Part shown: in pieces, positions 1 to 64,000 of the stretch | How the letters are laid out: every line of letters begins with the position of its first letter | Numbering within the stretch: position 1 is the stretch's first letter | Source: Psammoneis japonica | Taxonomy: Eukaryota | Direction: 5' to 3' | Assembly: GCA_008632985.1 (NCBI GenBank) | Contig: QPGO01000024.1 | Location: forward strand, 186,001 to 250,000 | DNA: 64,000 nucleotides | Translations under genes and position numbers: made by a program | Notes under the pieces: generated by a model | Database searches by the model: none | The model's input: the letters and a program-made list of their open reading frames with translations, nothing else | What the model was told of the DNA's origin: nothing

Positions 1-345
1 TTGAAAACAGCAACATTGTGGTTGCTCATGTGTGCAAGGAAGCGATTTGGTGTGGAGATTTGCGCAAGTGAGTGCTGGCTGCCTCGCCAAATGCACGTGC
101 AGCAGCACAGCTGGAGAGTCAGCTGTGTTGTGCTCCTCTCGAGAAGGATCACATTCAAGAAAATCACATCAAAGGACTGGGACTCAGTTCTGCTGGTCAG
201 ACAATTTGCACAATGCCAACACTCTCTTGTCATGCCGAAAGACACCGTGCTGGCATTTGAGTCAGCAGTCTCAACTCTCTCCAGGTGCTGCAAGCGAGCT
301 CGCGTGAAGCGTGAAGAACGACGGGCACGCTCAGCGCTCAGCGCT
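1..345. repeat. End of a TpA-depleted degenerate repeat relic (unclassified)
   Basis: No TA dinucleotide seen in about 345 bp; TG/CA-rich; its ORFs lack Tyr. Confidence 0.55.
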
Positions 346-827
346 CAGCTCTACTCTGGGGGCCCTAGAGCTAGCCACCAGAGATAAGCACCAAATCAAA
401 ATTCTACTGCCACTTTCCACTTTGGACTTCCGATTTCCGATTCACGACGGACGACGGAAAAATTGAACTTTCGCGCGCAGCGCGAACTTTCGGCGAAAGT
501 TGCCCCCTTTTGGAGCGCGAAGCGCTCCAACTTTCGGCTGAAAGTTGGGAAACGGAGGGGGCGCGCGGAGGAAAAAAAGTTCGTCCGTTGAATCTTGGCT
601 GTGAATCGTGAGAGTGCGTTAAGTCGTGCGTCAAGTCGTGCGTTGAGTCGTCTTGAAATTTGAAAAAAAATCAAAAATCAATCGAAACACGAAAGCTCAC
701 GCGATGAGCGATGGAAACATGTTACCGTCGCACGCGAATCCTCATACGGAAGGCCTTTTCTCCTACTGTACTGTGGAGGATACTGTAGAGAAGTTTCCTG
801 AATACCCAAAGTGCAGTGGATGGCAGA

Positions 828-1454
828 ATGGTTAAGAAGCGAAGTTTTGAGGGAGGAACTGCCGACGACGCAATAGTTGTAGACAGCGCAAGCGACGACG
901 AAGGTGGAAAAGACTTTGAGAGTGTGGCTATTGCTCCAAACCTACCGGCATCATCAAGATTTGGCAGTGCTGGCAAAGGTGAACCATCAAGGAAGAAGAA
1001 ACGAGGGCGTCCTCGAAAGATCCGATCGCCCAAATTCTCCATCTCGGACACGCCCATATTTTCATACACCGGATCTTCCATTGAATTTGACGTTGTCGGA
1101 AAGCCAATGCCAAAGTCAAGACCAAAGCATGGGTGGAATGGAAATGTTTACAATCCAAACCAAGCTGATGAGAAAGAGTTTGCAAGTGTAGCATCAGATC
1201 TCTGCCGATCAAGACTAGATTCAGTACCAAAGTTCCGTGACGGTGTGTTGTTGAAGGCTCGGATTGAATTTACTTTTCCTGGGAAGAGTCTCAAGGATAC
1301 AGGAGACATTGACAATCTCTGTAAGTTTGTTTTGGACAGCTTAAACACAGCATTGTATCAAGATGATTGGCAAGTGTCACACTTATCGGCGAAAAAGGTA
1401 CTTGCTTCGTCCGAATCTGCCGGACGTACAGCAGTCGAATTGAAGCAAATTTGA
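828..1454 (+). CDS. rusA: RusA-family Holliday junction resolvase with an N-terminal AT-hook-like motif
   Basis: GDIDNLCKFVLDSLNTALYQDDWQV matches the RusA D-x-DN-x-x-K...D...DD-x-QV signature; PMPKSRP near the domain start; KKRGRPRK AT-hook-like; first ATG at 828, true start uncertain. Confidence 0.85.
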   Translation: MVKKRSFEGGTADDAIVVDSASDDEGGKDFESVAIAPNLPASSRFGSAGKGEPSRKKKRGRPRKIRSPKFSISDTPIFSYTGSSIEFDVVGKPMPKSRPKHGWNGNVYNPNQADEKEFASVASDLCRSRLDSVPKFRDGVLLKARIEFTFPGKSLKDTGDIDNLCKFVLDSLNTALYQDDWQVSHLSAKKVLASSESAGRTAVELKQI

Positions 1455-1841
1455 AACAAATAATTCCACACGATTATAACAAGCACTGTATCACCTACTC
1501 ACTTGACGTGTGCCTAGAGTAGTCATGTTTTATTTTAGCCCACTTGTGTCGTGAGACAAGCACTTGCTTCGTCTGAATCGGCTGGACGCACGGTCGTCTC
1601 TCTGAACCAAATTTGAAATAGATAGTATATTATTTCACTTGGCATGTGCTATACCTTACTTTGGTGCACTTCTTTGACTGGCAAGTTGTGGAGCCGTCGG
1701 CATGAAAAGTATACATTTTTCGTCTGAATAGATCGGACGCATGACAATCTGGCGGACGCAAAATCTGGAGTCGTTGCACCGCACCAAATTTGAAATGCAC
1801 AGTTCTACAAGCTTCTGTTGGCACAGTAACACACAATTACT

Positions 1842-4418
1842 TTACACACATTTTACTTTCACCCAATTCTTTGCATGTGGGTTCACGGGTTTTTTCGGAC
1901 TAGTTCCAGAAGCTTTGGATACAACCTTTTTCACAAACCCTACCAAGACGCTCGTTCGCTGCTCGCCGATGGTTGATATGTTCTGATTCTTCTTGTACGC
2001 TATAACTCGAGCACCTAGACCTATGAAGGTAGGCTGTGCTCTTCCCTTCTTCTTGTTATCCAGGGGGCTCTTCATGCCAGCGTCTTCTTCCATCTTTCTC
2101 ATTTTTTGCAGGCAAGTGTTTTGCACGGCGTAACAAACATTGTGGAATTCGACGGATGCATGGTCATGAATACGTATCGTATGCCACTGGTCTTCCGTCA
2201 TGACGTGTTCTAGGAGCTCCATAGCTGCTTTAAACTTCTGTGGCTCTGCTTCACTGTTTGGAAACTTGAGGTGCAAAAGCCGCTCCTTGGATGACGAAGA
2301 AAGGTGTCCATGCTGCTTGAAGAAACTTAGGCATACATGCAGAGAGATTTTTGCGCCTGTACTGTTTACCAAGCCATCCACTTGCTCCTGCAATGTCAGT
2401 TTCTTTTTCTTTTTGTTTGAAAACTTCTTACTCACAACTCCGGCCGAGAACAGTGTCGCGACAGCGGGAGGTCGTTGCTTTCGCGTGGAGGCCGTGACAG
2501 GCTGAGTCGCAGTGGCTGACTCGTCAGAATCCACACGACGTCGAGAAGCAGCCGGCGCGTCACCATCATCAGTAGTAGTAGCATCAGCATCTGGTGGGCT
2601 TACAGCATAGGCAGCCACATTGTTGTTTTGAGTGGAGCCGGCGTTTTCATCAATAACGTTGCACTCGATGCCGCCGTCTCGATTGGATATTTTTTCGTCC
2701 GCAAAATCCGTCGTGCTATCTTCCTCCTCCGATGATAGGAGTTCAATATTCCTTTTCTTACTGGACTGATTGGCCTCAAGCTGAGCCATCTCCAAGTTGC
2801 GAATCGCGTGGGCTTGCTCGGAAAGCTCGGTACGTTGTGCATCACACACTGATAATACACGAGACAGTAGCTCATTCTGCTGCTTTATCTGTAAAGCAAG
2901 GTTGATGTCACTTGAAAGATCCGGGTTGCGGTCTTGAAAGCTAGCGTCTATTTTCTTTCCCCAGATCCGAAGCACTTGTGAGGTGTCAGCCGTGTCACCA
3001 TCACGAATCTTCGCTTCTGCTGCAGCACGCTCCAACGTGTACACGATTTGATGGTTTTGACGAAGCTCCTTCGAAACTTCAGCGTGATGCCGAATCATAC
3101 TAGCCGTGCAAGAACGCAAGAAGGGACGCAGCTCCCCTCCTTTCAGAAATTGAGCAAGAGAGTCAGAGATCATATACAATTTTTCAATGAGACGTTCAAC
3201 ATCATCTTGTACATGGCTCCCAAGGCATTCCAAGTTTGGAGCAAATTTCTTGCCGGCAGTATCATCCCAGCCCATCATCGCGTTTGCCGCTGGAAGAGTG
3301 AGCTGCGGTGTAATTCGTTTGTAAGTCTTGCCATTGGCAGCTCCGGGCGCCCATCCAACTCGAGCGTCCGCTTCTTCAACTGACACTCCTCGATGCGAAT
3401 TCAAGAATGTAGCCATACCAACTCGAATAGACTTAGAAGAATAATCGTTCTGTAGAACCGGGTTGACCTTGCTTCGAATAATAGACGTCAACTTAGCGGC
3501 AACATACTTGTCGCTCACGCTCCACAAGTCTGGAAAAGTGTACTTGTGGAGCTCCTTCTCCATGCTGTCTGGACGATAGAGACCTTTCTCACAAGAATAG
3601 AAACACGCGAAAGCATGGTAGAGATCAAAGAGATAAGACTTTTTGTTTGGTGGGAAGAGGAGTCCATACAAATCCACAGTCTTCGGCTCACACCACGTTG
3701 CTTCCAAATTCTCATAAAATAAATCCCAGAACCATTCATCATACCGTTGATACCTCACTTCCCCTCCACGTCCAGCAGCCATAGCACCCATCAAAATCCA
3801 GCAACGCTGCTGAAGAGGGCCATTATTCATCATTGGATAATTGCATTGCAGAACAAGAGCAAGAAGCAACGTCTCGATGTCGTTTGCGAATGCACCGTTC
3901 TCGCGTCTCAACATTGAATTTCTGTCAGACGTAAGAATAGTATTTCGCTGCTTGGCTCGAACATATTCTGAAGACACGTTTGGAACCAGGGGCAAAGTCC
4001 TTTTGTCAGAATACTCCATGCTGAGGAGGTTGGCTTTATCAGTGGCCTTTGCCACATCTTTGAACAGAGGCTTGTGCCACTTGTCCTCATCTTCCCAGTC
4101 AGGGTGCTTGGGGAACTTCATTTTTAGCGCTTCTTTGACCTTTCCAAAAATTCGCTGCTTTCCGTCAATTCCTACTAGCCCGTTGGAGGGATTGTCATGC
4201 CGACAGATGGGCTCATCCGACAAGAACTTGCTGAAGCGCATCATAAGTGTCCTGAGGTGGTATCCATCCACATGACGTTCCTCCAATCCGTGAAACGGCT
4301 TGTCTTGTTTTTTGTCTTGAAACGCGTCAAACGTTTTGATTGCAGACTTATCGCCACTTATGGTAGAAGGGGCCCTAGACGCCTTCATGATTGGCGCCTC
4401 AAGGGTCGAAGTGGGCAT
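1842..4418 (-). CDS. Tyrosine recombinase-like protein (Crypton/Ndc10-like), 858 aa
   Basis: Motifs in tyrosine-recombinase order: AAGRGGEV (R), YSSKSIRVG (HxxR box with K for H), ARVGW, then KTY (candidate catalytic Tyr); intact intronless ORF. Confidence 0.75.
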   Translation of the reverse strand: MPTSTLEAPIMKASRAPSTISGDKSAIKTFDAFQDKKQDKPFHGLEERHVDGYHLRTLMMRFSKFLSDEPICRHDNPSNGLVGIDGKQRIFGKVKEALKMKFPKHPDWEDEDKWHKPLFKDVAKATDKANLLSMEYSDKRTLPLVPNVSSEYVRAKQRNTILTSDRNSMLRRENGAFANDIETLLLALVLQCNYPMMNNGPLQQRCWILMGAMAAGRGGEVRYQRYDEWFWDLFYENLEATWCEPKTVDLYGLLFPPNKKSYLFDLYHAFACFYSCEKGLYRPDSMEKELHKYTFPDLWSVSDKYVAAKLTSIIRSKVNPVLQNDYSSKSIRVGMATFLNSHRGVSVEEADARVGWAPGAANGKTYKRITPQLTLPAANAMMGWDDTAGKKFAPNLECLGSHVQDDVERLIEKLYMISDSLAQFLKGGELRPFLRSCTASMIRHHAEVSKELRQNHQIVYTLERAAAEAKIRDGDTADTSQVLRIWGKKIDASFQDRNPDLSSDINLALQIKQQNELLSRVLSVCDAQRTELSEQAHAIRNLEMAQLEANQSSKKRNIELLSSEEEDSTTDFADEKISNRDGGIECNVIDENAGSTQNNNVAAYAVSPPDADATTTDDGDAPAASRRRVDSDESATATQPVTASTRKQRPPAVATLFSAGVVSKKFSNKKKKKLTLQEQVDGLVNSTGAKISLHVCLSFFKQHGHLSSSSKERLLHLKFPNSEAEPQKFKAAMELLEHVMTEDQWHTIRIHDHASVEFHNVCYAVQNTCLQKMRKMEEDAGMKSPLDNKKKGRAQPTFIGLGARVIAYKKNQNISTIGEQRTSVLVGFVKKVVSKASGTSPKKPVNPHAKNWVKVKCV

Positions 4419-4885
4419 GCTGCACGGCTGCTCTGTTGTTGCGGGTGGCTTCTGTGACAGCTGTGTGGCTGCGTCTGCTTTTTTGTGAGACGATATCTCC
4501 TCCGTGCCGTGTCTCTAGTCTCGAACTTTAGCACGGTATCGCAGAAGTCTTGCGGGTGGTGGTGAATCTGATGATGTAAAAATTCTGGCGCGTTTCAAGG
4601 TTATGTGTGTATACAGACATGTGATGTTATATTTACATCAACTTTCAGAGAACTTTCGGGTTACTTCTTCTGAAAGTTGCCAAATCTATTCCGGAAAAAA
4701 CATGAGACGACCGACGACCACAGGATAGACTCTAACAGAAAATAGATGGACAAAACTACTAAGCTATTGGGCGATTCCTCATCAGTTCTGTTGAGTCACA
4801 AAAAGGCAAAGGAAACACTACGACTTCTTTACACAGTTTTGTGGGTGGTACAGCTGAACCGGTTTGACGTTCCATAAAACCGAAG

Positions 4886-7708
4886 ATGTTGCGGATAGCA
4901 AGTCGCACAGCATCTTCCGGATGGAGAGTAGCCGGGTGCAAAAACGTCACTTCAAGGGTACTGGTGGGTAAGAACACATCGCTGTTGTCAATCAGAAGTC
5001 TCAATTGGTCCAGACGTCGCACCGTTGTGGCTGCTGCTCAGACGGAAATTCCGGAGAGGGATAAGATGTATGCCGGGGACGATGAGACGCTTCGACGTCT
5101 GACTTATATGCGCAATGTGGGGGTGTTTGCCCATGTGGATGCTGGTAAAACGACAGTGACGGAGCGTATGTTGGCTTTGGCAGGGGTGGTAAGACGGGCT
5201 GGAACTGTCGATGATGGGAACACTGTGACAGATTACTTGCCTCAAGAACGAGAACGCGGAATCACAATACAAAGTGCTGCGATTTCGTTTGAATGGGGAT
5301 GGCATAATAACAGAGCTACTAGCAACAAACAACAACAAGATGAAGCGAATGATCTTGTTCAGATACATTTGATTGACACTCCTGGTCACGTTGATTTCTC
5401 TGTTGAAGTCAACCGAAGTGTCGCCGTTCTGGACGGCGCTGTGCTGGTTGTAGATGCCGTTGCTGGTGTTCAAGCACAAACAGAAACGGTTTGGAGAGCA
5501 ATGACTCGACCATCCATCAATAATCATGATGACTCAGCGGCGAAACCCTCCATCACTTTCAGGGATCATGGTCACGAGCCACTTCCATGCCTTGCACTTG
5601 TAAACAAGATGGACAAGGATGGATGTAACTTCGGTAGTGCGATCGATTCCCTAAGACAAAAACTGCCAGGGGCCAACCCTATTGCAATACAGATGCCGCT
5701 TTTTCGTGGTTGTGGGAAGATTGGATCGGGTAGCAAACTCATCAGCAAATCTGTTGTAGCGATACCGGTTGAGGAAGCGGCTTCAACATCTGGGGAGTTT
5801 GCGGGCGTTGTGGACCTCATTCACATGCGAGCCATCATATGGCCTGATACTCCTTCGATGAAAGGGATGGTAGCGGACGTTGAACAGTGTGTACCAGATA
5901 TTGTGCCTCTCATTCACAGCGATACTCAGGAACCAATCGACCCCAATTGTCATGTCACGGTTAAAGCGCTGGCAGCGCGGGCAGAGTTCGTAGCTTCTCT
6001 CGCTGATGTCGACAGCTTCATTGAAGACTACTTTCTCGCCGATGAGGAACCCAGCAACACAGAACTTCGTCTTGCTCTTCGACGCGCAACACTAGAAAGA
6101 AAAGCGCTTCCTGTCATGGCTGGCGCCGCACTTAGAGGTAAAGGAATTGAACCAGTGTTGGACGCCGTGGCCGATCTGCTTCCTTCTCCACTTGATCGCG
6201 TGCCGCCAGCGCTCAATAGATACGCGACAGGCGATAGCAGAGCAGTTAGTCTGAATAGATCAGCATTAGAAGAGAAATCCTTGCCGTCGATACAAGACGT
6301 GACTCTCGGCCATCCGTTGCACTCATCTCTTTTGGCACTTGCGTTTAAAGTTGTGCATATGAAAGGCAGAGGCGGTAGCGGAGACGGACGCGTTGTTTTT
6401 GCCCGTGTTTATTCGGGGCAGATCTCAGCGAGAGACACAGTCCAAGTGGTTTCACCACCCGCACCAGGAGAAGCGCCAGAGAAACCGCGAACCGAAAGGG
6501 TGGGCGGAATGCTAGAACTCGCAGGAGGACGGTTCAACAATACGGAGGATGGCTTTTGCAATAGTGGCGATGTGTGTGCTCTTGTTGGACTCAAGAGTGT
6601 TGTCACTGGTGATACGATCATCTCGACATTGGATAATTCCGATAGGCGAAAAAAGAAAGAGAAAAAGAAAGATAAAGGTTGCATCCTTTATCTAGCTGGG
6701 GTTGCGTCGCCTAAACCGGTTCTCAAGGTTCGGCTGGAAGCTGAAACTGCAGAAGAACAGGCTCGTCTCTCAGACGCTTTATCACTCCTCGCGATCGAGG
6801 ACCCGAGTCTAAGTGTAGAAGAGACCGATTCGGCGACTCTACTCTCTGGTTTGGGTGAGCTGCACATTGAAGTCGCTCTCGATAGGCTACAAAGAGAATT
6901 TGGGCTTCGAGTATCTGCCGGATCACCGTTAGTCGCGTACCGAGAAACCGTCAGAGACGTAATGGAGACGCCCGGCGGAACTCTATTGGAGTACGACCGA
7001 ACAATCGGAGGTACACGTATGCAAGCTGCAGTTCATCTTGTGTTGGAGCCTTTGAAACGCAGCAGCGCATCAGATGCAACGTCCACTGGCTGTTCTCCAT
7101 CGGTTCTTTTGTCGGAACCGGTGGTTGAGGTGGGACTCCGCGCCCGTGATTTTCTAGGTGTGGACGAAGATACTCCGGAGGACGACTTAATCCACAGATG
7201 CGAGGTTTTTAAGGCGCTTGTCTCTGGATGTCAAGGGGCACTGAAGCGTGGGCCACTTGCATCTTATCCCATGGCCAGTCTCAAATGCAACGTTGTTGAC
7301 GTAGACGCGGAGGGCGGTCTAGCAGCACTGCGAGACATGCCAGGTTCCTTGCGCGCCGCATCAGCCCACGCAGTTGCGGACACATTGTCTAGAAATGCAC
7401 ATGATGGTTGCACTGTTCTGGAACCCACCATGAGTGTGGAAGTGACGCTTCCTGCTGAAATGGTAGGAAGCGTTCTGTCTGATTTAACCAGTCGTCGCGC
7501 CACCGTAGGCGATGTTATTGTGGGAGAGAACAAGGGAGAGGATTCCTCGGCTTCTCGCCACCAGAAAGCACTAGTGCGTGGCCAAGTCCCTCTGTCCGAA
7601 ATTCTTGGCTATGCCAGTATCTTACGGAGCATTACTGCAGGGGAAGGATCCTTCACGGCCGAGTACCACGGGCACTCCCCTTGCGACATCGCTTTCCTCA
7701 AACACTAA
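4886..7708 (+). CDS. GFM2: Elongation factor G family GTPase, probably mitochondrial EF-G2 (ribosome-releasing factor 2)
   Basis: AHVDAGKT, ERERGITIQSAA, DTPGHVDF, NKMD, GLGELHIE, LEP; Arg/Ser-rich N-terminal transit-like peptide. Confidence 0.8.
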   Translation: MLRIASRTASSGWRVAGCKNVTSRVLVGKNTSLLSIRSLNWSRRRTVVAAAQTEIPERDKMYAGDDETLRRLTYMRNVGVFAHVDAGKTTVTERMLALAGVVRRAGTVDDGNTVTDYLPQERERGITIQSAAISFEWGWHNNRATSNKQQQDEANDLVQIHLIDTPGHVDFSVEVNRSVAVLDGAVLVVDAVAGVQAQTETVWRAMTRPSINNHDDSAAKPSITFRDHGHEPLPCLALVNKMDKDGCNFGSAIDSLRQKLPGANPIAIQMPLFRGCGKIGSGSKLISKSVVAIPVEEAASTSGEFAGVVDLIHMRAIIWPDTPSMKGMVADVEQCVPDIVPLIHSDTQEPIDPNCHVTVKALAARAEFVASLADVDSFIEDYFLADEEPSNTELRLALRRATLERKALPVMAGAALRGKGIEPVLDAVADLLPSPLDRVPPALNRYATGDSRAVSLNRSALEEKSLPSIQDVTLGHPLHSSLLALAFKVVHMKGRGGSGDGRVVFARVYSGQISARDTVQVVSPPAPGEAPEKPRTERVGGMLELAGGRFNNTEDGFCNSGDVCALVGLKSVVTGDTIISTLDNSDRRKKKEKKKDKGCILYLAGVASPKPVLKVRLEAETAEEQARLSDALSLLAIEDPSLSVEETDSATLLSGLGELHIEVALDRLQREFGLRVSAGSPLVAYRETVRDVMETPGGTLLEYDRTIGGTRMQAAVHLVLEPLKRSSASDATSTGCSPSVLLSEPVVEVGLRARDFLGVDEDTPEDDLIHRCEVFKALVSGCQGALKRGPLASYPMASLKCNVVDVDAEGGLAALRDMPGSLRAASAHAVADTLSRNAHDGCTVLEPTMSVEVTLPAEMVGSVLSDLTSRRATVGDVIVGENKGEDSSASRHQKALVRGQVPLSEILGYASILRSITAGEGSFTAEYHGHSPCDIAFLKH

Positions 7709-8149
7709 CAGCATACGTGGTGTACAAGGTAAAAAACACATAGAAAGATATAGTTCATGAATATTGTATCCTAAAATTGTGTTAAGTTGGATCGGAGCAA
7801 ACGTCGAATTCATCGTGTAATTATTTCAAGCTTGCACTGATCTCTTCCTCCGCCATGGCGGACTCAGCAGTCAGCAGCGACGTTGGAATATCGCATGATG
7901 GCGCGATACACGATGCAGGTGTGCAGTAGGCTGATATGAAGTGCAAAAGGCAACAGGACGGCGGCAGTGACCAAGCAATTCCATTCAGCGTCTTTGGATT
8001 GATGGTTGATGGCTGTGCGAATGATGAATGACACCGGCGCGGTATTTTTTCGGTATCTTTCGGCGTGTTGGCGGCATAGACAGTACCGGTACGCATGAGG
8101 AACGTCCCAACGAAAGAGCGGGAATGTGAATCCGATCCTAGACCTGTCT

Positions 8150-9510
8150 TTGTTGTTCTTGAGGCAGCAAACAAACAAATTCTTCTGGCATCCGACGAGG
8201 CATGCCTCCAGCCATGCAAACTGACACCGGTGCAGAAGCACGATGAAATCTCTGTCAATGCTGTTGCTGTCTCTCTGTGTGATCGCAGCTCCGGCGCGTG
8301 CTCATGCCAATGCAACATTCTAGTCCTATGACTTGTCTGTCACAATTTGCTTGTCACAGTCAGTCAAGCCGGATGAAATGCCTCACTACGAGTCTTCTCG
8401 GTTTGACAACGGCTCCATGATTGGTTCGATTTTGCACAAGAAAACGACGCTGCTGTACGGCGTACACACGTTTGGCTTGTGCCTCGTGCGTGCCTCACAA
8501 CCCCGGATGGACCGAGAGCGGCGTCGGTCTCGCGTCCGAGTTTGGTGCAGGAGGCATGGAGCCTTTGTAACTTACGGTGTGGGTGGCATGGAGTGTCAGA
8601 CGTCTCCAATGGAGTGCTGGGATGCATTGAAGCAAAGAATGGCGAGCCGTTTCTCATCTCTCCACGTAGAAATTTTCACGCAGTGATGGACTGTTGGTTG
8701 AAATCCCCAATGCAAGAGAGTCCGCCACCAGCAGCGCGAACAATGACACCCAACAACTGCAACTCCTCATGTTGATGACACCTCTTCAAGGTCTCCTTCA
8801 AACTCTTGATGCATTCTCCTGGACTGAAATTCTTCTCATCTATCAGTGGCTCCTGACTTTGATGCAGCTGGGGAGGAAACCATGGACTTGGTCCATGAGA
8901 CTGCGTCTTTGAGCGACGTTTTCAGAAAATGTTCCTTCCAATTTTTTAGAGTCATCTGGTTGGCGACTCGCCTTCGTTTGACAGTGTCACAGTCCTTCGC
9001 CACATCAAACAGAGGAGTGGTGCCAATGCAATTCGAAGAAGATTCTAAACTGCTTGCTGCCTCATGACAGAGGTCGGGACATGGACTTTGACGTCCTTGA
9101 GGGTCCACACTTTGACAACACTTTCGTTGGTTGCACAAACACTCAACTTTCCTTTGCTCGCCATGTCCTCGCACAAGTCACACAAAGGGGCCACCACAGC
9201 ATTGTTTCTTGACAAATGCTGGTCAACGGTGGTCGACTGAAAGGTGAGTCCACATGGCTTGTTGGGATCTAACTTTGTTTCTTTTTTCTGCTTCGCGTGC
9301 AACGCTCTCTCGGCTGGCCGACAATGCAGGGGAACAACGAAGAACGCAGGTGCCTTGGACTTTGGACTGGTTGAAATCCCCGAACCACAACTTGCGAAAC
9401 AAGCAAGAGAGCGAGAGCCCGCCACCTCGCTTGCTCGGATGGAAAATGCTCCCATTCCTCAAAAGCAAAAAAATAAAAGGGGCTCGGGTTTTGCTCGGGT
9501 CCAGAATTTT
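8150..9510. repeat. Partially TpA-depleted degenerate sequence, probable TE relic
   Basis: Reduced TA content; Tyr-poor, Cys/His-rich broken ORFs; repeated GCTCGG near 9433-9500. Confidence 0.4.
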
Positions 9511-9520
9511 CGGCATGTAA

Positions 9521-9591
9521 CTATATCCGGGTGATTTTTGTGCAAATTTGCACAACTTGTGCAACTTTGCACAGAAACCACCCGGATGTAG
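9521..9591. repeat. 71-bp near-perfect palindrome (possible mini-MITE flanked by TA)
   Basis: CTATATCCGGGTGATTTTTGTGCAAATTTGCACAA-C-TTGTGCAACTTTGCACAGAAACCACCCGGATGTAG; 35-bp arms with 4 mismatches. Confidence 0.8.
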
Positions 9592-9661
9592 CAAGCTCTG
9601 TTGGCGCTCTCATCTCACTCTCCCCGCCCAGAGCGTCCGCTGTTCAATCCATTGCAACAAC

Positions 9662-12241
9662 ATGGAACACGACAACGAAAACGAAAGTGCGGATTTGAAC
9701 GAGAAGAAGCCAGACTCGTCCTCTAACGCATGTCAAGATGCAAGATCATCAATGTCGCCGCTTCGGCGTCACTTGAATTCCATCGGAATAGGTGGTATTT
9801 TTCTAAGGCCGCCGCCACCATACATGTTGCCAGAAAACTATTTAGCAGCAACGTCACCAATGCCGCCAGCGCCTCAATTCAATAGTTGGGAGATTGTGGG
9901 GCGGATCAAGTCTTCTCCAGAGGATTTTGTGGTTCGAGAAGTTTCCGCGAAGAAGATCAATGTGGGAAAGCCTGCAAGATTATTCAAAGTCGCCGACTTG
10001 ATTCGACAGGATGCCCTTATCCCTCAAAGCTCAAAGGGGAAAACCACCAAAATTGTAGCAGCAGCAGCAGCAGCAGCAGAAAAAGAAGCGTCAAATCCTG
10101 AGAATGCCACCGACAGTGAGAAGAATAACGCTGCCGGCGTCAAGTGTGGAGAGCAGAAGATCGAAGACAGGCTGCCTCCTTTTGCCGTTGTTTCAAGAAT
10201 ATTGCAAGATACACATGGGGAAAGCAGCTCAGCTTTGTTGTCTTCGCTGAAATTGCTTCATCGTCAGGCACACGAACGAATCGCTTCTCTGAATCGCCAC
10301 AAAGAGCTGCACGTGGAAACGTTCCCACCGATGTGGATATCTCCAATACCAGATGTCGGTGATCGCGGGGCTTTCCATCGCGCCCTCAAAGTGGCGTTCC
10401 CCCTGCTTTGTTCAAAATCCATTAAACGAAATGACCAAGAACTCCATCCAAACGATAGAGAGAAAACAGATACTTGGATTCAAGTTTCCGTCGATGACTC
10501 TCTTTTTAGCCTTGCACCTCTCCTTCTTGAGCCTGAGGTAGATTTGCCGGCTGTATATCTTTTCCGCAACCGAGGCCATGAGGAAGGTGAGGACGGAGGC
10601 GTAACCTGCATACGAAATTCTGTCCTAGCAGAGGGAGTGCAAGTCTTCTCCGATTCAAAGAAAGCTAGACGCAGCACTTCCCAGGCCATTTTGAGACTTC
10701 GAAAAGGTTTGCCAAGAAACGAAAGGCGACAGATACACAACTTGATTGCAAAGTGGTGCCGTGACCTTGAGACGAGCACTATACCAACTTTTCGTCTCTC
10801 AGGAGACGCTATCAAGGCTAATGAAGAACAAAGTCAGAATCCCTTACAAATGTCAGGTGAAGAGGACACGACTGCAGCTGTGGTTGTGTCATGGTCAAAG
10901 AAGTCGTTGCGAAAGCGCAAACGGAGACAGTCTCGACACGATAGAAAGTCCGATGATGAGAGTGAACAAACTAACATTTTGTGCGTTCTGAAAAAGGTAC
11001 AGAAAGAGCACTTCAGTGCGATTCAGCAGTTGGCGACCGCACTTCGGTGTCGTCCCCATGAAATTGGTATGGCTGGCATTAAAGACATGCAAGCAGTGAC
11101 GTTTCAGTTTTGCACTATTCGCAATTCGACGCTGGAACGTGCGCATCAAGCAAACTCGTACTTGATGCGCAGTAACATCCAATTACAAGCAATTCACAAG
11201 GTGAATTGGATGCTGACACACGGTGATCTAGAGGGAAACAAGTTTGATATTATCGTCCGTGATGTGTCACGAATCAAGGTTGTATCTTGTACGAACTCTT
11301 CTAGCGTTGCGAGGGAAGAGTTGGTCGCTTGCACTGTTTCTCATTGCAACAAAATGGTGGAACGTATTCTGAAACATGGATTTGTAAACTTTTATGGTGA
11401 ACAACGACTGGGCAGTCCGGGGGACTCGGCTGATGTTGGTGTCCGATCCTTCGACATTGGACGAGCCATGCTACAGCAAGACTTTGAAAAAGCAGTTGAT
11501 CTTCTGATGGCGGGAAGAATGATCTGCAGAGGAGATACTGCTGAAGACGAAAAGGTTCGGCGAGCTCGACAAGTATGGAAAGAGAGTGGCGGAGATGCTA
11601 GCGCAACACTCAAGGCGTTGCCAGTTCGCCGCGAAAGTATGTCTCGTGAAAGAGTAGTTCTTCAGGGCCTGCGACACTATGGCAACGGGAATTTTCTTGA
11701 TGCGCTGAAATGTCTCCCCTTCAGTGCTAGAATATTTTGGATCAATGCCTATCAGTCATTTATTTGGAACTTGGTCGCGACGGAACGTATAAAGCGTTAT
11801 GGCACAAAGGTTGTGAGTGGGGATCTCTACGTAACCGACGGAGAGGGAGAAAACGTGATGCATGTTGTTGATGAAGAATGCTCAAGGAAGATAGCACTAT
11901 CTCAAGTTGTATTGCCTCTACCTGGCTACAACGTGAAATATCCAAAGAATGAGATTGGGGCATTCTATCAACAGGTTCTGAAGAGCGACGATATCACCTT
12001 TCGACGAGATGCTCCATTGGAAGCCACCGCCAAAGGCAGTTATCGACACGTTACGGCATTCGCGAGTGATTTGGAAGTTGAATACCTGGGAACCGATGGC
12101 TCGGCTACTTTTTGTGACGGCCCAACACATGAAAACGAAAGTATCGAAGACATGAAGCTCAGATTTTGTCTCAAGAAAGGGTCGTACGCGACGTCTTTCT
12201 TGAGGGAATTATTCTGCACAACGTGTGAAAGAGAATTCTAG
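9662..12241 (+). CDS. PUS7: Pseudouridine synthase TruD/PUS7 family
   Basis: IKSSPEDFVVRE, AGIKD (catalytic Asp), LEGNKF, GFVNFYGEQR, AYQSFIWN, GSYR, GSYAT; first ATG at 9662. Confidence 0.9.
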   Translation: MEHDNENESADLNEKKPDSSSNACQDARSSMSPLRRHLNSIGIGGIFLRPPPPYMLPENYLAATSPMPPAPQFNSWEIVGRIKSSPEDFVVREVSAKKINVGKPARLFKVADLIRQDALIPQSSKGKTTKIVAAAAAAAEKEASNPENATDSEKNNAAGVKCGEQKIEDRLPPFAVVSRILQDTHGESSSALLSSLKLLHRQAHERIASLNRHKELHVETFPPMWISPIPDVGDRGAFHRALKVAFPLLCSKSIKRNDQELHPNDREKTDTWIQVSVDDSLFSLAPLLLEPEVDLPAVYLFRNRGHEEGEDGGVTCIRNSVLAEGVQVFSDSKKARRSTSQAILRLRKGLPRNERRQIHNLIAKWCRDLETSTIPTFRLSGDAIKANEEQSQNPLQMSGEEDTTAAVVVSWSKKSLRKRKRRQSRHDRKSDDESEQTNILCVLKKVQKEHFSAIQQLATALRCRPHEIGMAGIKDMQAVTFQFCTIRNSTLERAHQANSYLMRSNIQLQAIHKVNWMLTHGDLEGNKFDIIVRDVSRIKVVSCTNSSSVAREELVACTVSHCNKMVERILKHGFVNFYGEQRLGSPGDSADVGVRSFDIGRAMLQQDFEKAVDLLMAGRMICRGDTAEDEKVRRARQVWKESGGDASATLKALPVRRESMSRERVVLQGLRHYGNGNFLDALKCLPFSARIFWINAYQSFIWNLVATERIKRYGTKVVSGDLYVTDGEGENVMHVVDEECSRKIALSQVVLPLPGYNVKYPKNEIGAFYQQVLKSDDITFRRDAPLEATAKGSYRHVTAFASDLEVEYLGTDGSATFCDGPTHENESIEDMKLRFCLKKGSYATSFLRELFCTTCEREF

Positions 12242-12263
12242 TAGAGAACTCACTTCAGTTTCT

Positions 12264-13382
12264 CTAGGTATACATCGTTTCTTGCAACAGAGCGCGACCC
12301 ATGTCTGCTATTGTCGCTGTGACTGATCGAAGTTGCACTCCCAACTCATCCTTAAGCCGATCCACCGCTTCCACTTCCTGCTCACCTATTTTTATCGCAC
12401 CGCCATCGAAGTCTGCATCAAAACATATCTTTTCACCGAGACCAGTTTCCTCAACAGCTTGCTTCAAGGCCTCTGCCATTTCATGGGACGGCACTCGAGC
12501 TTCTGATGACACGATATAACGTTGATTGGTAGCAATACCTGGATTGGTCCCTGCAGCTACATGCGCCTTCGCCACATCTCGCACATCCACGCACAACCGA
12601 CTCTGAACCGGTGATTTACCTGTGATCCAATCATTCACCAGTTTTATGGAATACGAATTACTCATTATTCCATCTGTGGGAGGCCCGAACACGAATGAAG
12701 GGCAAAGCGTCGTAATCGGAACGTTTAGATCTTTGGCCAGAGTCCAACTTTGACGCTCTGATTCGGCCTTTGACCATTGATAACTTGACCCCCAGTTATC
12801 TCCTAGCTTGGACTGAGTATTCCAATCCAGATGAGTATACGCAACTCCATTCGAGGGTGCCTGACCTGTCGCACGTACTGCAGCCATAGAGGAAGTCAGC
12901 ACAAGTCTACAGCCTTCGTATTTTGCAATGCTTTTGACCACATCAGCGGCGCCGAGTACGTTGTCCCGAGCCGTTTGAACATGATCGTCGGTGGGCCCAA
13001 ATACTGACGCTACATGGTAGACGCAACAGTTCACTGTTGCGTGTTCGGAGCCATACACAGCGTCCAAAGCATTGCATAGAGTCTTGCCCCCATCCAACAT
13101 ATCGTACGGCATAACAGTGACTTCGCCATCAGCAGATGTGCATTTCTTTCTCCAATATTCTTCTTCTTCGGGTGCGCGACCAGGACGAACCAGGCAGATT
13201 ACCTCCTGCTTTTCTTTTCGTCTGGAAAGTTGGCTCACGATCTCTCGCCCAAGATAGCCATTAGCGCCAGTGACAACCGAAACGCGTCTTCCTCCGACAT
13301 GTGGACCACTGCTCAAAGCGTTCGAGTTCAGAACGAAAAGTAGGACGAAAGAAGCAAGAATTACCGGATTCAACTTTCTCAT
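12264..13382 (-). CDS. NAD(P)-dependent epimerase/dehydratase (DFR/CCR-like extended SDR) with signal peptide
   Basis: VTGANGYLG Rossmann motif, HVAS, LTSSMAAV, YQWSK (YxxxK), VDVRDVA. Confidence 0.9.
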   Translation of the reverse strand: MRKLNPVILASFVLLFVLNSNALSSGPHVGGRRVSVVTGANGYLGREIVSQLSRRKEKQEVICLVRPGRAPEEEEYWRKKCTSADGEVTVMPYDMLDGGKTLCNALDAVYGSEHATVNCCVYHVASVFGPTDDHVQTARDNVLGAADVVKSIAKYEGCRLVLTSSMAAVRATGQAPSNGVAYTHLDWNTQSKLGDNWGSSYQWSKAESERQSWTLAKDLNVPITTLCPSFVFGPPTDGIMSNSYSIKLVNDWITGKSPVQSRLCVDVRDVAKAHVAAGTNPGIATNQRYIVSSEARVPSHEMAEALKQAVEETGLGEKICFDADFDGGAIKIGEQEVEAVDRLKDELGVQLRSVTATIADMGRALLQETMYT

Positions 13383-13869
13383 TTCCGATGAAGCCAACGG
13401 GGATAAACAGCCCTCTCTCTGCTTCCTCGAGTTTGTTTGGTTCCAGTCTAGTAGTCAGGATTCAGGATCGTGTGTGGGTGTCGGTGTCGAGTACTACTTT
13501 ATCTCTGCTACTGATGTGCTCAAGAGAAATAGAGAGTCTACTCTCTACTCTAGAGGGCCCCACAGTACCATAGACGACCTCGCTCTTGGCCTTTGACAGT
13601 GATGATGGTTGGTGTATCATGGCGGCGGCGAGATAGTCTACCGTACGGTCCTCCCAAGCCGGGAGTGCGCCGCGCACCGTGCGTTCCTACCCCGTAAATG
13701 CTCCCATAATTCCATAATTAAAATATATGAATATGTCTGACTCAGCAACGCCTCGTTTTCTTTTTTGTTTGACTCAGCCCTTCTTCACCTCACTTTTTCT
13801 CCATTACCAACTTCACATTTGTCTATCCCTGTCGTTCTCACATTTCCAATACGGAACGCGTAAAACACA

Positions 13870-14530
13870 ATGAAGTACACTAGCCTCGTTTCTCTTCTTC
13901 TCGTATCGTCGGCAACCGCCTTTGTGCCTGACGCCCGCATGGGTCGCGTTGAAAGCTCGCTGATGGCAAAGAAGCAAGCAACGTCTGAGTCGAAACCTCT
14001 TGCGAGTCGAATCTTCGATCTCGATCTCTTCGCCCCTGTTGCAGACCAGAATGATTTTGGTGCTCGTAGCAAAAAGAAGATCGTAACTGGAAAGATTACG
14101 GACTCGTCTTACGTGCCCTCGGGTCTTTCTAAAACTCAATACGAGAAGATTCGGGCCAACGAAAAGGCGAAGAAGGAGTCGAGGTACAAGGAGAAGATGG
14201 CAAAGGTACGTACGAACCTGAAGTCCGAAGTACAACAGTGCGATTTTATCTCGATCAATGCAAACTCAAAACACATGGCTAACTTTTTCCGTTTCTGCAT
14301 ACCGATAGGCCGGCATCTTCGAAGACTTCACTGCGTGGTACAAAGCTCGTGGCACCGACAGCGACGGAAAGTGGGTCAAGAGTGTGACTCGTGGTCACAC
14401 GATGGTGAAAACCCAATACGACTGGAGTGGAACTCAAGAAGCCAAGTCTTTCGCGAAGAATGTTGGGGAAAACAAGAACACCCCCGCGAAAAAGAAGGGC
14501 AAGAAGGTTTTGTTTGGAAAGAGCTTTTGA
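13870..14530 (+). CDS. Predicted plastid-targeted protein of unknown function (exons 13870-14205, 14309-14530)
   Basis: Signal peptide ending SSATA-FVP (ASAFAP-type); removing a GT-AG intron restores an open Lys-rich frame to TGA at 14530. Confidence 0.7.
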
Positions 14531-15280
14531 GTGTTCCAAGGTTGCCGCTCAATATCACTCAGTGCGGTAAGGCAAACGTAGAACATAATATAAATGGAAA
14601 GTCAATACTCATGAAAGGAAAAATAAAAGCAAGGTCTGATAAGCTTTTACCTCTTTTTAAAGTAGTGTGCAAATCCGATTCGACAACAGTTTCGCGCTTT
14701 ACCCGGATTGACTAGAGGTGTAGCTACATTTCTGCAGAGATATACTTGCAATTGACTTCAATTTGAAAACATCTCCAGAAATAAATGTTGAGGACAACGA
14801 AACAGGATCGTCCATGTTAGCACATAGTGGGTTACTACCAGTACTTTGCGTACAGCAGATAGGGAGATATTATCATTCCCTCTTCGTCTTACCGCAATCT
14901 GGCAGCGCAGTGCCAAGTAATCCAATTGATTACGAGTCTAGATTCAGCTGTCATGCCAACATCCATTCCTACTCTTAAATAGGCTCGACCACCATCACTC
15001 ATCACGACCATCATACGGTACATTCGCCCCGCACCGCCTCTTTAGTCTACTAGAAGTAGCTACTCTCCAGCTAGTAGTAGAGGCCTAGCAGTAGAGTGCC
15101 CATGCACCAGGCAGGCATCTCAATTTTCAATTTTCTGCTGTCTGTACGGTTACCTATTACCGCGTGCTGGGTGCGTCAACCGTGATTTTTACCCCCACTC
15201 TCCCTATTTGTCTATCCTGTATCGATTGTTGGAGCTAGTAGAAAGGAAGCAACTTGTGCAACGGGGTTTTGAAAAATACC

Positions 15281-16202
15281 ATGTCTGAAACAGCATCATT
15301 TGTGGATCCAGTGTTTTTGGCAAGGTTTGGTTTGTCTCGTGTCAATGTGTTGGACTATTTTTTGCATCCTCTCAATCCATTCCGAACCAAAGCAAACACG
15401 AGCAATGAAGTTTTAGGCATGCAGGGAATTGGTATCGGTACTCTAATGTCACAAGGTGTGACTTATGGCGGACACGGTGGGAATGGAGGTGGGCCGATGT
15501 CACTCCGAGAAGCAGAGGAAGAGTACAGGAAAGCTTTGTCTCGACTCACTGGAGAACAGTACGAACTTTTACCAGATGTCACAAGTATATCAGACGAAGA
15601 TAATATTCCACCTTCCCCTCTATTTACTATCCGGCACGTGATACGATCGAACCCAACAACGAGCAAGGTCTTAGCTATCTACTACGTGCTTGAGGGTGTC
15701 ATTTACAAGGCTCCTTCCGTTCGAGCACTTATGAAGGCCAACGTCACACGAACACTGGAGGGTGTAGCGGATGCAAGTCAAGCTTTGGGTGTATGTGCAA
15801 GGTATGTGTGCTCGACGGAATTACAGAATTGATTTGGTGTCAAACTATTCTTTCTTTGCCATTACGGTAGAAGACTTTGACGCGTGCTTTTCGTCCGATG
15901 GTAAATGTAGGTATCAACCATCAACAGGATATACATGGCAGTTTGAAAAGGATGACGATGAAGAAGGCGATGATCCTCCGGAGCTGTTAAAACAACACAA
16001 ACGCACAAAGCGACGAAAGGTTTTGGACAATCGCAGACCCGGAGAACGCACAGCTGAGGAGGAGGAAGGCATTCGTGCGTCGGAGGCGATCGACCGGATT
16101 CTCCTTCGGCTGGTAAAAAGTCCTTTGGTGGTTGGTGGTGGAGGGAGAGAGGATAGCGTCAAATCCGCATCAAATCCGTCTTCACAACGGAACGTTCCGT
16201 AG
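15281..16202 (+). CDS. MED6: Mediator subunit 6 (exons 15281-15801, 15911-16202)
   Basis: NVLDYF..PLNPF, LFTIRH, YYVLEGVIYKAP motifs; GT-AG intron. Confidence 0.85.
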
Positions 16203-16374
16203 CCACCAACGATAGATTCGTTAGCTTCTCGGTGATTGTGTCAATTGAAGCTATGTCATTTCTCTTCTTATAATGATATTATCGAGCGCATCTGAAACCG
16301 TTGATGGTATTCACAATGCAGCTGGCACAAATGACATCATCGACAACACGATCCAGTTTAACCAGAATTTGCTT

Positions 16375-17921
16375 CTATTTGTCACCCCCATCTTTGTTTT
16401 GCAGCGGTAGTACCGAGTTGACTTTTTCCTCCAGCGCCGACCCTCCGGCCTCGGGTTCCACTTCACATTGCACTCCAACCTGCATTGCGCAAAGCAAAAG
16501 AAAAACTTCACAATTAGTCACGAAGGATGACTCACCAGCCGGTGCAGCGACACAAACAGTACAAGACCATACTTACGAAATTTACAATGCAATTGTCTGC
16601 GTCTCTTAGAGCAGCGACAAAGAACTGATTCCAAAACGGCGTTCCATCTGCCTTGTAATTGAGGATGCAGGTCGTAGCATCCGAGCCGTTTGCAATGGCT
16701 GTTCGAATGATATCCACCGCTCTGGGGTCGGTACCAGGCCCCTGTAAGAATCGACAGTTTCTACCTAGGACTTCTTCTCGACTGTATCCAGTCAGTGCAT
16801 AAAATCCTTCACTTGCGTAAACAATAGGGTTATCAGGGAGACGCGGGTCGGACAAAACAAAGTTCTGCTGCCCAGACGTGAGACTCGAGATGAGACTGAA
16901 ATCCGATTTGACAAGTTCGGTTTGCTTCTGATGATCGGTCTTCGGAATCGGCTTGCCGGTTTCGACATCGGTGAAGAGCGGATTTTTTGCACAACACTCT
17001 GATATTATTTGCTGTGCGTGCTGCGGAATCTTCTCCTGCACCACCATGCGAAGCTCGACGTTCTCCTTCTGCAACTGGCGGACCTGTTCCTGGAGCGACT
17101 CCAACATAAACTTCTTCCGCACTCTGCTACGCTTTGCATGCTCGCGATTGCGCTGACGACGTTCAGCAACAGCTTGCTCCGACATTCCTGGGGCCTGCAT
17201 GCCCCCAGGCATGCCACCCCACATCATGTACTGGTTCTGATCAGCGGGTCGAACGCTTTGCTGTGCCGTTGCAGGGGCGACGCCTCCAACCCCACCAAGC
17301 CGAATACCTACCCCAACAGGAAGCGGAACGTTACCTGGAGGAGCTGCCGGTCCGGGAGGTGGTTGAGCGGCTCCAGTCTGAGGAACGGCAAGCTGCCCAC
17401 CGACCATCTGAAAGCCAAGACGTCCAGAAACTCCCTTTCCCTGGGTTGCACCGTCGACCCTAGCTTTCTTTTGAGAGGGTTCCATCGTCTGCGTCTGATA
17501 CTGCTGTTGTTGCTGCTGCTGTGGCACGGCCGTGCCATTTCCAACGCCAGCTGCCGGAGCAGCATGCCATGCGGTCTTGATACCTCCCGTTGGAAGAACG
17601 GGCGCCGGTGCCTGTTGCGCCGCGGCTTCAACTTGCTGCTGTTTTTGCGCTAAAGCAACTGCTGCAGCAGCCCCACTGTAATTCCCCATCGATCCCGTAT
17701 AGGCACTTAGAGGATCATCAAACTCACTGGCAAAGTAATCCGCAAAGATTTCATTCAAATCAATGTCATCACCGAGCTGATTATTCGTCCCCTGCGACAC
17801 GGGGGCAAACATGGGCTGCTGAAAAGCTGTTGAAGCGTACGGAAAATAAGAAAGACTAAGGTACCCCTTTTAATAAAAAACAACATGATGTTCCAATCCA
17901 ACGAAAACTTACCGTTTGCAT
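16375..17921 (-). CDS. AUREO: Aureochrome blue-light bZIP-LOV transcription factor, likely AUREO2-type (predicted exons 17921-17913, 17818-16577, 16479-16375)
   Basis: bZIP ERRQRNREHAKRSRVRKK followed by LOV DNPIVYAS..GRNCRFLQG..NYKADGTPFWN; splicing completes NF|VGVQCEV. Confidence 0.95.
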
Positions 17922-19033
17922 TGGACATTTTCCCAATCGTGTAAGTTGATGGCTGAAATGAAAATATTGGGCAAAGATGCCGAGAGTTCAAAATCCAACG
18001 TGCAAAAAAATGTTGAAGCTAAGAAATCCCCTTCAATCAATACGTAAGCCGGGCAAAAAAATCTTAAAGCAGAGAGTACTTTATGTCTTGCCAGCCAGCA
18101 ATCAAAGACACAGGATTGAGCAACCAAAGTCAGAACCGCAACAACAACAAACCAACCACAGCTAGAGGTTGAGGGTTGAGTCGGAGCGGCTTGAAGTTGC
18201 AGATCTGGATCGCCTTCCCGTCGGAACTTTTTTACGAAATGCTGACGTCGACACCCTCGGTATGTTTGTACGAGGTCCTACGTCAGGTCAACCGCCGTGA
18301 CGCGCTGCACTTCGCTGAGGAGGAGGAGTCAAGACGCGGGTATGTTGAGATGGACCGACCCGAATAGTGGACAATGAGATCAGTTTCCTTGGAGGAATGA
18401 ACGGAGACAGTATAGATCAGCTTCACAAACAACAATGGGGTGAAGAAAAGAAGTAAGTGGCGGTCAACTGACTGGAGACGGCAGCCTTTGGCATCGCTCG
18501 GTGTCTTTTTTGTCTAGGGCCCTATCTGCGGTTCTTAATCTTCTGCATGTTTGAGCGAGCATCTTTCGGAATTTCCCATCCGTTGCGTTGTTCGTCGTTA
18601 ATTAACTTCTTGATAGATGACGTCATATATCGAATTAAAGAGACATATTCACTATATTTATTCATAAAATTATTCCTCCTCTTAGAGCATATTCCATAGA
18701 TTAATTAAAGGTCTATTTTACTGCTTGAATATTTGAATAAAATAATATAAAATCAATTTTAAACATGTATTCAAATCTGTATATCCCTTAAAAAGACCAT
18801 GCTTCATTCGTTTCTTGTTCGTTCTTCGTTCACGCACGTGCGATTGCGCTGCGTTTCGCCCCTGTGTTTTTTGTTGCCACTGTCCATAACGTGAGCGAAG
18901 CCTGTTGAGCTTCAGAGGACAACCTGGAACCTGGACACCGTTTGTACGAAAGGAACTGCAGATATCATCTTCATAGCCTGACGACTACAAACTGAAATCA
19001 ATAAATTACGAGGATCCCGGGGGACCAAGAAAA

Positions 19034-21596
19034 ATGAATGAAGAGAATCGCGGTGTCGGCGAGGGTCTGAGTAATTCAAGAAGTGATAGTACGACTAGAG
19101 CAGATGCCGGTGGAGGCAACGACTTGGAAATCGCACGCGGTGACACTGCGAGAATGATCAACGGCACTTCTTCTGGTGTCATCCCGGGTATGAGCTCAAT
19201 TGATAGAAATATTCGTGATAATTCAGCTATTTCTGGAGACACAGCACGAGACCGCGTTGCTCATCCGCCAGGTGCTGCCGCTGCTCAAGGTGAAGACCAT
19301 CTGCATCGTCATCGTTCTTCTCGTGACACGCTTGATCATCGACCGGCTAGATTGCCATCTGCTCGAGGGCCTTTGGCGTCGCTTTCTTTTTCTCAGGCTT
19401 CGCACCAATCACAGCTTCGCAAACAAGCGCATGCTGCCGCTCCGATAGCAGCTAGTAGGTATGCTTCATCAGACGTCATGGGAAGCGAAGCAGCAGAAGC
19501 CAGCCATTTCAGTCGGGAAGGAGGTGTCAGCTCCTTTTCGTTGCGTTCACTGGAGTCAGAGTTCTCTGACAGGTCACGGGCGTCGCCTATTCATTCCTTT
19601 GCCTCTCTTGGAAACCATCCACCAGAAGAACGCTTGCCGCCTTCGTCCACCATCAACCTCAGCAGTGGTTGGTCTATTGTAGAAACGACTCGAGGAGTTG
19701 GCGGTGGGGCGCCTCCTTGCCAGAGGTCATTGCACACTGCCGCAGTATTGAACAGCTGCATGTATGTCTTTGGTAAGAACTACGCGTTTTGCACTGATTC
19801 TATGTTCCTTCTTTGCCCCGTATGGGAGTTTGCTCATTATCTTCTCGCCGTTGTTGATCACAGGAGGTTACGATGGACAGTCACGGGTGAATGATTTTCA
19901 CTGCTTCTCCTTTGCTGAGAAAAGGTGGAGTCCAGTACTCCCATCTGCAAACTCTGGGCGGGCGCCTAGCCCAAGAGATCGGCACATTTCAGTTGTGTAC
20001 GGCAATTCGTTTTATGTGTTTGGTAAGTCATCTCCGAGATGGACGCTCTAGTTCCCAATTAACATTATTTGCGGCAGCGTACAGTATACCGTCCCTGAAT
20101 TTCTCACTTTCAGTGGTTTCTTGCTTCAGGTGGATTTGACGGCACGTCCCGGGTGTCGGACTTCTTCGGCTTTGATTTCAGTTCCATGTCGTGGAGAGAG
20201 ATTCTCCCTTTGACAGGAGATCCTCCTTCACCGCGGCATTCTCACGCCGGTGTCGTCCATGGACACTCCATGTATGTGTTTGGCGGATACGATGGGTCCT
20301 ACAGGTGAGGCACGAAAACTAATTGCATTCTTTCAATTCGAAGAACCGTTTTTCAACTCTTCTTCTGTATTGTCAGGTCGGATTTCCACGAGTTCGACTT
20401 CAGCACGTCCAGCTGGAATGTCATTCCTGCCGCAGGACGGTTGCCGAGGGCTAGATATCGGGCTACAGCTGTAGTTCACAAGAATACGATGCTACTCTTC
20501 GGTGGTCACGATGGCACTCGGCACCTAGCTGACACGCACAGCTTTGACTTTGAAACCCGCATTTGGTCTGCTGTTGTAACGGAGGGGCATCCACCCATTC
20601 CGCGTGATTCGCATGTAAGCGTCGTTCACGGAAACCATATGTATGTTTTCGGTGGCAGTACTGGAAGCGCTATGGCAGACGCTCATGATCTTACTCTTCC
20701 CGCCGACCCTGCGGCACCGGCAAAGTGGTGAGTGCTTGATTTTTTTCACCTTAAACCGCGCTGTAGAACATCTTCAATTTGATTAATATTATATGTTTTC
20801 GACTTGCCAAACCCCTTGAAGGCGCCAGCTACAGACAACCGGATCCAATCAACCTGGCCATCGCTTTTGCCATGTAGGCGTGGTTTTCAGGGATGCCATG
20901 TTTGTCTTCGGTACGTCTCCGCTATGTCATGTGGTATCCTTCTGATTTACCTTGCTATATCATTCACTGACGTGGATCTTTTCGTTGTTTTTAGGAGGAT
21001 ACGATGGCTCCACACGTCTCAACGACTTCTACAGGTTTGATTTTCCAGTAGACGATCTCACGTTCGAAGTCCCTCCTTCGACCATCCTGTCCGACCTCCG
21101 GGCGTTTGTAAATGATGAGACGCTGTCGGACGTCACATTTATTGTTGAGGGACAGCCTGTGTATGCTCATAAGCTTATGCTCATGCGGTGTTCTTACTTC
21201 AGAGCTATGTTTACTAATGAAATGATGGAAGCGCACCAATCCACAATCCAGCTTCCGCAAGTTCGGCATCCGGTCTTTTTGTCAATCATGGAGTTTCTCT
21301 ATACGGATTCTTGCGCGATTTCGCTAGAGTCAGCCATGGATCTGTTTGTTGCTGCTGATCTTTTCTGCATTCCTCGACTGAAAACGATGTGTGAGAAGAG
21401 GATGCTGCAGAGCATTACAGTCGAAAACGCCGCGACCATTTTTCATGCGGCAGATCTGCACTGCGCATCTGCCTTGAGGCACAAGACCCTTCGATACATT
21501 CTATCTCATTTTGAAGCTGTGTCAAAGACAGCTGCCTTTGAAGAAATGGCGAGGTCAAATGTGGAACTAGTGTTTGATATTCTTAAAAGTCGGTAG
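19034..21596 (+). CDS. Kelch-repeat + BTB/POZ protein (LZTR1-like), multi-exon
   Basis: Repeated R..H......MYVFGG.DG kelch units split by introns; C-terminal SDVTFIVEGQPVYAHKLML BTB domain. Confidence 0.9.
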
Positions 21597-22209
21597 TCTT
21601 AAAACAATCATTAAAAAAACACTATTCCAGTTGTTGCGGTCGGAACACGGCACCATACTCATCTACTACTCTAGAGCTAACTCTATCTAGAGTAGAGCAC
21701 TACTTACTGCCGTACAGGGTAGAGAGAGAGTTACGCTTACAGGTATTTGATTTGGACCCGCCGTGCCTCTTGCTCTACGTAGGTAGCTCTACTCTCGCTC
21801 TAGAGAGAGCTACTTCGTACTCTAGAGTAGCTAGTTGAGAGCTCCACTCTCCACTCTAGACTCTACTACTACAACTTAGTAGCTAGCTAGAGTAGAGAGA
21901 GTACAGTGCCGCTACTCTACCGGTAGAGATAGAGTACGGTAGAATAGAAAGTCTTGGGGCAGACGAAGTGACGTGCGAGTCTGACGAGAGCGACGTACGG
22001 TCAACATTCTTCATGCATGACCGACGGACGCGTGGAAGATGCCCTTTCGCACACAAATCGAACATACAGCGAACGTGATGGCGACATGGTAGAGCGTGGT
22101 CTCATTGATAGATCATTCCGGAGCAACAAACGTGTTGATGTCGCAAAGGTTTACATATTCTTCTAGTTTTGACGTTGATTGCTTTGTGTGTGACCTGAAG
22201 TTTGATTGA

Positions 22210-22382
22210 ATGATAATGAGATTCAACAGGAGCGTTGTTGCGTTCTTTTCAGCGGCTGCTCTTACCGCGTCTTTCCCTGATGTAGCTGCTAATTCTGGCG
22301 GAGCGCCAATGGCTACAACACCGGGCTACAATTATTACCAGCAGCACCAGCAGTGGAACGGAAACGATCAACAGCCGCAGCC

Positions 22383-22416
<34 letters not shown>

Positions 22417-24351
22417 AACGGAGAATATGGCTACCAACAGGCAGCGCCGGAGAAACTAGAGACGTCGTTACCTGATGATTCAAAGGCCCCCCCCGCTCTA
22501 CCAGAAGGGTGGACAGAGTATTTCGATGCCGGGAGTGGACAACCGTACTACTACAATGCCGCTGATGGCACGACAACATGGGATCGCCCTGTTGTTGAGT
22601 CCTCCGATACTGCTTTTGAGCAAAAGGAGGAGAGCATGCCGTCGTCGCCGGACGGACCAGAAACACCTCCTACCGAAGAGCAGGAAACAGATGCGAAGCC
22701 ACAGGAACACGAAAAACCTGCGATGGTTGCCGATGAGATGCCCCCCAACGAAAACAGATTGGCTGAGAGCGCATCCTATGAGGGTCATGGAGAAAAGCAG
22801 CGACAATTGCAGCAGCCTGAAGTACTCGAGGAAATCCCGATTGATCAGGTACCGCACGATGCATTTGACGGCAGACAGCAGCAGCGGCAAGAGCAGCCTT
22901 GGGGCATCTCACGACAGAATGCAAACCAGCACGAGCCTTGGGGAGTAAAACGTCAAGAACTGCCGCATGACCCAAGATGGGGGGCTCCTAAACAGGACAG
23001 CGACACCTCTTCTCCGCCGATTCAACAAAGGGGTCCCCCAGGGGATAGGCAGCAGTGGCCTTCTGCCGCAGATCCTTCCCAAAAGGAAAAGGAAGAGGGC
23101 GTCAGCAAGCCTTGGGCAGGAGCTGGCGAGGGTGCTCCAGAAGGAGTAGAATCTCGTCCTACATGGGGGGAAGAGAAGTCAGCTCACGCAAACCCGCACT
23201 CTGTCTTTCAACAGCGGCAGCAATCGCAGGAGGTACCACAAGCGGACGCGCAGCCTGCACTTTGGCAATTACCTCGTCAGCAAGGTATAGACCAGGAGCA
23301 GAAGCCGCCACGACAACCGCAGCTGCAGCAGCCGCAGCAGCAACAAGATCCACAACAGCAACAGCAGCAACAACTTTCTCATCAGAGATCACCGGAGCTT
23401 CAGCAACGACGTCCACTGACGCAACAACATCATGTGCAGCAAATGCCACAGGAACAGCAAAAACATTACCCTCACTTTCAACAACAGCAACCAGGGTATG
23501 GCCAATATGGTACTCCGCCGGGACAGTCTGGGCAGTATGGACAATATGGCGGACCACCTCCTGGACAGTATGGCCATCCAGGCCAATATGGAGGCCCGCC
23601 CGGATACGGTCAACAGCATATGCAGCAGAATCAGTTGGTTGACCAGTCAAAAGCTGGTAGTGGTGCCGTAAAGGAGGCTCTCGGGAATGCTTGGAGTGGC
23701 ATTCTGGGGTTTCGAAACAAGACAAAGGAGGTGGTAGGGCAGGCGAAGGATACAGTTGTATCAAGCGCGGCAGCTGCTGGCCAGTCCATCAGCACGAAAA
23801 GTACCGGTACGATGCAACGAAAGCCATGACGTAACGGTGGTTGCGATATCGTATCTCAACTTGTTTGCTCTTCCGCGCTTAATCAAACAGGTATTTTTGA
23901 ACAGGCAAAATCGACTCTCGGATCTGTCTTTGAGTCCAACCAAGAGAAGAAGCCTCCTTATTCTTTGTCAGGGCACCAGTCTGGGCCACCTGGATATGGC
24001 CGCCCTCCACCTCAACAAGGCTATCCGCCACAACAGTATGGTGGTTATCCTCCTGGCTATGGTCCGCCACAAGCTCGAGGCGATCCTTCATATCCACACA
24101 TGCCGACGCATGCGCAGAGTCAGCCACCCATGCAGAGTCAGTATGGTGGAGCTCCTCAAGGATATCCACCCCAGATGTATCCCCCGAGACAGCAGTCTCA
24201 ACCTGGGGGACCGCCTAACCCTTCTCAGCCCGATACTCAGACAGCGCAACCAGGACATCCCCATCAGCCTCAACAGGTTCCTCCCCAAAACCAGAGGCAG
24301 AACCAGGAGAGAGATGCTTGGCAGCACCCCGGATTATCTGGAGACTACTAG
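22210..24351 (+). CDS. Gln/Pro-rich WW-domain protein with signal-peptide-like N-terminus (exons 22210-23806, 23891-24351)
   Basis: LPEGWTEYFDAGSGQPYYYNAADGTTTWDRP WW domain; polyQ; GQY and PPGY repeats; GT-AG intron. Confidence 0.85.
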
Positions 24352-26726
24352 CTGTGTCGCTAAGGCACGCGCATTCTTTTCTGAAGCCGGAGCAACCCCG
24401 CAAAAGGACGTCACTTTTTCTTAACGAATGCTATTTACAAACATATCTTCAGGTCTCATCGATAGATCATGCTAAGAAAATACCTCATTCTCATCTTACA
24501 TCGTTGTCAAAGTGACACTTATATCGGCTTAGAACTTGTCCTCCCACTGGAAGTCGTTGCTTTTCTTCCTTGATTCCGACCCGCCACATAAGCGCACTCG
24601 TGTCACGCGTGAAGGGCAGGTGGGAATGCCAAGCCACTAGCTCTGTCTCACGCCGGCTGTGTTCCTCAAATGTCTGTGATGCACCAGTGGCACAGAACTC
24701 ATGACACACTTTAGCTGGGCCTTCCTGGGAAAGACTGGGAACTCATTCATCCTACCATCATGGAGTTCTGAGGGTCATCATCACTTTCAGCCGACTGACT
24801 GAGTGGACAAACAACTTGATGGGTCCACAAAGAACTCTGCCACTTGACAAGAGGCATCTCAAATGTTGTGATTCATTGTGTGGTGAGGCAACCAAAAAGA
24901 TTCAGTGGGCTGTGAACTCACCAAATCTCAGAGTTTGGTGTGCAGTTGATGCATCATTCTTGTGCAACAGAAAATCACAGAATGCAACTGCTTGGCAAGA
25001 GGCATGTCACATGATGCTGTGGTGGCTCCACATGACAAGGCAACCAACTGAAAAGATTTAGAGGTGAGTTGCAGAGTTCAACATGGTGTTTGTTGCTTTC
25101 ACCTTGACCAGACCACTTTCCTGAAATTAAGAAAAAGAAACAAATGACTGTGGCAGGAGCCCCTCCAGTTTTCAAACTGCTGTTCTTTTCATTGGCAAAA
25201 ACCAGAGCAAGGTTGCAGCAGCAGTTGTGACCAGACATCATGTGCTGCAAAGGTGAGAGATGGAACCTCACTTTAGATCAGCACGCAGCAACACGCAACA
25301 TCAAAAACAACTCATCACACACCTGCTTGCACAAGCTCCACCCACTTGCTCTGCTGGCATGCACAAATGTGGTTGCCAGAGATCAAGACAGCCAGAACAA
25401 GCTGATGGGGGATGTGCAAAAGTTGAAACAAGAGAAATGTCTGTGGACAATGTCAAGACAAGTGCCTGGCATTGGATTGAGTCACCTCTTAAAACAAGAA
25501 GTGGAAGAAGAGCACCCTCTTGACAACTTCACTCAGTGCTTGTGCAGCTGATCAAAAGCAAAAGGCTGTGCAGAGCACACAGCACAAGGCACAAGGCATA
25601 AAAGCAATGCCTTGCTGCATGTTTGCCAGGCATCTGCTGCTGCTGATGCCAACTTTGGCTGGCCTTGACATCCTCCTGTGTGCGTTCTTGCCCACAGGAT
25701 GATCGGCTGGTCTGTGCTGGGGGAGTGTGCAAGCCACCAGCCTCCTGTCAGAGAGTTGTGCCATGTGCTTGGTGTCAACACAGTGGTGCCAAAAAGATGA
25801 TTTTTGCCTTCTGCGTAAACTCCCCTGCCCTCCTCACAAAAAACTCTGCCACACAAACTCTGCTGTGCCACTCACAAACTCCAGCCTGCCCTCTGTTCAC
25901 ACACTCTCCCTCAACCCACTCTCTCACACCACACAACCTCCACAAACTTTGGCGCTGTTCCCTTACAAGCTCCACCCACTTGCCCCAAACTCTGCAAGCT
26001 CATGAGCTTTGGCTGCCTGCAGACTCTGTCACTTGCTGGCTCTGTCCTCTCACAAGCTTTGCCTGTTCACAAACTCTCAGCCTGCTCACAAGCTCCTCAA
26101 CCACCAAACTGGTGCTTGCAAACATTCCACCCATTGACAGTGCTGAATGAACACCCTGTTCACGCACAAGCAACTTGTCAAGAGTGGCACTTTAGTCCTC
26201 AAAAAATGCCACACTGCCAAGAGGCCATGGCTCATGACCACAAATGGCCACCCAACAGCATCGTGCTTGCAGCTCGTGCAGCCACACCAGACAAATGGTG
26301 TTGCTCAAGATTTTCTCTGTTGTGCCACAGAACATGTGCCGTGGCGCAGCCCAAATGCAGAACATTTTGGGTGGAAAGTGGTTGGAATGGTTCAGGCAAT
26401 GGTGGGCAAGTGCTTCCAAAGAGCAAGAGATCAACAACACAACACAACTGCACTGCTGGCATCCCCTCCACCCATGGGCCAGTTCTGCCCATCTGCCCCC
26501 AGCCACAAGAGGACGTTGTGGTGGTGTGGCATGTTGGTCAACCTGCTCCCCAAGAAGAGCCAGGAGCAGGCCACAACCATGGCAGATGCGGGCAGATGCT
26601 CTTCTGGGGCCCTGGTGTCTGCAGCTGTGGGGCCCTGGTGGCTAGCTCCACCCTGGAGCGAGAGAAAGAGAGAGAGAGAGAGAGGTCACCCAGCCGCTCC
26701 ATCCATCGCGCACCAAAGGTGCATTG
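22949..26726 (+). repeat. Segmental duplication, copy 1 (about 3.78 kb)
   Basis: Colinear with 31083-34862 (offset about 8134). Confidence 0.97.
24660..26580. repeat. Old TpA-depleted repeat relic inside the duplication (unclassified)
   Basis: Very few TA or CG in either copy. Confidence 0.6.
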
Positions 26727-27226
26727 GGGTGTCCTGGCACGCGCGCTGGTTGGTTGGTTGGTTGGCTTGTGGAGGGAATCCTGAGGGAATTCTGCCAAAT
26801 TTGTCTCGCTCGCGGGAGGATGCCTCGCACAGTGTGGTTCGCAACTCAGACTTTTCAGTCTTACGGACCAGCCGCAGCCGCTGCATGAAAACACACCAAA
26901 AAAACCAACCGCAGGGGCTGCAGTAAAAATCAGTGCTCACATTCAGTCCCGGATTTCTCGTTTTTGTCGCTCCAGAAAATGACAAAAAAAAGAGCTGCGA
27001 GGTTCTGCCCAGCACCAACTGCAACATTTGTTGTGCACACGTGGCCCACTTCGACCTGCTTGACGAATGTAAATGTTCAAAATGCACATTTGTATGAGAG
27101 AAAGCGAACTGTGTCAGATTTGTCGTAGTGCCACCAACAAGCTGCCGGCACATGACGATCTGCCACCAAACTCACAAAATTTCTGGAAGGCGCAACGGTG
27201 GTGACTGAGGCCCGTTTTAATCAACC

Positions 27227-28980
27227 ATGAGTCGTCAAGCCACTGTCGGCGTCACTGCCAGGCGTCGAGCCACCGTTGCCCCGCCAGGTGGAGGAGACGA
27301 AGAACGATCCGTGCACCAACATCTCGCAAGAAGCAACTCGTCTTCTTCTGTCAGCAGCATCGAGAGTTTGCCAAACATGCCAAGAGTGTTTAACTCACCT
27401 CCACCATTCACTGACACACATTGGTCCGACGTTGACACGGATGACGAGTCTGAAGAAGGGCACAATCCTCCACCCGTTGGGGATCCGGGTGTTTGCAGTG
27501 GCAAAGACAGAGAGGGCGACAACGAATCCCTCAAATGTCGTTGCCCAATCGCTGGGCGATTTGCCACCAGAAAGCCCGTCAAATGGCTGGGTCAAGTGCA
27601 CGAAGAGCAACAGCTTGAGCAGCATTTTCAGGATTGTCGTGTTCGAAGGGGGTTGGGTGATTTTGCAGTGAATCTGCTCACTGGTGGACAAGTGCTTTCT
27701 TTGATCCATCCTGTCTGCCATGACGACACGGATCTGTGGAAAAACCAAGCCAAGATTGCCAAAAAAGGTCACATGTTGCACAAGTGTCGTCGTGAAAAAT
27801 GGCAACGCGAACAAACCGAGGGAGCACGTTTGTAAGCGGCGGATGCGGCTTCAACTGTGACGCCGACAGATGGCGCATCCGACACTGCTGCTGCCGACAC
27901 CGCTGCTGCCGTCACTCCTCATCGCAACGGCACTCAAGGCATGCCCCGACTTGGTGATTTTCTTGCAAATGATGCAGGAAAGCGGGCTTTGACTGCCATG
28001 CTTAGAGAAGCTAAGATGGCCGGCTGGGACCAATCGCTGGGGTGCGGTCGATGCACCGCTTGGCTTGCCGTCCGTCATCCTGTTTGGATCAACCGAGCAC
28101 AACGTGGCATTTTGTCTCAGTGAGCAATGTGTTGAATGCATTGTCATTTCCGTTGTGTCATTGCCATGCAATGTCTAATGTGTTGTTTGTTTTCATTTTT
28201 GTGTGATGCAGATTTCACCCATTCAGCATCGCTCTCTTGCGTCGCAAGCTGAGTGCTGCTGAAGCTCGAATTAAGGCGGATTTCTGCCAACAGGGAGCGC
28301 ATGGCACCGATGAAAGTGGCGCTGTGGGGGAAAGTGAGTTTCCCCAACATGCAACACTTTTTTGTGAGCATTTCTCCTGGGTGGAGAATCGTCCTGACGG
28401 GCCAGCAGCAACAAGAGCGCGTCAGGATGCCAGGCGCCATGTTGAAAGGAGTGCCATTGGTGCCATGGTGCCTCTTGGTGGGAGTGATCAGACTCTCTGT
28501 ACCGAGCACTCTCATTCCAATCTTGGTCCAAACCAAGATGTTGCAAGCAGGAGCATGTCATCGGATCAAACCGAGGGGACGGAAAACATTGTCACTGCCA
28601 CCACTCCTGTGGATGCTGGCACTGGTGCTGCGAGAGCGAGTGGTCAGCGACGTGTCATTCATCGTGAGAGTGTCCCATTGCCCACGGGCATTGAGAATGC
28701 CATGATGGCATCTACACAAAATCTTCAGATGGGATTTGTGGAACTGGCAAGAGCGATTTCAAGCCCCCGTCAGCCACCTCCTCGCTCCATTTCTGATGTC
28801 CGCACCGAATTCACTCGGACGCGTCGTGCTCTGAGGGAGGCAGAAGACGACAATGATGAAAGGTCTGTTGGCTTTCTCAACAGGATGTTGGACTCCCTTG
28901 ACAGGGAAATGACACAGTCTTTTTCTGGATCTGTTGGCAGTGAGCGCGGTGAAAATGCCGATGCCGAAAATGTGGAGCAG
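27227..28980 (+). pseudogene. Probable Harbinger accessory ORF2, TpA-mutated
   Basis: Coding-like frames 27227-27835 and 28237-28980 essentially without Tyr; position opposite the transposase fits the two-gene Harbinger layout. Confidence 0.5.
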
Positions 28981-29469
28981 TTTCGTTCGAGTCGCATGTG
29001 GTCGATTCGCTGCCATTGTGTGCGCTGGTTCTGGAGGATTGAATCCTCCAGCATTCGTCATGCTGTGGATTACATTGCAAATTCGAAACAACCGAGCATT
29101 AGCTTGTTGTCGTGTGCACTGATTCTGGAGGATTGGATCCTCCAAGATTCATCATGCTGCAGATGGTTGAGCGCACCGTTGTTTGCAATGGCAAAATGGT
29201 GACCATGGAACCCTTTCAAAAAATGTTGACACATCTGTTTAGCACATTCCTGCAGCAGACACACAAAACCTTGTCAGTGTTGTTCGCATCACACTTGACG
29301 ACACGACATGAACGACATGATGTGATGCCGGCACAATGTTGCGCAATTCCATGTGACACGACAGGATGCGTGCCGGCACAATGCAGTGCAACTCAATTCC
29401 TGCTAGACACACAAAAACACATCAGTGTTGTTTGTGTCATGCTTTGTGATGTGATGACAGCTGAAGAAA

Positions 29470-31005
29470 AAGCAAAGCCATTTTAAAAAAGAAAACTGTG
29501 GAAATTGGCATGTGTTGCCAAGATCCACCTGGGGCGCCGCCTCCAGGATCTCATCAAGCGGCAAGTGCGACTCGATGGAGGGAGGCAGCAACTCGAACAT
29601 GCTGCACACCGACGAGCCATTAAAACATGTGCAGCAGTTCATCAAGAAAAAAGACACAATGCACATTTTTAGTTTCTTGGGACCCGAGTTGTACAGCCAA
29701 AGCATGTCCCTGTCAAGAAAGACACGAAACAAATTGATGCGATTCGCGAGCAAGTGCTCGATGGACTCATGCATCGCCGCCATGCGGTGATTCAGATGTT
29801 CTTCTTCAGCCGTTGCATGGTTGAATTGTCCAAGCATTGTAGGGAGCAACTGAAAGATTGCGGCTGCACAAAGTGCAGGGAAATGGCCTCCCATGCGAGG
29901 CAGAATCCTCTCAAGGCACTCGCTCAAACCACTCAAATTAAGCATGCCATTGTCATTGACACTCAGTGTGGCCCCAAAGACACTTCCCATCATCCCATTG
30001 GAAAAAAGAACAACTTGAAACTTTAGTCCATGGGCTCAAAAGTGTCTGCTGTAGAATGCATGCTGGATGTCCACAATAATGTCAAACACTCGCCTTGCCT
30101 CGTCACCTGGTCTGGGAGTCTCCAATCCGCAGTCATCAATGAAGCCGAACATGCGCTGGTGCTCAAATTCCAAATGTGCAAAAACAAACTCACCCCTTCT
30201 TAAGCCATTGTCATGTTGAACTTCCTCTCGAGTTGCTCTAGAAACCAACCGGCGCCAGATTGCATGCCTGAATTCGTCAATGTGTGGCACCCACGCATCC
30301 ACAGATTTTCCAGATGTCTTGTGGTAGAACGTGTTGTGCAAGTGATCAATGAAACAGTCCATCGCCCAAGACCACCTTCTGGGGTCACCACCAAATCGTT
30401 CTGGTGTCATTCGAGTCCACTTGTCCCCCCGTCATCATCTTGCTCAGACAAACAACAAAAATCTCTTCACTCGTAAGAACACAGCAATTCGCAACCCTGA
30501 CGCGACCTTCTGGAAAGCGAAGATGGCGATGCAACAGCCTTAGCTGAGCCTTTGTAAGCCGAGTCCATTCACAGCAATTGGTCTCAGACAACGAATCGAT
30601 TGTCCGGTTTCTCACTGGTGTTCTTTCAGGAGGCGGTCAGTTGCGTGTTGAGCTCGTCACGCATTCACGCCATCCTGCAAGGCAGCTTGTGGTCAGTCCA
30701 AAATAGAGCTGAAGCACCGCAAACACAAAGAAAAGAACTTGGTCAATGACATCATTGCTTGAAAGGATGTCATCGCCACCCCAGAAAACCAAAGCAATGA
30801 TGGCTGCAATTCGGGCAATCAATTCCTGCGTCGTCGTAAAGTTGAAATAAAAGAGACGTCTCAACAGTAGAACGGTGAGGACATCACGTTGAGACAGGGC
30901 ATCATGCCGATGCCTCCAGTTCGTGCGCCGATGCACATTGCGATGAATGATGTGATCGTCAGCATCTTCTCGGTGTCGACGCCGAGAGCGCCTTTGCCGA
31001 GGCAT
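29470..31005 (-). pseudogene. PIF/Harbinger DDE transposase pseudogene
   Basis: MFGFIDDC, QHAFYS, HGLKFQVVLFPNGMMGSVFG, NDNGMLNLSGL, LNHRMAAMHESIEH; frameshifts and stops. Confidence 0.8.
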
Positions 31006-31082
31006 GCGGCACGTAAGAGGTGACGAAAACAACACCGTTGCGAATGTTTGATGTGATTCATTTTTTTTTGTGACCATCGAGG

Positions 31083-32485
31083 AACGTCAAGAACTGCCGC
31101 ATGACCCAAGATGGGGGGCTCCCAAACAGGACAAAGACACCTCTTCACCGCCGATTCAACAAAGGGGTCCCCCAGGGGACAGGCAGCAGTGGCCTTCTGC
31201 CGCAGATCCTTCCCAAAAGGAAAAGGAAGAGGGCGTCAGCAAGCCTTGGGCAGGAGCTGGCGAGGGTGCTCCAGAAGGAGCAGAATCTCGTCCTGCATGG
31301 GGGGAAGAGAAGTCAGCTCACACAAACCCGCACTCTGTCTTTCAACAGCGGCAGCAATCGCAGGAGGTGCCACAAGCGGACGCGCAGCCTGCACTTTGGC
31401 AATTGCCTCGTCAGCAAGGTGTAGACCAGGAGCAGAAGCCGCCACGACAACCGCAGCTGCAGCAGCTGCAGCAGCAACAAGATCCACAACAGCAATGGCA
31501 GCAACAACTTTCTCATCAGAGATCACCGGAGCTTCAGCAACGACGTCCACTGACGCAACAACATCATGTGCAGCAAATGCCACAGGAACAGCAAAAACAT
31601 TGCCCTCACTTTCAACAACAGCAACCAGGGTGTGGCCAATGTGGCACTTTGCCGGGACAGTCTGGGCAGCATGGACAACATGGCGGACCACCTCCTGGAC
31701 AGCATGGCCATCCAGGCCAACATGGAGGCCCGCCCGGATGCGGCCAACAGCATGTGCAGCAGAATCAGTTGGTTGACCAGTCAAAAGCTGGCAGTGGTGC
31801 CGTAAAGGAGGCTCTTGGGAATGCTTGGAGTGGCATTCTGGGGTTTCGAAACAAGACAAAGGAGGTGGCAGGGCAGGCGAAGGATGCAGTTGTGTCAAGC
31901 ATGGCAGCTGCTGGCCAGTCCATCAGCACAAAAAGCACCGGTGCGATGCAACGAAAGCCATGACGTAACGGTGGTTGCGATGTCGTATCTCAACTTGTTT
32001 GCTCTTCCGCGCTTGGTCAAACAGGTGTTTTTGAACAGGCAAAATCGACTCTCGGATCTGTCTTTGAGTCCAACCAAGAGAAGAAGCCTCCTCATTCTTT
32101 GTCAGGGCACCAGTCTGGGCCACCTGGACATGGCCGCCCTCCACCTCAACAAGGCTGTCCGCCACAACAGCATGGTGGTCATCCTCCTGGCTGTGGTCAG
32201 CCACAAGCTCGAGGCAGTCCTTCACATCCACACATGCCGACGCATGCACAGAGTCAGCCACCCATGCAGAGTCAGCATGGTGGAGCTCTTCAAGGACATC
32301 CACCCCAGATGTGTCCCCTGAGACAGCAGTCTCAACCTGGGGGACCGCCTGACCCTTCTCAGCCCGACACTCAGACAGCACAACCAGGACATCCCCATCA
32401 GCCTCAACAGGTTCCTCCCCAAAACCAGAGGCAGAACCAGGAGAGAGATGCTTGGCAGCACCCCGGATCATCTGGAGACTGCTGG
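31083..32485 (+). pseudogene. 5'-truncated, hypermutated copy of the WW-domain gene
   Basis: Lacks the start and WW domain; Tyr codons changed to His/Cys; stop TAG changed to TGG; intron retained. Confidence 0.95.
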
Positions 32486-34862
32486 CTGTGTCGCCAAGGC
32501 ATGCGCATTCTTTTCTAAAGCCAGAGCAACCCCGCAAAAGGACGTCACTTTTTCTTGACGAATGCCATTTGCAAACATGTCTTCAGGTCTCATCGACAGA
32601 TCATGCCAAGAAAATGCCTCATTCTCATCTTACATTGTTGTCAAAGTGACACTCATGTCGGCTTAGAACTTGTCCTCCCACTGGAAGTCGTTGCTTTTCT
32701 TCCTTGATTCCGACCCGCCACACAAGCGCACTCGTGTCACGCGTGAAGGGCAGGTGGGAATGCCAAGCCACTGGCTCTGTCTCACGCCGGCTGTGTTCCT
32801 CAAATGTCTGTGATGCACCAGTGGCACAGAACTCATGACACACTTTAGCTGGGCCTTGCTGGGAAAGACTGGGAACTCATTCATCCTGCCATCATGGAGT
32901 TCTGAGGGTCATCATCACTTTCAGCCGACTGACTGAGTGGACAAACAACTTGATGGGTCCACAAAGAACTCCGCCACTTGACAAGAGGCATCTCAAATGT
33001 TGTGATTCATTGTGTGGTGAGGCAACCAAAAAGATTCAGTGGGCTGTGAACTCACCAAATCTCAGAGTTTGGTGTGCAGTTGATGCATCATTCTTGTGCA
33101 ACAGAAAATCACAGAATGCAACTGCTTGGCAAGAGGCATGTGTCACATGATGCTGTGGTGGCTCCACATGACAAGGCAACCAACTGAAAAGATTCAGAGG
33201 TGAGTTGCAGAGTTCAACATGGTGTTTGTTGCTTTCACCTTGACCAGACCACTTTCCTGAAATTAAGAAAAAGAAACAAATGACTGTGGCAGGAGCCCCT
33301 CTAGTTTTCAAACTGCTGTTCTTTTCATTGGCAAAAACCAGAGCAAGGTTGCAGCAGCAGTTGTGACCAGACATCATGTGCTGCAAAGGTGAGAGATGGA
33401 ACCTCACTTTAGATCAGCACGCAGCAACACGCAACATCAAAAACAACTCATCACACACCTGCTTGCACAAGCTCCAACCACTTGCTCTTCTGGCATGCAC
33501 AAACGTGGTTGCCAGAGATTGAGACAGCCAGAACAAGCTGATGGGATGTGCAAAAGTTGAAACAAGAGAAATGTCTGTGGACAATGTCAAGACAAGTGCC
33601 TGGCATTGGATTGAGTCACCTCTTAAAACAAGAAGTGGAAGAAGAGCACCCTCTTGACAACTTCACTCAGTGCTTGTGCAGCTGATCAAAAGCAAAAGGC
33701 TGTGCAGAGCACACAGCACAAGGCACAAGGCACAAAAGCAATGCCTTGCTGCATGTTTGCCAGGCATCTGCTGCTGCTGATGCCAACTTTGGCTGGCCTT
33801 GACATCCTCCTGTGTGCGTTCTTGCCCACAGGATGATCGGCTGGTCTGTGCTGGGGGAGTGTGCAAGCCACCAGCCTCCTGTCAGAGAGTTGTGCCATGT
33901 GCTTGGTGTCAACACAGTGGTGCCAAAAAGATGATTCTTGCCTTTTGCGTAAACCCCCCTGCCCTCCTCACAAAAAACTCTGCCACACAAACTCTGCTGT
34001 GCCACTCACAAACTCCAGCCTGCCCTCTGTTCACACACTCTCCCTCAACCCACTCTCTCACACCACACAACCTCCACAAACTTTGGCGCTGTTCCCTTGC
34101 AAGCTCCACCCACTTGCCCCAAACTCTGCAAGCTCATGAGCTTTGGCTGCCTGCAGACTCTGTTACTTGCTGGCTCTGTCCTCTCACAAGCTTTGCCTGT
34201 TCACAAACTCTCAGCCTGTTCACAAGCTCCTCAACCACCAAACTGGTGCTTGCAAACATTCCACCCATTGGCAGTGCTGAATGAACACCCTGTTAACGCA
34301 CGAGCAACTTGTCAAGAGTGGCACTTTAGTCCTCAAAAAATGCCACACTGCCAAGAGGCCATGGCTCATGACCACAAACAGCCACCCAACAGCATCGCGC
34401 TTGCAGCTCGTGCAGCCACACCAGCCAAATGGTGTTGCTCGAGATTTTCTCTGTTGTGCCACAGAACATGTGCCGTGGCGCAGCCCAAATGCAGAACATT
34501 TTGGGTGGAAAGTGGTTGGAATGGTTCAGGCAATGGTGGGCAAGTGCTTCCAAAGAGCAAGAGATCAACAACACAACACAACTGCACTGCTGGCATCCCC
34601 TCCACCCATGGGCCAGTTCTGCCCATCTGCCCCCAGCCACAAGAGGATGTTGTGGTGGTGTGGCATGTCGGTCAACCTGCTCCCCAAGAAGAGCCAGGAG
34701 CAGGCCACAACCATGGCAGATGCGGGCAGATGCTCTTCTAGGGCCCTGGTGTCTGCAGCTGTGGGGCCCTGGTGGCTACCGGCAGCTCTACCCTGGAGCG
34801 AGAGAAAGAGAGAGAGAGAGGTCACCCAGCCGCTCCATCCATCGCGCACCAACGGTGTATTG
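31083..34862 (+). repeat. Segmental duplication, copy 2 (TpA-hypermutated)
   Basis: Colinear with 22949-26726. Confidence 0.97.
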
Positions 34863-34994
34863 CGCGCACAGAAGTTGTGGCCTCTTGCCTCTTGATTCTT
34901 GATTGACGAAGGTAGTTTCCCTAACCAATATATAAAGAAGAAAGAAGAAATTCAAAATGGAAAGCTACTCATCTTGACGACGAACGACGACACG

Positions 34995-36377
34995 ATGAGA
35001 GAAACTGCGCAGTATGATACTGTGGAGTCATGGTGCCAGGAAGCGGTTTCGAGTGGACGAGATTTCTTGTTTGACCAGACGATCTTTCAAGACGCGCTCA
35101 GCAAAGCATCGAAGGAATTTCGATTTCCCTACGAGGTGAGGCGTTGACGTGAATTTAGAAGACTGGGAAGAGAGTTACATACTTACGGTTTATAGTGCTT
35201 TTTCTGTTCACACCTCGATCCCAGGCTCTTCTCTCCTTCCTGCGAAATACTCACGTGGTTCACGTGAAGAAGAGTACATCCCGTGTGCGGCAAAAGATAT
35301 CTAGACATCTCGAAACGTACAGCGCGGGCACCTCGATTCTTGGTATCGCGAAAACGGAAAACTTCCCCCCGTATCTTCTAGCACGGATGATTGTGGAAAA
35401 TGTGACCATACATGAAAAGAGGTCTGCTATCACGGAAGCAATGAAAGATCCTTTTGGGCGACTGGGTGACACACAGTTAATAACCGAGAAGTTTTTTCAC
35501 TCTGAGAGAATCGCACGTGATGATCTATGCAAAGAATTTGATGTGGATGCAAGGTAAATTGAACCGCGCGTGAGTCTTTGTGGGATATGTATGCCAATTT
35601 GCTGAGAAGGATCTTGAATTGAACTTTTGATTACCACGATGGCCTGCTATTTTCCCGCAGTGATTATTCTCGTTTGTCTCTGGAGGTGACGGAAGCAATA
35701 AACCATGACCCCATGTATGGTCCACGGCACGACAAGGAGAGAAACGTGATTGGAGTTGAGTACGAGCTGCTGCTGGAACAAGCTCTAAGTAGAATGGGTG
35801 AGTGAGCACGCCTTGTTGGTCTTGTTGTTGTGGCGACTACATACATGCCCTATCGCTTTTGGCTAACTTAAATTCATTCTTTTTTAAAACAATCAACTGG
35901 TGCACAAGAGATCCCGTTTGAGACAGAAAGCGAGCTGCGTGAGCGAGGTACGCCGCGCACTCCCGATGTGCTACTGTCGTGTCCTGTTGGCATCGAGGTC
36001 CCAAAGAAGGATGGTCCCGGGAAAGAATGGAAAGTTGTGTGCTGGATTGATTCTAAGGTGAGACACACGAATTTGATATATCCATTCGAGCATTTGAATT
36101 ATGCATATTTAGCTCACAATGCTTATTGTCACCCACGCGCTCCTTCAAGGCCTTGTTTGGCGACGTCAACGTCCATCATACATCTGTTCTTCCCCAAGCA
36201 GAAACGTACGTTCATCGATTTGGTCCAGGAATGATTCTTTATTGGTTTGGACATGCTCCTATAGAAATGCTGTATGATGGCCATGGAGATGTTGCCATTG
36301 TGGGTTGGGAGTTGCCGAAATCCATGATGCTGCCAACTGGGGAAATAGTGTCACGTGCCCCCGACCAAACAAAGTGA
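34995..36377 (+). CDS. CDIN1: CDAN1-interacting nuclease 1 (C15orf41/TPD domain) homologue, multi-exon
   Basis: FPPYLLAR, GVEYELLLEQAL, IPFETESELR..G..RTPDVLL, WIDSK|ALFGD, YVHRFGPGMILYWFG. Confidence 0.88.
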
Positions 36378-36619
36378 TTCTCACGAGTTTGGCGTTTTGC
36401 ATTTCCTAGAAAGTGTGACATGTACCACTAGTGACCGGAGAAATCAGATTTGTAGTCCTACGGTTGCGATATATACACTCTCGTTCAACGGTTCCATCAG
36501 CTTTAAAAAAGATAATACATACGTTATTTTTCGTTGGCAATTTGAATTGATCCGAAGTATGTAGTCGTAAGAAAAAGAAACAGAGGTGTGCTGTGGATAC
36601 CCGGTGTGTTACACACTGT

Positions 36620-38550
36620 ATTTCAAGCCTGTTCATGATAACAAGACCTTTGCTGTTGCGATGTCACACCACACAGTCACGTCACCTTGAAGGAGTGGTG
36701 AATCGTCAAAAAGTTTCGTCAACTCCCTTTGTCACGCATCTTGCAGCGGGCGGCGACAGCTCGACAGCGGAAGCCTCGAGCACAGCCAACATGTGAGATG
36801 CCATGCAGCATGATGTGCGCACATCGTTTTGAAGCACCACAGAGCTGACATGGTCTCTGATTGTTCTCTCATTGCAACCCCCCATGCTTCATGCAAGCTT
36901 CTAAGGTGGTGGCCCTGTTGATGATCGATTCCATCAACAGCTCCTCTGGCCTGTGAAGAGTTCTCAATGTACATGGCTCCTCAAAAAATTTTCAGCAATC
37001 TGAATGTCTAATGACCATCTGCCTCAAAAGCAAAAGAGGTTCTTCCTTGCAACAATGTGGAAGCATTGTGGCAGAAACAAATGATCCAAGGTGTGCTGTC
37101 ATCATTGTGGTTGCTGTTGCAGAGTCCTCCATTTCTCTGCAGGTCATGTCTCTCATGAACTTTTTGTTCTTTGTCACAAGCAGGCAACAAACATTGCAGC
37201 ATGATCATGTGTGGCTGACATCACCAAAAGGAAATTGATGAAGAAGGGAAGGCAGCGAAAGGCTGCCCATGTGTTTTGTCTCTCCCAACATCAACCAAAA
37301 ACAAGCTGGAGTCAATCCACACCACCATTCATCAAGAGGCTGCTGCCAAACCCACCTGAGCTCCATTTTGCTCTGCTGGAGCAGTTGCTACAATCAAGGG
37401 AAAGCAACATGTGTTTTTGACATCTTTGACAGCCAGCCATTCTTCTGGGTGCAAACCACAATTTTGATGCAAAGATTGCAGCGGCACCTCTGCACACCTG
37501 AACTTGCTGCTCACAAATTGCTCTGGGAAAAGTGCACAATTGCAATTTGTGGCATTCCAGTTGCTGCTGCCCCAGTGGTGGCTTGCACTTTCTTTCTGCC
37601 CTTTTGCACCATTGACCCACACACCCTGCTGTTTTTTCTTTCTTTTTGTGACCATGCTGCCCCAAGCTTCTTTCACTGTCTTGCTCCCCAAAGCTGTTGT
37701 GCTGACTCTGTGCCAATGAAGCTGTGTGTGTCTGATCAACCAAGAAGCAGTTCTGCCAAGGGATGAGGAACAATGTGAGTGCTGAATTGAGCTCTGGCTG
37801 AAAGTTGCCATGGCCCAGCATGGCTCTGCTTCCTGCTGGCAGCCCCAAGAAAGCTTCCTCATTTGCCATTGAAGATTGTGCCTCTTGTTGCTCTCACTGG
37901 CAGCCAGCAACAACCAGCAGAGGAGATGAGTGCCAGCACCTCAGCAAAGAGCCATAAAAACAATGAGAGGAGTGCGCCCCCGCTGGCCTCAGGAGAGCGC
38001 AGATCACAAACAAAAGAGCTCTTCTTTTCACTGAGGTGAAAGCAAGCTTTGCTGGGGTTGTGGCTGCTCTCTTTGTGCAAAAACAAGCCACCTCAGAATG
38101 TGGACAATGCCCAGCAGAGCTTTGCTGCTCTTGGTCGCAGCGATTTTGTTGCTGGGGGCAAGGGCAGCAACAAAGCCCTCTTGAGAGCTGTTGAGCAGCA
38201 GGAGGCTGTCACATCAGGTGGTGGGGAGATGCTGTCAGAAGCACAGTGAGGAGACAGGAACAGATGACTTTTTTGCCTCTTTCAGCAAGCGCCCTCCTTT
38301 GTGGGGCTTTTCTCTTTCTCTCTTGCTTCCCACGCTGGTGGGCTGCAAAAGCAAAGAAGATTTCATTTTTTGCACAGCCCACCAGGAGGGCCACAGCAAA
38401 TGCTGGAAACTCAGTCCACATGCACCACTTGTCCTGGTGATTGCACACATGAGCAATGGAAATGTGTGGTGGTGATGTTGTGTGTCCATCCCAACTTCTT
38501 GTTCTCACGAAAGTCAAAAATAAACAGGACCGGACAGACAGATGCAGTGC
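36620..38550. repeat. TpA/CpG-depleted degenerate repeat relic (unclassified)
   Basis: Almost no TA over about 1.9 kb; overlapping Tyr-free pseudo-ORFs. Confidence 0.65.
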
Positions 38551-39064
38551 GGTAGATGTCAACTACGCCTGCGTGAATAATCTATCAAGTGCATACATAC
38601 TACGGCACTGAAGGCATTTGCAGGGGAAACCCAATGTCCGGCGACTTGTTTGTACTTAGACGCCGTCAAGACGAATTTTTAATATATTCTACAGATTTGA
38701 TGAGTGTTAGTAGTCATTATCAAATTTTCAAAAAATAGAGACTCGTTTACACTATTCCGATATGTAGTGTCTTTTTTCGTGAACCGAGCGAAGCCTCCCG
38801 CCCTGCCTCCCATCACATTATTTTTGTGCGAAGAGCGAAGAAAAAACCAATCCGACCCCGCCATCTAATCCGACCAGGAAACGCCAGAATTTGTAATACA
38901 TATCGCATTCATTGCAGTTCAATACACGTCATAGAGCTGCTCTTCATTCAGAAAAACGTTCAAACGAAACGAAGTTTTTTAAGTTTTCCGTTGTCCGGTC
39001 TTCGTTCCTGAGCTTCTTCATTTCCAACAGGCTTGCGAGTTCCCTCTTGTCTTCAGTTGACATA

Positions 39065-39799
39065 ATGGACATTTCACGTGATTTCCTTCCACCAAGGTCA
39101 GAAAAGCATAGGTCAATTGTGGGGGCTCGTGAAACAAGCTTGGACGCACTTAGTTTGCAATCGCATCATTCGATTCGTCGGGTTAATGAAGGCGTTGCTC
39201 GCCGCAACAGGATCAAGAGGAAAAGCGCCGGCATAGCACATTCTAAAGATGTGGCTAAAAAGCCAATTATACGCGAATTCTTGGTTGACTTCTCATCAAG
39301 GTTGTGCGAATTCGAGAAAGGAAAAGGCATTGGAAGCGACTTTGAATTTGATCCACTGTCCTTCGGCGACACACTGTCCTTTGACCTCCCTTTGGTAGAG
39401 CAAAACTACTTTCAGAAGATACGTCGTGACTTTCGAGTACCGATGCCTAAAATTAAACGGCAGAAGCGAGCCAGCGACAGAGATATGACGCCGTCAGAAG
39501 CAAGAACTCACGAAAAGCGGCACAACTCACTTACCACTACAATAACGGCGGCAACAGATGCTGACCTATCTGACAATTTGGATACAATTTCCGGCATTGA
39601 TCAAGCTGAAGTCCAAGCGCGCCTCATTGCATTGGAGTGCGCCATGGACAAAAGCAGAAAAACCCAAATTCAAATCCACAATTGGGACAGTCAGATGGGG
39701 CTGAAACGGTCACACAGCAAAACTATGAGACTTTCTTCGGAGTCAAGAAAGAAAACCCTTCTTATTCTCAACAATGGAATTCGGAAATGTCATTTATAA
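39065..39799 (+). CDS. Hypothetical protein
   Basis: Intact ORF with normal TA content; ordered-looking C-terminus QIHNWDSQMGLKRSHSKTMRLSSESR. Confidence 0.65.
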   Translation: MDISRDFLPPRSEKHRSIVGARETSLDALSLQSHHSIRRVNEGVARRNRIKRKSAGIAHSKDVAKKPIIREFLVDFSSRLCEFEKGKGIGSDFEFDPLSFGDTLSFDLPLVEQNYFQKIRRDFRVPMPKIKRQKRASDRDMTPSEARTHEKRHNSLTTTITAATDADLSDNLDTISGIDQAEVQARLIALECAMDKSRKTQIQIHNWDSQMGLKRSHSKTMRLSSESRKKTLLILNNGIRKCHL

Positions 39800-40300
39800 G
39801 CTGCTGACGTACCGGAACGATACACACGCACCATTTTTAAGAGAGAGAGTAGCAGTAAGTACTTCTAGCAGCAGCAGCAGCGGTAGTGCTAGTAGCCAAA
39901 CATATAGTTAAATGCTTTTAATGTTCTCACTTTGGGATGAAGTTTCCATCAGTATCATACGTTAACATCCTCGACCGATTCCTGATAAGATTAAAGGAAA
40001 ACGGGATTTCTTGAATATTGCAAAAAGTCATGCCATGGCTTGTCTCTACCCTGGAGAGGAGAGAATAACATTGCTATCTATGGCGGTGACCACGTCGTCT
40101 TGAGTCTTGGCCTTTTGATCCGGGTCTCAAGTCGCGACGATTGAGTTACAGACACGCGAACACATTCTGAAAGTGGCGCGAAAAGGCAGGGAGAGGACGA
40201 GACAGAGTCGTCGATGCCGGTACATACACCGGTCCGCAGTTGAGGTCATGGACACCAAAAGCGATCGATAGCTTCGAGAACTTTCAAACCTTTGCTTTGA

Positions 40301-40903
40301 ATGGCTGTGATGGCGAAAATAAGGAAAACGAATGCAAGTCAATTTTCGTTGAGCTTGAGTTGTGTCGGAGCCCCTGCGGTTGCGTTCGTTGCCTCAATTG
40401 CGTTGCTGATGACGATTTTCTCGTTCTCAGCATCCGAGGCAAAGACCTGCGTTGAAGATTCTCAAGGCCGCTACGTGTGTGTTGATGATGTTTTCCGAAC
40501 AAGGAGCAAAGCTGATGACCAGCCGTACGATCTGCCATCCCGTGGTGCGCCGCAGCGAGTGGATGGAACTGCCGTTGAAAAAGATGAGATACTTCAGATC
40601 ATCCGTCGAATGGATCATTACTATAGAGAAGAGGTCATGACTTTCCCGCAGTACGAATCTGTTCGTCATTCATGGTACGTGAGAATCGAAGCTGGATGCC
40701 GTTCCCATCCTTCGTTTTCTAACCTTATAAAATTTCAACCCCCTCCTCGTTCTGACCACGATAGCAAGAATTCCAATGAAATGTGCAGTTTCTGGACTTC
40801 TGTAGATGAATGCGAGAGCAATAGAATGTTCATGATGAAAAATTGCGCCTTGGCGTGTCGGTTTTGTCTTCTTGCATCGGTGTCAAATTCGAATTTGAAC
40901 TAA
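40301..40903 (+). CDS. ShK-domain protein with N-terminal hydrophobic segment (probable in-frame intron about 40675-40764)
   Basis: C-K-N..EMCSFW...DECESN..FM..NCALACRFC ShK cysteine pattern after splicing. Confidence 0.8.
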   Translation: MAVMAKIRKTNASQFSLSLSCVGAPAVAFVASIALLMTIFSFSASEAKTCVEDSQGRYVCVDDVFRTRSKADDQPYDLPSRGAPQRVDGTAVEKDEILQIIRRMDHYYREEVMTFPQYESVRHSWYVRIEAGCRSHPSFSNLIKFQPPPRSDHDSKNSNEMCSFWTSVDECESNRMFMMKNCALACRFCLLASVSNSNLN

Positions 40904-41882
40904 CTGGCGCCGTAATATCAGCTTTAATTGTCGGTACACTGATGTACTATTTCCAGCTGGAGTCTATCTCGAGAGAAGGAGAGTGAGAGTTGCTACTCCC
41001 TGTCCTAAAATCGAAACCTCGCTCACCTGTCTATTGGCACCGGGAAAAATGCAAAAGTTGAGCTGCCGCACTCTCTACTAGGCCTCTAGAGAGGAAAGGA
41101 TACTGAAATTGATTTTTTAAAAATGACGTTGTAACGGAAAGTAGAGGGAAATAGATATGGTACTACTAGCTGTAGCACTCTCTCTTATGATAGAGCCACT
41201 TTGAACTTGTAGATGTATGGTATGGATATGGTAGGGATGATGGATGCTCCAATGCGATGCATTGTCAACGAAGAAAACAGGCGCAGCCAGGTACTCTAGC
41301 TTACCGGTAGTAAAGTACCGTAGATGAGAGTACCGACCTCTACTAGAGCTACGGTAGAGTACCGGTACAGTAGGCAGCAGGCAGGCAGCGCGCGCGCAGC
41401 CAGCCCGCCAGCAGCCAGCCAGCCCAGCCAGGTACAGCATGCGGCATGTCCGTCCGTCAACCTTGACGACAACCAACGACAACGCACGCACGTACCGTAT
41501 CGTACGAAGCGAGCGAAGCGAACAACGCAACGATGCACGATGCGCATCGAGGTAGAGCCAGAGATAGAGTCGAAAAAGCTAAGGTGGAGATCAACACAGG
41601 CGAGTGAGTCGTCAATCAAGCTGAGGCCCAAACTGGCAGAAAGGAGTTATAGGTCTGCACTAGTCGTCAATCGTTTGCTGCATGAGAAAGTGGCAGATAC
41701 CGGTATTTGTTTATAGGGTTTTCCGATTCTTAGAAAAGCTTTCATTCCGGTGCTCTTTTTGGTTTTGCTTCGAAGCCATACTGCTTTCGACTGCTGCTAC
41801 AAGTTCACATTTTAAGTTTAGAGGCGGACGCAGTAACACGGACACAGCCACTAATCCGGTAGGCGTTAGTCGCAAAGGAAAC

Positions 41883-42942
41883 ATGACATTCAACAAAAGT
41901 GAGATTCAAATTGTTTTTAGCGATGTTGATGGCACACTTGTACATTATCCCGACCTGCCCGCAAATCTTGCAGACATCGAGGGTAACCGTCTTTTACACT
42001 TGCCGCCAAGCTCAACTGGCATGCAAGGAATTATTTCTTCAAGAACGTTGTTGCATTGTCAGGAGTGGCGCCGTAGCGGAAAGAAACTTGTCCTTGTAAG
42101 TGGCATGCGCACAGCGACCTTGATGAAACGATTGCCGTATTTGCCAAGAGCTGACGCTTATTGTAGTGAGGCTGGTGGACGAATATTTTTCCCTGTGACG
42201 GATACACATAGTGAAGCAAAAAAGGGCAAAAGTATCTCGCCTCTTGCTTATGATGGCTGCAATCAAGATGACTTAGCTCCGTTTTGTATCGAGGAAGATA
42301 TCGTTTGGCGTCGTCGGATGGAACGCGTTGATGCCGCCGGGCGTGATGGGTTTGCAGGGGCGTTGTTGACAGATTCTAATGAAACAGAAATCCCGGTTCT
42401 CGTACGCAAAGGGCTTCTTTGGGAATTCGCTCAAAATTTAATAAACAAAGGCTACGTTCTCGATACTAAGGGATATTCTGCTTGCTTTCGGGTAAACCAA
42501 AAGCAACAGAATCGCATTTCGGACGTCGACTTTCAACGCTTGTCTTCATCGGAGTTCGAAGTCCCATCTGGCCTCGCCTCAAGTGTAAACCTTGGATGTG
42601 TAGATTTTTATCCAATTGAAAGTGGAAAGAAGAATTGGTAAGCGAAATGTCTGCCATGATCTCATGTGGTCTTTTTCCTCGCCAGTCTCCTCATCTCGTT
42701 CTTCACTTCTGGCAATAAGCTGCCTGTATCTAGCAAAAAAGTTCTGCAACACCCAAGATGACTCAGTCTTGTCGAAACATGCAGTTTGTTTTTGTGACGA
42801 TGACAATGACCTGGAGATGGCCATGGCATGTCATCACGCGTTTGTGCCTGGCATAAGCTCACAAACCATGAAACAAATGATTCATGACAATCCCGACCAG
42901 CTCACACTAACAGAAGACGTAGAAAAGAATATCAAGGAGTAG
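41883..42942 (+). CDS. HAD-superfamily hydrolase (Cof/class II-like), one intron; C-terminus may extend to 43010 via a frameshift
   Basis: VFSDVDGTL motif I, VSGMR motif II, SGKK motif III, CDDDNDLEM motif IV. Confidence 0.85.
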
Positions 42943-43663
42943 CTGCAACAGAAGCTGCATTGGAACTTGTTCTGAAGCAATTTCGTAACGACAGGCTAGA
43001 AGGTACCTAACTGGACTCTCTCTCGAGTAGTGCATAGCAATCTTGCTTTTATTCAACTTCTTGATACGCTGTCCCTTCTCTGTTTTATATATATACAGTA
43101 GAGGACCGCGCATTCATGAAGGGAACGACGCGCCTACGTAAAGAATAGGGCTTAGCATGCAAAGCTTCTACTCTAGAGCTAGAGGAGCTCTCGCCTGGTT
43201 TGGTCCTTGTGGCGGCTTGCTACCCTGCACAAGAAGTCTGGAATATAGAACTGCGTAGAAACCGTCGTAGAATCAGTACCAGGGTGGTCAAAAAAGTCTA
43301 GAATATCCGATTTTGACAAAAAACACGTAGAATCTGGTGTAGAGTCAGTACCATACCAGGAATATCCAGAAAAACACGAAAAATCCCGCTATTCCAGACT
43401 TTATTGGCTTTTCTGGTACAAATTCTACGCAGGAATGCGCCCGGCTAAATCCCAAAATTATTGCGGCTGTCTTTCGCGCGGCGCACCCTGAGAACCCCGG
43501 TCGCATCCCGATTAGACTACTACTTCTCTAGTCTGAAACTTCTCTGGCAACAAATAGAGAAGCAGCAACAGACTTCAACGAACTCGCTCAGTGCAAGCTC
43601 TCGAATCGCCAGCCGCAGCGACAAGTAATTACGCCTGGAAGACTCAATTGGAAGCACTTGAAA

Positions 43664-44470
43664 ATGAATTCGTTTCGTGTAAGGTTCCCTTTTCTTCTTC
43701 TGGTATCAATAGTTGCGTGGTTGTTGTCTTTGACCTCCACAAACGAAGCTGTAAGAGTGGTTACCGAAGAAGAATTGTCAAGGTGAGAGCGCAGATATAC
43801 TATGCTTCTGAAGTGACTTATGTTTGCCGCTGTGGCTAACGAAAATCGTATCATCATCAGCAAAACCGGAGAAGAAAACGGCGAGATTTGGTTATCCATC
43901 GTTGGTAGCGTGTACAACGTTACTTCCGGGAGAGAATACTACGGTGGCGGTCCAGTTGGATATGGAGTATTTGCCGGCAGGGATGCATCCGTGTCTTTTG
44001 TGTCTGGAGAGTTCACAGTAGAGGAGGCCGAAAAAAGCACAGACACTTTGTCCGATTCGCAGCTGAAAAGTCTGGAGCACTGGAGAAAGTTCTATGAAAC
44101 ACACGAAACTTATACGCTAGTTGGAGTTTTGGATGGTAGATTTTACGATAAGGACGGGAATCCAACGGAAGAACTGACCAGGTTGAAGACTCGCATCGCT
44201 AACCAAGAGGCGAAGAAGAAGAATAGGCGGGGTGAAGAGCGGACGGGTCCACCAGTCAAGTGCGACATAAACGATCTAGACAGGTGCAGTGAACGCGCTG
44301 AAAAGTTTGCCAACAAATGGATGGAAAAGCCTCAAGCTGAGGTCGCCAGAGAATTGAAGCGCCTCAAAGCAATGACGATTTCAACAATGAACGACAATTT
44401 GAAAAAGTGGATCCAAGAGCGAATACTGATCCTCGAACAGCTTCCGAAGCAAGAAGAAAAAGACCTTTGA
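43664..44470 (+). CDS. Cytochrome b5-like heme/steroid-binding (MAPR) protein with signal peptide (exons 43664-43782, 43861-44470)
   Basis: TEEELS..G....IWLSIVGSVYNVTSG..YYG...YGVFAGRDAS..F..G; W..FY....Y..VG.L.GRFYD. Confidence 0.9.
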
Positions 44471-45519
44471 TGTGACCTTGTTAAAAGTATGATGACTTAG
44501 AGATTTATTTGTGAAAGTTTGTATCTGGGGAGCTGTGCTAAGGCCCTCACAATGCAAGTACGCTACCTGGTGCGTAGGCCCACATACAAGAAGAAGCTAC
44601 AGTACGCAGTTTCAGGAAGAGTAAACGGCAGACTGTACCCGATTTTTCATTACAATGTCAATTAAGTCAAAGTGTCCCCGGTACAAATATGGCTCGGGCG
44701 GGCGCCAAGTAAAAAAGAAATACTGTAGCAAAAACATCCTCAGCATGCGATGCGTGCATCGACGACCAACGCTTGAGGTGAGATTTCGTGCTTCGACGAG
44801 AACCGCTGCCTGTATGTAGAGTACCGTGTGAAAGATGTCAGCTACTCTCAATACAAGTGTCATCCGTCTATCCCATCTTTAGGCTATCTCTGTTTTATTA
44901 GATAGCTACACTCCTCTCTGTGATTTCCCTTGCGTTCTTTCCATCTGCATTCGGTAGACTACTCTCAACTAGAGGTCTCTCCCTCTCTACTACATAATAG
45001 ACTACGAACTCGGGCGGCCGCAGGCCGGTACCCTCTCTCATCTAGCCCTCTAGCTAGTAGTAGAGAGCTAGTAGGGCCCTAGTCTACTACCGGTATGCAT
45101 GAAAGCTACCGGTAGCGCTCAATAAGGATGGCAAGAAGCACAGGGCTCAGATCCTCGAGGCTTACAAGGATGACAAGCTCGTTCCGCACTACTTTGGTCG
45201 TGTCTTCACGACGGGCATGTCGACAAGGACATGGAATCCAAATACCTCACCGCTTATTAGATGTGAGACAGGATCGGAACAGGTTCAAAAGATGGATACG
45301 AAACAGAGTAGGTAGAATGTGTTAAATACAATAATTCTGTACTAGGGAGAGTTTCATAATGTGACAGGCTATTCCAATTAAAATGCCGCGAAATATTTGT
45401 AAACTGTGCTATGGAGTAGCACACCAAACATTTGAGACGACAAAACCGACATCCTCGTCGTCACTGCTCCACGTACATGGTTGGAACGAGAGCATAGTGT
45501 TAGAAAACAGCGATGCCAA

Positions 45520-46927
45520 CAACTAAACGGAGCTGACGGATAGTTGGTTGTTCCATGCACACACACACACACCCTCCATAAAGAGCGCCAAACCTCCGAC
45601 GACATTGATGTGTTTCTTGAGAGGATTTTTCTTTCCCATGAGAGCCCCCATACTCATGGCGGATACAAGCTTGCAACTCTTCGCTAACACCTGAATGAGG
45701 TAAATGACATAGCCGAGCGACGCCGTAACGAACAAAAGGTGCTGCCCACGGAGGTGAGAGTCCCAAAATGGCAAAACGAGCCGGTGGAATGGAGGTGGCC
45801 GTTTCGTTGCGAACATAACGTCCTGCCGCAGCCGTCATGGTGTACAGCGACGACATGACGAACACAAAGGATACTTCGTGCAACTCGCGTCCACCCGAAT
45901 GCAACCAGGTATAGCGCACCACTCAAACCGAGAGCCACCGATAAGAACCCCATATCTTGACACATTTATGGACTTGATTGAGCGCAAGGCGTCTTCGCCC
46001 AATTGAATGTGTACATTTAATCAAATAATGGACCCACCGAATGGAAGCTCATGAGTTTCCACTCGTACGCGTCCGTTCCACCGTCAAAACAGAGGCTGAT
46101 GAATATCGTAAGAGTAAAATACCCAAACGTTTGAGACGGCATGCCACCGATATCTTCGACGTCACTGCTCTTTTTACTCGACTTGGAGTCTCCACTGTAG
46201 AGTGCATGCTTGCAACGAGCACACTGCGTCAGGAAAAACAGCCATAACAACAGCACAAAACGGAGGTGAACGATAGTTGTTTGTTCCTTACACACTCACT
46301 CTCCCATAAGAGCGCCACGCCACCGACAATCATGACAACATTGATAAATTTCTTGAGATGATATTCTTTTCCCATGAGAGCCCCATAATCATGACGCGCA
46401 CCGGCTTGGAACTCTTGGCTTATACTTGAATGGGATAAATGATATAATGGGGCAAAAGGTACTACCAAGGAGGTGAGTCCCTAAATGGCGAAACGAGCCG
46501 GTGGAATGGTGGTGTGCGTTTCGTTGCGAACATAACGACCTGCCGCAGCCGCCATGGTGCGTACATCGACGATGTAGAAAACACGAAGCGGGGATCATCC
46601 CCACATCTCGAGGTGCCCGGAACTCTTTGCCAACATAGGCCTCCGCGTCTCGAGCATTTCCTGATACAATTCCAACATCAGCCCGCACGCGACACAGGAA
46701 AACATGATTCCCCAAACACACAAAAGCAACCAAAAGAGTTCTGTTTTTGTAGTTTTCTCTTCGGAAACTGCATTTTTGGTGATTGAGCCTGGGATTCTTG
46801 CATGGGTCGCGGGATCCACCATGTTGTTGTTCTTGGTAACAAAGGTTTCGGACGACAGCGAAACATCCGACGAAAGCACGTCGTTGTCGTCTCCTCCACG
46901 AATCATTGGAGTCCTAACGAATGTCAA
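45520..46927 (-). pseudogene. Two tandem degenerate fragments of a UDP-galactose/UAA-family nucleotide-sugar transporter (SLC35B-like)
   Basis: QVLAKSCK...MGALMGK in both copies; FISLCFDGGTDAYE; multiple frameshifts. Confidence 0.75.
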
Positions 46928-47764
46928 GTGCTCTTGTTCTTGTTAACACATAACCCGACATGCATTCTTCACAAGAGTCCCGTTTCTCGCTCAATCACTT
47001 CTCCCTTGGAATGGATCGCTTCCTCCACAAATTCGGGTCCAACTAGAGTCCTTCAAAACACAGAACAGAGTCGATCGCTGCCACCGGAGCCAGCAGCCGC
47101 CAATCCCAATGTAGACTAGTAGCAGCTTTCACTCGTCGTCATGTCGTCCCAGAAATCACGCAAATGAGGTTCTTTCTGTGAATCGCACCGTTCTTGCCAC
47201 TGCCCGTCTTGACTGAGCTCGGGACAAAACTCGAGCATTTATTTCCTTCGACAACGTCTTACTCACAGCATCTCTGGTGCTTCTCTGTGGGCTCTCTTCA
47301 ATGGGTTTTAAGTGGCATGCATCACGCAGCGCTACGCGTGGTGTGGCGTGCGTAACATGGAGGTGGCGTGAGGGCGAGCGGTGGGGTCTGACACCATGGT
47401 CACCATGGCATCTTTACCATAGCAGGCCTCCAGTCTACAGTACCGGCAAGCGGTCGATAGATCGGAGCATTCTTCTTAAATAAAAATATCGCAAGAAATC
47501 TTGAACGGAGAATCTGAGCGTTTTGATTGGCTCTGATTTATAAATTTTGGCTCTGAGTTAAAATTATTTTAACTCAAGCAAAGCGGGCAGGCGCGCTCCG
47601 GATGAGCGTACAGACCATCACCGCGGAGACAACTACCGGGTATACTAACTACTGTAGTCTACGGTACTGTACAGCACCGCCCGTAGCTCTCTACCGGTGC
47701 TCTTCACAGCAGTAGAGGAGGGCCCTCTACCGTGGTAAGAAGTGTAGAGATAGCCTAACACACA

Positions 47765-50700
47765 TGCCGGTGCACGCACGTGTGCGACAAACCATGGATG
47801 TGCGCCAAACAATGCTGTGCAGGGCCCCACCAGCAGGAAGAATCATTGCGGCCCTCATGGCAGTGAAAGTGGACATTGTGTGGTCAATGCAGTCATGCGA
47901 ACAAGGGGTGGTTGTCGAGCGCAGTTTTCGCGGGCTGTGCGAGTGAGGTCCGAATCGATTCTGGCGCCGTTGTCAGCGTGTTGCCAGGTTTTTGTTGTCG
48001 TCTCGGCATGGCATCGATGGTCTCTGTGTGCAGTGTGTCAGCAATCATTCCATGTGAGTGGTCTGGCCCAAGTGGGGTCACTCAGCATTTGCAAAGGGAT
48101 GGGCCAGCTCCATCCTCCCATTGAGGACATCTTGAGCTGATCTGGGATGAAGGGACATGTGATCCCCTGAGGCAACGGTGAGTTGCCCGTGCCAAAGTGA
48201 TGCTCATTCTCGCGTTGACACAGCCGCATGCCTCTGAACATGGCTTTTGCCATTTCTCAGCTGGTTTTGCAGAGATTCTGCGCAGCACTGCTTTGGTTTC
48301 CTTGCCAAGCAGTCCGTCGCATGATGCGACGAAGGGAGTGAAGTGGCGGCATTGCTCAAGGCAGGGCTTGAGGTGCTTGCACTTTTTCTCTCGTTCGTGT
48401 TGTTCCAGAACTTCTTCCGGTGTGTTGTGGACAGGTGTGACTTCACATCCGTGTCCGGAGTGCGAACATCCATGACGGTGTCTGCCCTTTTGTCCCAAAA
48501 TCCTTTGGACAAAAGATCTCCGTGATCGCCATCCTTGGACATGTTGGAGTTTGTGTTGCCTTGGGAGTTGTTGGAGGAGCCTGGGCTTCCTGAGATGTGA
48601 CCAATGAGGTTGATGAGGGGTTCGTCGCGCATGCAGGAGGGCTTGAAGGCCGCTCCAATTGGGCCGCCGAGGTCATCACGCACATCATCATGTCGTGAGA
48701 TGACCAGGCCGCCCTTTTTGCACTGCAGGGCATGGGCGGTGGAGAATTTGCAGGCACATCCATTGCAGTGCTCCGGGAGGTTGGGGGGAGTGCAGCCATG
48801 TTGTAGATGGAGCGCATCATGGAATTCTGGACAAGAGAGTTCCGCGCCATTTATGATCGATGGGTGCACCGACAGCCATGCTCCAGCACTGGTGCTGCAC
48901 TTGACAGCTCTGGCTTTGAGGTTGGTTGGAGTTGGGAGGATTGTCTTGAGTTTCTCCTCGTGCATCTTGGCTTTCCCATTGGCTGCTTCTTCTTTCACTT
49001 TGCGCATGGTGTCCTTGTGGACTGCTGAAGAGAAATCTGAGCGGCCGCGGAGTGAGTCTGTCACGTGAGAGCATGTGAGAGCACTTGCTTCACAGTTTTG
49101 GGATGCAGACTCCATTGGAGGAGGGATGGACAGTCCTGCAAATTTGATTGGGAGGGCAGATGGGGCCAGTCTTGGATCGTCGTCAGCCAAGGTCTCACCA
49201 ATTGGTGCTGGAAGGAATTGGTGCTGGATCGCGCTCTCTGCTTCCGCAAAGGATTCGCTGCAGTCCTTTGCTGCACATTGGACACATTGCCACTGGTGTT
49301 GCAGGGACTTTTGAAGACCGGTGCAGGTGGTCTGCGGGTGATGAATCGCGACATTTGCGAGTCCTTGGATGACCAAGGTCCACGACTCGGCTTTCTTTGC
49401 CAGCCATCGGTCGTGTGCATCCGTCTCTCTGACGAAGCCTCCAAGGCAGTGGCCACCTGAGCAGACAGTGAAGCCGAGGTCTCCAAAGTGCGCCCTGGCG
49501 CGTCCCAGGTTGTGTTCTGGGACCACCAGGATGTTCTTGTCATTGGCGGTGGGGCAGCAGCCATGCTTGGGTCCTTCAACTTGAAGAGTCAAGAAAAATT
49601 CCCGAAGGACATTGAATTTCCCAGCTGCAGTGGAGTCGTCAGCGTGCCATGGCGTGAAAGCATCTTGATGGATGTCACTCAGCTTGCGGACTGGTGGGAG
49701 AAGGCCCAATCCATGGGCTGCCATGCCAAGTGGGTTGCCCTGCATGACACCTTCCTTGCTGAATGGTGCAAAGGCGGTGCCAAAGTGTCCGCAGACAATT
49801 GGGATGCACCAATGCTTGCAGCTGTTGAAAGTGAACCTGGCGCCAGATGGCCAGAGGTGTCCAACGTTGTGTGACATTGGGACTCTGTTCTCCTTGTTGA
49901 AGCCGTTGGAGGCGTCGACGAAGAGGAAGCTGCAGTCATCCTCGAACTTGTGCTGTTCCCAGAGGAGATTCATTATGCAGAAATTGTGTGGAAGAGCACC
50001 AGAAACAATCAATTGTCAGTTTGTCCACCCTTCCGTGTTTGAATGTCAACTTCTCGGGAAATCAATTCAAATGTCATCTGACCAAAGGCGTCGCTCTTCA
50101 CCATGTAAATCAAAACACCTTTGGTCAGACAACATTTCAATTGAGTTCCCAAAAAGTTGCCAGCTCCAATCACCCTCCTGCATGACATTGTGTGTGTTTC
50201 CACATGATTCTTTGGCATTTTTCCTCATGCAAAATGCCAATTGTGACTCTTGCGACATTTTCGAATGATTCCCACTGTTGTCAAAAAACCGCCGGAGCTG
50301 ATGGCGACATTGACATGGCAAACAAGGTGTCCAAACATTTGTTGTTTCAAGTCCCACTGCAAGAGCAGGCTGATTGTGCTGCTGCCTTTCATTTGGGGTT
50401 GCAAAGGTGCTGTCACTGAACGGCAGTGAGCCGAGTTTTGTGCTGACACACTGCGCCATTGCACCCGTTCGTGACATGCCATGTTGTGCAGACAATGCAT
50501 CAACTCACCATTTGTTGGATTTGCTGCACCCACTGCATCAAAGTCTGAGTTTGTAAAAAAGGAAAGCAAACTCAAAATCAAAATGGTGCTGTCAATGCAT
50601 CCACGGCTCAGCGCCGCTTGTTGTCTCACTCAACTTTCTCGCCGCTGCAGTCAGCTCTTGTTGTCTTTCCCAGCATGAGCACATCAACAAATCCAGCATC

Positions 50701-51620
50701 ATCATGAAATTGTCAAACCCATTTGATCAGCGCTGCTGACCAGATGAATGTTTTTGAAGACTTTCACAAAGCAACTGCAGTGCACTCAGCCAAGTGCTCT
50801 TGAGCGGTGGAGAAAGTTCTTGGGCGGATGAGAGAGCAAAAATGAAGAATCAAGTTGGCGTGCGGTTCAAGAAAAAAGCATCCAAACAATGCTGACAAAA
50901 TTGTTCTGATGACATCATTTTACAGAGCAACAAACATCAGTGAATGGAGCGCTTCTCCCTGGCTTGCACACACTCTGGATTGATCACAAAGAGGATGAGG
51001 GCACAAGAAACATCAAATCTGAAAATGGAAAAAGTGTGTGGCGTGCAAATGAGCACTCATGGATTGCTCGCCCATTTGCAGGAGCAAGAAAGAGGTCAAA
51101 TGCAGTTGTCACTAGGTCAAAGACAAATTGGAGAGCAGAGCGTTGCCACAAAGTCAGCTTGTGATGATTCTGTCATCCAGCCTCGGTGTCGAGAACGACG
51201 GGTCAATTTCGCTTCATGTCGCACAGCGAGTCACATGTCTTGAACCCTGCATGACCCACTCAACTCAACATTTTTGGTGGAACTGTGTGGCCAGACTTTG
51301 ACCCCTGCTGCTGGAGCCCCAAAATGCACAAAATGCGAGCATTGTCAGTCTCATGCTCTTCAAACTGATGTCTCGCAAGAGTGTGCAAAATGACGGGCAC
51401 GCATTGTTTGTGGCATCTGGCACTTCAAAATTGAACTGACTTTTCATGGAGCACCTCTGTTGCACAGGCAAGTGCGAGAGTCAATTTGCAGTGATCGGTT
51501 GCACAACATACACCCCATTCCATTCATGCTGCACTGCAGATCTGCCACCGCGACGACGCGACGGTTGTTTTTTGAGGTTGGCCGTGGAGCGGAGACCCAA
51601 TGTCTCTCGCGCGAGCAAAT
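47765..51620 (-). mobile_element. Degenerate non-LTR retrotransposon with RT, zinc knuckle and restriction-like endonuclease (CRE-like), plus TpA-depleted flank
   Basis: VDASNGFN, EGVMQGNPL, WHADD (YADD), HALQCKKGG...RHDDVRD, GDLL..GFW...DVR, HEREKK.KH, FTPFV.S.DGLLG. Confidence 0.88.
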
Positions 51621-51799
51621 TCAGCTAGTCTGACGTCAGCATCGACTCGAAAAAAAAAAGAAGCGAAGCAAGTGCCGGTACATACTGTATTATAGTAGGG
51701 CCTACGAGCGACCGACGACGGCGCACAAGTCCCTTGCCCAATGCGATGCGTCACCTCGTCTCTCGATACCAACAAGACGAATGATAATCTCCGTATGAT

Positions 51800-53448
51800 A
51801 TGATGAATTTGTTGGGAAACTCACGACGATTGCCTTTGTCTGTGTTTTTGTCTTTGCCTTCCGCATGCTCTTGCGTCGCAATGCTTCAGTTTGCCGACGA
51901 GGGTGCATCCAATGACGAGGACACAAGAAACGTCGTTGCCAGGTTCCTCGTCAAGTCTGAATCTCTTATTCTGACAAGTAGCCAATCGGCTTTTACAGAA
52001 CGGGCCACATTGCACTTACACCGAGTTTTGCAGATGCTGGGGGTGCCAGAAGAGCATTTTCCGACTTCTGTGACAGTACTTCGGTCCGTCACAGCAATTG
52101 TTCTGACACTGGTAGCTTACTACTTGCTCTTAGGTAAGCGACACGTAAAAAGACGCGAGCGATTGGCAGAAGAACTAGAGGTTGCAAAAGCACAAGTACA
52201 CTACTTACAAGACAAGCTGCACGTTGCCAAAGCTCAAGATATCGCGAACGTTTCTCAAACCGCAAACAAGAAGCAGGTGCGGATCTTTATGGATGGTGCG
52301 TTCGATATGATGCACTATGGCCATATGAATGCCTTTAGACTTGCAAAATCACTGGGTACACACTTGGTGGTGGGCGTTAACTCGGACGATTCAATCACTC
52401 AGTGCAAGGGAGCTCCCTTGATGAAAGACCAGGAACGCCTTACTATGGTTTCAGCATGCAAATTCGTAGACGAGGTGATTCCGGGCTGCCCATACATTAT
52501 GAACCGCGAATACTTGGACTATGTGTTTGAGAAGTACGATATCGATTATGTGATTCACGGCGATGATCCCTGTATTGTCGACGGGAAAGATGTGTATGCT
52601 GCTGCCAAGGCGTCAGGGAAATTTCAGTCCATACCCCGCACAGAGGGAGTGTCGACGACCGATATTGTTGGAAGGATGCTGCTCATGACCAAGGAACATC
52701 ACTACCATCATGGGGTTGATCAATCGTCGGATGGTGATATGGAGTCACAACAGTGTGTGGAAAGTGGAGCTGTGCAGTTGCTTGGCCAGCAGTCCAAGTT
52801 TCTAACAACAAGTCGAATGCTTCGTCTTTTCAGCGCGGGGGTCAAAGCACCGTCAAAAGACATGCGCGTCATTTACATGGATGGGGCCTGGGACATGTTT
52901 CACTGTGGACATGTTGCCATTCTTAAAGCTGCGAAACAGGTGAGACATAGACGTTCACTGTTTTTCAATCTCCGTGATTGTTTGTGGCGTTCTCTAACAG
53001 CGCCTTTGCGTGATTTCAGCGTGGAGACTATCTAATTGTAGGCATTCACGGAGACGCAGTCGTCAATAGAGTGCGAGGGACTAATTTGCCTCTCATGAAT
53101 TTACACGAGCGTGTGCTGAGTGTTCTTGGCTGTCGGTTTGTCGATGACGTTTTAATCGACGCACCGTATGAAGTATCGCGCGAGATGATTGCGTTTCTTG
53201 GGATCGATGAGGTAGTTCATGGCACAAAAGGGGATGGCTTTGGCGACTCGCGCACCGACAACGAGAACCGATACAGACATCCACGAGCGGCTGAAATTCT
53301 CACTATTATTGATAGTCCAAGTGATTTCAATCTTTCAAGCATTGTGACGAGGATTCAAAAGAACCAGGAGACTTTTCAGACGAAGATTGAACGCAAGAAG
53401 AAGGCAGAACAACAATACTATGATGGAAAGTACGGCAACGAAACTTGA
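51800..53448 (+). CDS. PCYT2: Ethanolamine-phosphate cytidylyltransferase (two CT domains; intron about 52940-53019)
   Basis: DGAFDMMHYGH, HGDDPC, RTEGVSTTDIVGRML, second DGAWDMFHCGH, P.MNLHER.LSVL.CRFVD; start codon uncertain. Confidence 0.93.
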
Positions 53449-53507
53449 TCGCCACCCTCTAAGCTTCAACTTATAGTCAACCCCTTGAGTTTACTAGAGT
53501 GCAGTTT

Positions 53508-55728
53508 CTACTCTTGTAGTTTCTGCTCTTTCGCACGCTCTATTCTAGCCACCAACGGATTTGTTTCATCTTCTGCAATGGTGCGTCGGGCTGCAGTTCC
53601 GTGTATTGCATTCATGCGGTCATTATGCATAGCAACATTCTTTGAGGTGAATTCTCCAACAACCCCCTTGCGCTTATGTCGTTTTCGCGGCGGACCTCGA
53701 AATAAAATTTGCTCTCTGTCTGATTCCTCACTGGATGAGAGGTCGACTTTCTTGCTGGCCTTTATCAACATCACATTCTGATCAGAAGCGCTTGACTCGG
53801 TGTCTTCTAGTGACGTGTGACCCGAAGAGGACTCAAACATTGAGTCTCCGTTTTCTGACGCTTGTGCTGACGCTTGCACAAGTGCCGCTCTCGACAATCT
53901 AGTGGTAGAACTTGCTTTGTTCGTCAAAGCCGATTCTGTGCCGCCGGTGTTTCTTACTGGGCCTTCTTCATTTTTCCTCTCCTCCAAAGCTTCTTCATAA
54001 TTTTGTCTGAGAGACGTCAGGAATCCCATCAGCATACTCCCAGCATCCTCGTCTTCTTTGGAGCGGTTGTCTGTCTTCAACTTTTTTGATGCCGGCTTTG
54101 TCACCTGCGACGGTGGCATGGGTCGCTTGGGAGATTGTTTGTCAAAGGATTTAGATGGAGTAGGAGAATGGCGTACGGGAGCTATGTGTTGTGGAACGAC
54201 TTGATTTCCGGAGCCTGTTGTCGAAGGAGCAGGAGGCTTGGCGGGATAGAGAAACTGCGAAGGCGGAGCAATGCTCGACGGAGTTGCCTGTATGGGGGGA
54301 GAGCATGCCTTCAGTTGTGCCTGGAACGCGTTCTGCAGCTGCTGTTGGTGTTGCTGAATATTGGCCGCGGCCAACTGTGAGAGCGCAGGAGTTAGGGCGG
54401 CTGCTGCTTGCGCCCACGCGAGTGCTGCGATAGCATCGTTAGAGGGAGCTGGCGCAGGTCTACAAAGAAGAGAGGTAGAACACAAATAAGAAGAATTCGT
54501 ATCAGAAAGACTCAAGAACCCAGAGTGCATACTGTATACACTTCTCCCAGGTAAAATCATCGATAACTTACGTCACACTTGGAACTGCTGGGGCAGTACC
54601 TATACTACTTGAAGAAATGGGTAGCCATTGTGAAGGAGCAGGAGCCTGTATCGCCCAGGACGAGGCGGATGTAGCAGGAAAAGGCGCTTGCTGTGCTGCC
54701 GCCATCGGAGCTGCTGTAGGAGCTCCAGTCCCTGTCCCAGCTCCTGCTGCCATGACAAAGCTCTGTAGCCAAGAGGAAGCTGCTGCAGACGCAGTGTGAC
54801 GATGCGGTGCGAAGATGTTGGTTGCTCCGTTCGATAATGCAGGCATCACGTCTGCGGGCGGCAGTAATGGCAAGCCATTCTGACCATGTTCGATGCGGAG
54901 ACGGAAACGATGTTCGAGCTGAGCCAATTCAGCCTTCGCCATTTCAATGTCAGTTATCGTCGCTGGGGATCGATCACAAAGATGATACACGCGCTTCCCC
55001 AGGCAGGACGCACCGGCGTACTTCTTGGTGATTCGCATCGGGTCACAGTTCAGTTTTTGCGCTAGATACGAGCGAAGAGTCGTCCCTTCGGGTAGCGACA
55101 GAAGCCCTGTACTAAAATGGTGGATGATGCGCGACGTGTATTCTTCTTCTTCGACCTGTTGAAAATGTTGAAAGTGGACATCCACGAGTTCTGAGAGTTG
55201 AGAATGCTGAGTGCGAAAGAGAACACAATTGGTGATTGAGAACTTGTAACTTACAGTCCATTTTCCTTTTCGAAGCTTTGATCTATCTTTCTTGACTTTA
55301 TCATTCCTTTGCTTTGATGACGAGCTAGACGGTTCTGGAGCTTCGTCGTTCTGTGTTTCGGGGAGAATCTGAGTCCGTCCTTCTTCTTCCTCTAGTAGGG
55401 GACGCGATGGAGCCACAGCGACAAGAGACTGCGACAAAAGTTCACCATTTGTCGGCGCTGTGATTCCGTTCGATTCAAATTGATTTGTGCTATTCGATTT
55501 AGTGGCTTCTGTTTCAGTTCCGCCACCTGTTTGACGAGCGGGACTGTCAGTTGAGTTCGCAACGATCTCTTCCGTGCGCGAAGAATCCCCATCCGCCAAG
55601 GCAAGTTTGGTTCCCTCATCTCCCACATTTTGTTTTTCCGATGATCTACCCACAGAAAAAGACGAAGAGAACGCCTCTGAAACCCCAAGATGGCTAACGT
55701 TGTCCGTCTGCAATTTCGTGTCTGTCAT
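53508..55728 (-). CDS. Putative nuclear regulatory protein with an RKGKWT...CDPMRITKK (Myb-like) domain, 3 exons
   Basis: LRKGKWT|VEEEEY..RII..F..GLL.LPEGTTLRSYLAQKLNCDPMRITKK; low-complexity flanks; GT-AG introns near 55254-55157 and 54572-54459. Confidence 0.75.
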
Positions 55729-56412
55729 ACTTCTGTCAATACCGGTGCGATTTGATGCGAGTATTGTTCACTTGTCAAAGCTGTCTATTCCGACTGATTT
55801 CTTTTCGGATTCCGATGGCTTTGCTATTTAGACAACTTGACAACCAAGAGACGCTACTTGTGGGTGCATTCGTTGTGTAATTGGTTTCAAAACCAGGAGG
55901 TTTGATGATGAAGAGCGAGGTTACTGTAGTGCTTTTGTGGGTTCGTTCGCAGCTTTCGGTTTCGTACTCCTCCTTTGACAACAGGCAGCAACGTTGAAAA
56001 AATCGTCACTGCTTTGTGCAACCACTATTCTCGTCCCTTAAATGAAATTGCACGATGACGTCAACTCAATTTGAAATGTTAAATACATGTAATGACGTAC
56101 TTAGACGTGTCTCTGACCTCAATGTTTGCGAGGCGGGTGGGTGTGCCTGCTTCCTCACGAGTTTCACAGATGATAGGGAGGTCTTCTGTTGTGATGTCAT
56201 GGATACTTAAATAAAAGCGAAAGTGACAGGCAACAACGCACTTCTCATCTTTCTGTCGTCAGCCGCTCAGTCAGCAACTGTCACTCGTTTTCCGACAACG
56301 TTAAATGAAAGAAACGTGCGTTAAATGAACGTCATTATTATTTGAATGGCAAGTTGAAGTGAGCTTGCGGCGTCGCGCACAGCCATGTCCGTCCGTGCGT
56401 GATCGAACGGTG

Positions 56413-56453
<41 letters not shown>

Positions 56454-56454
56454 G
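56413..56454 (+). repeat. (TGTC)10 microsatellite
   Basis: Read directly from the sequence. Confidence 0.95.
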
Positions 56455-56831
56455 CAACGACAAGGGCATGTTTGCCTTGGCCCGCCCCCATGTTTGCAAG
56501 CAGCAGAATGCACGGAGAAAATGCACATGCTGACAGAGATCCCAGTCAGGGACAAAGGAATTCACAGCACATTGCAAACAGCAGCAAGCATGAATGCTGT
56601 GTTTTTGTGTTGGATTTGTGGTGCCTGCTGGCGACAGAGCATGCATCCTGCCAAGGACAGGGTGACTTTGCATGTCCCAACACAGCCATTTTCACTCACA
56701 TGGGTGCTGGCTGGTGCCATGTTGGCTGGTGTGGTGTTGGGTTGCAGATCCAGCACTGTGCACAGACTGCTGCAGCAGGGCAGGGGGGGGGGCAGCTCAC
56801 ATGCCAGATTCTGCTTGTGCTGCAAGGGCAC

Positions 56832-59031
56832 CAGGGCAGAGTTCTTCTTGCGCACCTCAGTTTGGTTTTGCCGTGTTTTTGAACAGAGTTCCCCGGGATC
56901 ACCACCTTTTTACCCTGTTTTTTTATGGAAAGGGTGTTTTCCTGGGGAATTGCCATGAATTGCCCTTCGTCACATAAATGCTCAATGCACGAACAAAAAA
57001 TTGTCCATCGGCAATTCCCCGTGCTTCCCCATCACCCGCAGATGTTGCACCCGCAGCACTCAACAGCTCGGAGCACCATCCACTCAACACAATGACAGCT
57101 GCTGCGGCTTCTCCACCGCTGCAGTGCCTTCTTTTGTTGCCACACCACGTTGATGCAGCATCTGCTCGCTGTCACGTTGATGGTGCATCTTTCTTTTTGA
57201 TGCCGCACATCCGGCATGTCATTTCATTGAGATGCACGTCCAACGTCTTTTTGTTCATGCTTCCTGCGCTCACCCGTGTCTTTTCATTCAGTTTCGCACA
57301 CCATCATCTTTGTCATTCACATTGCATGGGTTCACTTCCTCTCAAAAAATGCACGTTGGCACATGAGTGACGAAGAGCAGGAGGATGATGCTCGCATGAG
57401 TGTCGGCAGCAATGTCGCTGCTGTCGCTGAGGAAGAGGAGCTCTCAGAAATCACAAGCATCTGGGACGATGAGTTCACATCTAAGGATGCAGGCAGCTGG
57501 ACGTGTGGCTGGTGCAAGCACTCGTGCAAGGGCATCAAAGCTGCAAAAGCCATTGCCCATCTCTGCAAGATCAAGAGGATGCACGTCAAGCCCTGCAAGG
57601 CCAAGATCAGATGCCGATGATGATGGCGACAATGACGACAATGCCGAGTTGGGTGACAATGGGTCTGGCGCAGTGGACCTGGCAACAATGGCTCAGCAGG
57701 CGTGGAACAAGCGGCTGGTGAAGTTGGAGAGCAAGTTTGCCAAAGTCGCTTGGCTCCTCTGTGTGCAGCCAGAGGTCAGGGAAGATGTAGATGCCAGGTC
57801 AACTGGGGAGGATCAGAATGACATGATGAAGTCATGCCAAAGCTTCTCTCTCATGACGCAGATGCTGACGTTGCCCTCACCCTGGGCACGTTTTGGACAG
57901 AGCACAAGCACTTCTCCAAAAAGACGGGGCCATTCAGTCACATGAACAGGTGGAACGTTCCTGATGTCGCCAAGGGAAACTCTTGGTTGTGGCATGAGAA
58001 ATGCTCCTCCCACATGCCAAGGTTCTTGGGTTTGTTGCTTGCCGAGCTGCATCCAAGTTGCTGGGCATGGGTGCAGCTGAGAGGTCATGGGGGGCATCAA
58101 GCAGCTGAAGACTGACAAGCGTTCTCATCTGAGTGGAGACAAGACAGAGAAGCAGGCCATCATCTGCACCACGGTGCGGCTTCAGGAAGCAAGGCACGAG
58201 AGAATGAGAAGGAGAAATTGGACTCTGGCAAAGGGAGTGTGTGGGGCGACAATGGTGCCAAGTTTGACCTGGGTCTTGAGAGATTTGGGGTGGACGTGCA
58301 GAGCCTTGGAGATCTCCCAAAGTGGAAGTTCAGGTGCTGGCTGGAAGACTGGGAGCAGCCGCTGCTCAAGAAGAATGATCCAGTTGCGGAGGCCAAGCTG
58401 CTGGAGAAGTGCAGGGGCTTGACGTTTCATGTGGTGGACGACGACGCTGCTCACACCATGTTGAGCAGCAACCTTGACTGCCAGAAGGGTTAAATGGTGG
58501 GTGGTGTGTCCTTGGAATGCCTCCGGATTATGATGGTGTTGATGATGCAGCCTTGGAGCCATGGATGATCATGGGTGCTTGGTTGAGATGATCCAACAAA
58601 CCAAGCAGCCAGCCTCTGTCAATGTGGAGCTTTTGGAGATGGAGAACAGCAGTGGAATTGACAGCAGTGGCAGCAGCAAAGCAGATTAATTTAAAGTGCA
58701 ATTGCAACAGTCTAGAGTGCCGTGTGAATGACATTTTCTGCTCCACTCTACTGGAGCTGCTGCCAGCTGGCTGGCAGTGTGCAAGTTCTGTCTGCCTGCC
58801 GCACAAGATAAAAAAGCACATGCGCCAAGCCATGTCAATCCAGAATTGCCGCTTTCCACTCGTTTTTTGTTCCCCTCCCCTGACCTCTTTCAGACGTTCC
58901 TTCCCGCAAAATTACCCTCATTTCCCGGGATTGCCCCAAAAGGGAAAGGTGACTCCCCGTTGCCCTGGCCATTTTGGGGAATCCCCAAATGGGTAAAACC
59001 AAACCAAGTTGTGCACAGAGGCAGCACCCTG
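56832..59031 (+). mobile_element. Internally deleted, degenerate hAT-like DNA transposon
   Basis: BED-finger-like WTCGWC...AHL; C-terminal hAT-dimerisation-like LWHEK...SKLLG.GAAERSWG.IKQLK..KRSHL; imperfect terminal inverted repeats; no TSD found. Confidence 0.7.
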
Positions 59032-59039
59032 GAAGGAAG

Positions 59040-62000
59040 CCATGCCAGCAACAGCTGTTGCAATCACATCTGGTGGTGCGCAAATCTGAGATGCACGCCA
59101 GCATCACAAAAGAGTGTCTGTGTCATTGTGGCCAGCTGAGTTTGTTCCTCAGCTGTCAACTGCCTCGCACAAGCTCAGCTGACCCGTGTGATGCCAACAA
59201 ATTTTGCGCAGCAATTTGCAGCAAGGCCCTGCACCACAAGCAAACTTTTTTCAAATGACATTTTGCAAACGTGCATCACAGTCACCATGTGGCATGCACT
59301 GGTCTTTTTTCTCCCCTTTTTGCACTCGCCTTCACCTCCATTCATTCTGGAGCACATTTGTGTGAACTCTGACATGGCCACCAGACATGGTTGAAGCTGG
59401 AGTTCTCAAGTCTTGCTCAAATGTTGCAGCTGCCCAAGAAGTGCTCATTTGGCACAGCCCCAGGTCTTTGTTGAGAGCTGGTCATCCTCTTTGCAATGTG
59501 TGCGACATTTTTGCCATTGTTCTCCCAACAATCATGCCTTTGTGCCCCTGTCAATGATGTTTTGGAGTTTGACATTTTGAACAACAAAGGCTTGCCATCT
59601 GCATCATCTGTTGATGGGGAAGCACCCAACTTTGCTGGCTGGCCCACCACTGAAGAGGATTGTGTGGCTGCTTTGTTGGTTTGAGTCTGCTTGAGCCCAA
59701 GCCCTTGCCAGCCACTGATGAGGAAGATCTCATTGTCCCCAAAGTGCACAATGGCAAAACCATCTCTGTGGCCCACACATTGCCTCTGTTGTTCTGAGGG
59801 TTCCCCAATCAGCATCACCAACCAACTGCTTTGGGCTGTGCAAGAGGAGTTCTCAGCTTGGGCTGACTGTCCGCTGGCTGACAAATTCCCTCATTTTGCA
59901 CCTTCCTTGTGAAGCTTCAGACCTGTTGCAGTCATGGAAATTGGGGCATGATTCAGGGTGCCATTTGGGAGTTTGGGGTGCAATTTTTGCATTGTGAGTG
60001 CAAGAGCATGAAATTTGACATCTTCACTCTTCTGTGAGAAATGATGTGTTCATTGAATGTGTGCTCCTGAAAAATTGTTGACAACTTGGCAGGAATTGCT
60101 GGCCTGTTCCAGCTCCAGGTGATCAGCGCCAGTTCGATTCCCATCATTTGGCAATTTGTGCATTTGGCACATTGAACTTTTTCAAAATCCATTTTTTGCC
60201 AAATCGAAGGGCAAGTGTGCACTTGCATGCATTTTTGGGTGTGCACTTGCCTTTCGATTTTCGAAACGAGCAAAATTGAAGGAGTTTGATGCACTGAACT
60301 GCACAGAAAATTGGCCTCTTGCGTGCGTGATGAAAAGCGGATCACATGGAGCTGGAACAGGCCTGCTCCACATCTCTGATTTTGGTCAACTTGTGTGTGG
60401 GTGAAGCTGAACATTCCAATGACAGCATCAAAACACCGCGGTGTTTGGCAGCTCAATTTTGCAACCTTGCGCATGTCAAGCTGTTGTTTCGACAAGTCTG
60501 GTCCATTGACAACAATGTCATCGACATTGTGTGTTGCTGTTGTGTCCATGGGCAAGGTTTCAGTGACCACATGGTGTGTTTTTCTTCTGAAATGGCATGA
60601 ACTTGCCTTCATTTTGTTGTCCATTGAAGGCAATCTCATCTTTTCTTTATGAATGCTTTGTGGTGGCTCCCCAGCAACAAGTTTTTGCATCTCTCACTGG
60701 TTGAAGTTTGTTGTTGGTTGTTGGTTGCCATTGTTGTTCAACATTCTGATGTTCAATGCCATCATGGATCATGATGATGAGTCTGTTTTTGCACAAAAAT
60801 TGCAGGCAAAAATCACATGTCTCTGGCGGTCTAATTTTTGGCTGTGAATTGTTTTGAGGAGTGTAAAAACGCATGACCAAAATCACACCCTGAATTGCAC
60901 CCCTTTGCCACAACTGCAGTGGGTCTCAGTTGATGCTGCCCAGTGTTGTGGCTCCCACGTTAAAGCAAATTCCCTTTGAGACTGTTTTTTCCTGACCAAT
61001 CAATGTGAAAACAGCCCGCTGCAAGAACTGTCTCCTGGCATCCCTGTTTGCAATTTTGCTTGTTGAAAACTCAAAAGCTTGTTTGACAATCCTCTTTTTG
61101 CAGCCAGACCTTTGCAATCTCAACATGGTTCTGGATCAGCCAATGGTGGTTGCAGGCCATGTTCCACAATGGCAAGTTCAATGACAACAGCAATTGGAAA
61201 CTTTGCAAGAATGATGCAGAAATGAAGAACAGAGAAACTCTCAGGAACTGTGTGTGCAGGATCATCATGGCCCCAATCTCACCCAATGGATGCACAAAAA
61301 TGCAGTGCTTGCAGTGACGCCATTGCCTCCAACAAAGCAGCAGAACTTGCGCACACTCTCTTCCTGTGTCTGCAACAACTGCACAAAGATTTCTGGTGCT
61401 TCATCAGATGGCAGAGGAAAATCACTTGTGCCCCACAAAAGCGCTGCTCATGACCTGACAGAGATTCCTCCACATCTGCTGGAATGGCACACCAACTGAG
61501 ATGTGCAGCAATTCATGCATGTCCTCTTCTGCTCCAACTCAGTCATCCCCTGGTCATTTTGAGCACAGCTCACCATCCTCTCTTTTTGCCCACCCGCTTT
61601 CTGCATGGCCAGCGCTGTGCTTTCCAGTGGGGTGGGAGCTTCAACAAATCATCCAAGAACTGTTTTTGTCCCCAGCCCATCTGAGCCAACCTCCCAAATC
61701 AAGAAGAAGCTGCCTCCATCCTGTTGCTGAAAAATTTTTGCAACGAGGAAGTGTGCGCACCTTTTTTTCATGTTCTTGCACCTTCTTGGGGGTCTGGGCT
61801 GAGGTTTTGACAATTTCACAATTTTCATGGCCAGTGAGAAAGACACAGGGTCTTCCCAGGGCTTGCACTTGATTTCTTTGACCAAATCCCCCCAAGAACG
61901 TGCTGATGGGATGACTGGCTTTTTAGTGCACAGCTTCTGCACAAGGTTTTTCAGACAGCAGCTGTCTGGAAATGCCCCCCAGCTTGTTGACACTGTGGTT

Positions 62001-64000
62001 TGCCATCACTTTGCCATTGCTGCTTGGATGGGGCTTTTGTTCTTCTTTGCCCTTTGGCTGCTGGCTGCACACAACTTGATGAAAGCTTCTCCTGTCAACA
62101 GAAGATTGAGCCAGTCCAAGCTTTTCATTTCACTCGTTTCAAGAGTGCATGTGTGAAGTCATTCATTTGACATTTTCTGAAATGGTGCACAACATGATCA
62201 CTGCTCAAGGAATGTCATCCCACAAACACCTCTTCTCTCCTCCTCCCGTTTCTCGCATGGACATGCCCCAGTTAAGAATTTTTGCACCCAGACAAAGACA
62301 CCATCAAGAACTCAAATTTTGAGCTGGTCTTTTCTCATTTCATGCACATCAGTGCCAGCATGTGCAAGAAGATCTTGGCAGAAAGAAGAGTTTCAGCAGA
62401 GTGGAGCATTGCTTCCAGCCCAAGAGCAGCAGCAGCAATGTGGGCATCCAGCCTTTGGTGTGAAAGGTGGCTGCAAAAAGCAAAGGCACCTGGGCCCCAC
62501 TTTTAGAAAGTGAAGCAGCACAAACTGCCCAAGATCAACACACCATGGGGGAAAACATGGGCACTGTGCAAAATGTTGAACCATTTGTGGCTTCAGCACA
62601 AGCAACACAAATGATGGAAGAGTGCCAAGACACTGCCAGGACATGTCATGCTCCTGCAAATGAAGGCTTTGAGGCTCTTTTTCACAGTGCACATCTCTCA
62701 GCAATGTTGAAAACAAGCCTCTGAAGCCAGCTGTCAGCTCTGACACTGTGGCAAGTTCCAAGGTCACAAAGAGCAAGAAAATTGGAGAATTGACTCCTGC
62801 TGCAAAAAGAAAAATCTCTGTGCCATGCTCTGATTTGGGCACTGGCTTCACATCTTTCAGACTTGTGCCAGCGTCAATTTCATGTCATCATGATGCATGA
62901 GATCATGGGCAGAGGCACAAATGCCAAGAAGCTTGCTTGGCACAGGAAGCACTTTGAACCCCCGGTGCCACATGATTTGCCACACTGCGTGATGACACAG
63001 CTTTGACTCCAGATGATCTGTGCAGTGTTGTTGCCAGAGCCACCGTTGGCATTGTTTGATGGGAACCAAACCCTTCTGTCATGTTCTTGCCTTGTGTTGG
63101 TTGGTGCAAGGACAGCAAGACAATTTGCCAGCAGCTTGACACCAGCCAAGAAGGAATGTCCACTCACTCCTCTGTTTGGTGTCAGCAACACTGCTCAATT
63201 GGCCACAACAACACACTGCAGGTGTGGCACATGTGACTGCACATGCAAGAGAAAGAATGATGGCAAGCTTCTGCAAAAGCTGCCAGCACCTCTCCATCAG
63301 AGTTGTCCTGTGGACATGCAGCACAAAAAAGTGCAAATTCTTCATTGTCTCAAATGATGCTGCCTGTGACTTGACACGTTGTTGGCCACACAATGAGGGA
63401 GCACAGAAACAGAGATGCATTTCTTCATTCTCACATCAACAACAAAGTGAGCCAGCTCTTGACACAAAAGGAGTGGCTCTGCTTGCAGAGCATTGATGCT
63501 GGCAGAAACAATGCCCAACAGATTTGCTGATGCTTGAAGAGTGGGCGGGTTGCCATTTGCCAACAGGGCACAATTTGAGGGACATTTGTGGTGCAGCTGC
63601 ATGTGCTCAGATCTCACTGAAAGTGCTGGCTGGAGTCAGCAACAAGGCCTGTGCCACACAAGAGAAATCCAATTGATTGGCTGCAACATTGGCTTTGCAC
63701 ATGACTGCGCATTTGACCAATTGAAAAGCTGCAAAGAGGACAATGGAGATGGGCTTTTTGCAGTGGCTGCAGAGTCTGGAGAGATTGTGTTCATGCCACA
63801 TTGGTGCAATCTCTTGCAGCCAAGGATCATGCCCATGCAGCAGAGCAAGTTGCAGGATGGCCAATTGATGTCCCAAAAGTCTGCTGCTCCAGCACATTGC
63901 CAAACAAGGAATCTTTTTAGGAAGAAAAATTTGCTCAAAACATCACATGCCACCTTGGTCATTGGCATTGGATGAACCTCATTGTCCACACATTGGAAGA
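59040..64000. repeat. Long, strongly TpA- and CpG-depleted degenerate repeat region (unclassified TE relic)
   Basis: About 8 TA in about 5 kb by eye; dense overlapping Tyr-free pseudo-ORFs. Confidence 0.7.

Follow-up and report, generated by a model that had tools for sequence, protein, structure and literature searches.

The window analysed here is a stretch of 64,000 nucleotides of the Psammoneis japonica genome (assembly GCA_008632985.1, contig QPGO01000024.1, positions 186,001-250,000, forward strand). In its first 5 kb, a gene for a large tyrosine recombinase (YR) converges on a gene for a RusA-type Holliday junction resolvase, and the question raised by this arrangement is whether the two genes form a single mobile unit and, if so, what the resolvase does in it. 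The explanation that we favour as the probable one is that the locus is a member of a young Crypton-type family of DNA transposons, approximately 4.2 kb in length, that encode a recombinase and an AT-hook-RusA protein (Table 1). A full-text search of published papers found no link between RusA and Cryptons, and a Crypton-type transposon encoding its own resolvase was not found in print; the pairing of a recombinase with a junction-cutting enzyme hints at how Cryptons, which are poorly understood, complete a move.

Table 1. Features of the putative transposon copy, in coordinates of the window.
Feature	Position	Strand	Remarks
Whole repeated unit	454..4699	.	~4.2 kb; borders approximate; from left to right: end block, RusA gene, tandem repeats, YR gene, end block
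Left end block	454..560	+	~73 nt conserved across families
CGGAAAAA, left copy	455..462	+	8-nt direct repeat; candidate crossover or target repeat
AT-hook-RusA gene	828..1454	+	208 aa from ATG at 828
AT-hook core RGRPR	1002..1016	+	residues 63-67 of the 212-aa open reading frame
RusA nuclease domain	1098..1409	+	residues 95-198; Pfam, alignment to PDB 1q8r
Tandem repeats	1391..1803	+	three degenerate copies of the RusA gene's final 35-70 nt
Crypton-type YR gene	1842..4418	-	858 aa, intact
YR C-terminal all-helical domain	1911..2396	-	residues ~675-836; pLDDT >90
YR long single helix, predicted coiled coil	2715..2900	-	residues 507-568
YR catalytic domain	3087..4016	-	residues ~135-444; Flp Z 13.9 over these model residues
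YR N-terminal helical domain	4023..4376	-	residues ~15-132; model
Right end block	4639..4699	+	inverted repeat, AACTTTC/GAAAGTT sites, palindrome, right CGGAAAAA

The intact 858-aa open reading frame and its convergence on a RusA frame (816-1454, listed with a GTG start and 212 aa) are as the first-pass annotation described them, and the tyrosine-recombinase fold proposed for the larger protein is borne out by structural matches and by the presence of the catalytic residues. Residues 1-520 were modelled with AF2 (pLDDT 82.9). In a structure search, the best 12 of 48,161 chains were Flp (Z 13.9), three entries of Ndc10 (Z 12.8-11.7), Cre (Z 11.1) and integrases of the phage, Xer, integron and Tn1549 kinds (Z 10.1-8.6). 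The best 22 rows listed by Foldseek were all Cre, Tre or Flp, with probabilities of 0.72-1.00 and no E-value of 0.001 or below. R217 (within GRGGE), E220, K246, R332 (within K329-x-x-R332) and Y366 are invariant in all 17 sequences aligned, position 356 holds W in 14 of them and H in the other three, and where the classical R-H-R-Y tetrad has His, all 17 have K or R. K246 falls in the turn joining strands 237-244 and 249-255 of the model. The N-terminal domain appears from the model to be like the N-terminal DNA-binding domains of integrases (3nrw, Z 7.0; 3lys, Z 6.1), and Cre, XerH and the integron integrase align with the YR from residues 4-8 on. The predicted coiled coil (model m545c972b78d7, helix 77-138) matched exclusively coiled coils; the C-terminal domain is conserved in the family alignment and had no clear match in a structure search.

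Flp, encoded by the yeast 2-micron plasmid, and Cre are among the best structural matches and likewise have W at the fifth catalytic position and Lys in a beta-hairpin; the YR spacings R-29-K, R-24-W and W-10-Y are close to those of Cre. Flp and Cre are just 10-12% identical to the YR, which is much larger, with a coiled coil and an extra C-terminal domain, and they belong to plasmid and phage systems whereas the YR belongs to a dispersed transposon. The fold is also common to the retrotransposons DIRS and Ngaro and to the domesticated relatives of Cryptons (Ndc10/Cbf2, GCR1, DUF3504 genes), with Z 12.8 for Ndc10 and Z 5.5 for QRICH1; unlike the domesticated proteins, the YR keeps the catalytic Tyr and both Arg. 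Pfam detected no reverse transcriptase or RNase H in the YR or RusA protein, and the list of open reading frames contains no third one of at least 80 aa free of these two genes. The nearest ESM-Atlas clusters are hypothetical proteins of oomycetes and diatoms, followed by NDC10_II/GCR1_C, DUF3435 and DUF3504 clusters; all of this is taken as a lead only. The YR family is large, with 2385 cluster representatives matched at E≤1e-3 and, at E≤1e-30, still 373.

Translation of RusA likely begins at the ATG at 828, whose Met lines up with that of relatives. The protein matches Pfam PF05866 (E-value 3.4e-11; 44.3 bits, the cut-off being 22.8), and its D164, D166, N167, K170, D183 and D184 correspond to D70, D72, N73, K76, D90 and D91 of the E. 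coli protein; D166 is conserved in at least 90% of 30 aligned rows and the other five in all 30. D70, D72, K76 and D90 are critical in E. coli RusA (PMC1636454). R69 of the E. coli protein, a DNA-binding residue, aligns with G163 here and is not kept. By model and alignment, then, the YR and RusA each have their fold or family and intact catalytic residues. The RusA proteins of the E. coli prophage DLP12 and of lambdoid and other phages (PDB 1q8r, 2h8c; PMC1636454) belong to the same Pfam family and share the active site D-x-D-N-x-x-K...D-D, and the present RusA is expected like them to be a dimeric Mg-dependent junction cutter. It differs from them in lying in a nuclear element of a eukaryote and in being extended at the N terminus by about 90 residues, which include an acidic stretch and the AT-hook. 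The AT-hook-like motif of the first-pass annotation is genuine: the core [RK]GRP[RK] is common to 19 of 24 close relatives, absent from six distant RusA rows, and invariant in an alignment of four RusA sequences. Among 185,579 genomes of prokaryote species, the signature D[IV]DNLCKF found a RusA relative at just two loci.

The two genes are repeated together in the P. japonica genome. In sequencing run X1, contig depth between approximately 454 and 4690 is four to six times that of the flanks (56 for 1-483 and 65.3 for 4652-8519, against 314.5, 266.3 and 360.1 for near-identical contigs covering 531-976, 1386-2327 and 2502-3260), although contig depth is not copy number, as the tool itself warns. 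The window-identical sequence is itself about 53-79 deep, and at position 1447 the depth assigned to other sequence is 266.3 of 318.9. Of 219 contigs placed on the window, 86 are less than 95% alike; two with 45-50 differences have depths like those of single copies (59.3 and 33.9), one replaces 3019-4236 with 38 other letters and so represents an internally deleted copy, and one jumps over 1621-1851. The depth excess is limited to X1, which probably derives from the assembly's own source sample; in X2, from the same sample, depth inside (5.8-13.3) is not above that outside (4.5-14.6), and X3 placed no contigs on the window. No contig of the runs compared joins flank to flank, and therefore no empty allele was seen. 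A single-copy host locus, which the first-pass annotation had named as fatal to its reading, is contradicted by the X1 depths (266-360 versus 56-65) and by the diverged and deleted copies. Its description of the element as young agrees with the near-identical copies, and "low-copy" is roughly right, X1 suggesting some five copies that are nearly identical and a few that have diverged. Its remark on normal TpA content holds because observed/expected TpA is 0.45-0.54 in 1-6000 and 0.02-0.17 in the low-TpA blocks of the window (approximately 26-34, 48-52 and 56-64 kb).

DNA of relatives was compared at two loci, L001 and L002, which count as one independent family because they are 98.5% identical to each other. 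In both, the YR gene and a RusA gene after it converge, at 35% (YR) and 45% (RusA) identity to the window, so the predicted linkage recurs in this one family. In two further YR/RusA protein pairs, the members of each pair agree in the length of their longest contig (3467 and 3855), which is circumstantial evidence of linkage. None of 65 other RusA-bearing loci (63 viral, two bacterial) contains this YR. L001 has two in-frame TGA codons and L002 has one at a different position plus a frameshift; all three stops fall at Arg positions of relatives (CGA>TGA), and the sequences indicate that these copies decay by nonsense mutation as dead transposon copies do. The two-gene mobile element of the first-pass annotation is thus supported on each of the three points named beforehand, namely linkage in relatives, copy number and recombinase fold, and the unit is very probably a mobile element of Crypton type.

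Where the element ends can be given approximately. Earlier, its borders were placed at "shared end motifs", copies of CCAAATC, with a predicted empty site ...AGATAAGCA-CCAAATC-TATTCCGG.... The motif is indeed present at 391 and 4680, but not beyond chance: it occurs eight times on the plus strand of the window, about 0.4 7-mers common to zones of approximately 100 and 60 nt are expected, and the copy at 391 falls within the single-copy-depth contig 1-483. Neither these borders nor the empty site is supported; the direct repeat CGGAAAAA (right copy at 4692-4699) and clusters of AACTTTC palindromes make better ones. Depth alone would allow a left border anywhere in 359-525 (bin 301-600 has a mean of 332.7), and similarity to the L001/L002 family begins at 454. 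The left border is closer to 454 than to 391. The same ACGGAAAAATTGA as at the left copy of the repeat opens the block conserved in L002, and the left block is 80% identical to L002 3133-3205 over 75 nt, compared with just 35-45% for the proteins. On the right, a diverged copy departs from the window after 4684 and resembles it for about 12 letters more. The direct repeat is weak by itself and could be chance, since about 0.09 such 8-mers are expected between the zones.

Both ends bear arrays of inverted pairs of a 7-8-nt motif, [C/G]AACTTTC. AACTTTC/GAAAGTT sites begin at 466, 485, 495, 529 and 540 on the left and at 4640, 4651 and 4672 on the right, where there are also an inverted repeat (CAACTTTCAGA / TCTGAAAGTTG, 4639-4649 and 4669-4679) and a palindrome (TTCCGGAA, 4689-4696). 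Eight of the 20 sites in the 64-kb window lie within 178 nt (454-560 and 4630-4700, zones chosen post hoc), where 0.03 would be expected. Perfect palindromes with arms of at least 7 nt number five in 450-560 and two in 4625-4705, against a mean of 0.25 in control windows of 110 nt, none of which (0/300) reaches four. As single-stranded DNA, the left block folds with z -3.4 (0/200 shuffles as good) and the right with z -2.65 (2/200); in the relative, palindromic folding is within chance (L002 z -0.73, L001 z -1.74). Inverted similarity of one end to the other is weak, with 3/500 shuffles scoring equally.

Among known elements, the CryptonS described from oomycetes and Phaeodactylum tricornutum (Kojima & Jurka 2011, PMC3212892) are likewise YR-based DNA transposons of stramenopiles without reverse transcriptase or long terminal repeats, a few kb long, low in copy number and bordered by short direct repeats; CryptonS-1_PTri measures 4671 bp and has four copies (supplement file 1). 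The CryptonS motifs of box II and W, SHS[IF]RRG.A and RG[AG]W (supplement file 4), resemble by eye SS[KR]SIR.G and ARGGW of the YR. However, CryptonS have His in box II where the YR has K or R, CryS1_PTri is by eye a different sequence, and the termini TATGG and CTGTAAG are not found at the present ends. The second gene that some CryptonS carry encodes a C48 peptidase instead of RusA, and in that paper RusA, resolvase and Holliday junction have zero occurrences.

RusA may be cargo of a Crypton-type transposon with no part in transposition, either a captured gene of some other use to the element or its host, for instance in resolving ectopic junctions between copies, or a hitch-hiker. We consider this unlikely. 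It agrees with the unrelated second genes of CryptonS, with a possible source in diatom RusA-domain proteins that lack the AT-hook (P0048 of Skeletonema marinoi, P0053 of MMETSP, P0071 of Seminavis robusta), and with the fact that classical tyrosine recombinases need no resolvase. Identity rankings of YRs and RusAs also disagree among four putative pairs (the closest YRs are L001-P0009, the closest RusAs L001-P0012). On the other hand, the convergent pair persists at the low identities seen in L001/L002, the conservation of catalytic residues and AT-hook in 24 close RusA sequences argues for selection inside the element, and a junction cutter adjoining a junction maker would be a pointed coincidence.

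We tentatively infer that RusA acts on the junction made by its own recombinase, a proposal that may well be wrong in a transposon that is otherwise as described. The YR would bind the motif arrays, bring the two ends together (or a circular form to a target) and exchange one pair of strands within CGGAAAAA / TTCCGGAA to yield a Holliday junction. A RusA dimer, tethered via the AT-hook to an A/T tract next to the crossover, would cut the junction 5′ of symmetric CC pairs, and host ligase would seal the nicks. The cut would make an otherwise reversible recombination one-way, replacing the role of directionality factors or replication in other tyrosine recombinases. XerC with the CTX phage and integron integrase at attC carry out a single strand exchange; the remaining junction is dealt with by replication or host functions instead of a co-encoded resolvase. 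These systems might serve as a working analogy for a YR that needs outside help. The cut that RusA favours lies 5′ of CC at the crossover (PMC1636454), and TTCCGGAA at the right end is counted in favour.

Less likely than the cargo reading is an integrated small circular episome, whether a plasmid like the 2-micron/Flp one of yeast or a replicon of viral origin, with the recombinase serving copy-number control or integration, RusA processing replication or recombination intermediates, and free circles supplying the extra depth. Flp is the top structural match, the unit is small, and an excess in one library but not in another of the same sample could mean that circles get lost. Phage RusA acts on replication and recombination intermediates, and the closest viral relatives of the present RusA are 24-36% identical over full-domain matches. 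However, the contigs with 45-50 differences and the deletion derivative point to several genomic copies, the differing nonsense mutations of L001 and L002 are easier to reconcile with dead insertions than with a replicon that is maintained, a replication gene is absent, the two genes leaving free no other open reading frame of at least 80 aa, and a search of 2.9 million viral contigs yielded no relative of the YR.

Within the conserved left block, upstream of the RusA gene, is TTTCGCGC...GCGCGAA, which resembles E2F promoter sites; for this reason the conservation of the block could be partly that of a promoter, not of a recombination site, and such sites would also suit host genes. That the pair is nevertheless immobile and consists of two adjoining host genes, one for a domesticated recombinase-like protein and one for a resolvase, is very improbable despite the intact reading frames, a gene-like TpA content unlike that of the window's other repeats, and the repeated domestication of Crypton recombinases (PMC3212892), given the depth excess, the diverged and deleted copies, the pseudogenised L001/L002 copies, the full catalytic set (most of the tetrad is missing from domesticated DUF3504 proteins in the same source) and the lack of a conserved neighbourhood in the visible sequence around the L001/L002 pair, which ends within about 400 nt. 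The tandem repeats at the 3′ end of the RusA gene (families D1 and D2) are spaced 162 and 177 nt apart and occupy the gap between the two stop codons.

The first-pass annotation had described an intact 858-aa tyrosine-recombinase-like ORF converging on an ORF for a RusA Holliday-junction resolvase, and both ORFs, the smaller one of 212 aa, were confirmed in extent and orientation (coordinates of all features are collected in the table). The large ORF matched no Pfam family, and phmmer comparison of either protein with PDB sequences gave nothing meaningful. A word-based search identified 16 relatives of the recombinase with 24-53% identity, mostly over the full length, and in the resulting alignment all 17 sequences share R217 (in GRGGE), E220, K246, R332 and Y366, while tryptophan occupies position 356 in 14 and histidine does so in the three most distant. 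The order of these residues (Arg-I, beta-hairpin Lys, Arg-II, His/Trp-III, Tyr nucleophile) is that of the tyrosine recombinase superfamily, and their spacing (R-29-K, R-24-W, W-10-Y) is close to that of Cre. His-II of the R-H-R-Y tetrad (H-x-x-R box) is missing, position 329 being K or R in 17/17 sequences; type IB topoisomerases have lysine at this position, and because the histidine is not essential in every recombinase its absence was not counted against activity.

The claimed fold was likewise borne out, by model matches together with the catalytic residues. In an AlphaFold model of residues 1-520 (pLDDT 82.9), K246 is placed in a beta-hairpin turn between strands 237-244 and 249-255. When this model was compared with 48,161 representative PDB chains by VIA-align, the top match was Flp (Z 13.9, 238 aligned residues, rmsd 4.1), and the best 12 also included Ndc10 (three entries, Z 12.8-11.7), Cre (Z 11.1) and a remainder of phage, Xer, integron and Tn1549 integrases (Z 10.1-8.6, among them Brujita Int at 10.1 and an archaeal Xer at 10.0). 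The best 22 Foldseek matches listed were Cre, Tre or Flp throughout, with E values of at least 3.8e-3 and none at 0.001. Judged by its modelled structure, the 858-aa product belongs to the tyrosine recombinases. A second model predicts a single 62-residue helix (residues 507-568), a disordered acidic and serine-rich linker (573-674) and a confident all-helical C-terminal domain (675-836); for this half of the protein the best VIA-align Z was 6.5, with the matches taken up by the coiled-coil helix and not by domain 675-836, and the best Foldseek E was only 1.1. A predicted complex of recombinase residues 135-858 with RusA scored 0.00, which is evidence neither for nor against an interaction.

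Features of the element and its surroundings in the window
Feature	Position	Strand	Remark
CCAAATC copies	391, 4680	+	borders proposed by the first-pass annotation
Proposed element	~454-4699		~4.2 kb
Left end block	454-526		non-coding; E2F-like sites within 466-526
Direct repeat CGGAAAAA, left	455-462		
RusA gene	816-1454	+	probable start ATG 828
RusA 3' tandem repeats	1391-1803		three copies
Recombinase gene	1842-4418	-	858 aa
Direct repeat CGGAAAAA, right	4692-4699		
CTGTAAG	1319, 2599		only occurrences in 1-5000
TATGG	4359		only occurrence in 1-5000
CCATA	1054, 2219, 3413, 3664, 3779, 4872		reverse complement of TATGG
EF-G-like GTPase gene	4886-7708		intron-free; GTP_EFTU, EFG_III, EFG_C
bZIP + PAS ORF	16532-17812	-	aureochrome architecture
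TpA-depleted blocks	24001-34000, 48001-52000, 56001-64000		
ORFs in depleted blocks	26002-26784, 28237-29202, 31070-31963, 48204-50012		

The small protein matches Pfam PF05866 (RusA) over residues 95-198 with an E value of 3.4e-11 and 44.3 bits, against a curated cut-off of 22.8, and its probable start codon aligns with the initiator methionine of its relatives. A profile search returned 64 relatives, about 28 of them close (E < 1e-29), with PF05866 in 62 of the 64; some were named RusA-like resolvases at the source, and farther ones bear the names Skeletonema marinoi, MMETSP and Seminavis robusta. In an alignment of a four-sequence profile to PDB 1q8r (E 0.24, which served residue mapping and not as proof of family), D164, D166, N167, K170, D174, D183 and D184 align with D70, D72, N73, K76, D80, D90 and D91 of Escherichia coli RusA, of which, in the accessible text of PMC1636454, D70, D72, K76 and D90 are critical for cleavage and D91 belongs to the cation site. 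Among the 30 sequences of the RusA alignment D164, N167, K170, D183 and D184 are invariant and D166 is at least 90% conserved; the DNA-binding residue R69 of the E. coli protein is not kept. By these residues the small protein is a catalytically complete member of the RusA family and a predicted junction cutter.

The N-terminal 90 residues of this RusA contain an acidic stretch and the sequence KKKRGRPRKIR (residues 59-69), in which the AT-hook-like motif noticed earlier was recognized as a G-R-P core with basic flanks; of 24 close relatives, 19 have the core [RK]GRP[RK], and all six distant ones lack it. Three diatom RusA-domain proteins, assigned at the source to S. marinoi (P0048), an MMETSP transcript (P0053) and S. 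robusta (P0071), have the DxDNLCKF...DDxQV core in common with the RusA of the element, lack the AT-hook and differ at the N-terminus; such proteins could serve the host as resolvases or represent domesticated copies. The final 35-70 nt of the element's RusA gene recur as three tandem copies at spacings of 162 and 177 nt, the second of which retains the reading frame and stop, and the number of repeats differs among copies of the element, because one public contig skips 1621-1851. These repeats could be alternative 3' ends or a product of slippage.

When 1.84 billion cluster representatives were searched with a profile of the recombinase, 2385 matched at E<=1e-3 and 373 at E<=1e-30; most of the matches are 750-900 aa long and span the whole profile. 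A Pfam scan of 30 relatives (27 profile matches and three distant sequences) found a real family in none. The clade is thus large but has no Pfam model, and therefore genome annotation now misses it. As a lead and not a test, the nearest neighbours in the ESM Atlas are oomycete and diatom hypothetical proteins, followed by clusters of the Crypton-derived families NDC10_II, GCR1_C, DUF3435 and DUF3504. Named Cryptons were compared by motifs, by eye. In the printed CryptonS alignment, box II (SHS[IF]RRG.A) and the W motif (RG[AG]W) look like the SS[KR]SIR.G and ARGGW of the present recombinase, except that the box II histidine is K or R here, and the Phaeodactylum tricornutum CryptonS element (Kojima and Jurka, supplement file 4) is clearly another sequence. 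The CryptonS termini, TATGG in most members and CTGTAAG in the P. tricornutum element, do not occur at the ends of the present element. Within the unit, RusA is the only Pfam family, with no reverse transcriptase or other transposition enzyme; no other free ORF of at least 80 aa was found, and positions 1-6000 contain no long direct or inverted repeats and so no long terminal repeats. A tyrosine recombinase in the absence of reverse transcriptase, a length of a few kb, low copy number, stramenopile hosts and at best short direct repeats are Crypton-like traits, and by its sequence features the element most probably works like a Crypton and is one.

A metagenome scan with the 11 closer recombinase sequences yielded two contigs, L001 and L002, each of which has a recombinase gene (product 35-36% identical) and, after it, a convergent RusA gene (product 45% identical, E 1e-35 and 1e-37), so that the linkage predicted for relatives was found with the same gene order and convergence as in the window. 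The two contigs are 98.5% identical over 2855 nt and therefore represent one independent family. The recombinase gene of L001 (361-2700) has two in-frame TGA codons, and that of L002 (228-2003) has a TGA at another place and a frameshift; going by these lesions they are two distinct dead copies. All three stops are at positions where relatives have a conserved arginine, which would fit decay of CGA codons by C-to-T change (CpG deamination) in repeats that have been silenced. Two further recombinase/RusA pairs have longest contigs of equal length (3467 for P0009/P0027, 3855 for P0012/P0021), suggesting that each pair may be on one contig. Identity ranks of the two proteins, compared in just four putative pairs, gave no clear outcome as to co-divergence. 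No relatives of the recombinase were found in viral contigs or prokaryote genomes. RusA relatives were found at 63 loci in viral contigs (best-segment identity 24-67%, full-domain matches 24-36%) and at two weak loci in prokaryote genomes, and none of these 65 loci, 63 viral and two bacterial, has the recombinase.

Three public runs of one sample, none recorded as RNA, contain the stretch, and their contigs were placed on positions 1-9000. In one run (X1), contigs of the flanks have depths of 56 (1-483), 65.3 (4652-8519) and 57.8 (8498-8902), and near-identical inner contigs have depths of 314.5 (531-976), 266.3 (1386-2327) and 360.1 (2502-3260), an excess to be read with the caveat that contig depth does not equate to copy number and that X1 is probably the assembly's own sample. 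Where deep X1 contigs differ from the window, the window letter has about single-copy depth (at 1447 the other letter accounts for 266.3 of 318.9). X1 contigs with 45-50 differences have depths of 59.3 and 33.9, and 86 of the 219 contigs placed from this run are less than 95% alike to the window. Such a pattern would fit a young repeat family in which roughly five members are near-identical and others are older. In one X1 contig, 3019-4236 (1218 nt of the recombinase gene) is replaced by 38 other letters, an internal deletion that likely represents a non-autonomous derivative of the element. A second run (X2) has no depth excess (5.8-13.3 inside, 4.5-14.6 outside). No contig joining both flanks, as expected of an empty allele, was found among those placed from the public runs, and no end-to-end joint of a circular form among those listed for the stretch.

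The borders had to be redrawn. The CCAAATC motif proposed as a shared border does occur at both places, but it is a weak border: it has eight occurrences in the window, chance alone would give about 0.4 shared 7-mers between the two zones, and the left-hand copy lies inside a contig of single-copy depth. On the left, similarity to L002 starts at ACGGAAAAATTGA, the first position of the left end block, which is 80% identical over 75 nt, versus 35-45% for the proteins. The single-copy contig is expected to stop at about the same position, some 30 nt before 483, given 31-letter words; a left border anywhere in 359-525 is compatible with the mean depth of bin 301-600. The direct repeat CGGAAAAA, which, judged from one copy of the element, may be due to chance, is a candidate counterpart of the short direct repeats (4-7 bp) at both ends of Cryptons. 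Its right-hand copy overlaps the palindrome TTCCGGAA, and L001 and L002 have comparable words at their ends (CGGAAAAATTGAGGTTTCG on the RusA side, CCGAAAATGAGGTTTCG with nearby CCGAAAAAA on the recombinase side). GACGAC-type repeats lie directly outside both proposed borders, as if the flanks were once contiguous, and the empty site formerly predicted around CCAAATC is replaced by the predicted ...ACGGACGA-CGGAAAAA-ACATGAGACG....

Eight of the 20 AACTTTC/GAAAGTT sites of the window fall within 178 nt at the two ends versus 0.03 expected, the end zones for this count having been chosen after looking. On the left these sites make up five short, perfect palindromes (0 of 300 control windows had at least four), and on the right they make up an inverted repeat of 11 nt. 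As inverted copies the two ends resemble each other weakly (three of 500 shuffles were as good), and hairpin stability in excess of expectation was seen at the ends in the window (z -3.4 and -2.65) and not clearly in the relative (z -0.73 and -1.74). The left end block, which lies upstream of that gene for RusA, holds within 466-526 TTTCGCGC...GCGCGAA in inverted orientation, which resembles a pair of E2F sites, and part of the end-block conservation may therefore be promoter; the E2F-like sites suggest that expression might occur in S phase.

A catalytically complete recombinase and RusA have been inherited and amplified together, between ends with arrays of one motif, and the two-gene Crypton-like element that had been proposed is supported by fold, catalytic residues, linkage and the repeated unit. 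In the mechanism envisaged, the recombinase would bind the motif arrays at the ends and exchange strands within the CGGAAAAA/TTCCGGAA region, producing a Holliday junction. The cut favoured by RusA lies 5' of CC at the crossover, according to the accessible text of PMC1636454. If its AT-hook held it on the neighbouring A/T tract, the RusA of the element could cut the junction at symmetric CC pairs. Tyrosine recombinase reactions are reversible, and removal of the junction by a nuclease would make the reaction one-way. XerC with CTX phage and the integron integrases carry out a single strand exchange, after which replication takes care of the junction, and tyrosine recombinases can therefore depend on outside resolution. 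A possible role of RusA in resolving the recombinase's junction is well motivated. The fuller proposal, a Crypton clade with two-enzyme one-way transposition in which the recombinase would perform the first exchange at a palindromic TTCCGGAA-type crossover and AT-hook-tethered RusA would cut the junction, is tentative and on balance doubtful. If true, this division of labour would be undescribed for any eukaryotic mobile element and would explain Crypton directionality by the element itself, with no need for accessory factors.

RusA may instead be cargo with no part in transposition, given that other RusA proteins exist in diatoms and that CryptonS elements, in the accessible text of PMC3212892, carry an unrelated peptidase. 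Alternatively, a small episome of the 2-micron kind may have integrated to give the unit, a reading to which the best structural match, Flp, and the confinement of the depth excess to one library would point. That the two are merely a pair of host genes is unlikely, considering the copies in the genome and the decay in relatives.

As a Crypton-like element with RusA, the unit appears to be new to the literature searched. The accessible text of the paper defining CryptonS (PMC3212892) makes no mention of RusA, resolvases or Holliday junctions, and the same 2011 survey states there that no Crypton had been studied for transposition, transcription or regulation. In the full-text literature, Repbase and subscription journals lying outside the search, RusA or junction resolvases were not linked to Cryptons or eukaryotic tyrosine-recombinase elements, and nothing relevant by title or abstract was found on RusA and diatoms. 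Of two papers matching Crypton and Holliday junction resolvase, PMC5718144 is, in its accessible text, unrelated to the pairing and PMC13236599, by its title and abstract, is about endogenous giant viruses. A junction-cutting nuclease kept beside a junction-making recombinase is a concrete handle on Crypton mechanism, both proteins are small enough for purification, and the candidate sites are short and defined. The element is, moreover, a clear example of a nuclear transposon with a phage- or bacterial-type nuclease that bears a eukaryotic chromatin-reading AT-hook. The intact and apparently young copy may be an active element in an alga.

The element had been noted for its normal TpA content, and this was confirmed: the observed/expected ratio is 0.45-0.54 across 1-6000, like that of gene-rich parts of the window. 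In the TpA-depleted blocks the ratio is about 0.02-0.29 (0.02-0.17 at about 26-34, 48-52 and 56-64 kb), with CpG down to 0.09; this extreme TpA depletion is the "mutator" signature to which the first-pass annotation alluded, and the four ORFs listed from these blocks contain no Pfam families. The element is inserted upstream of the EF-G-like GTPase gene, as that gene starts about 190 nt to its right. Farther along the window, the combination of bZIP and PAS domains in one ORF is the architecture of the light sensor aureochrome; to our knowledge aureochromes are confined to photosynthetic stramenopiles, and this ORF supports, and is in line with, such a host.

Follow-up and report, generated by a model that had tools for sequence, protein, structure and literature searches.

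TpA-to-TpG/CpA hypermutation in islands of degraded mobile DNA of the diatom Psammoneis japonica, probably directed by position

Introduction

What removes nearly every TpA dinucleotide from one copy of a duplicated gene fragment and leaves the other copy almost intact? The question is raised by a 64,000-nt stretch of the Psammoneis japonica genome (assembly GCA_008632985.1, contig QPGO01000024.1, positions 186,001-250,000 of the forward strand; hereafter, the window), in which an initial annotation had inferred a repeat-targeted mutator of DNA that it took to be undescribed. In ascomycetes, RIP mutates both duplicates by C:G>T:A transitions, with CpA as the main target, whereby TpA arises and the DNA turns AT-rich; it acts premeiotically and depends on a RID/DIM-2 type methyltransferase. 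APOBECs deaminate C on single-stranded DNA, in strand-coordinated clusters. We know of no established natural defense in which chromosomal A:T pairs are rewritten.

The label "undescribed" no longer holds. A preprint dated 2026-04-14 (Mettrop et al., bioRxiv 10.64898/2026.01.13.699255) reports A:T>G:C hypermutation, confined to TpA, of NCLDV and virophage DNA integrated in the genome of the chlorarachniophyte Bigelowiella natans, a rhizarian. According to its main text, 230 of 231 mutations found by Illumina sequencing in two viral regions of mutation-accumulation lines were A>G or T>C, invariably at TpA, and the viral-region rate was ~1000 times background. The targeted region is single-copy and transcriptionally silent, with activity that is sporadic from line to line; genomic clusters depleted of TpA and enriched in CpA and TpG carry an excess of DDE endonuclease and RT domains, and an ADAT2-like candidate is proposed (10.64898/2026.01.13.699255). 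That text makes no mention of diatoms or stramenopiles. A full-text literature search turned up TpA>TG/CA hypermutation in neither group, the preprint being the sole relevant paper, and the accessible text of an article on diatom DNMTs (PMC9998398) contains nothing on TpA hypermutation.

Results

One copy of a duplication has lost its TpA dinucleotides

Self-BLAST of the window returned a single duplicate pair, 22949-26726 versus 31083-34862 (3,786 columns, 96.7% identity), which is ~2 kb longer than the span aligned in the initial annotation (Table 1). Copies A and B were compared by global alignment, with the left part extended to 24760 in copy A numbering. Background divergence is alike in the left (0.66%) and right (0.71%) parts, indicating one duplication event followed by the purge of a single copy. 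The right parts show ordinary divergence (14 "other" substitutions in 1,965 bp plus small indels); A-right retains 8 TpA and 18 CpG in 1,955 dinucleotides. Over 22949-24640, the alignment reproduced the counts first reported, i.e., 59 TpA in copy A, with 53 altered in copy B (27 to TG, 26 to CA, none to CG), and the sequence examples originally quoted are present. Over the extended left part, 54 of 61 TpA are changed (28 TG, 26 CA, 0 CG); copy A lost at most one. The other left-part differences (14 CpG to TG/CA, 12 miscellaneous, and one site with TA in B and TG in A) bear out the earlier estimate of about 14 and about a dozen. TpA changes thus account for 54 of the 81 substitutions in B-left, the remainder being mostly CpG decay. 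B-left kept its intron, every Tyr codon became Cys or His, and the stop codon, TAG at 24349-24351 in the intact gene, became TGG.

Table 1. Positions of the genes, duplicate copies, and TpA-poor tracts in the window
Feature	Position	Strand	Remarks
TpA-free stretch at window start	1..352	.	0 TpA in first 300 bp; CA/TG o/e 1.8
Intact WW-domain gene	22210..24351	+	Pfam WW E 1.3e-12; supplies ancestral state for comparison
WW gene, exon 1	22210-23808	+	
WW gene, intron	23809-23893	+	85 nt; inferred
WW gene, exon 2	23894-24351	+	
Copy A of 3.8-kb duplication	22949..26726	+	Self-BLAST and global alignment
A-left	22949 to ~24760	+	WW gene 3' half and 3' flank; TpA content normal, 61 TpA
A-right (X)	~24761-26726	+	Already poor in TpA and CpG
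Tract 1	24760..34862	.	10.1 kb; X, spacer S, B-left, and X'
Degraded PIF/Harbinger-type DDE transposase	29406..30431	-	Spacer S, tract 1; ORFs 29406-30035 and 30039-30431 (the latter a probable part)
B-left	31083..32894	+	Hypermutated copy of WW gene 3' half; ~120 bp beyond the span first aligned
B-right (X')	32895..34862	+	Copy of A-right
Tract 2	36640..38520	.	1.9 kb; CpG nearly gone too; no Pfam match
Tract 3	47757..51508	.	3.75 kb; retroelement
Reverse transcriptase ORF	48207..50015	-	603 codons, tract 3; 0 Tyr
Tract 4	56340..64000	.	At least 7.7 kb; continues past window end

The spectrum is that of a single A-to-G transition at 5'-TA on either strand of DNA

When A>G changes in B-left were strand-collapsed and sorted by preceding base, 54 of the 122 adenines preceded by T were hit, versus 4 of 721 in the other contexts (1/202 after A, 1/287 after C, and 2/232 after G). 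The enrichment at TpA persists upon this normalization for context (Fisher odds ratio, 142; p = 6.8e-46), and the TpA rate is ~315 times background per target base. Independent hits on both strands would have produced 26.7 CG outcomes; none was observed. A single hit abolishes TpA on both strands, and CG therefore never arises. The 28 TG and 26 CA outcomes are interleaved without strand runs (z = -0.54), the intron is kept, and no break separates the sequence from its flanks; the change thus took place at the DNA level and hit both strands equally.

CpG was lost as well. All 14 CpG differences in the left part read CG in A and TG/CA in B, with none in reverse and no such loss in A-left. Like the TpA changes, methyl-CpG decay yields TG/CA in the same tracts (14/81 substitutions in B-left), but it cannot touch TpA and runs ~10 times slower per dinucleotide here (0.22 versus 2.16 for TpA). 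It is a second, slower process in the silenced copy and leaves the TpA loss unaccounted for. The base 3' of the adenine also matters: TAY was hit at 41 of 79 sites in B-left and TAR at 13 of 43 (p = 0.02). Consistently, the base following surviving TpA is A in 45% of cases inside the TpA-poor tracts versus 19.5% outside, TAA/TTA being the longest survivors, and ATAT is absent among the 101 TpA that survive in tracts (chi-square p = 1e-19).

As judged from three independent cases, the WW orthologues and two transposon proteins, TA is the ancestral state. WW orthologues in pennate diatoms share the Tyr-rich repeats of copy A, with Tyr at positions that are Cys or His in B, and have the same C-terminal end as copy A; copy B has no stop. 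Cys or His occupies 6 of 7 conserved Tyr columns in a reverse transcriptase ORF of tract 3 and 4 of 4 in a DDE transposase of tract 1. On ancestral TA, on strand-equal change of DNA, on a single hit destroying the substrate on both strands, and on the failure of RIP, 5mC decay, or an ADAR retro-copy to explain the pattern, the initial annotation agrees with the spectrum, polarity, and strand data.

The purge extends over sharply bounded tracts with transposon relics

B-left belongs to one of four main tracts that together span 23,397 bp and contain 101 TpA (4.3 per kb versus 40.1 per kb outside). Observed/expected ratios inside versus outside are 0.07 versus 0.60 for TA, 1.69 versus 1.16 for CA, and 1.72 versus 1.15 for TG, and GC content is 0.507 versus 0.484. 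Borders are sharp, within tens of bases, and TpA-free runs reach 1,654 bp with clean transitions. Tract 1 (4-13 TpA per kb inside versus 30-67 outside) begins at the 3' end of the live WW gene and stops where copy B stops, TpA being dense again from 34913; at the edge of tract 3, 23 TpA in 47500-47756 give way to none over 1,048 bp. Tract 4 has TpA o/e of 0-0.16 and CpG o/e of 0.07-0.6, and looks like the oldest; a homologue search with its ORF 59956-60693 (minus strand) found none. No viral gene was seen in the tracts, no convincing inverted or direct repeats flank them, and self-BLAST detected no second copy of tract DNA in the 64-kb window apart from the A/B pair (including X/X'). An LTR model for X/X' was rejected because the duplication extends into host gene sequence.

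Mobile-element genes were recognized in two of the four main tracts, with none in tracts 2 and 4. Pfam scanning of 102 of the 124 tract ORFs of at least 90 aa (the 22 omitted lie in copy B) gave no hit above cut-off (best E, 0.0095). The RT and DDE ORFs had no Pfam match even at E up to 10 and were identified via phmmer relatives alone. The RT, whose catalytic box reads HADD, has 24 relatives (best E, 3.8e-136), some with PF00078; its seven conserved Tyr columns read C (three), H (three), and S (one), and its 23 conserved Arg columns include three C and three H. ORF 29406-30035 has 312 relatives, with PF13359 (DDE_Tnp_4) in all six scanned, and reads C, C, C, and H at its four conserved Tyr columns. 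The neighboring ORF 30039-30431 probably belongs to the same transposase, judging from its translation. TpA o/e is 0.30-0.95 at 40 metagenome loci encoding RT relatives, none of them TpA-free, so the retroelement family is not intrinsically TpA-poor. No Tyr-free relative occurred among the 24 RT and 150 DDE proteins, two fragments of <100 aa having one Tyr each. A second diatom instance was not found in predicted-protein sets and short metagenome contigs, sources that are biased against degraded copies.

Position fits better than repetition as the targeting cue

The process is asymmetric between copies, unlike RIP. Since copy A is nearly intact, a RIP-like symmetric process is not at work, and the term "repeat-targeted" chosen in the initial annotation is unsupported; neither the single-copy state of the other tracts in the window nor that of the B. 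natans region speaks for it. What B-left and the other purged DNA share is their location in sharply bounded, CpG-losing islands of degraded transposons. Position inside a silenced mobile-DNA island fits better than repeat targeting, and silencing or chromatin may be the cue.

Discussion

Our preferred explanation, to which we give a probability of roughly 60%, is a location-directed process at the DNA level that turns TpA into TpG or CpA in silenced mobile-DNA islands, with adenine deamination as its likeliest chemistry. The WW fragment would have landed, by duplication, between the Harbinger-type relic and older purged sequence and would have been hit for that reason, while its twin in the live gene escaped. 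The agent may be an enzyme, probably an adenine deaminase: a TadA/ADAT2-like protein recruited to silenced chromatin would convert adenine in DNA to hypoxanthine, to be read as G at the next replication. A single transition at the adenine of a 5'-TA, whichever strand is struck, would abolish the motif on both strands, limiting each site to one hit. The natural substrate of TadA is UAC, and engineered adenine base editors are DNA-active forms of TadA; in TadA and ADAT2-ADAT3, as here, the target adenine follows U/T, and UAC comes close to the TAY preference. We know of no natural TadA/ADAT-family enzyme that purges chromosomal DNA. A DNA-active form of ADAT2 is reported from amphioxus (PMC10354150, as cited in the preprint). 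A scan for deaminase genes covered 53 ORFs, 19 long ORFs of the window (12 of them outside tracts) and 34 of 70 outside-tract ORFs, and detected none; the other 36 of the 70 overlapped or ran antisense to frames already scanned.

The diatom case matches an additional occurrence, in stramenopiles, of the very recently described TpA hypermutation. As far as the main text of the B. natans preprint goes, both systems change A>G/T>C at TpA to TpG/CpA (here, 54/122 versus 4/721), act in discrete regions orders of magnitude above background (here, ~315 times, with copy A spared), and leave genomic clusters depleted of TpA and enriched in CpA and TpG. The host is a rhizarian there and a diatom here. 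The viral regions of B. natans are mildly depleted (Rho TpA, 0.45), in contrast to the o/e of 0.07 of our transposon-bearing tracts; the recognizable targets in the window are RT and DDE_Tnp_4 relics in two tracts and a host-gene fragment with a spared twin, with no viral gene seen, and CpG decay accompanies the purge. The TAY preference is visible here, and the words "trinucleotide," "flanking," and "CpG" are absent from that main text.

RIP resembles the process described here in disabling mobile DNA by context-specific hypermutation, through transitions alone and with sharp edges, but here A:T becomes G:C, TpA is erased, GC is raised, and one copy is untouched. With polarity fixed by the orthologues, C>T at CpA amounts to 2/287, and TpA is destroyed rather than created; fungal RIP was discarded on these grounds. 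AID/APOBEC systems likewise edit invading DNA in a short sequence context, but here A:T pairs are the target, and hits on the two strands are intermixed, with no strand runs.

Thymine rather than adenine may be the modified base, an unlikely option. A TET/JBP-like oxygenase or other modifier would mark the T of TpA on either strand, for instance, as 5-hydroxymethyl- or 5-formyl-uracil, which would mispair with G and give T>C. Strand-symmetric data cannot separate A>G from T>C at 5'-TA, TpA is palindromic, as befits a mark written on duplex DNA, and the context preference is equally readable as RTA over TTA. The 5hmU of dinoflagellates and the base J of kinetoplastids lie mostly at a T that precedes A. 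However, 5hmU opposite A is weakly mutagenic, and neither such an enzyme nor a modified base was seen in the window. The sole experimental study of the signature, in B. natans, proposes adenine deamination, as a proposal, in its main text.

Quite unlikely is a homology trigger, by which duplicated DNA is mutated in the manner of RIP and the live copy escapes through transcription or protection. Our clearest case is indeed a duplicate, transposons are genome-wide repeats, and tract borders match the edges of inserted elements in sharpness; the tracts could also recur elsewhere in the genome, which would allow a trigger that spares transcribed copies. RIP mutates both partners, though, whereas of the 61 TpA here 54 are gone from B and no more than 1 from copy A. 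Spacer S, unique in the window, is purged just like B-left, tract DNA other than the A/B pair is single-copy within the 64 kb, and so is the hypermutable region of B. natans according to the preprint's main text.

An artefact of base calling or assembly is very improbable. TpA heavily modified on both strands and miscalled as TG in forward reads and as CA in reverse reads, with the consensus taking one of them, would likewise yield TG or CA, never CG, in near-equal shares and without runs. Such coin flips at ~65 former TpA should have produced ~32 CA-versus-TG discordances between A-right and B-right; the TG/CA states are common to both, with only 2 discordant. In B-left, an identical 11-base context had different outcomes (sites 23507 and 23587). 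The long TpA-free runs with clean transitions also argue against miscalling, the CpG decay of the tracts and the Arg>Cys/His changes of the RT resemble ordinary evolution, and the same signature is real in the B. natans Illumina data, by the preprint's account.

RNA editing with reverse flow, in which transcripts hyper-edited by ADAR/ADAT-type A-to-I conversion are copied back into DNA, has scarcely any probability left. A 5' U is preferred by ADAR (10.64898/2026.01.13.699255, main text) and ADAT enzymes alike, and one tract is a retroelement. An RNA intermediate accords neither with equally hit, interleaved strands nor with the retained intron, the unbroken run of B-left into B-right and S, the purge of a DNA transposon relic, and the 1/202 rate at AA. 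At the 3' side, ADAR prefers G, whereas the preference here is for a pyrimidine. The reverse polarity, with copy B ancestral and copy A gaining TpA by C>T at CpA/TpG in the classical, TpA-creating manner of RIP, is refuted by the Tyr residues and C-terminal end that the orthologues share with A, besides the intactness of the gene in A, the 14-to-0 direction of the CpG differences, and the near-absence of TpA common to the copies, although C>T would have struck only 54 of the 357 CA/TG sites of B.

Three further candidates were rejected. Pol-eta type WA>WG synthesis, listed in the initial annotation, needs hits at AA as well as TA and has to be dropped from its candidates (AA 1/202 versus TA 54/122); GC-biased gene conversion is at odds with 4 A>G changes in 721 outside TpA; and selection against UA in RNA would have a pseudogene, an intron, and a 3' flank as its target.

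The location-directed process gains interest from its host. Diatoms lie on a supergroup branch separate from that of B. natans, are ecologically dominant, and include genetically tractable species; a second occurrence, in a diatom, would mean that the process is more than a peculiarity of a single species. In the window, one 1.8-kb sequence occurs at two places, purged at the first and untouched at the second, and so provides its own natural control, which implies that targeting is neither intrinsic to the sequence nor symmetric between repeats. It also adds, beyond the main text of the preprint, the rate relative to CpG, the extended TAY preference, which constrains any candidate enzyme, and borders sharp to tens of bases. 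For annotation, TGA is the sole stop left in the tracts, so that long spurious ORFs arise, and transposon proteins of the tracts, stripped of Tyr, fall below Pfam detection.

More tentatively, and at somewhat less than even odds, we propose that diatoms possess a genome defense in which location, and neither sequence nor copy number, selects the target, with an adenine deaminase or another TpA-specific modifier acting at silenced islands. If so, it would erase every TpA of an island and thus TAA/TAG stops, Tyr codons, and TATA-like signals, would act ~10 times faster than methyl-CpG decay, and would leave the same sequence alone where it lies, 8 kb off, in an active gene. It would be a natural counterpart to engineered adenine base editors, and, with both a rhizarian and a stramenopile bearing its signature, would represent an old or widely spread SAR system.

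A gene duplicate altered at TpA in one half

Self-BLAST of the window unveiled a single strong duplicate pair, copies A and B, which align over 3786 columns with 96.7% identity. The initial annotation had therefore recognized a genuine duplication, but one that extends ~2 kb beyond the limits it assigned. Global alignment of the copies combined with a dinucleotide fate table revealed two halves very unlike each other. The 61 TpA sites in the left half of copy A (A-left; 22949-24760) appear in copy B as TG (28), CA (26), or unchanged (7), with no CG, and a single site shows the reverse, i.e., TA in B and TG in A. Within 22949-24640, the earlier counts were exactly reproduced, with 53 of 59 TpA sites altered (27 to TG and 26 to CA), and the underlying observation is confirmed. 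Substitutions at other positions of the left half were 14 CpG to TG/CA and 12 miscellaneous changes. Scoring by dinucleotide context on collapsed strands concentrated A>G changes at TpA: 54/122 adenines following T were changed, compared with 1/202 where the preceding base was A, 1/287 for C, and 2/232 for G (odds ratio, 142; P = 6.8e-46). Independent hits on the two strands would have generated 26.7 CG outcomes, whereas none was observed, indicating that one hit also abolishes the site on the opposite strand. TG and CA outcomes are intermixed along B-left, the counterpart of A-left (26 runs observed versus 28 expected; z = -0.54); hits thus fell on both strands and were unclustered.

Orthologues of the WW-domain protein, with named relatives in Nitzschia, Fistulifera, and Mayamaea, share with copy A both the Gly-Tyr-Gly-Gln-Tyr-Gly repeats ahead of the conserved block and a C-terminal tail with Tyr. 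These relatives assign the window to a diatom, as does the encoded bZIP + PAS protein, whose aureochrome-like architecture points to photosynthetic stramenopiles. Copy B carries Cys or His at every such Tyr, and its stop codon now reads TGG. The 14 CpG differences of the left half share one direction: in every case A has CG and B has TG/CA. TA is therefore the ancestral state, as originally proposed, and the reverse polarity (RIP-like C>T change in copy A) is refuted by these same two lines of evidence.

Extent and borders of the purged tracts

The hypermutated gene copy is the young edge of far larger purged DNA. The right half of the pair (24761-26726 in copy A) is CpG-poor and holds 8 and 11 TpA in the two copies over ~1955 positions each, with TG/CA states common to A-right and B-right. 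Sharply bounded TpA collapse delimits four main tracts, totaling 23,397 bp, which contain 4.3 TpA per kb (101 sites) compared with 40.1 outside. Observed/expected ratios inside and outside are 0.07 and 0.60 for TA, 0.41 and 0.97 for CG, 1.69 and 1.16 for CA, and 1.72 and 1.15 for TG; the remaining dinucleotides hardly shift. Borders are abrupt: at tract 3, 23 TpA within 47500-47756 are followed by 1048 bp with none. The partially depleted region upstream of the TruD gene may be a further tract, either small or purged only in part. A short distance downstream of its TpA-free opening stretch, this diatom nuclear window contains an ORF with a RusA domain, which defines a family of Holliday-junction resolvases characteristic of phages and bacteria.

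Features of the window (window coordinates)
Feature	Position	Strand	Remarks
Opening TpA-poor stretch	1-352		First ~350 bp
RusA ORF	789-1451	+	Endodeoxyribonuclease domain, Pfam E 3.8e-11
Partial depletion	8200-9500		TpA o/e 0.05-0.29, CA/TG 1.3-1.8, CpG near normal
bZIP + PAS protein	16535-17869	-	Aureochrome-like architecture
Copy A	22949-26726
Left half of copy A	22949-24760		WW-domain gene 3' half, intron, 3' flank
(GA)n microsatellite, copy A	26660-26700
Tract 1	24760-34862
PIF/Harbinger-type DDE transposase, C-terminal part	29406-30035	-	312 relatives; PF13359 in 6/6 scanned
Copy B	31083-34862
(GA)n microsatellite, copy B	34796-34830
Tract 2	36640-38520
Second direct repeat pair	45504-45853 / 46235-46572		Older; 76% identity over ~360 bp
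Tract 3	47757-51508
Reverse transcriptase (RT) frame	48207-50015	-	603 codons; 24 relatives, best E 3.8e-136, some with PF00078
Inverted repeat	50044-50162		48 nt, 83% complementary, 23-nt loop
Tract 4	56340 to window end

Transposon relics within the tracts

No Pfam family was found in the 102 tract ORFs scanned, yet two of them have relatives: an RT frame in tract 3 and a Harbinger-type DDE transposase in tract 1, both below Pfam detection even at E values up to 10. The RT frame lacks Tyr altogether, versus 1.4-3.0% in eight aligned relatives; the 7 conserved Tyr columns (Tyr in at least 6 of the 8 relatives) read Cys (3), His (3), or Ser (1). Its conserved Arg columns include Cys (3) and His (3), which reflect CpG decay. 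Similarly, the transposase ORF carries Cys or His at 4/4 conserved Tyr columns. Relics of both transposon classes have thus been purged, on both strands and with the same polarity. Tracts 2 and 4 yielded no recognizable mobile-element gene among the ORFs scanned. TpA o/e ranged from 0.30 to 0.95 at 40 metagenome loci encoding RT relatives, indicating that the retroelement family is not inherently TpA-poor. The inverted repeat lies immediately beyond the RT frame, still within the retroelement tract. The only stop codons left in the tracts are TGA, which accounts for the numerous ORFs of 100-330 aa that overlap one another in several reading frames; such spurious ORFs would mislead gene callers.

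Mechanism, rates, and sequence context

Retention of the intron, contiguity of the copy with its flanks, and the hits on a DNA transposon place the change at the DNA level, so the DNA-level TpA mutator of the initial annotation holds. An intact 5'-TA is strictly required, and a 3' pyrimidine is preferred: in B-left, the A of TAC/TAT was hit in 41/79 cases versus 13/43 for TAA/TAG (P = 0.02). Consistently, the base 3' of the TpA sites that survive in the tracts is A for 45% and T for 7%, compared with 19.5% and 27%, respectively, outside (P = 1e-19), with TTAA enriched 3.9-fold and ATAT absent (0/101). Loss per dinucleotide in B-left was 2.16 for TpA and 0.22 for CpG (ratio, ~10), and the TpA rate per target base is ~315 times the background per lineage. 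Adjacent double differences at 23362-23363, 25384-25385, and 26245-26246, where one copy reads CA and its partner TG, fit a short-lived TA, new or left over, that was resolved independently in each copy.

These features suggest an enzyme that would be recruited to silenced DNA, most likely a TadA/ADAT2-like adenine deaminase producing hypoxanthine, which would subsequently be read as G. A thymine modifier acting at TpA is rather unlikely, albeit the same data fit it, adenine and thymine routes being indistinguishable here. ADAR-type editing with reverse flow was rejected on strand and context counts, Pol-eta WA synthesis on the 1/202 hits at AA, and GC-biased gene conversion on the 4/721 A>G changes outside TpA.

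Targeting

Tract 1 extends from the live gene's 3' end to the end of copy B and comprises A-right (old purged DNA), a spacer with the Harbinger relic, B-left, and B-right. Background divergence is alike in both halves of the pair, i.e., 12/1811 (0.66%) and 14/1965 (0.71%), so that a single duplication event produced the pair. After this event, B-left lost 54 TpA and A-left at most 1, so that the 'repeat-targeted' character first attributed to the process is not upheld. RIP alters both members of a duplicated pair; with one partner spared here, the process is unlike RIP. What B-left and its neighbors have in common is their place inside the island and CpG decay absent from copy A, suggesting that the targeting cue would be the silenced state of the island rather than homology. 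A homology trigger with transcribed copies spared is improbable; self-BLAST detected no second copy of tract DNA within the window beyond the A/B pair, A-right and B-right included. The two copies bear near their ends a (GA)n microsatellite of differing length, ~30 bp beyond which the duplication ends. The older direct repeat pair sits in DNA of normal TpA content.

Comparison with Bigelowiella natans

The sole relevant report found by full-text literature searches is a preprint on the alga Bigelowiella natans (10.64898/2026.01.13.699255), which has overtaken the earlier view of the process as not described. According to its main text, 231/302 nuclear mutations in mutation-accumulation lines (Illumina) fell in two integrated viral regions, where 230/231 were A>G or T>C, those all at TpA, at ~6e-7 per site per generation versus 3.5e-10 elsewhere. 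Hypermutation was seen in only 11/15 lines, and the larger viral region is single-copy and transcriptionally silent. The genome holds 124 clusters depleted of TpA and enriched in CpA+TpG, and its TpA-depleted coding sequences show an excess of DDE endonuclease and RT domains. The authors proposed, without a test, adenine deamination by an ADAT2-like protein; the main text mentions neither diatoms, stramenopiles, CpG, nor trinucleotide context (10.64898/2026.01.13.699255).

That real signature in Illumina data also bears on whether our TG/CA calls are miscalls induced by base modification, which would likewise yield TG or CA but never CG. This is very improbable given, in addition, the states shared by A-right and B-right (2 discordances, whereas independent calling of some 65 former TpA sites should produce ~32), the different outcomes in B-left of one identical 11-base context (sites 23507 and 23587), TpA-free stretches of up to 1654 bp, and ordinary CpG decay in the same tracts. 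The diatom window presents this signature in a further SAR lineage and at a nearly complete stage, and joins a kind of process described only very recently, with the A/B pair as a natural control that constrains how targeting works.

Follow-up and report, generated by a model that had tools for sequence, protein, structure and literature searches.

TE-derived and repeated nuclear domains of the diatom Psammoneis japonica have very probably undergone a DNA-level, strand-symmetric and domain-bounded change of TpA into TpG or CpA, which has proceeded close to saturation and is accompanied by a slower decay of CpG. The analysis covers one stretch of 64,000 nucleotides (contig QPGO01000024.1, positions 186,001 to 250,000), designated here as the window. 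By analogy with the chlorarachniophyte Bigelowiella natans, we infer that the process may be an enzymatic genome defence against silenced or foreign chromatin.

Four TpA-depleted islands occupy about 23.3 of the 64 kb, i.e., about 36% of the window (Table 1). The focal island (3869 bp) contains 8 TpA dinucleotides, placed at 48804, 48852, 49974, 50106, 50554, 50921, 51113 and 51509, where the base composition predicts 226 (225.9). The control windows of equal length located wholly outside the islands (n = 21,610) contain 130-214 TpA each, and the depletion of the focal island is confirmed as real and far beyond chance. Both edges are sharp. The left edge, which the initial annotation had situated at about 47760, separates dense TpA through 47756 from depleted DNA starting at 47757. 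On the right side, the last inside TpA is at 51509 and dense TpA resumes at 51626. The DNA immediately flanking both edges has normal TpA, within a window in which this dinucleotide is slightly under-represented overall (background rho 0.61). The CpG is depleted too, with rho values of 0.59 in the focal island and 0.07-0.3 in the older islands. The stop triplets remaining on both strands of the focal island are TAA (5), TAG (3) and TGA (186).

Table 1. Coordinates of the islands, relics and duplicated segments within the window.
Feature	Positions	Strand	Remarks
TpA-depleted island (focal)	47757..51625		rho TA 0.04, TG 1.58, CA 1.71, CG 0.59
Presumed 3' untranslated part (element tail or converted host flank)	47757..48093	-	alternating pyrimidine-purine tract CACATGCCGGTGCACGCACGTGTGCG at its end
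C-terminal domain, same protein as the reverse transcriptase, other frame	48094..48429	-	profile positions 900-1010, 113 bits; EKKCKH vs EKKxKY of homologs
Dead non-LTR reverse transcriptase + Cys/His motif	48378..49973	-	profile positions 393-917, 489 bits; YADD to HADD; no Tyr
TpA-depleted repeated DNA, degraded 5' element part or other relic	49974..51625		depth repeated to about 51485-51646
Copy A: host WW-domain gene 3' part + downstream flank	22949..24760	+	outside island, TpA normal; WW domain 1.3e-12
Copy B: duplicate of copy A	31083..32894	+	inside island, TpA converted
Large TpA-depleted island	24754..34862		rho TA 0.11, CG 0.49; holds both second halves of the direct repeat
Putative Harbinger/PIF-like transposase relic	29406..30431	-	one internal TGA; DDE_Tnp_4 E 0.0066, 16.5 bits, below cut-off 24.8
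Old TpA- and CpG-depleted island	36903..38520		rho TA 0.04, CG 0.11; no Pfam matches
TpA-depleted island reaching the window end	56340..64000		rho TA 0.04, CG 0.27
Putative hAT-like relic (family label is a lead)	57822..58490	+	38% identity to P0292, E 6e-36

The decisive evidence of in-place action at the DNA level is provided by a direct repeat of about 3.78 kb (22949-26726 and 31083-34862, identity 96.7%) that includes part of a host WW-domain gene. The comparison was carried out over the 1812 bp in which copy A is outside the island. From the 61 TpA of copy A, 54 are converted in copy B, 26 to CA and 28 to TG, whereas copy A shows no TpA losses, including its non-coding tail up to 24753. 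The pre-existing CA and TG are practically unchanged between the copies (193/194 and 92/93, respectively), 14 of the 81 CpG of copy A are TG or CA in copy B, and the remaining sites show 11 differences out of 1528 (0.72%). The TpA conversion thus occurred at about 300 times the rate of the other sites (54/61 versus 11/1528, by arithmetic), and in copy B the loss per dinucleotide is about 10 times faster for TpA than for CpG (54/61 versus 16/81). The eight tyrosines in the shared part of the WW gene are all replaced in copy B, four by Cys and four by His. It is thereby shown that the signature exists, which way it runs, that it arises in situ in DNA and how far it exceeds the changes at other sites. 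The second halves of the repeat (24761-26726 and 32895-34862) are TpA-poor in both copies. The residue that follows the edited A is a pyrimidine (TAY) at 14 of 19 informative sites, a 3'-neighbour preference that is not established (two-sided binomial p ~0.06).

The focal island corresponds to a domain built on a non-LTR retrotransposon, the reverse transcriptase (RT) of which was probably killed mainly by TpA and CpG changes. The stop-to-stop ORF 48204-50015, on the minus strand, encodes 603 amino acids and contains WHADD, GPKHGCC and HCLGG. It carries a frameshift near 48378-48429, and EKKCKH sits in the adjacent frame (48082-48672, minus strand), which is the frameshifted C-terminus. The relic was mapped with a local profile from 40 homologs, and the placement of the C-terminal domain agrees in tblastn with six long homologs. 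A phmmer search with the ORF gives 5305 matches, the best at 2e-109. The absence of tyrosine pointed out in the initial annotation is complete (0 Tyr, with 5.97% His and 4.31% Cys), compared with means of 2.38% Tyr, 2.76% His and 2.37% Cys in the best 150 homologs. The four motifs, which it had quoted as places where such proteins normally have Tyr, read WYADD, GPxxGYxPEP, RYLGGFIG and EKKxKYL in the homolog consensus (n = 19).

The tabulation of the conserved tyrosines, which the same annotation had proposed, yields a uniform result. All 12 alignable Tyr columns (40 homologs) contain Cys (7) or His (5) in the relic, encoded by TGY (7) or CAY (5). Altogether, 22 of 92 conserved columns are altered and 19 of these 22 changes are explainable by TA>TG/CA or CG>TG/CA alone, compared with a mean of 2.2 and a maximum of 9 in a null of 2000 draws. 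The types of change include Tyr to Cys/His (with YADD to HADD), Leu to Ser/Pro, Val to Ala and, because of the parallel CpG to TpG/CpA component, Arg to Cys/His/Gln. The Tyr columns, the conserved-column changes and the stop-triplet counts bear out the claim that proteins are disabled by missense changes and not by stops. On the other hand, the expectation that an in-silico reversion would improve the profile score failed. The blind replacement of all 53 His and Cys by Tyr lowers it from 479.5 to 449.7 bits, a value well above those of random controls (mean 376.1) and of masking (396.0). The site-wise tabulation, and not the blind reversion, is the informative test.

In a search with a profile of 20 sequences against the PDB, the RT core matches R2 proteins (8e-14) and LINE-1 ORF2p (9e-11). 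The RVT_1 family is present in four of eight long homologs, above the Pfam cut-off in just one of the eight, and the Pfam search of the relic gave 0 matches, even at E 10. The homologs have an invariant C..C..H..C motif downstream of the RT (C417, C420, H428 and C432), which we take to be the C-terminal CCHC motif of R2/CRE-type restriction-like-endonuclease elements, and Pfam detects no apurinic-endonuclease domain (Exo_endo_phos) in eight full-length homologs. The element resembles the R2/CRE-type non-LTR elements in the RT core, and may share with them the motif placed after the RT and the lack of an AP-endonuclease domain; its assignment to this clade is tentative and the R2/CRE-type nuclease domain putative. 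The focal copy differs in being dead, with HADD at the catalytic site, a frameshifted reading frame and an N-terminal part that is not detectable. The N-terminal 392 profile positions were not detected in 49974-51640, and no recognisable coding was found in 49974..51625.

The focal island is multi-copy in the public run X1, with a summed word depth of 140-6927 against 55-63 in the unique flanks. The TpA-poor element is present there at 5 to more than 100 times the unique depth, with at least 90% likeness and 69 variant places. From this high depth with few variants it follows that already-mutated copies were multiplied. Consequently, a simple history of insertion followed by a single round of mutation is insufficient, and segmental duplication or mobilisation in trans is needed. 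A segmental duplication is observed once within the window. Other copies of the element in the run have TA at eight listed places where the focal copy has TG or CA, and at one place TG stands against CA. Inside the island, the window and a contig of the run differ by one TA>CA and two CG>TG, which is a hint only. The repeat 47461-47621, to the left of the focal island, has a depth of about 16 times and a normal TpA content; therefore, not all repeats are targeted.

The other islands hold relics whose family labels are weak. The putative Harbinger-like relic has one homolog, P0271 (42% identity), which itself scores 21.4 bits against DDE_Tnp_4 (PF13359; cut-off 24.8). A by-eye reading of the alignment gives 11 aligned tyrosines: two kept, three His, three Cys, two Phe and one Leu. 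No Pfam match was obtained for the putative hAT-like relic nor for its one homolog P0292. The nearest named Atlas clusters of the latter, by language model, are all Dimer_Tnp_hAT (0.89-0.93), and the number of shared features, 165, is below 170. At the aligned Tyr of P0292, this relic has three Cys, two His and one Met, and none is kept. The claim that the process is independent of the TE class is supported: its strongest support is the host-gene duplicate with the same signature, whereas the Harbinger and hAT labels on which it had been based fall below the curated thresholds. The 106 island-overlapping ORFs of at least 85 amino acids gave no TE family in Pfam and the weak matches were at chance level; the sole strong match corresponded to TruD, a host gene in the flank. 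No Pfam match was obtained with six read-through frames covering 56340-58990, and transposase motif regular expressions were uninformative. A lead from Attheya was rejected: the low-Tyr homolog P0151 and the tested Attheya member P0275 retain Tyr at the conserved columns, and the signature was seen in the protein P0167 alone.

Mechanistically, an A:T to G:C change at 5'-TA-3' on either strand would give TpG or CpA. The CpG of the same domains decays to TpG/CpA at a lower pace, which is the behaviour anticipated for methylated TE DNA; the simplest reading of its loss is that a second process, already known (5mC decay), operates in these domains. The TAA and TAG triplets contain TpA and are therefore erased and never created, so that the frames stay open. 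The natural substrate of ADAT/TadA-like enzymes is A34, which is preceded by a conserved U33. Since this adenine follows U33, an ADAT/TadA-like enzyme that deaminates adenine is a compatible candidate for the chemistry; a thymine modification with mutagenic effect would be just as compatible. A broader reading, which we consider about as probable as its opposite, is that diatoms may have an enzymatic 5'-TA-3' DNA mutator (an adenine deaminase or thymine modifier), guided by chromatin domains and acting with CpG methylation to erase the coding capacity of TE. It would be the same ancient defence as that of the chlorarachniophyte, maybe SAR-wide, and would make the host-gene duplicates caught in such domains diverge very rapidly, turning all their Tyr into Cys or His without generating stops.

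Other origins of the signature have to be considered. A homology-triggered, RIP-like mutator would aim at duplicated or multi-copy sequence instead of a chromatin domain, and would target copy B as a repeat. The multi-copy state of the focal island in run X1 and the duplicate nature of copy B agree with it, and DNMT4, a relative of the fungal RID, is encoded by many diatoms according to the accessible part of PMC9998398. However, copy A is untouched, with 0 losses against the 54 of 61 in copy B, the repeat 47461-47621 retains normal TpA, and A:T to G:C at TpA is the reverse of the CpA to TpA change of RIP. The main target in B. natans is, moreover, described as single-copy in the accessible text of a preprint (10.64898/2026.01.13.699255). 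A homology-triggered mutator is thus unlikely. Far less probable is that TE transcripts underwent ADAR-like A-to-I editing at UA and that retrotransposition fixed the changes in DNA. The strand symmetry (7 TGY vs 5 CAY on the RT sense strand, 28 TG vs 26 CA in the duplicate) and the in-situ duplicate, in which copy B gained the signature in place, already contradict this alternative. The signature is also found in a host gene fragment and in DNA-transposon-like relics, even though the focal element is a retrotransposon and ADARs prefer U on the 5' side of the edited A, as the accessible text of the same preprint indicates (10.64898/2026.01.13.699255).

The islands might also be natively TpA-poor, by foreign origin or by avoidance of UpA/TpA, and not by later mutation. 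The TpA is mildly low throughout the window, and the literature, in the excerpts available, describes some viruses that avoid CpG and UpA. Against this, the catalytic and conserved tyrosines are replaced and 22 of 92 conserved columns altered, and 89% of the TpA disappeared from the host-gene duplicate, against a divergence of 0.72% at the other sites. The initial annotation had raised the possibility that active family members naturally encode His or Cys and are TpA-poor; instead, the homologs carry Tyr and the related metagenome loci have normal TpA (rho 0.33-0.92 in 80/80), in a sample that is biased because the seed pattern demanded a Tyr and thereby excluded mutated copies by design. A native origin is hardly credible. 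An artefact, in which modified bases (e.g., T or A at TpA) of silenced DNA are misread at sequencing or polishing and TA persists in the molecule, is very improbable as well. Run X1 and the assembly probably share the same sample, and the run therefore offers no independent proof against a base-calling artefact. On the other hand, its k-mer contigs are identical to the window at the left edge (47597-47916) and show 0-2 differences in other parts, and the TG or CA outcome is fixed per site and shared or differing among copies like inherited mutations. In addition, the unrelated database protein P0167 has Cys or His at 7/7 Tyr columns, and in B. natans the change consists of true mutations by Illumina reads, as stated in the accessible text of the preprint (10.64898/2026.01.13.699255).

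A DNA mutator directed to TpA would represent a principle of genome defence apart from RIP, APOBEC and methylation decay. The saturated footprint in a diatom extends the phenomenon to a major and genetically tractable group of phytoplankton, ties it spatially to CpG-depleted, putatively methylated, TE domains, and makes the search for the enzyme practical. The duplicate functions as an internal natural experiment that reveals both the in-situ action on DNA and the rate ratio. The observations also concern annotation: such relics escape Pfam, which gave no match for the RT relic and, at a threshold of E 0.01, no family match for any of the 44 island ORFs of at least 130 amino acids. Moreover, since TGA is the one stop left, long spurious ORFs appear in every frame.

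The sole matching report found in the literature is the 2026 preprint on B. natans (Mettrop et al., bioRxiv 10.64898/2026.01.13.699255), and no diatom report of TpA-poor TE islands was found. According to its accessible text, some of the mutation-accumulation lines acquire A>G/T>C exclusively at TpA, in integrated viral DNA and at about 1000 times the background, and the RT and DDE domains are over-represented among its TpA-poor CDS (10.64898/2026.01.13.699255). Both systems have in common the change of TpA to TpG/CpA on either strand, its local nature with confinement to foreign-derived DNA, a rate orders of magnitude over background, and clustered windows in which rho TpA is low and that of CpA plus TpG is high. 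They differ in lineage (a stramenopile diatom versus a rhizarian chlorarachniophyte) and in the end state, which is a rho of 0.04 with about a third of the 64-kb window affected here, versus 0.45 in the NCLDV region of B. natans. In the diatom the process strikes TE relics and the trapped copy of a host gene, versus giant-virus or virophage inserts in B. natans. A strong CpG loss accompanies the TpA loss here, as a G:C>A:T excess (CpG to TpG/CpA, rho CG 0.07-0.6), with no such report in the accessible text on B. natans. Finally, the process is deduced from sequence in the diatom, whereas it was measured in mutation-accumulation lines in B. natans.

Among diatoms, the accessible text on mutation accumulation in P. 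tricornutum lists CG, CC and TG as mutagenic contexts and mentions no TpA effect (PMC6604790), and diatom TE are CpG-methylated by DNMT5a, as the accessible part of PMC9998398 reports. The CpG decay to TpG/CpA in the same domains is what 5mC deamination is expected to leave in methylated TE DNA, but this deamination is unable to explain the TpA loss. Fungal RIP is alike in its outcome, with transition hypermutation, TE riddled with missense changes, sharp compositional islands and trapped host sequence that is affected. However, RIP converts C to T, mainly CpA to TpA, and creates TpA and stops, whereas the present process eliminates TpA and, with it, the TAA/TAG stops; under RIP both members of a duplication are mutated, whereas here copy A keeps its 61 TpA and copy B loses 54. 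APOBEC3, which acts on cDNA, and ADAR, which acts on dsRNA and prefers a 5' U, also inactivate mobile elements by clustered transitions. These enzymes modify single-stranded cDNA or RNA with strand-biased G>A or A>G changes that reach retro-copies only, whereas the changes described here are symmetric, occur in place and are also present in non-retro DNA.

A 500-bp dinucleotide scan of the window reveals four sharply bounded islands, which together occupy about 23.3 of the 64 kb. In these islands TpA is near zero, TpG and CpA reach 1.5-2.0 times the expectation and CpG has an observed/expected ratio (rho) of 0.07-0.87, whereas the background outside them has a rho of 0.61 for TpA and 0.97 for CpG. 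The island that holds the reverse transcriptase (RT) relic contains 8 TpA where 225.9 are expected (rho 0.04); each of the 21,610 windows of the same length outside the islands contains 130-214. The sharp edge described in the initial annotation at about 47760 is borne out: TpA is dense to 47756, occurs only eight times through 51509 and is dense again from 51626, with normal density directly outside both edges. The alternating pyrimidine-purine tract at the left edge is either converted host flank or the tail of the element. Because TAA and TAG are nearly gone from this island (5 TAA, 3 TAG and 186 TGA, two strands summed), ORFs longer than 100 codons occur in all six frames.

Coordinates of the features discussed in the text
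Feature	Position	Strand	Description
Short low-TpA stretches	1-620; 8500-9500		rho TpA 0.10-0.18; TpG/CpA mildly up
tRNA pseudouridine synthase D gene	9521-12238		TruD at 2.8e-63
CTAG/GTAG/CTAC/GTAC-rich tracts	21640-21950; 41060-41370; 47609-47756; 51679-51703
Direct repeat	22949-26726; 31083-34862		3.78 kb, copies 8134 bp apart
TpA-poor island	24754-34862
Harbinger-like relic	29406-30431	-	one frame, single TGA
TpA-poor island	36903-38520
Diverged direct repeat	45473-45853; 46202-46572		~380 bp, 74% identical
Small repeat	47461-47621		just left of the RT relic's island
TpA-poor island with RT relic	47757-51625
Alternating tract	from 47757		26 nt
RT profile positions 900-1010	48094-48429		another frame
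RT relic, stop-to-stop ORF	48204-50015	-	603 codons
RT profile positions 393-917	48378-49973
Most repeated part of island	50037-50358
Ethanolamine-phosphate cytidylyltransferase gene	51788-53035	+	right of the RT relic's island
TpA-poor island	56340-64000
(GTCT)n-type microsatellite	56390-56460		left end of last island
hAT-like relic (lead only)	57822-58490	+	38% identical to P0292

The best matches of the cytidylyltransferase, at no more than 77% identity, include proteins of Epithemia, Thalassiosira, Pseudo-nitzschia, Amphora, Nitzschia and Cyclotella, which marks the window as diatom nuclear DNA. The host intergenic regions also contain tracts rich in CTAG, GTAG, CTAC and GTAC words (for example ...tctagagtagagcactac...). 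In these, TpA is enriched (51 TpA in 21501-22000, rho 1.38) and TpG/CpA depleted (0.70), a mirror image of the islands, and two of them flank the island of the RT relic. The two short low-TpA stretches, the second of which adjoins the pseudouridine synthase gene, may be small or partial islands. The microsatellite translates, depending on the frame, as VCLS or RQTD repeats, and the diverged direct repeat lies in DNA of normal TpA content.

The 603-codon ORF has no Pfam match, even at an E-value of 10. An exhaustive phmmer search returns 5305 relatives (best 2e-109, 38-42% identity), and a profile built from the ORF plus 19 relatives picks out, in the PDB, R2 retrotransposon proteins (8e-14) followed by LINE-1 ORF2p. 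Among eight long relatives, RVT_1 is matched weakly in four and the AP-endonuclease domain in none; the relatives' alignment has an invariant C..C..H..C motif after the RT. The element is classed as a dead non-LTR retrotransposon, putatively of the kind with its endonuclease at the C-terminus. In a local profile of 40 relatives, positions 900-1010 fall in a different frame from positions 393-917, which indicates a frameshift, and the N-terminal 392 positions are undetected in 49974-51640.

The composition of the ORF (0% Tyr, 5.97% His, 4.31% Cys and 3.98% Arg) departs from the homolog means of 2.38, 2.76, 2.37 and 7.02%, respectively. In 40 homologs of at least 600 aa, Tyr accounts for 30% or more of the residues in 20 columns, eight of which fall in query gaps; at all 12 alignable columns the query has Cys (seven, TGC/TGT) or His (five, CAT/CAC). 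The reading of the catalytic YADD as HADD, and its counterparts in other motifs, is thus upheld, since the homolog consensus is WYADD, GPxxGY, RYLGG and EKKxKY and the relic has Cys or His in place of the Tyr. The in-frame part (aa 1-525) has 92 columns with conservation of 80% or more, and the query departs from the conserved residue at 22 of these. For nineteen of the departures, one or two TA>TG/CA or CG>TG/CA changes to a codon for the conserved residue suffice (mean 2.2, maximum 9 in 2000 random codon draws), and therefore the protein was near-intact when the TA and CG changes destroyed it. Blind reversion of all 53 His/Cys to Tyr, suggested earlier as a check, lowers the profile score from 479.5 to 449.7 bits, because genuine His/Cys and former Arg are overwritten too. 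Masking the same residues as X gives 396.0 bits and placing Tyr at 53 random residues a mean of 376.1 bits (20 controls); Tyr suits the 53 positions far better than chance.

The Harbinger-like relic matches DDE_Tnp_4 at an E-value of 0.0066, under the Pfam cut-off, and has one homolog, the database protein P0271 (42% identity), likewise just under it. As read from the alignment, the 11 aligned Tyr of P0271 correspond to three His, three Cys, two Phe, one Leu and two kept Tyr. Pfam gives no match for the hAT-like relic or for its database homolog P0292, whose nearest named Atlas clusters all have the hAT dimerisation domain (scores up to 0.93), and the assignment is a lead only. The six aligned Tyr of P0292 are replaced by three Cys, two His and one Met, with none kept. 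The proposal that unrelated TE classes are affected is plausible, but the assignment of either relic to a class is weak.

The decisive evidence is a duplicated host gene. The direct repeat (96.7% identity, 110 mismatches) takes in the 3' portion of a WW-domain gene together with the beginning of a TE island, and may have arisen by tandem duplication plus insertion or by capture. The Harbinger-like relic sits in the 4.35 kb that separate the copies. Copy A, the left one, has its first 1812 bp outside the island; they comprise the 3' part of the gene (Pfam 1.3e-12) and its downstream flank, whereas their counterpart in copy B lies inside. Of the 61 TpA in this part of copy A, 54 are changed in copy B (26 to CpA, 28 to TpG) and 7 kept, while 193 of 194 CpA and 92 of 93 TpG are unchanged. 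The 81 CpG give 14 TpG/CpA, 2 ApG and 65 kept, and 11 of 1528 other sites differ (0.72%). By our arithmetic, the TpA change (-ln(7/61) = 2.17) exceeds that of other sites (0.0072) about 300-fold, and CpG (-ln(65/81) = 0.22) changes about tenfold more slowly than TpA. The proteins share 271 of 292 residues; all eight Tyr of the gene are replaced in copy B (four Cys, four His) and the frame remains open. In the second halves of the repeat, in-island for both copies, the two lack TpA alike and differ little from each other; this loss therefore predates the duplication. The duplicate shows that the change acts in place on chromosomal DNA, that it runs from TA to TG/CA with the two strands equally affected, and that it alters in-domain non-TE sequence while the sister copy is spared.

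One public sequencing run (X1), probably of the assembly's own sample, contains the stretch, and its contigs match the left edge (47597-47916) with 0 differences. The unique flanks have a summed depth of 55-63, compared with 140-6927 from 47461 to about 51485, and 830 contigs resemble the stretch at 90% or more. The family is therefore multi-copy in the TpA-poor state. Consequently, already-mutated copies were multiplied, perhaps by segmental duplication (seen once in the window) or by mobilisation in trans. The 69 variant places comprise 18 C>T, 20 G>A, 14 T>C, 5 A>G and 12 transversions. Among the 40 listed with their context, TG or CA in the window copy stands against TA in other copies at 8 places and against CG at 10, TG against CA at 2 (one adjacent pair), CG against TG or CA at 5 and TA against CA at one (51509); 14 are other changes. 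This agrees with TpA and CpG erosion having gone on after the copies separated. The most repeated part of the island (summed depths 6927 and 2288, 35-110 times unique) has no recognisable coding. The small repeat, present about 16-fold (depth 985 versus 55-63) with normal to high TpA, may be young or untargeted, and many contigs end at 47586.

What is established is a conversion of TpA to TpG/CpA that acts at the DNA level, on the two strands alike and within bounded domains, where CpG decays as well. The strand symmetry and the in-place copy of the host gene exclude RNA editing followed by retrotransposition. The Tyr replacements, together with the duplicate, likewise exclude a native TpA-poor composition. 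The alternative that active family members naturally bear His/Cys at these positions and are poor in TpA fails: the relatives have Tyr there, and rho TpA is 0.33-0.92 in 80 of 80 related metagenome loci, whose seed pattern demanded a Tyr and placed mutated copies outside the sampling. A base-calling artefact is unlikely to account for the process. The same signature is present elsewhere in public data: in P0167, a 396-aa RT relative on an unrelated metagenome contig (0.25% Tyr), all seven covered Tyr columns are Cys (five) or His (two), the sole case among the 150 best database representatives. A low-Tyr cluster including Attheya proteins, considered as a second case, lacks the signature.

In tRNA editing the context is fixed, U33-A34, and an ADAT2-like adenine deaminase would for this reason suit TpA. 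A pyrimidine lies 3' of the edited A at 14 of 19 informative sites, a weak tendency that is not significant. Since TA is its own reverse complement, attack on A or on T is indistinguishable here, and a mutagenic thymine modification is equally possible. As the trigger, a chromatin domain is favoured over repetitiveness of the sequence, against which stand the sparing of copy A, the normal TpA of the small repeat and the single-copy target in Bigelowiella natans (10.64898/2026.01.13.699255).

Excerpts of the Phaeodactylum tricornutum mutation-accumulation study give CG, CC and TG as mutagenic contexts, with no TpA effect reported there (PMC6604790). Repeat-induced point mutation (RIP) has the opposite direction and, unlike the islands here, would strike both copies of the duplicate. 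The CpG component fits published work in which DNMT5a methylates CpG in diatom TEs (PMC9998398). Full-text literature searches gave the B. natans preprint as their sole match; its supplementary tables might bear on wider generality. The diatom case therefore joins a phenomenon described, in those searches, by one very recent report. According to the text of the preprint, two integrated viral regions had 231 mutations in mutation-accumulation lines, of which 230 were A>G or T>C; each of these lay at TpA, and the rate was about 1000 times the background. RT and DDE domains were enriched in TpA-poor CDS, and an ADAT2-like adenine deaminase was proposed (10.64898/2026.01.13.699255). The TpA component of the islands is the same change as measured in those lines, beyond which the present case offers saturation, CpG decay in the same places and a natural experiment within the window itself.
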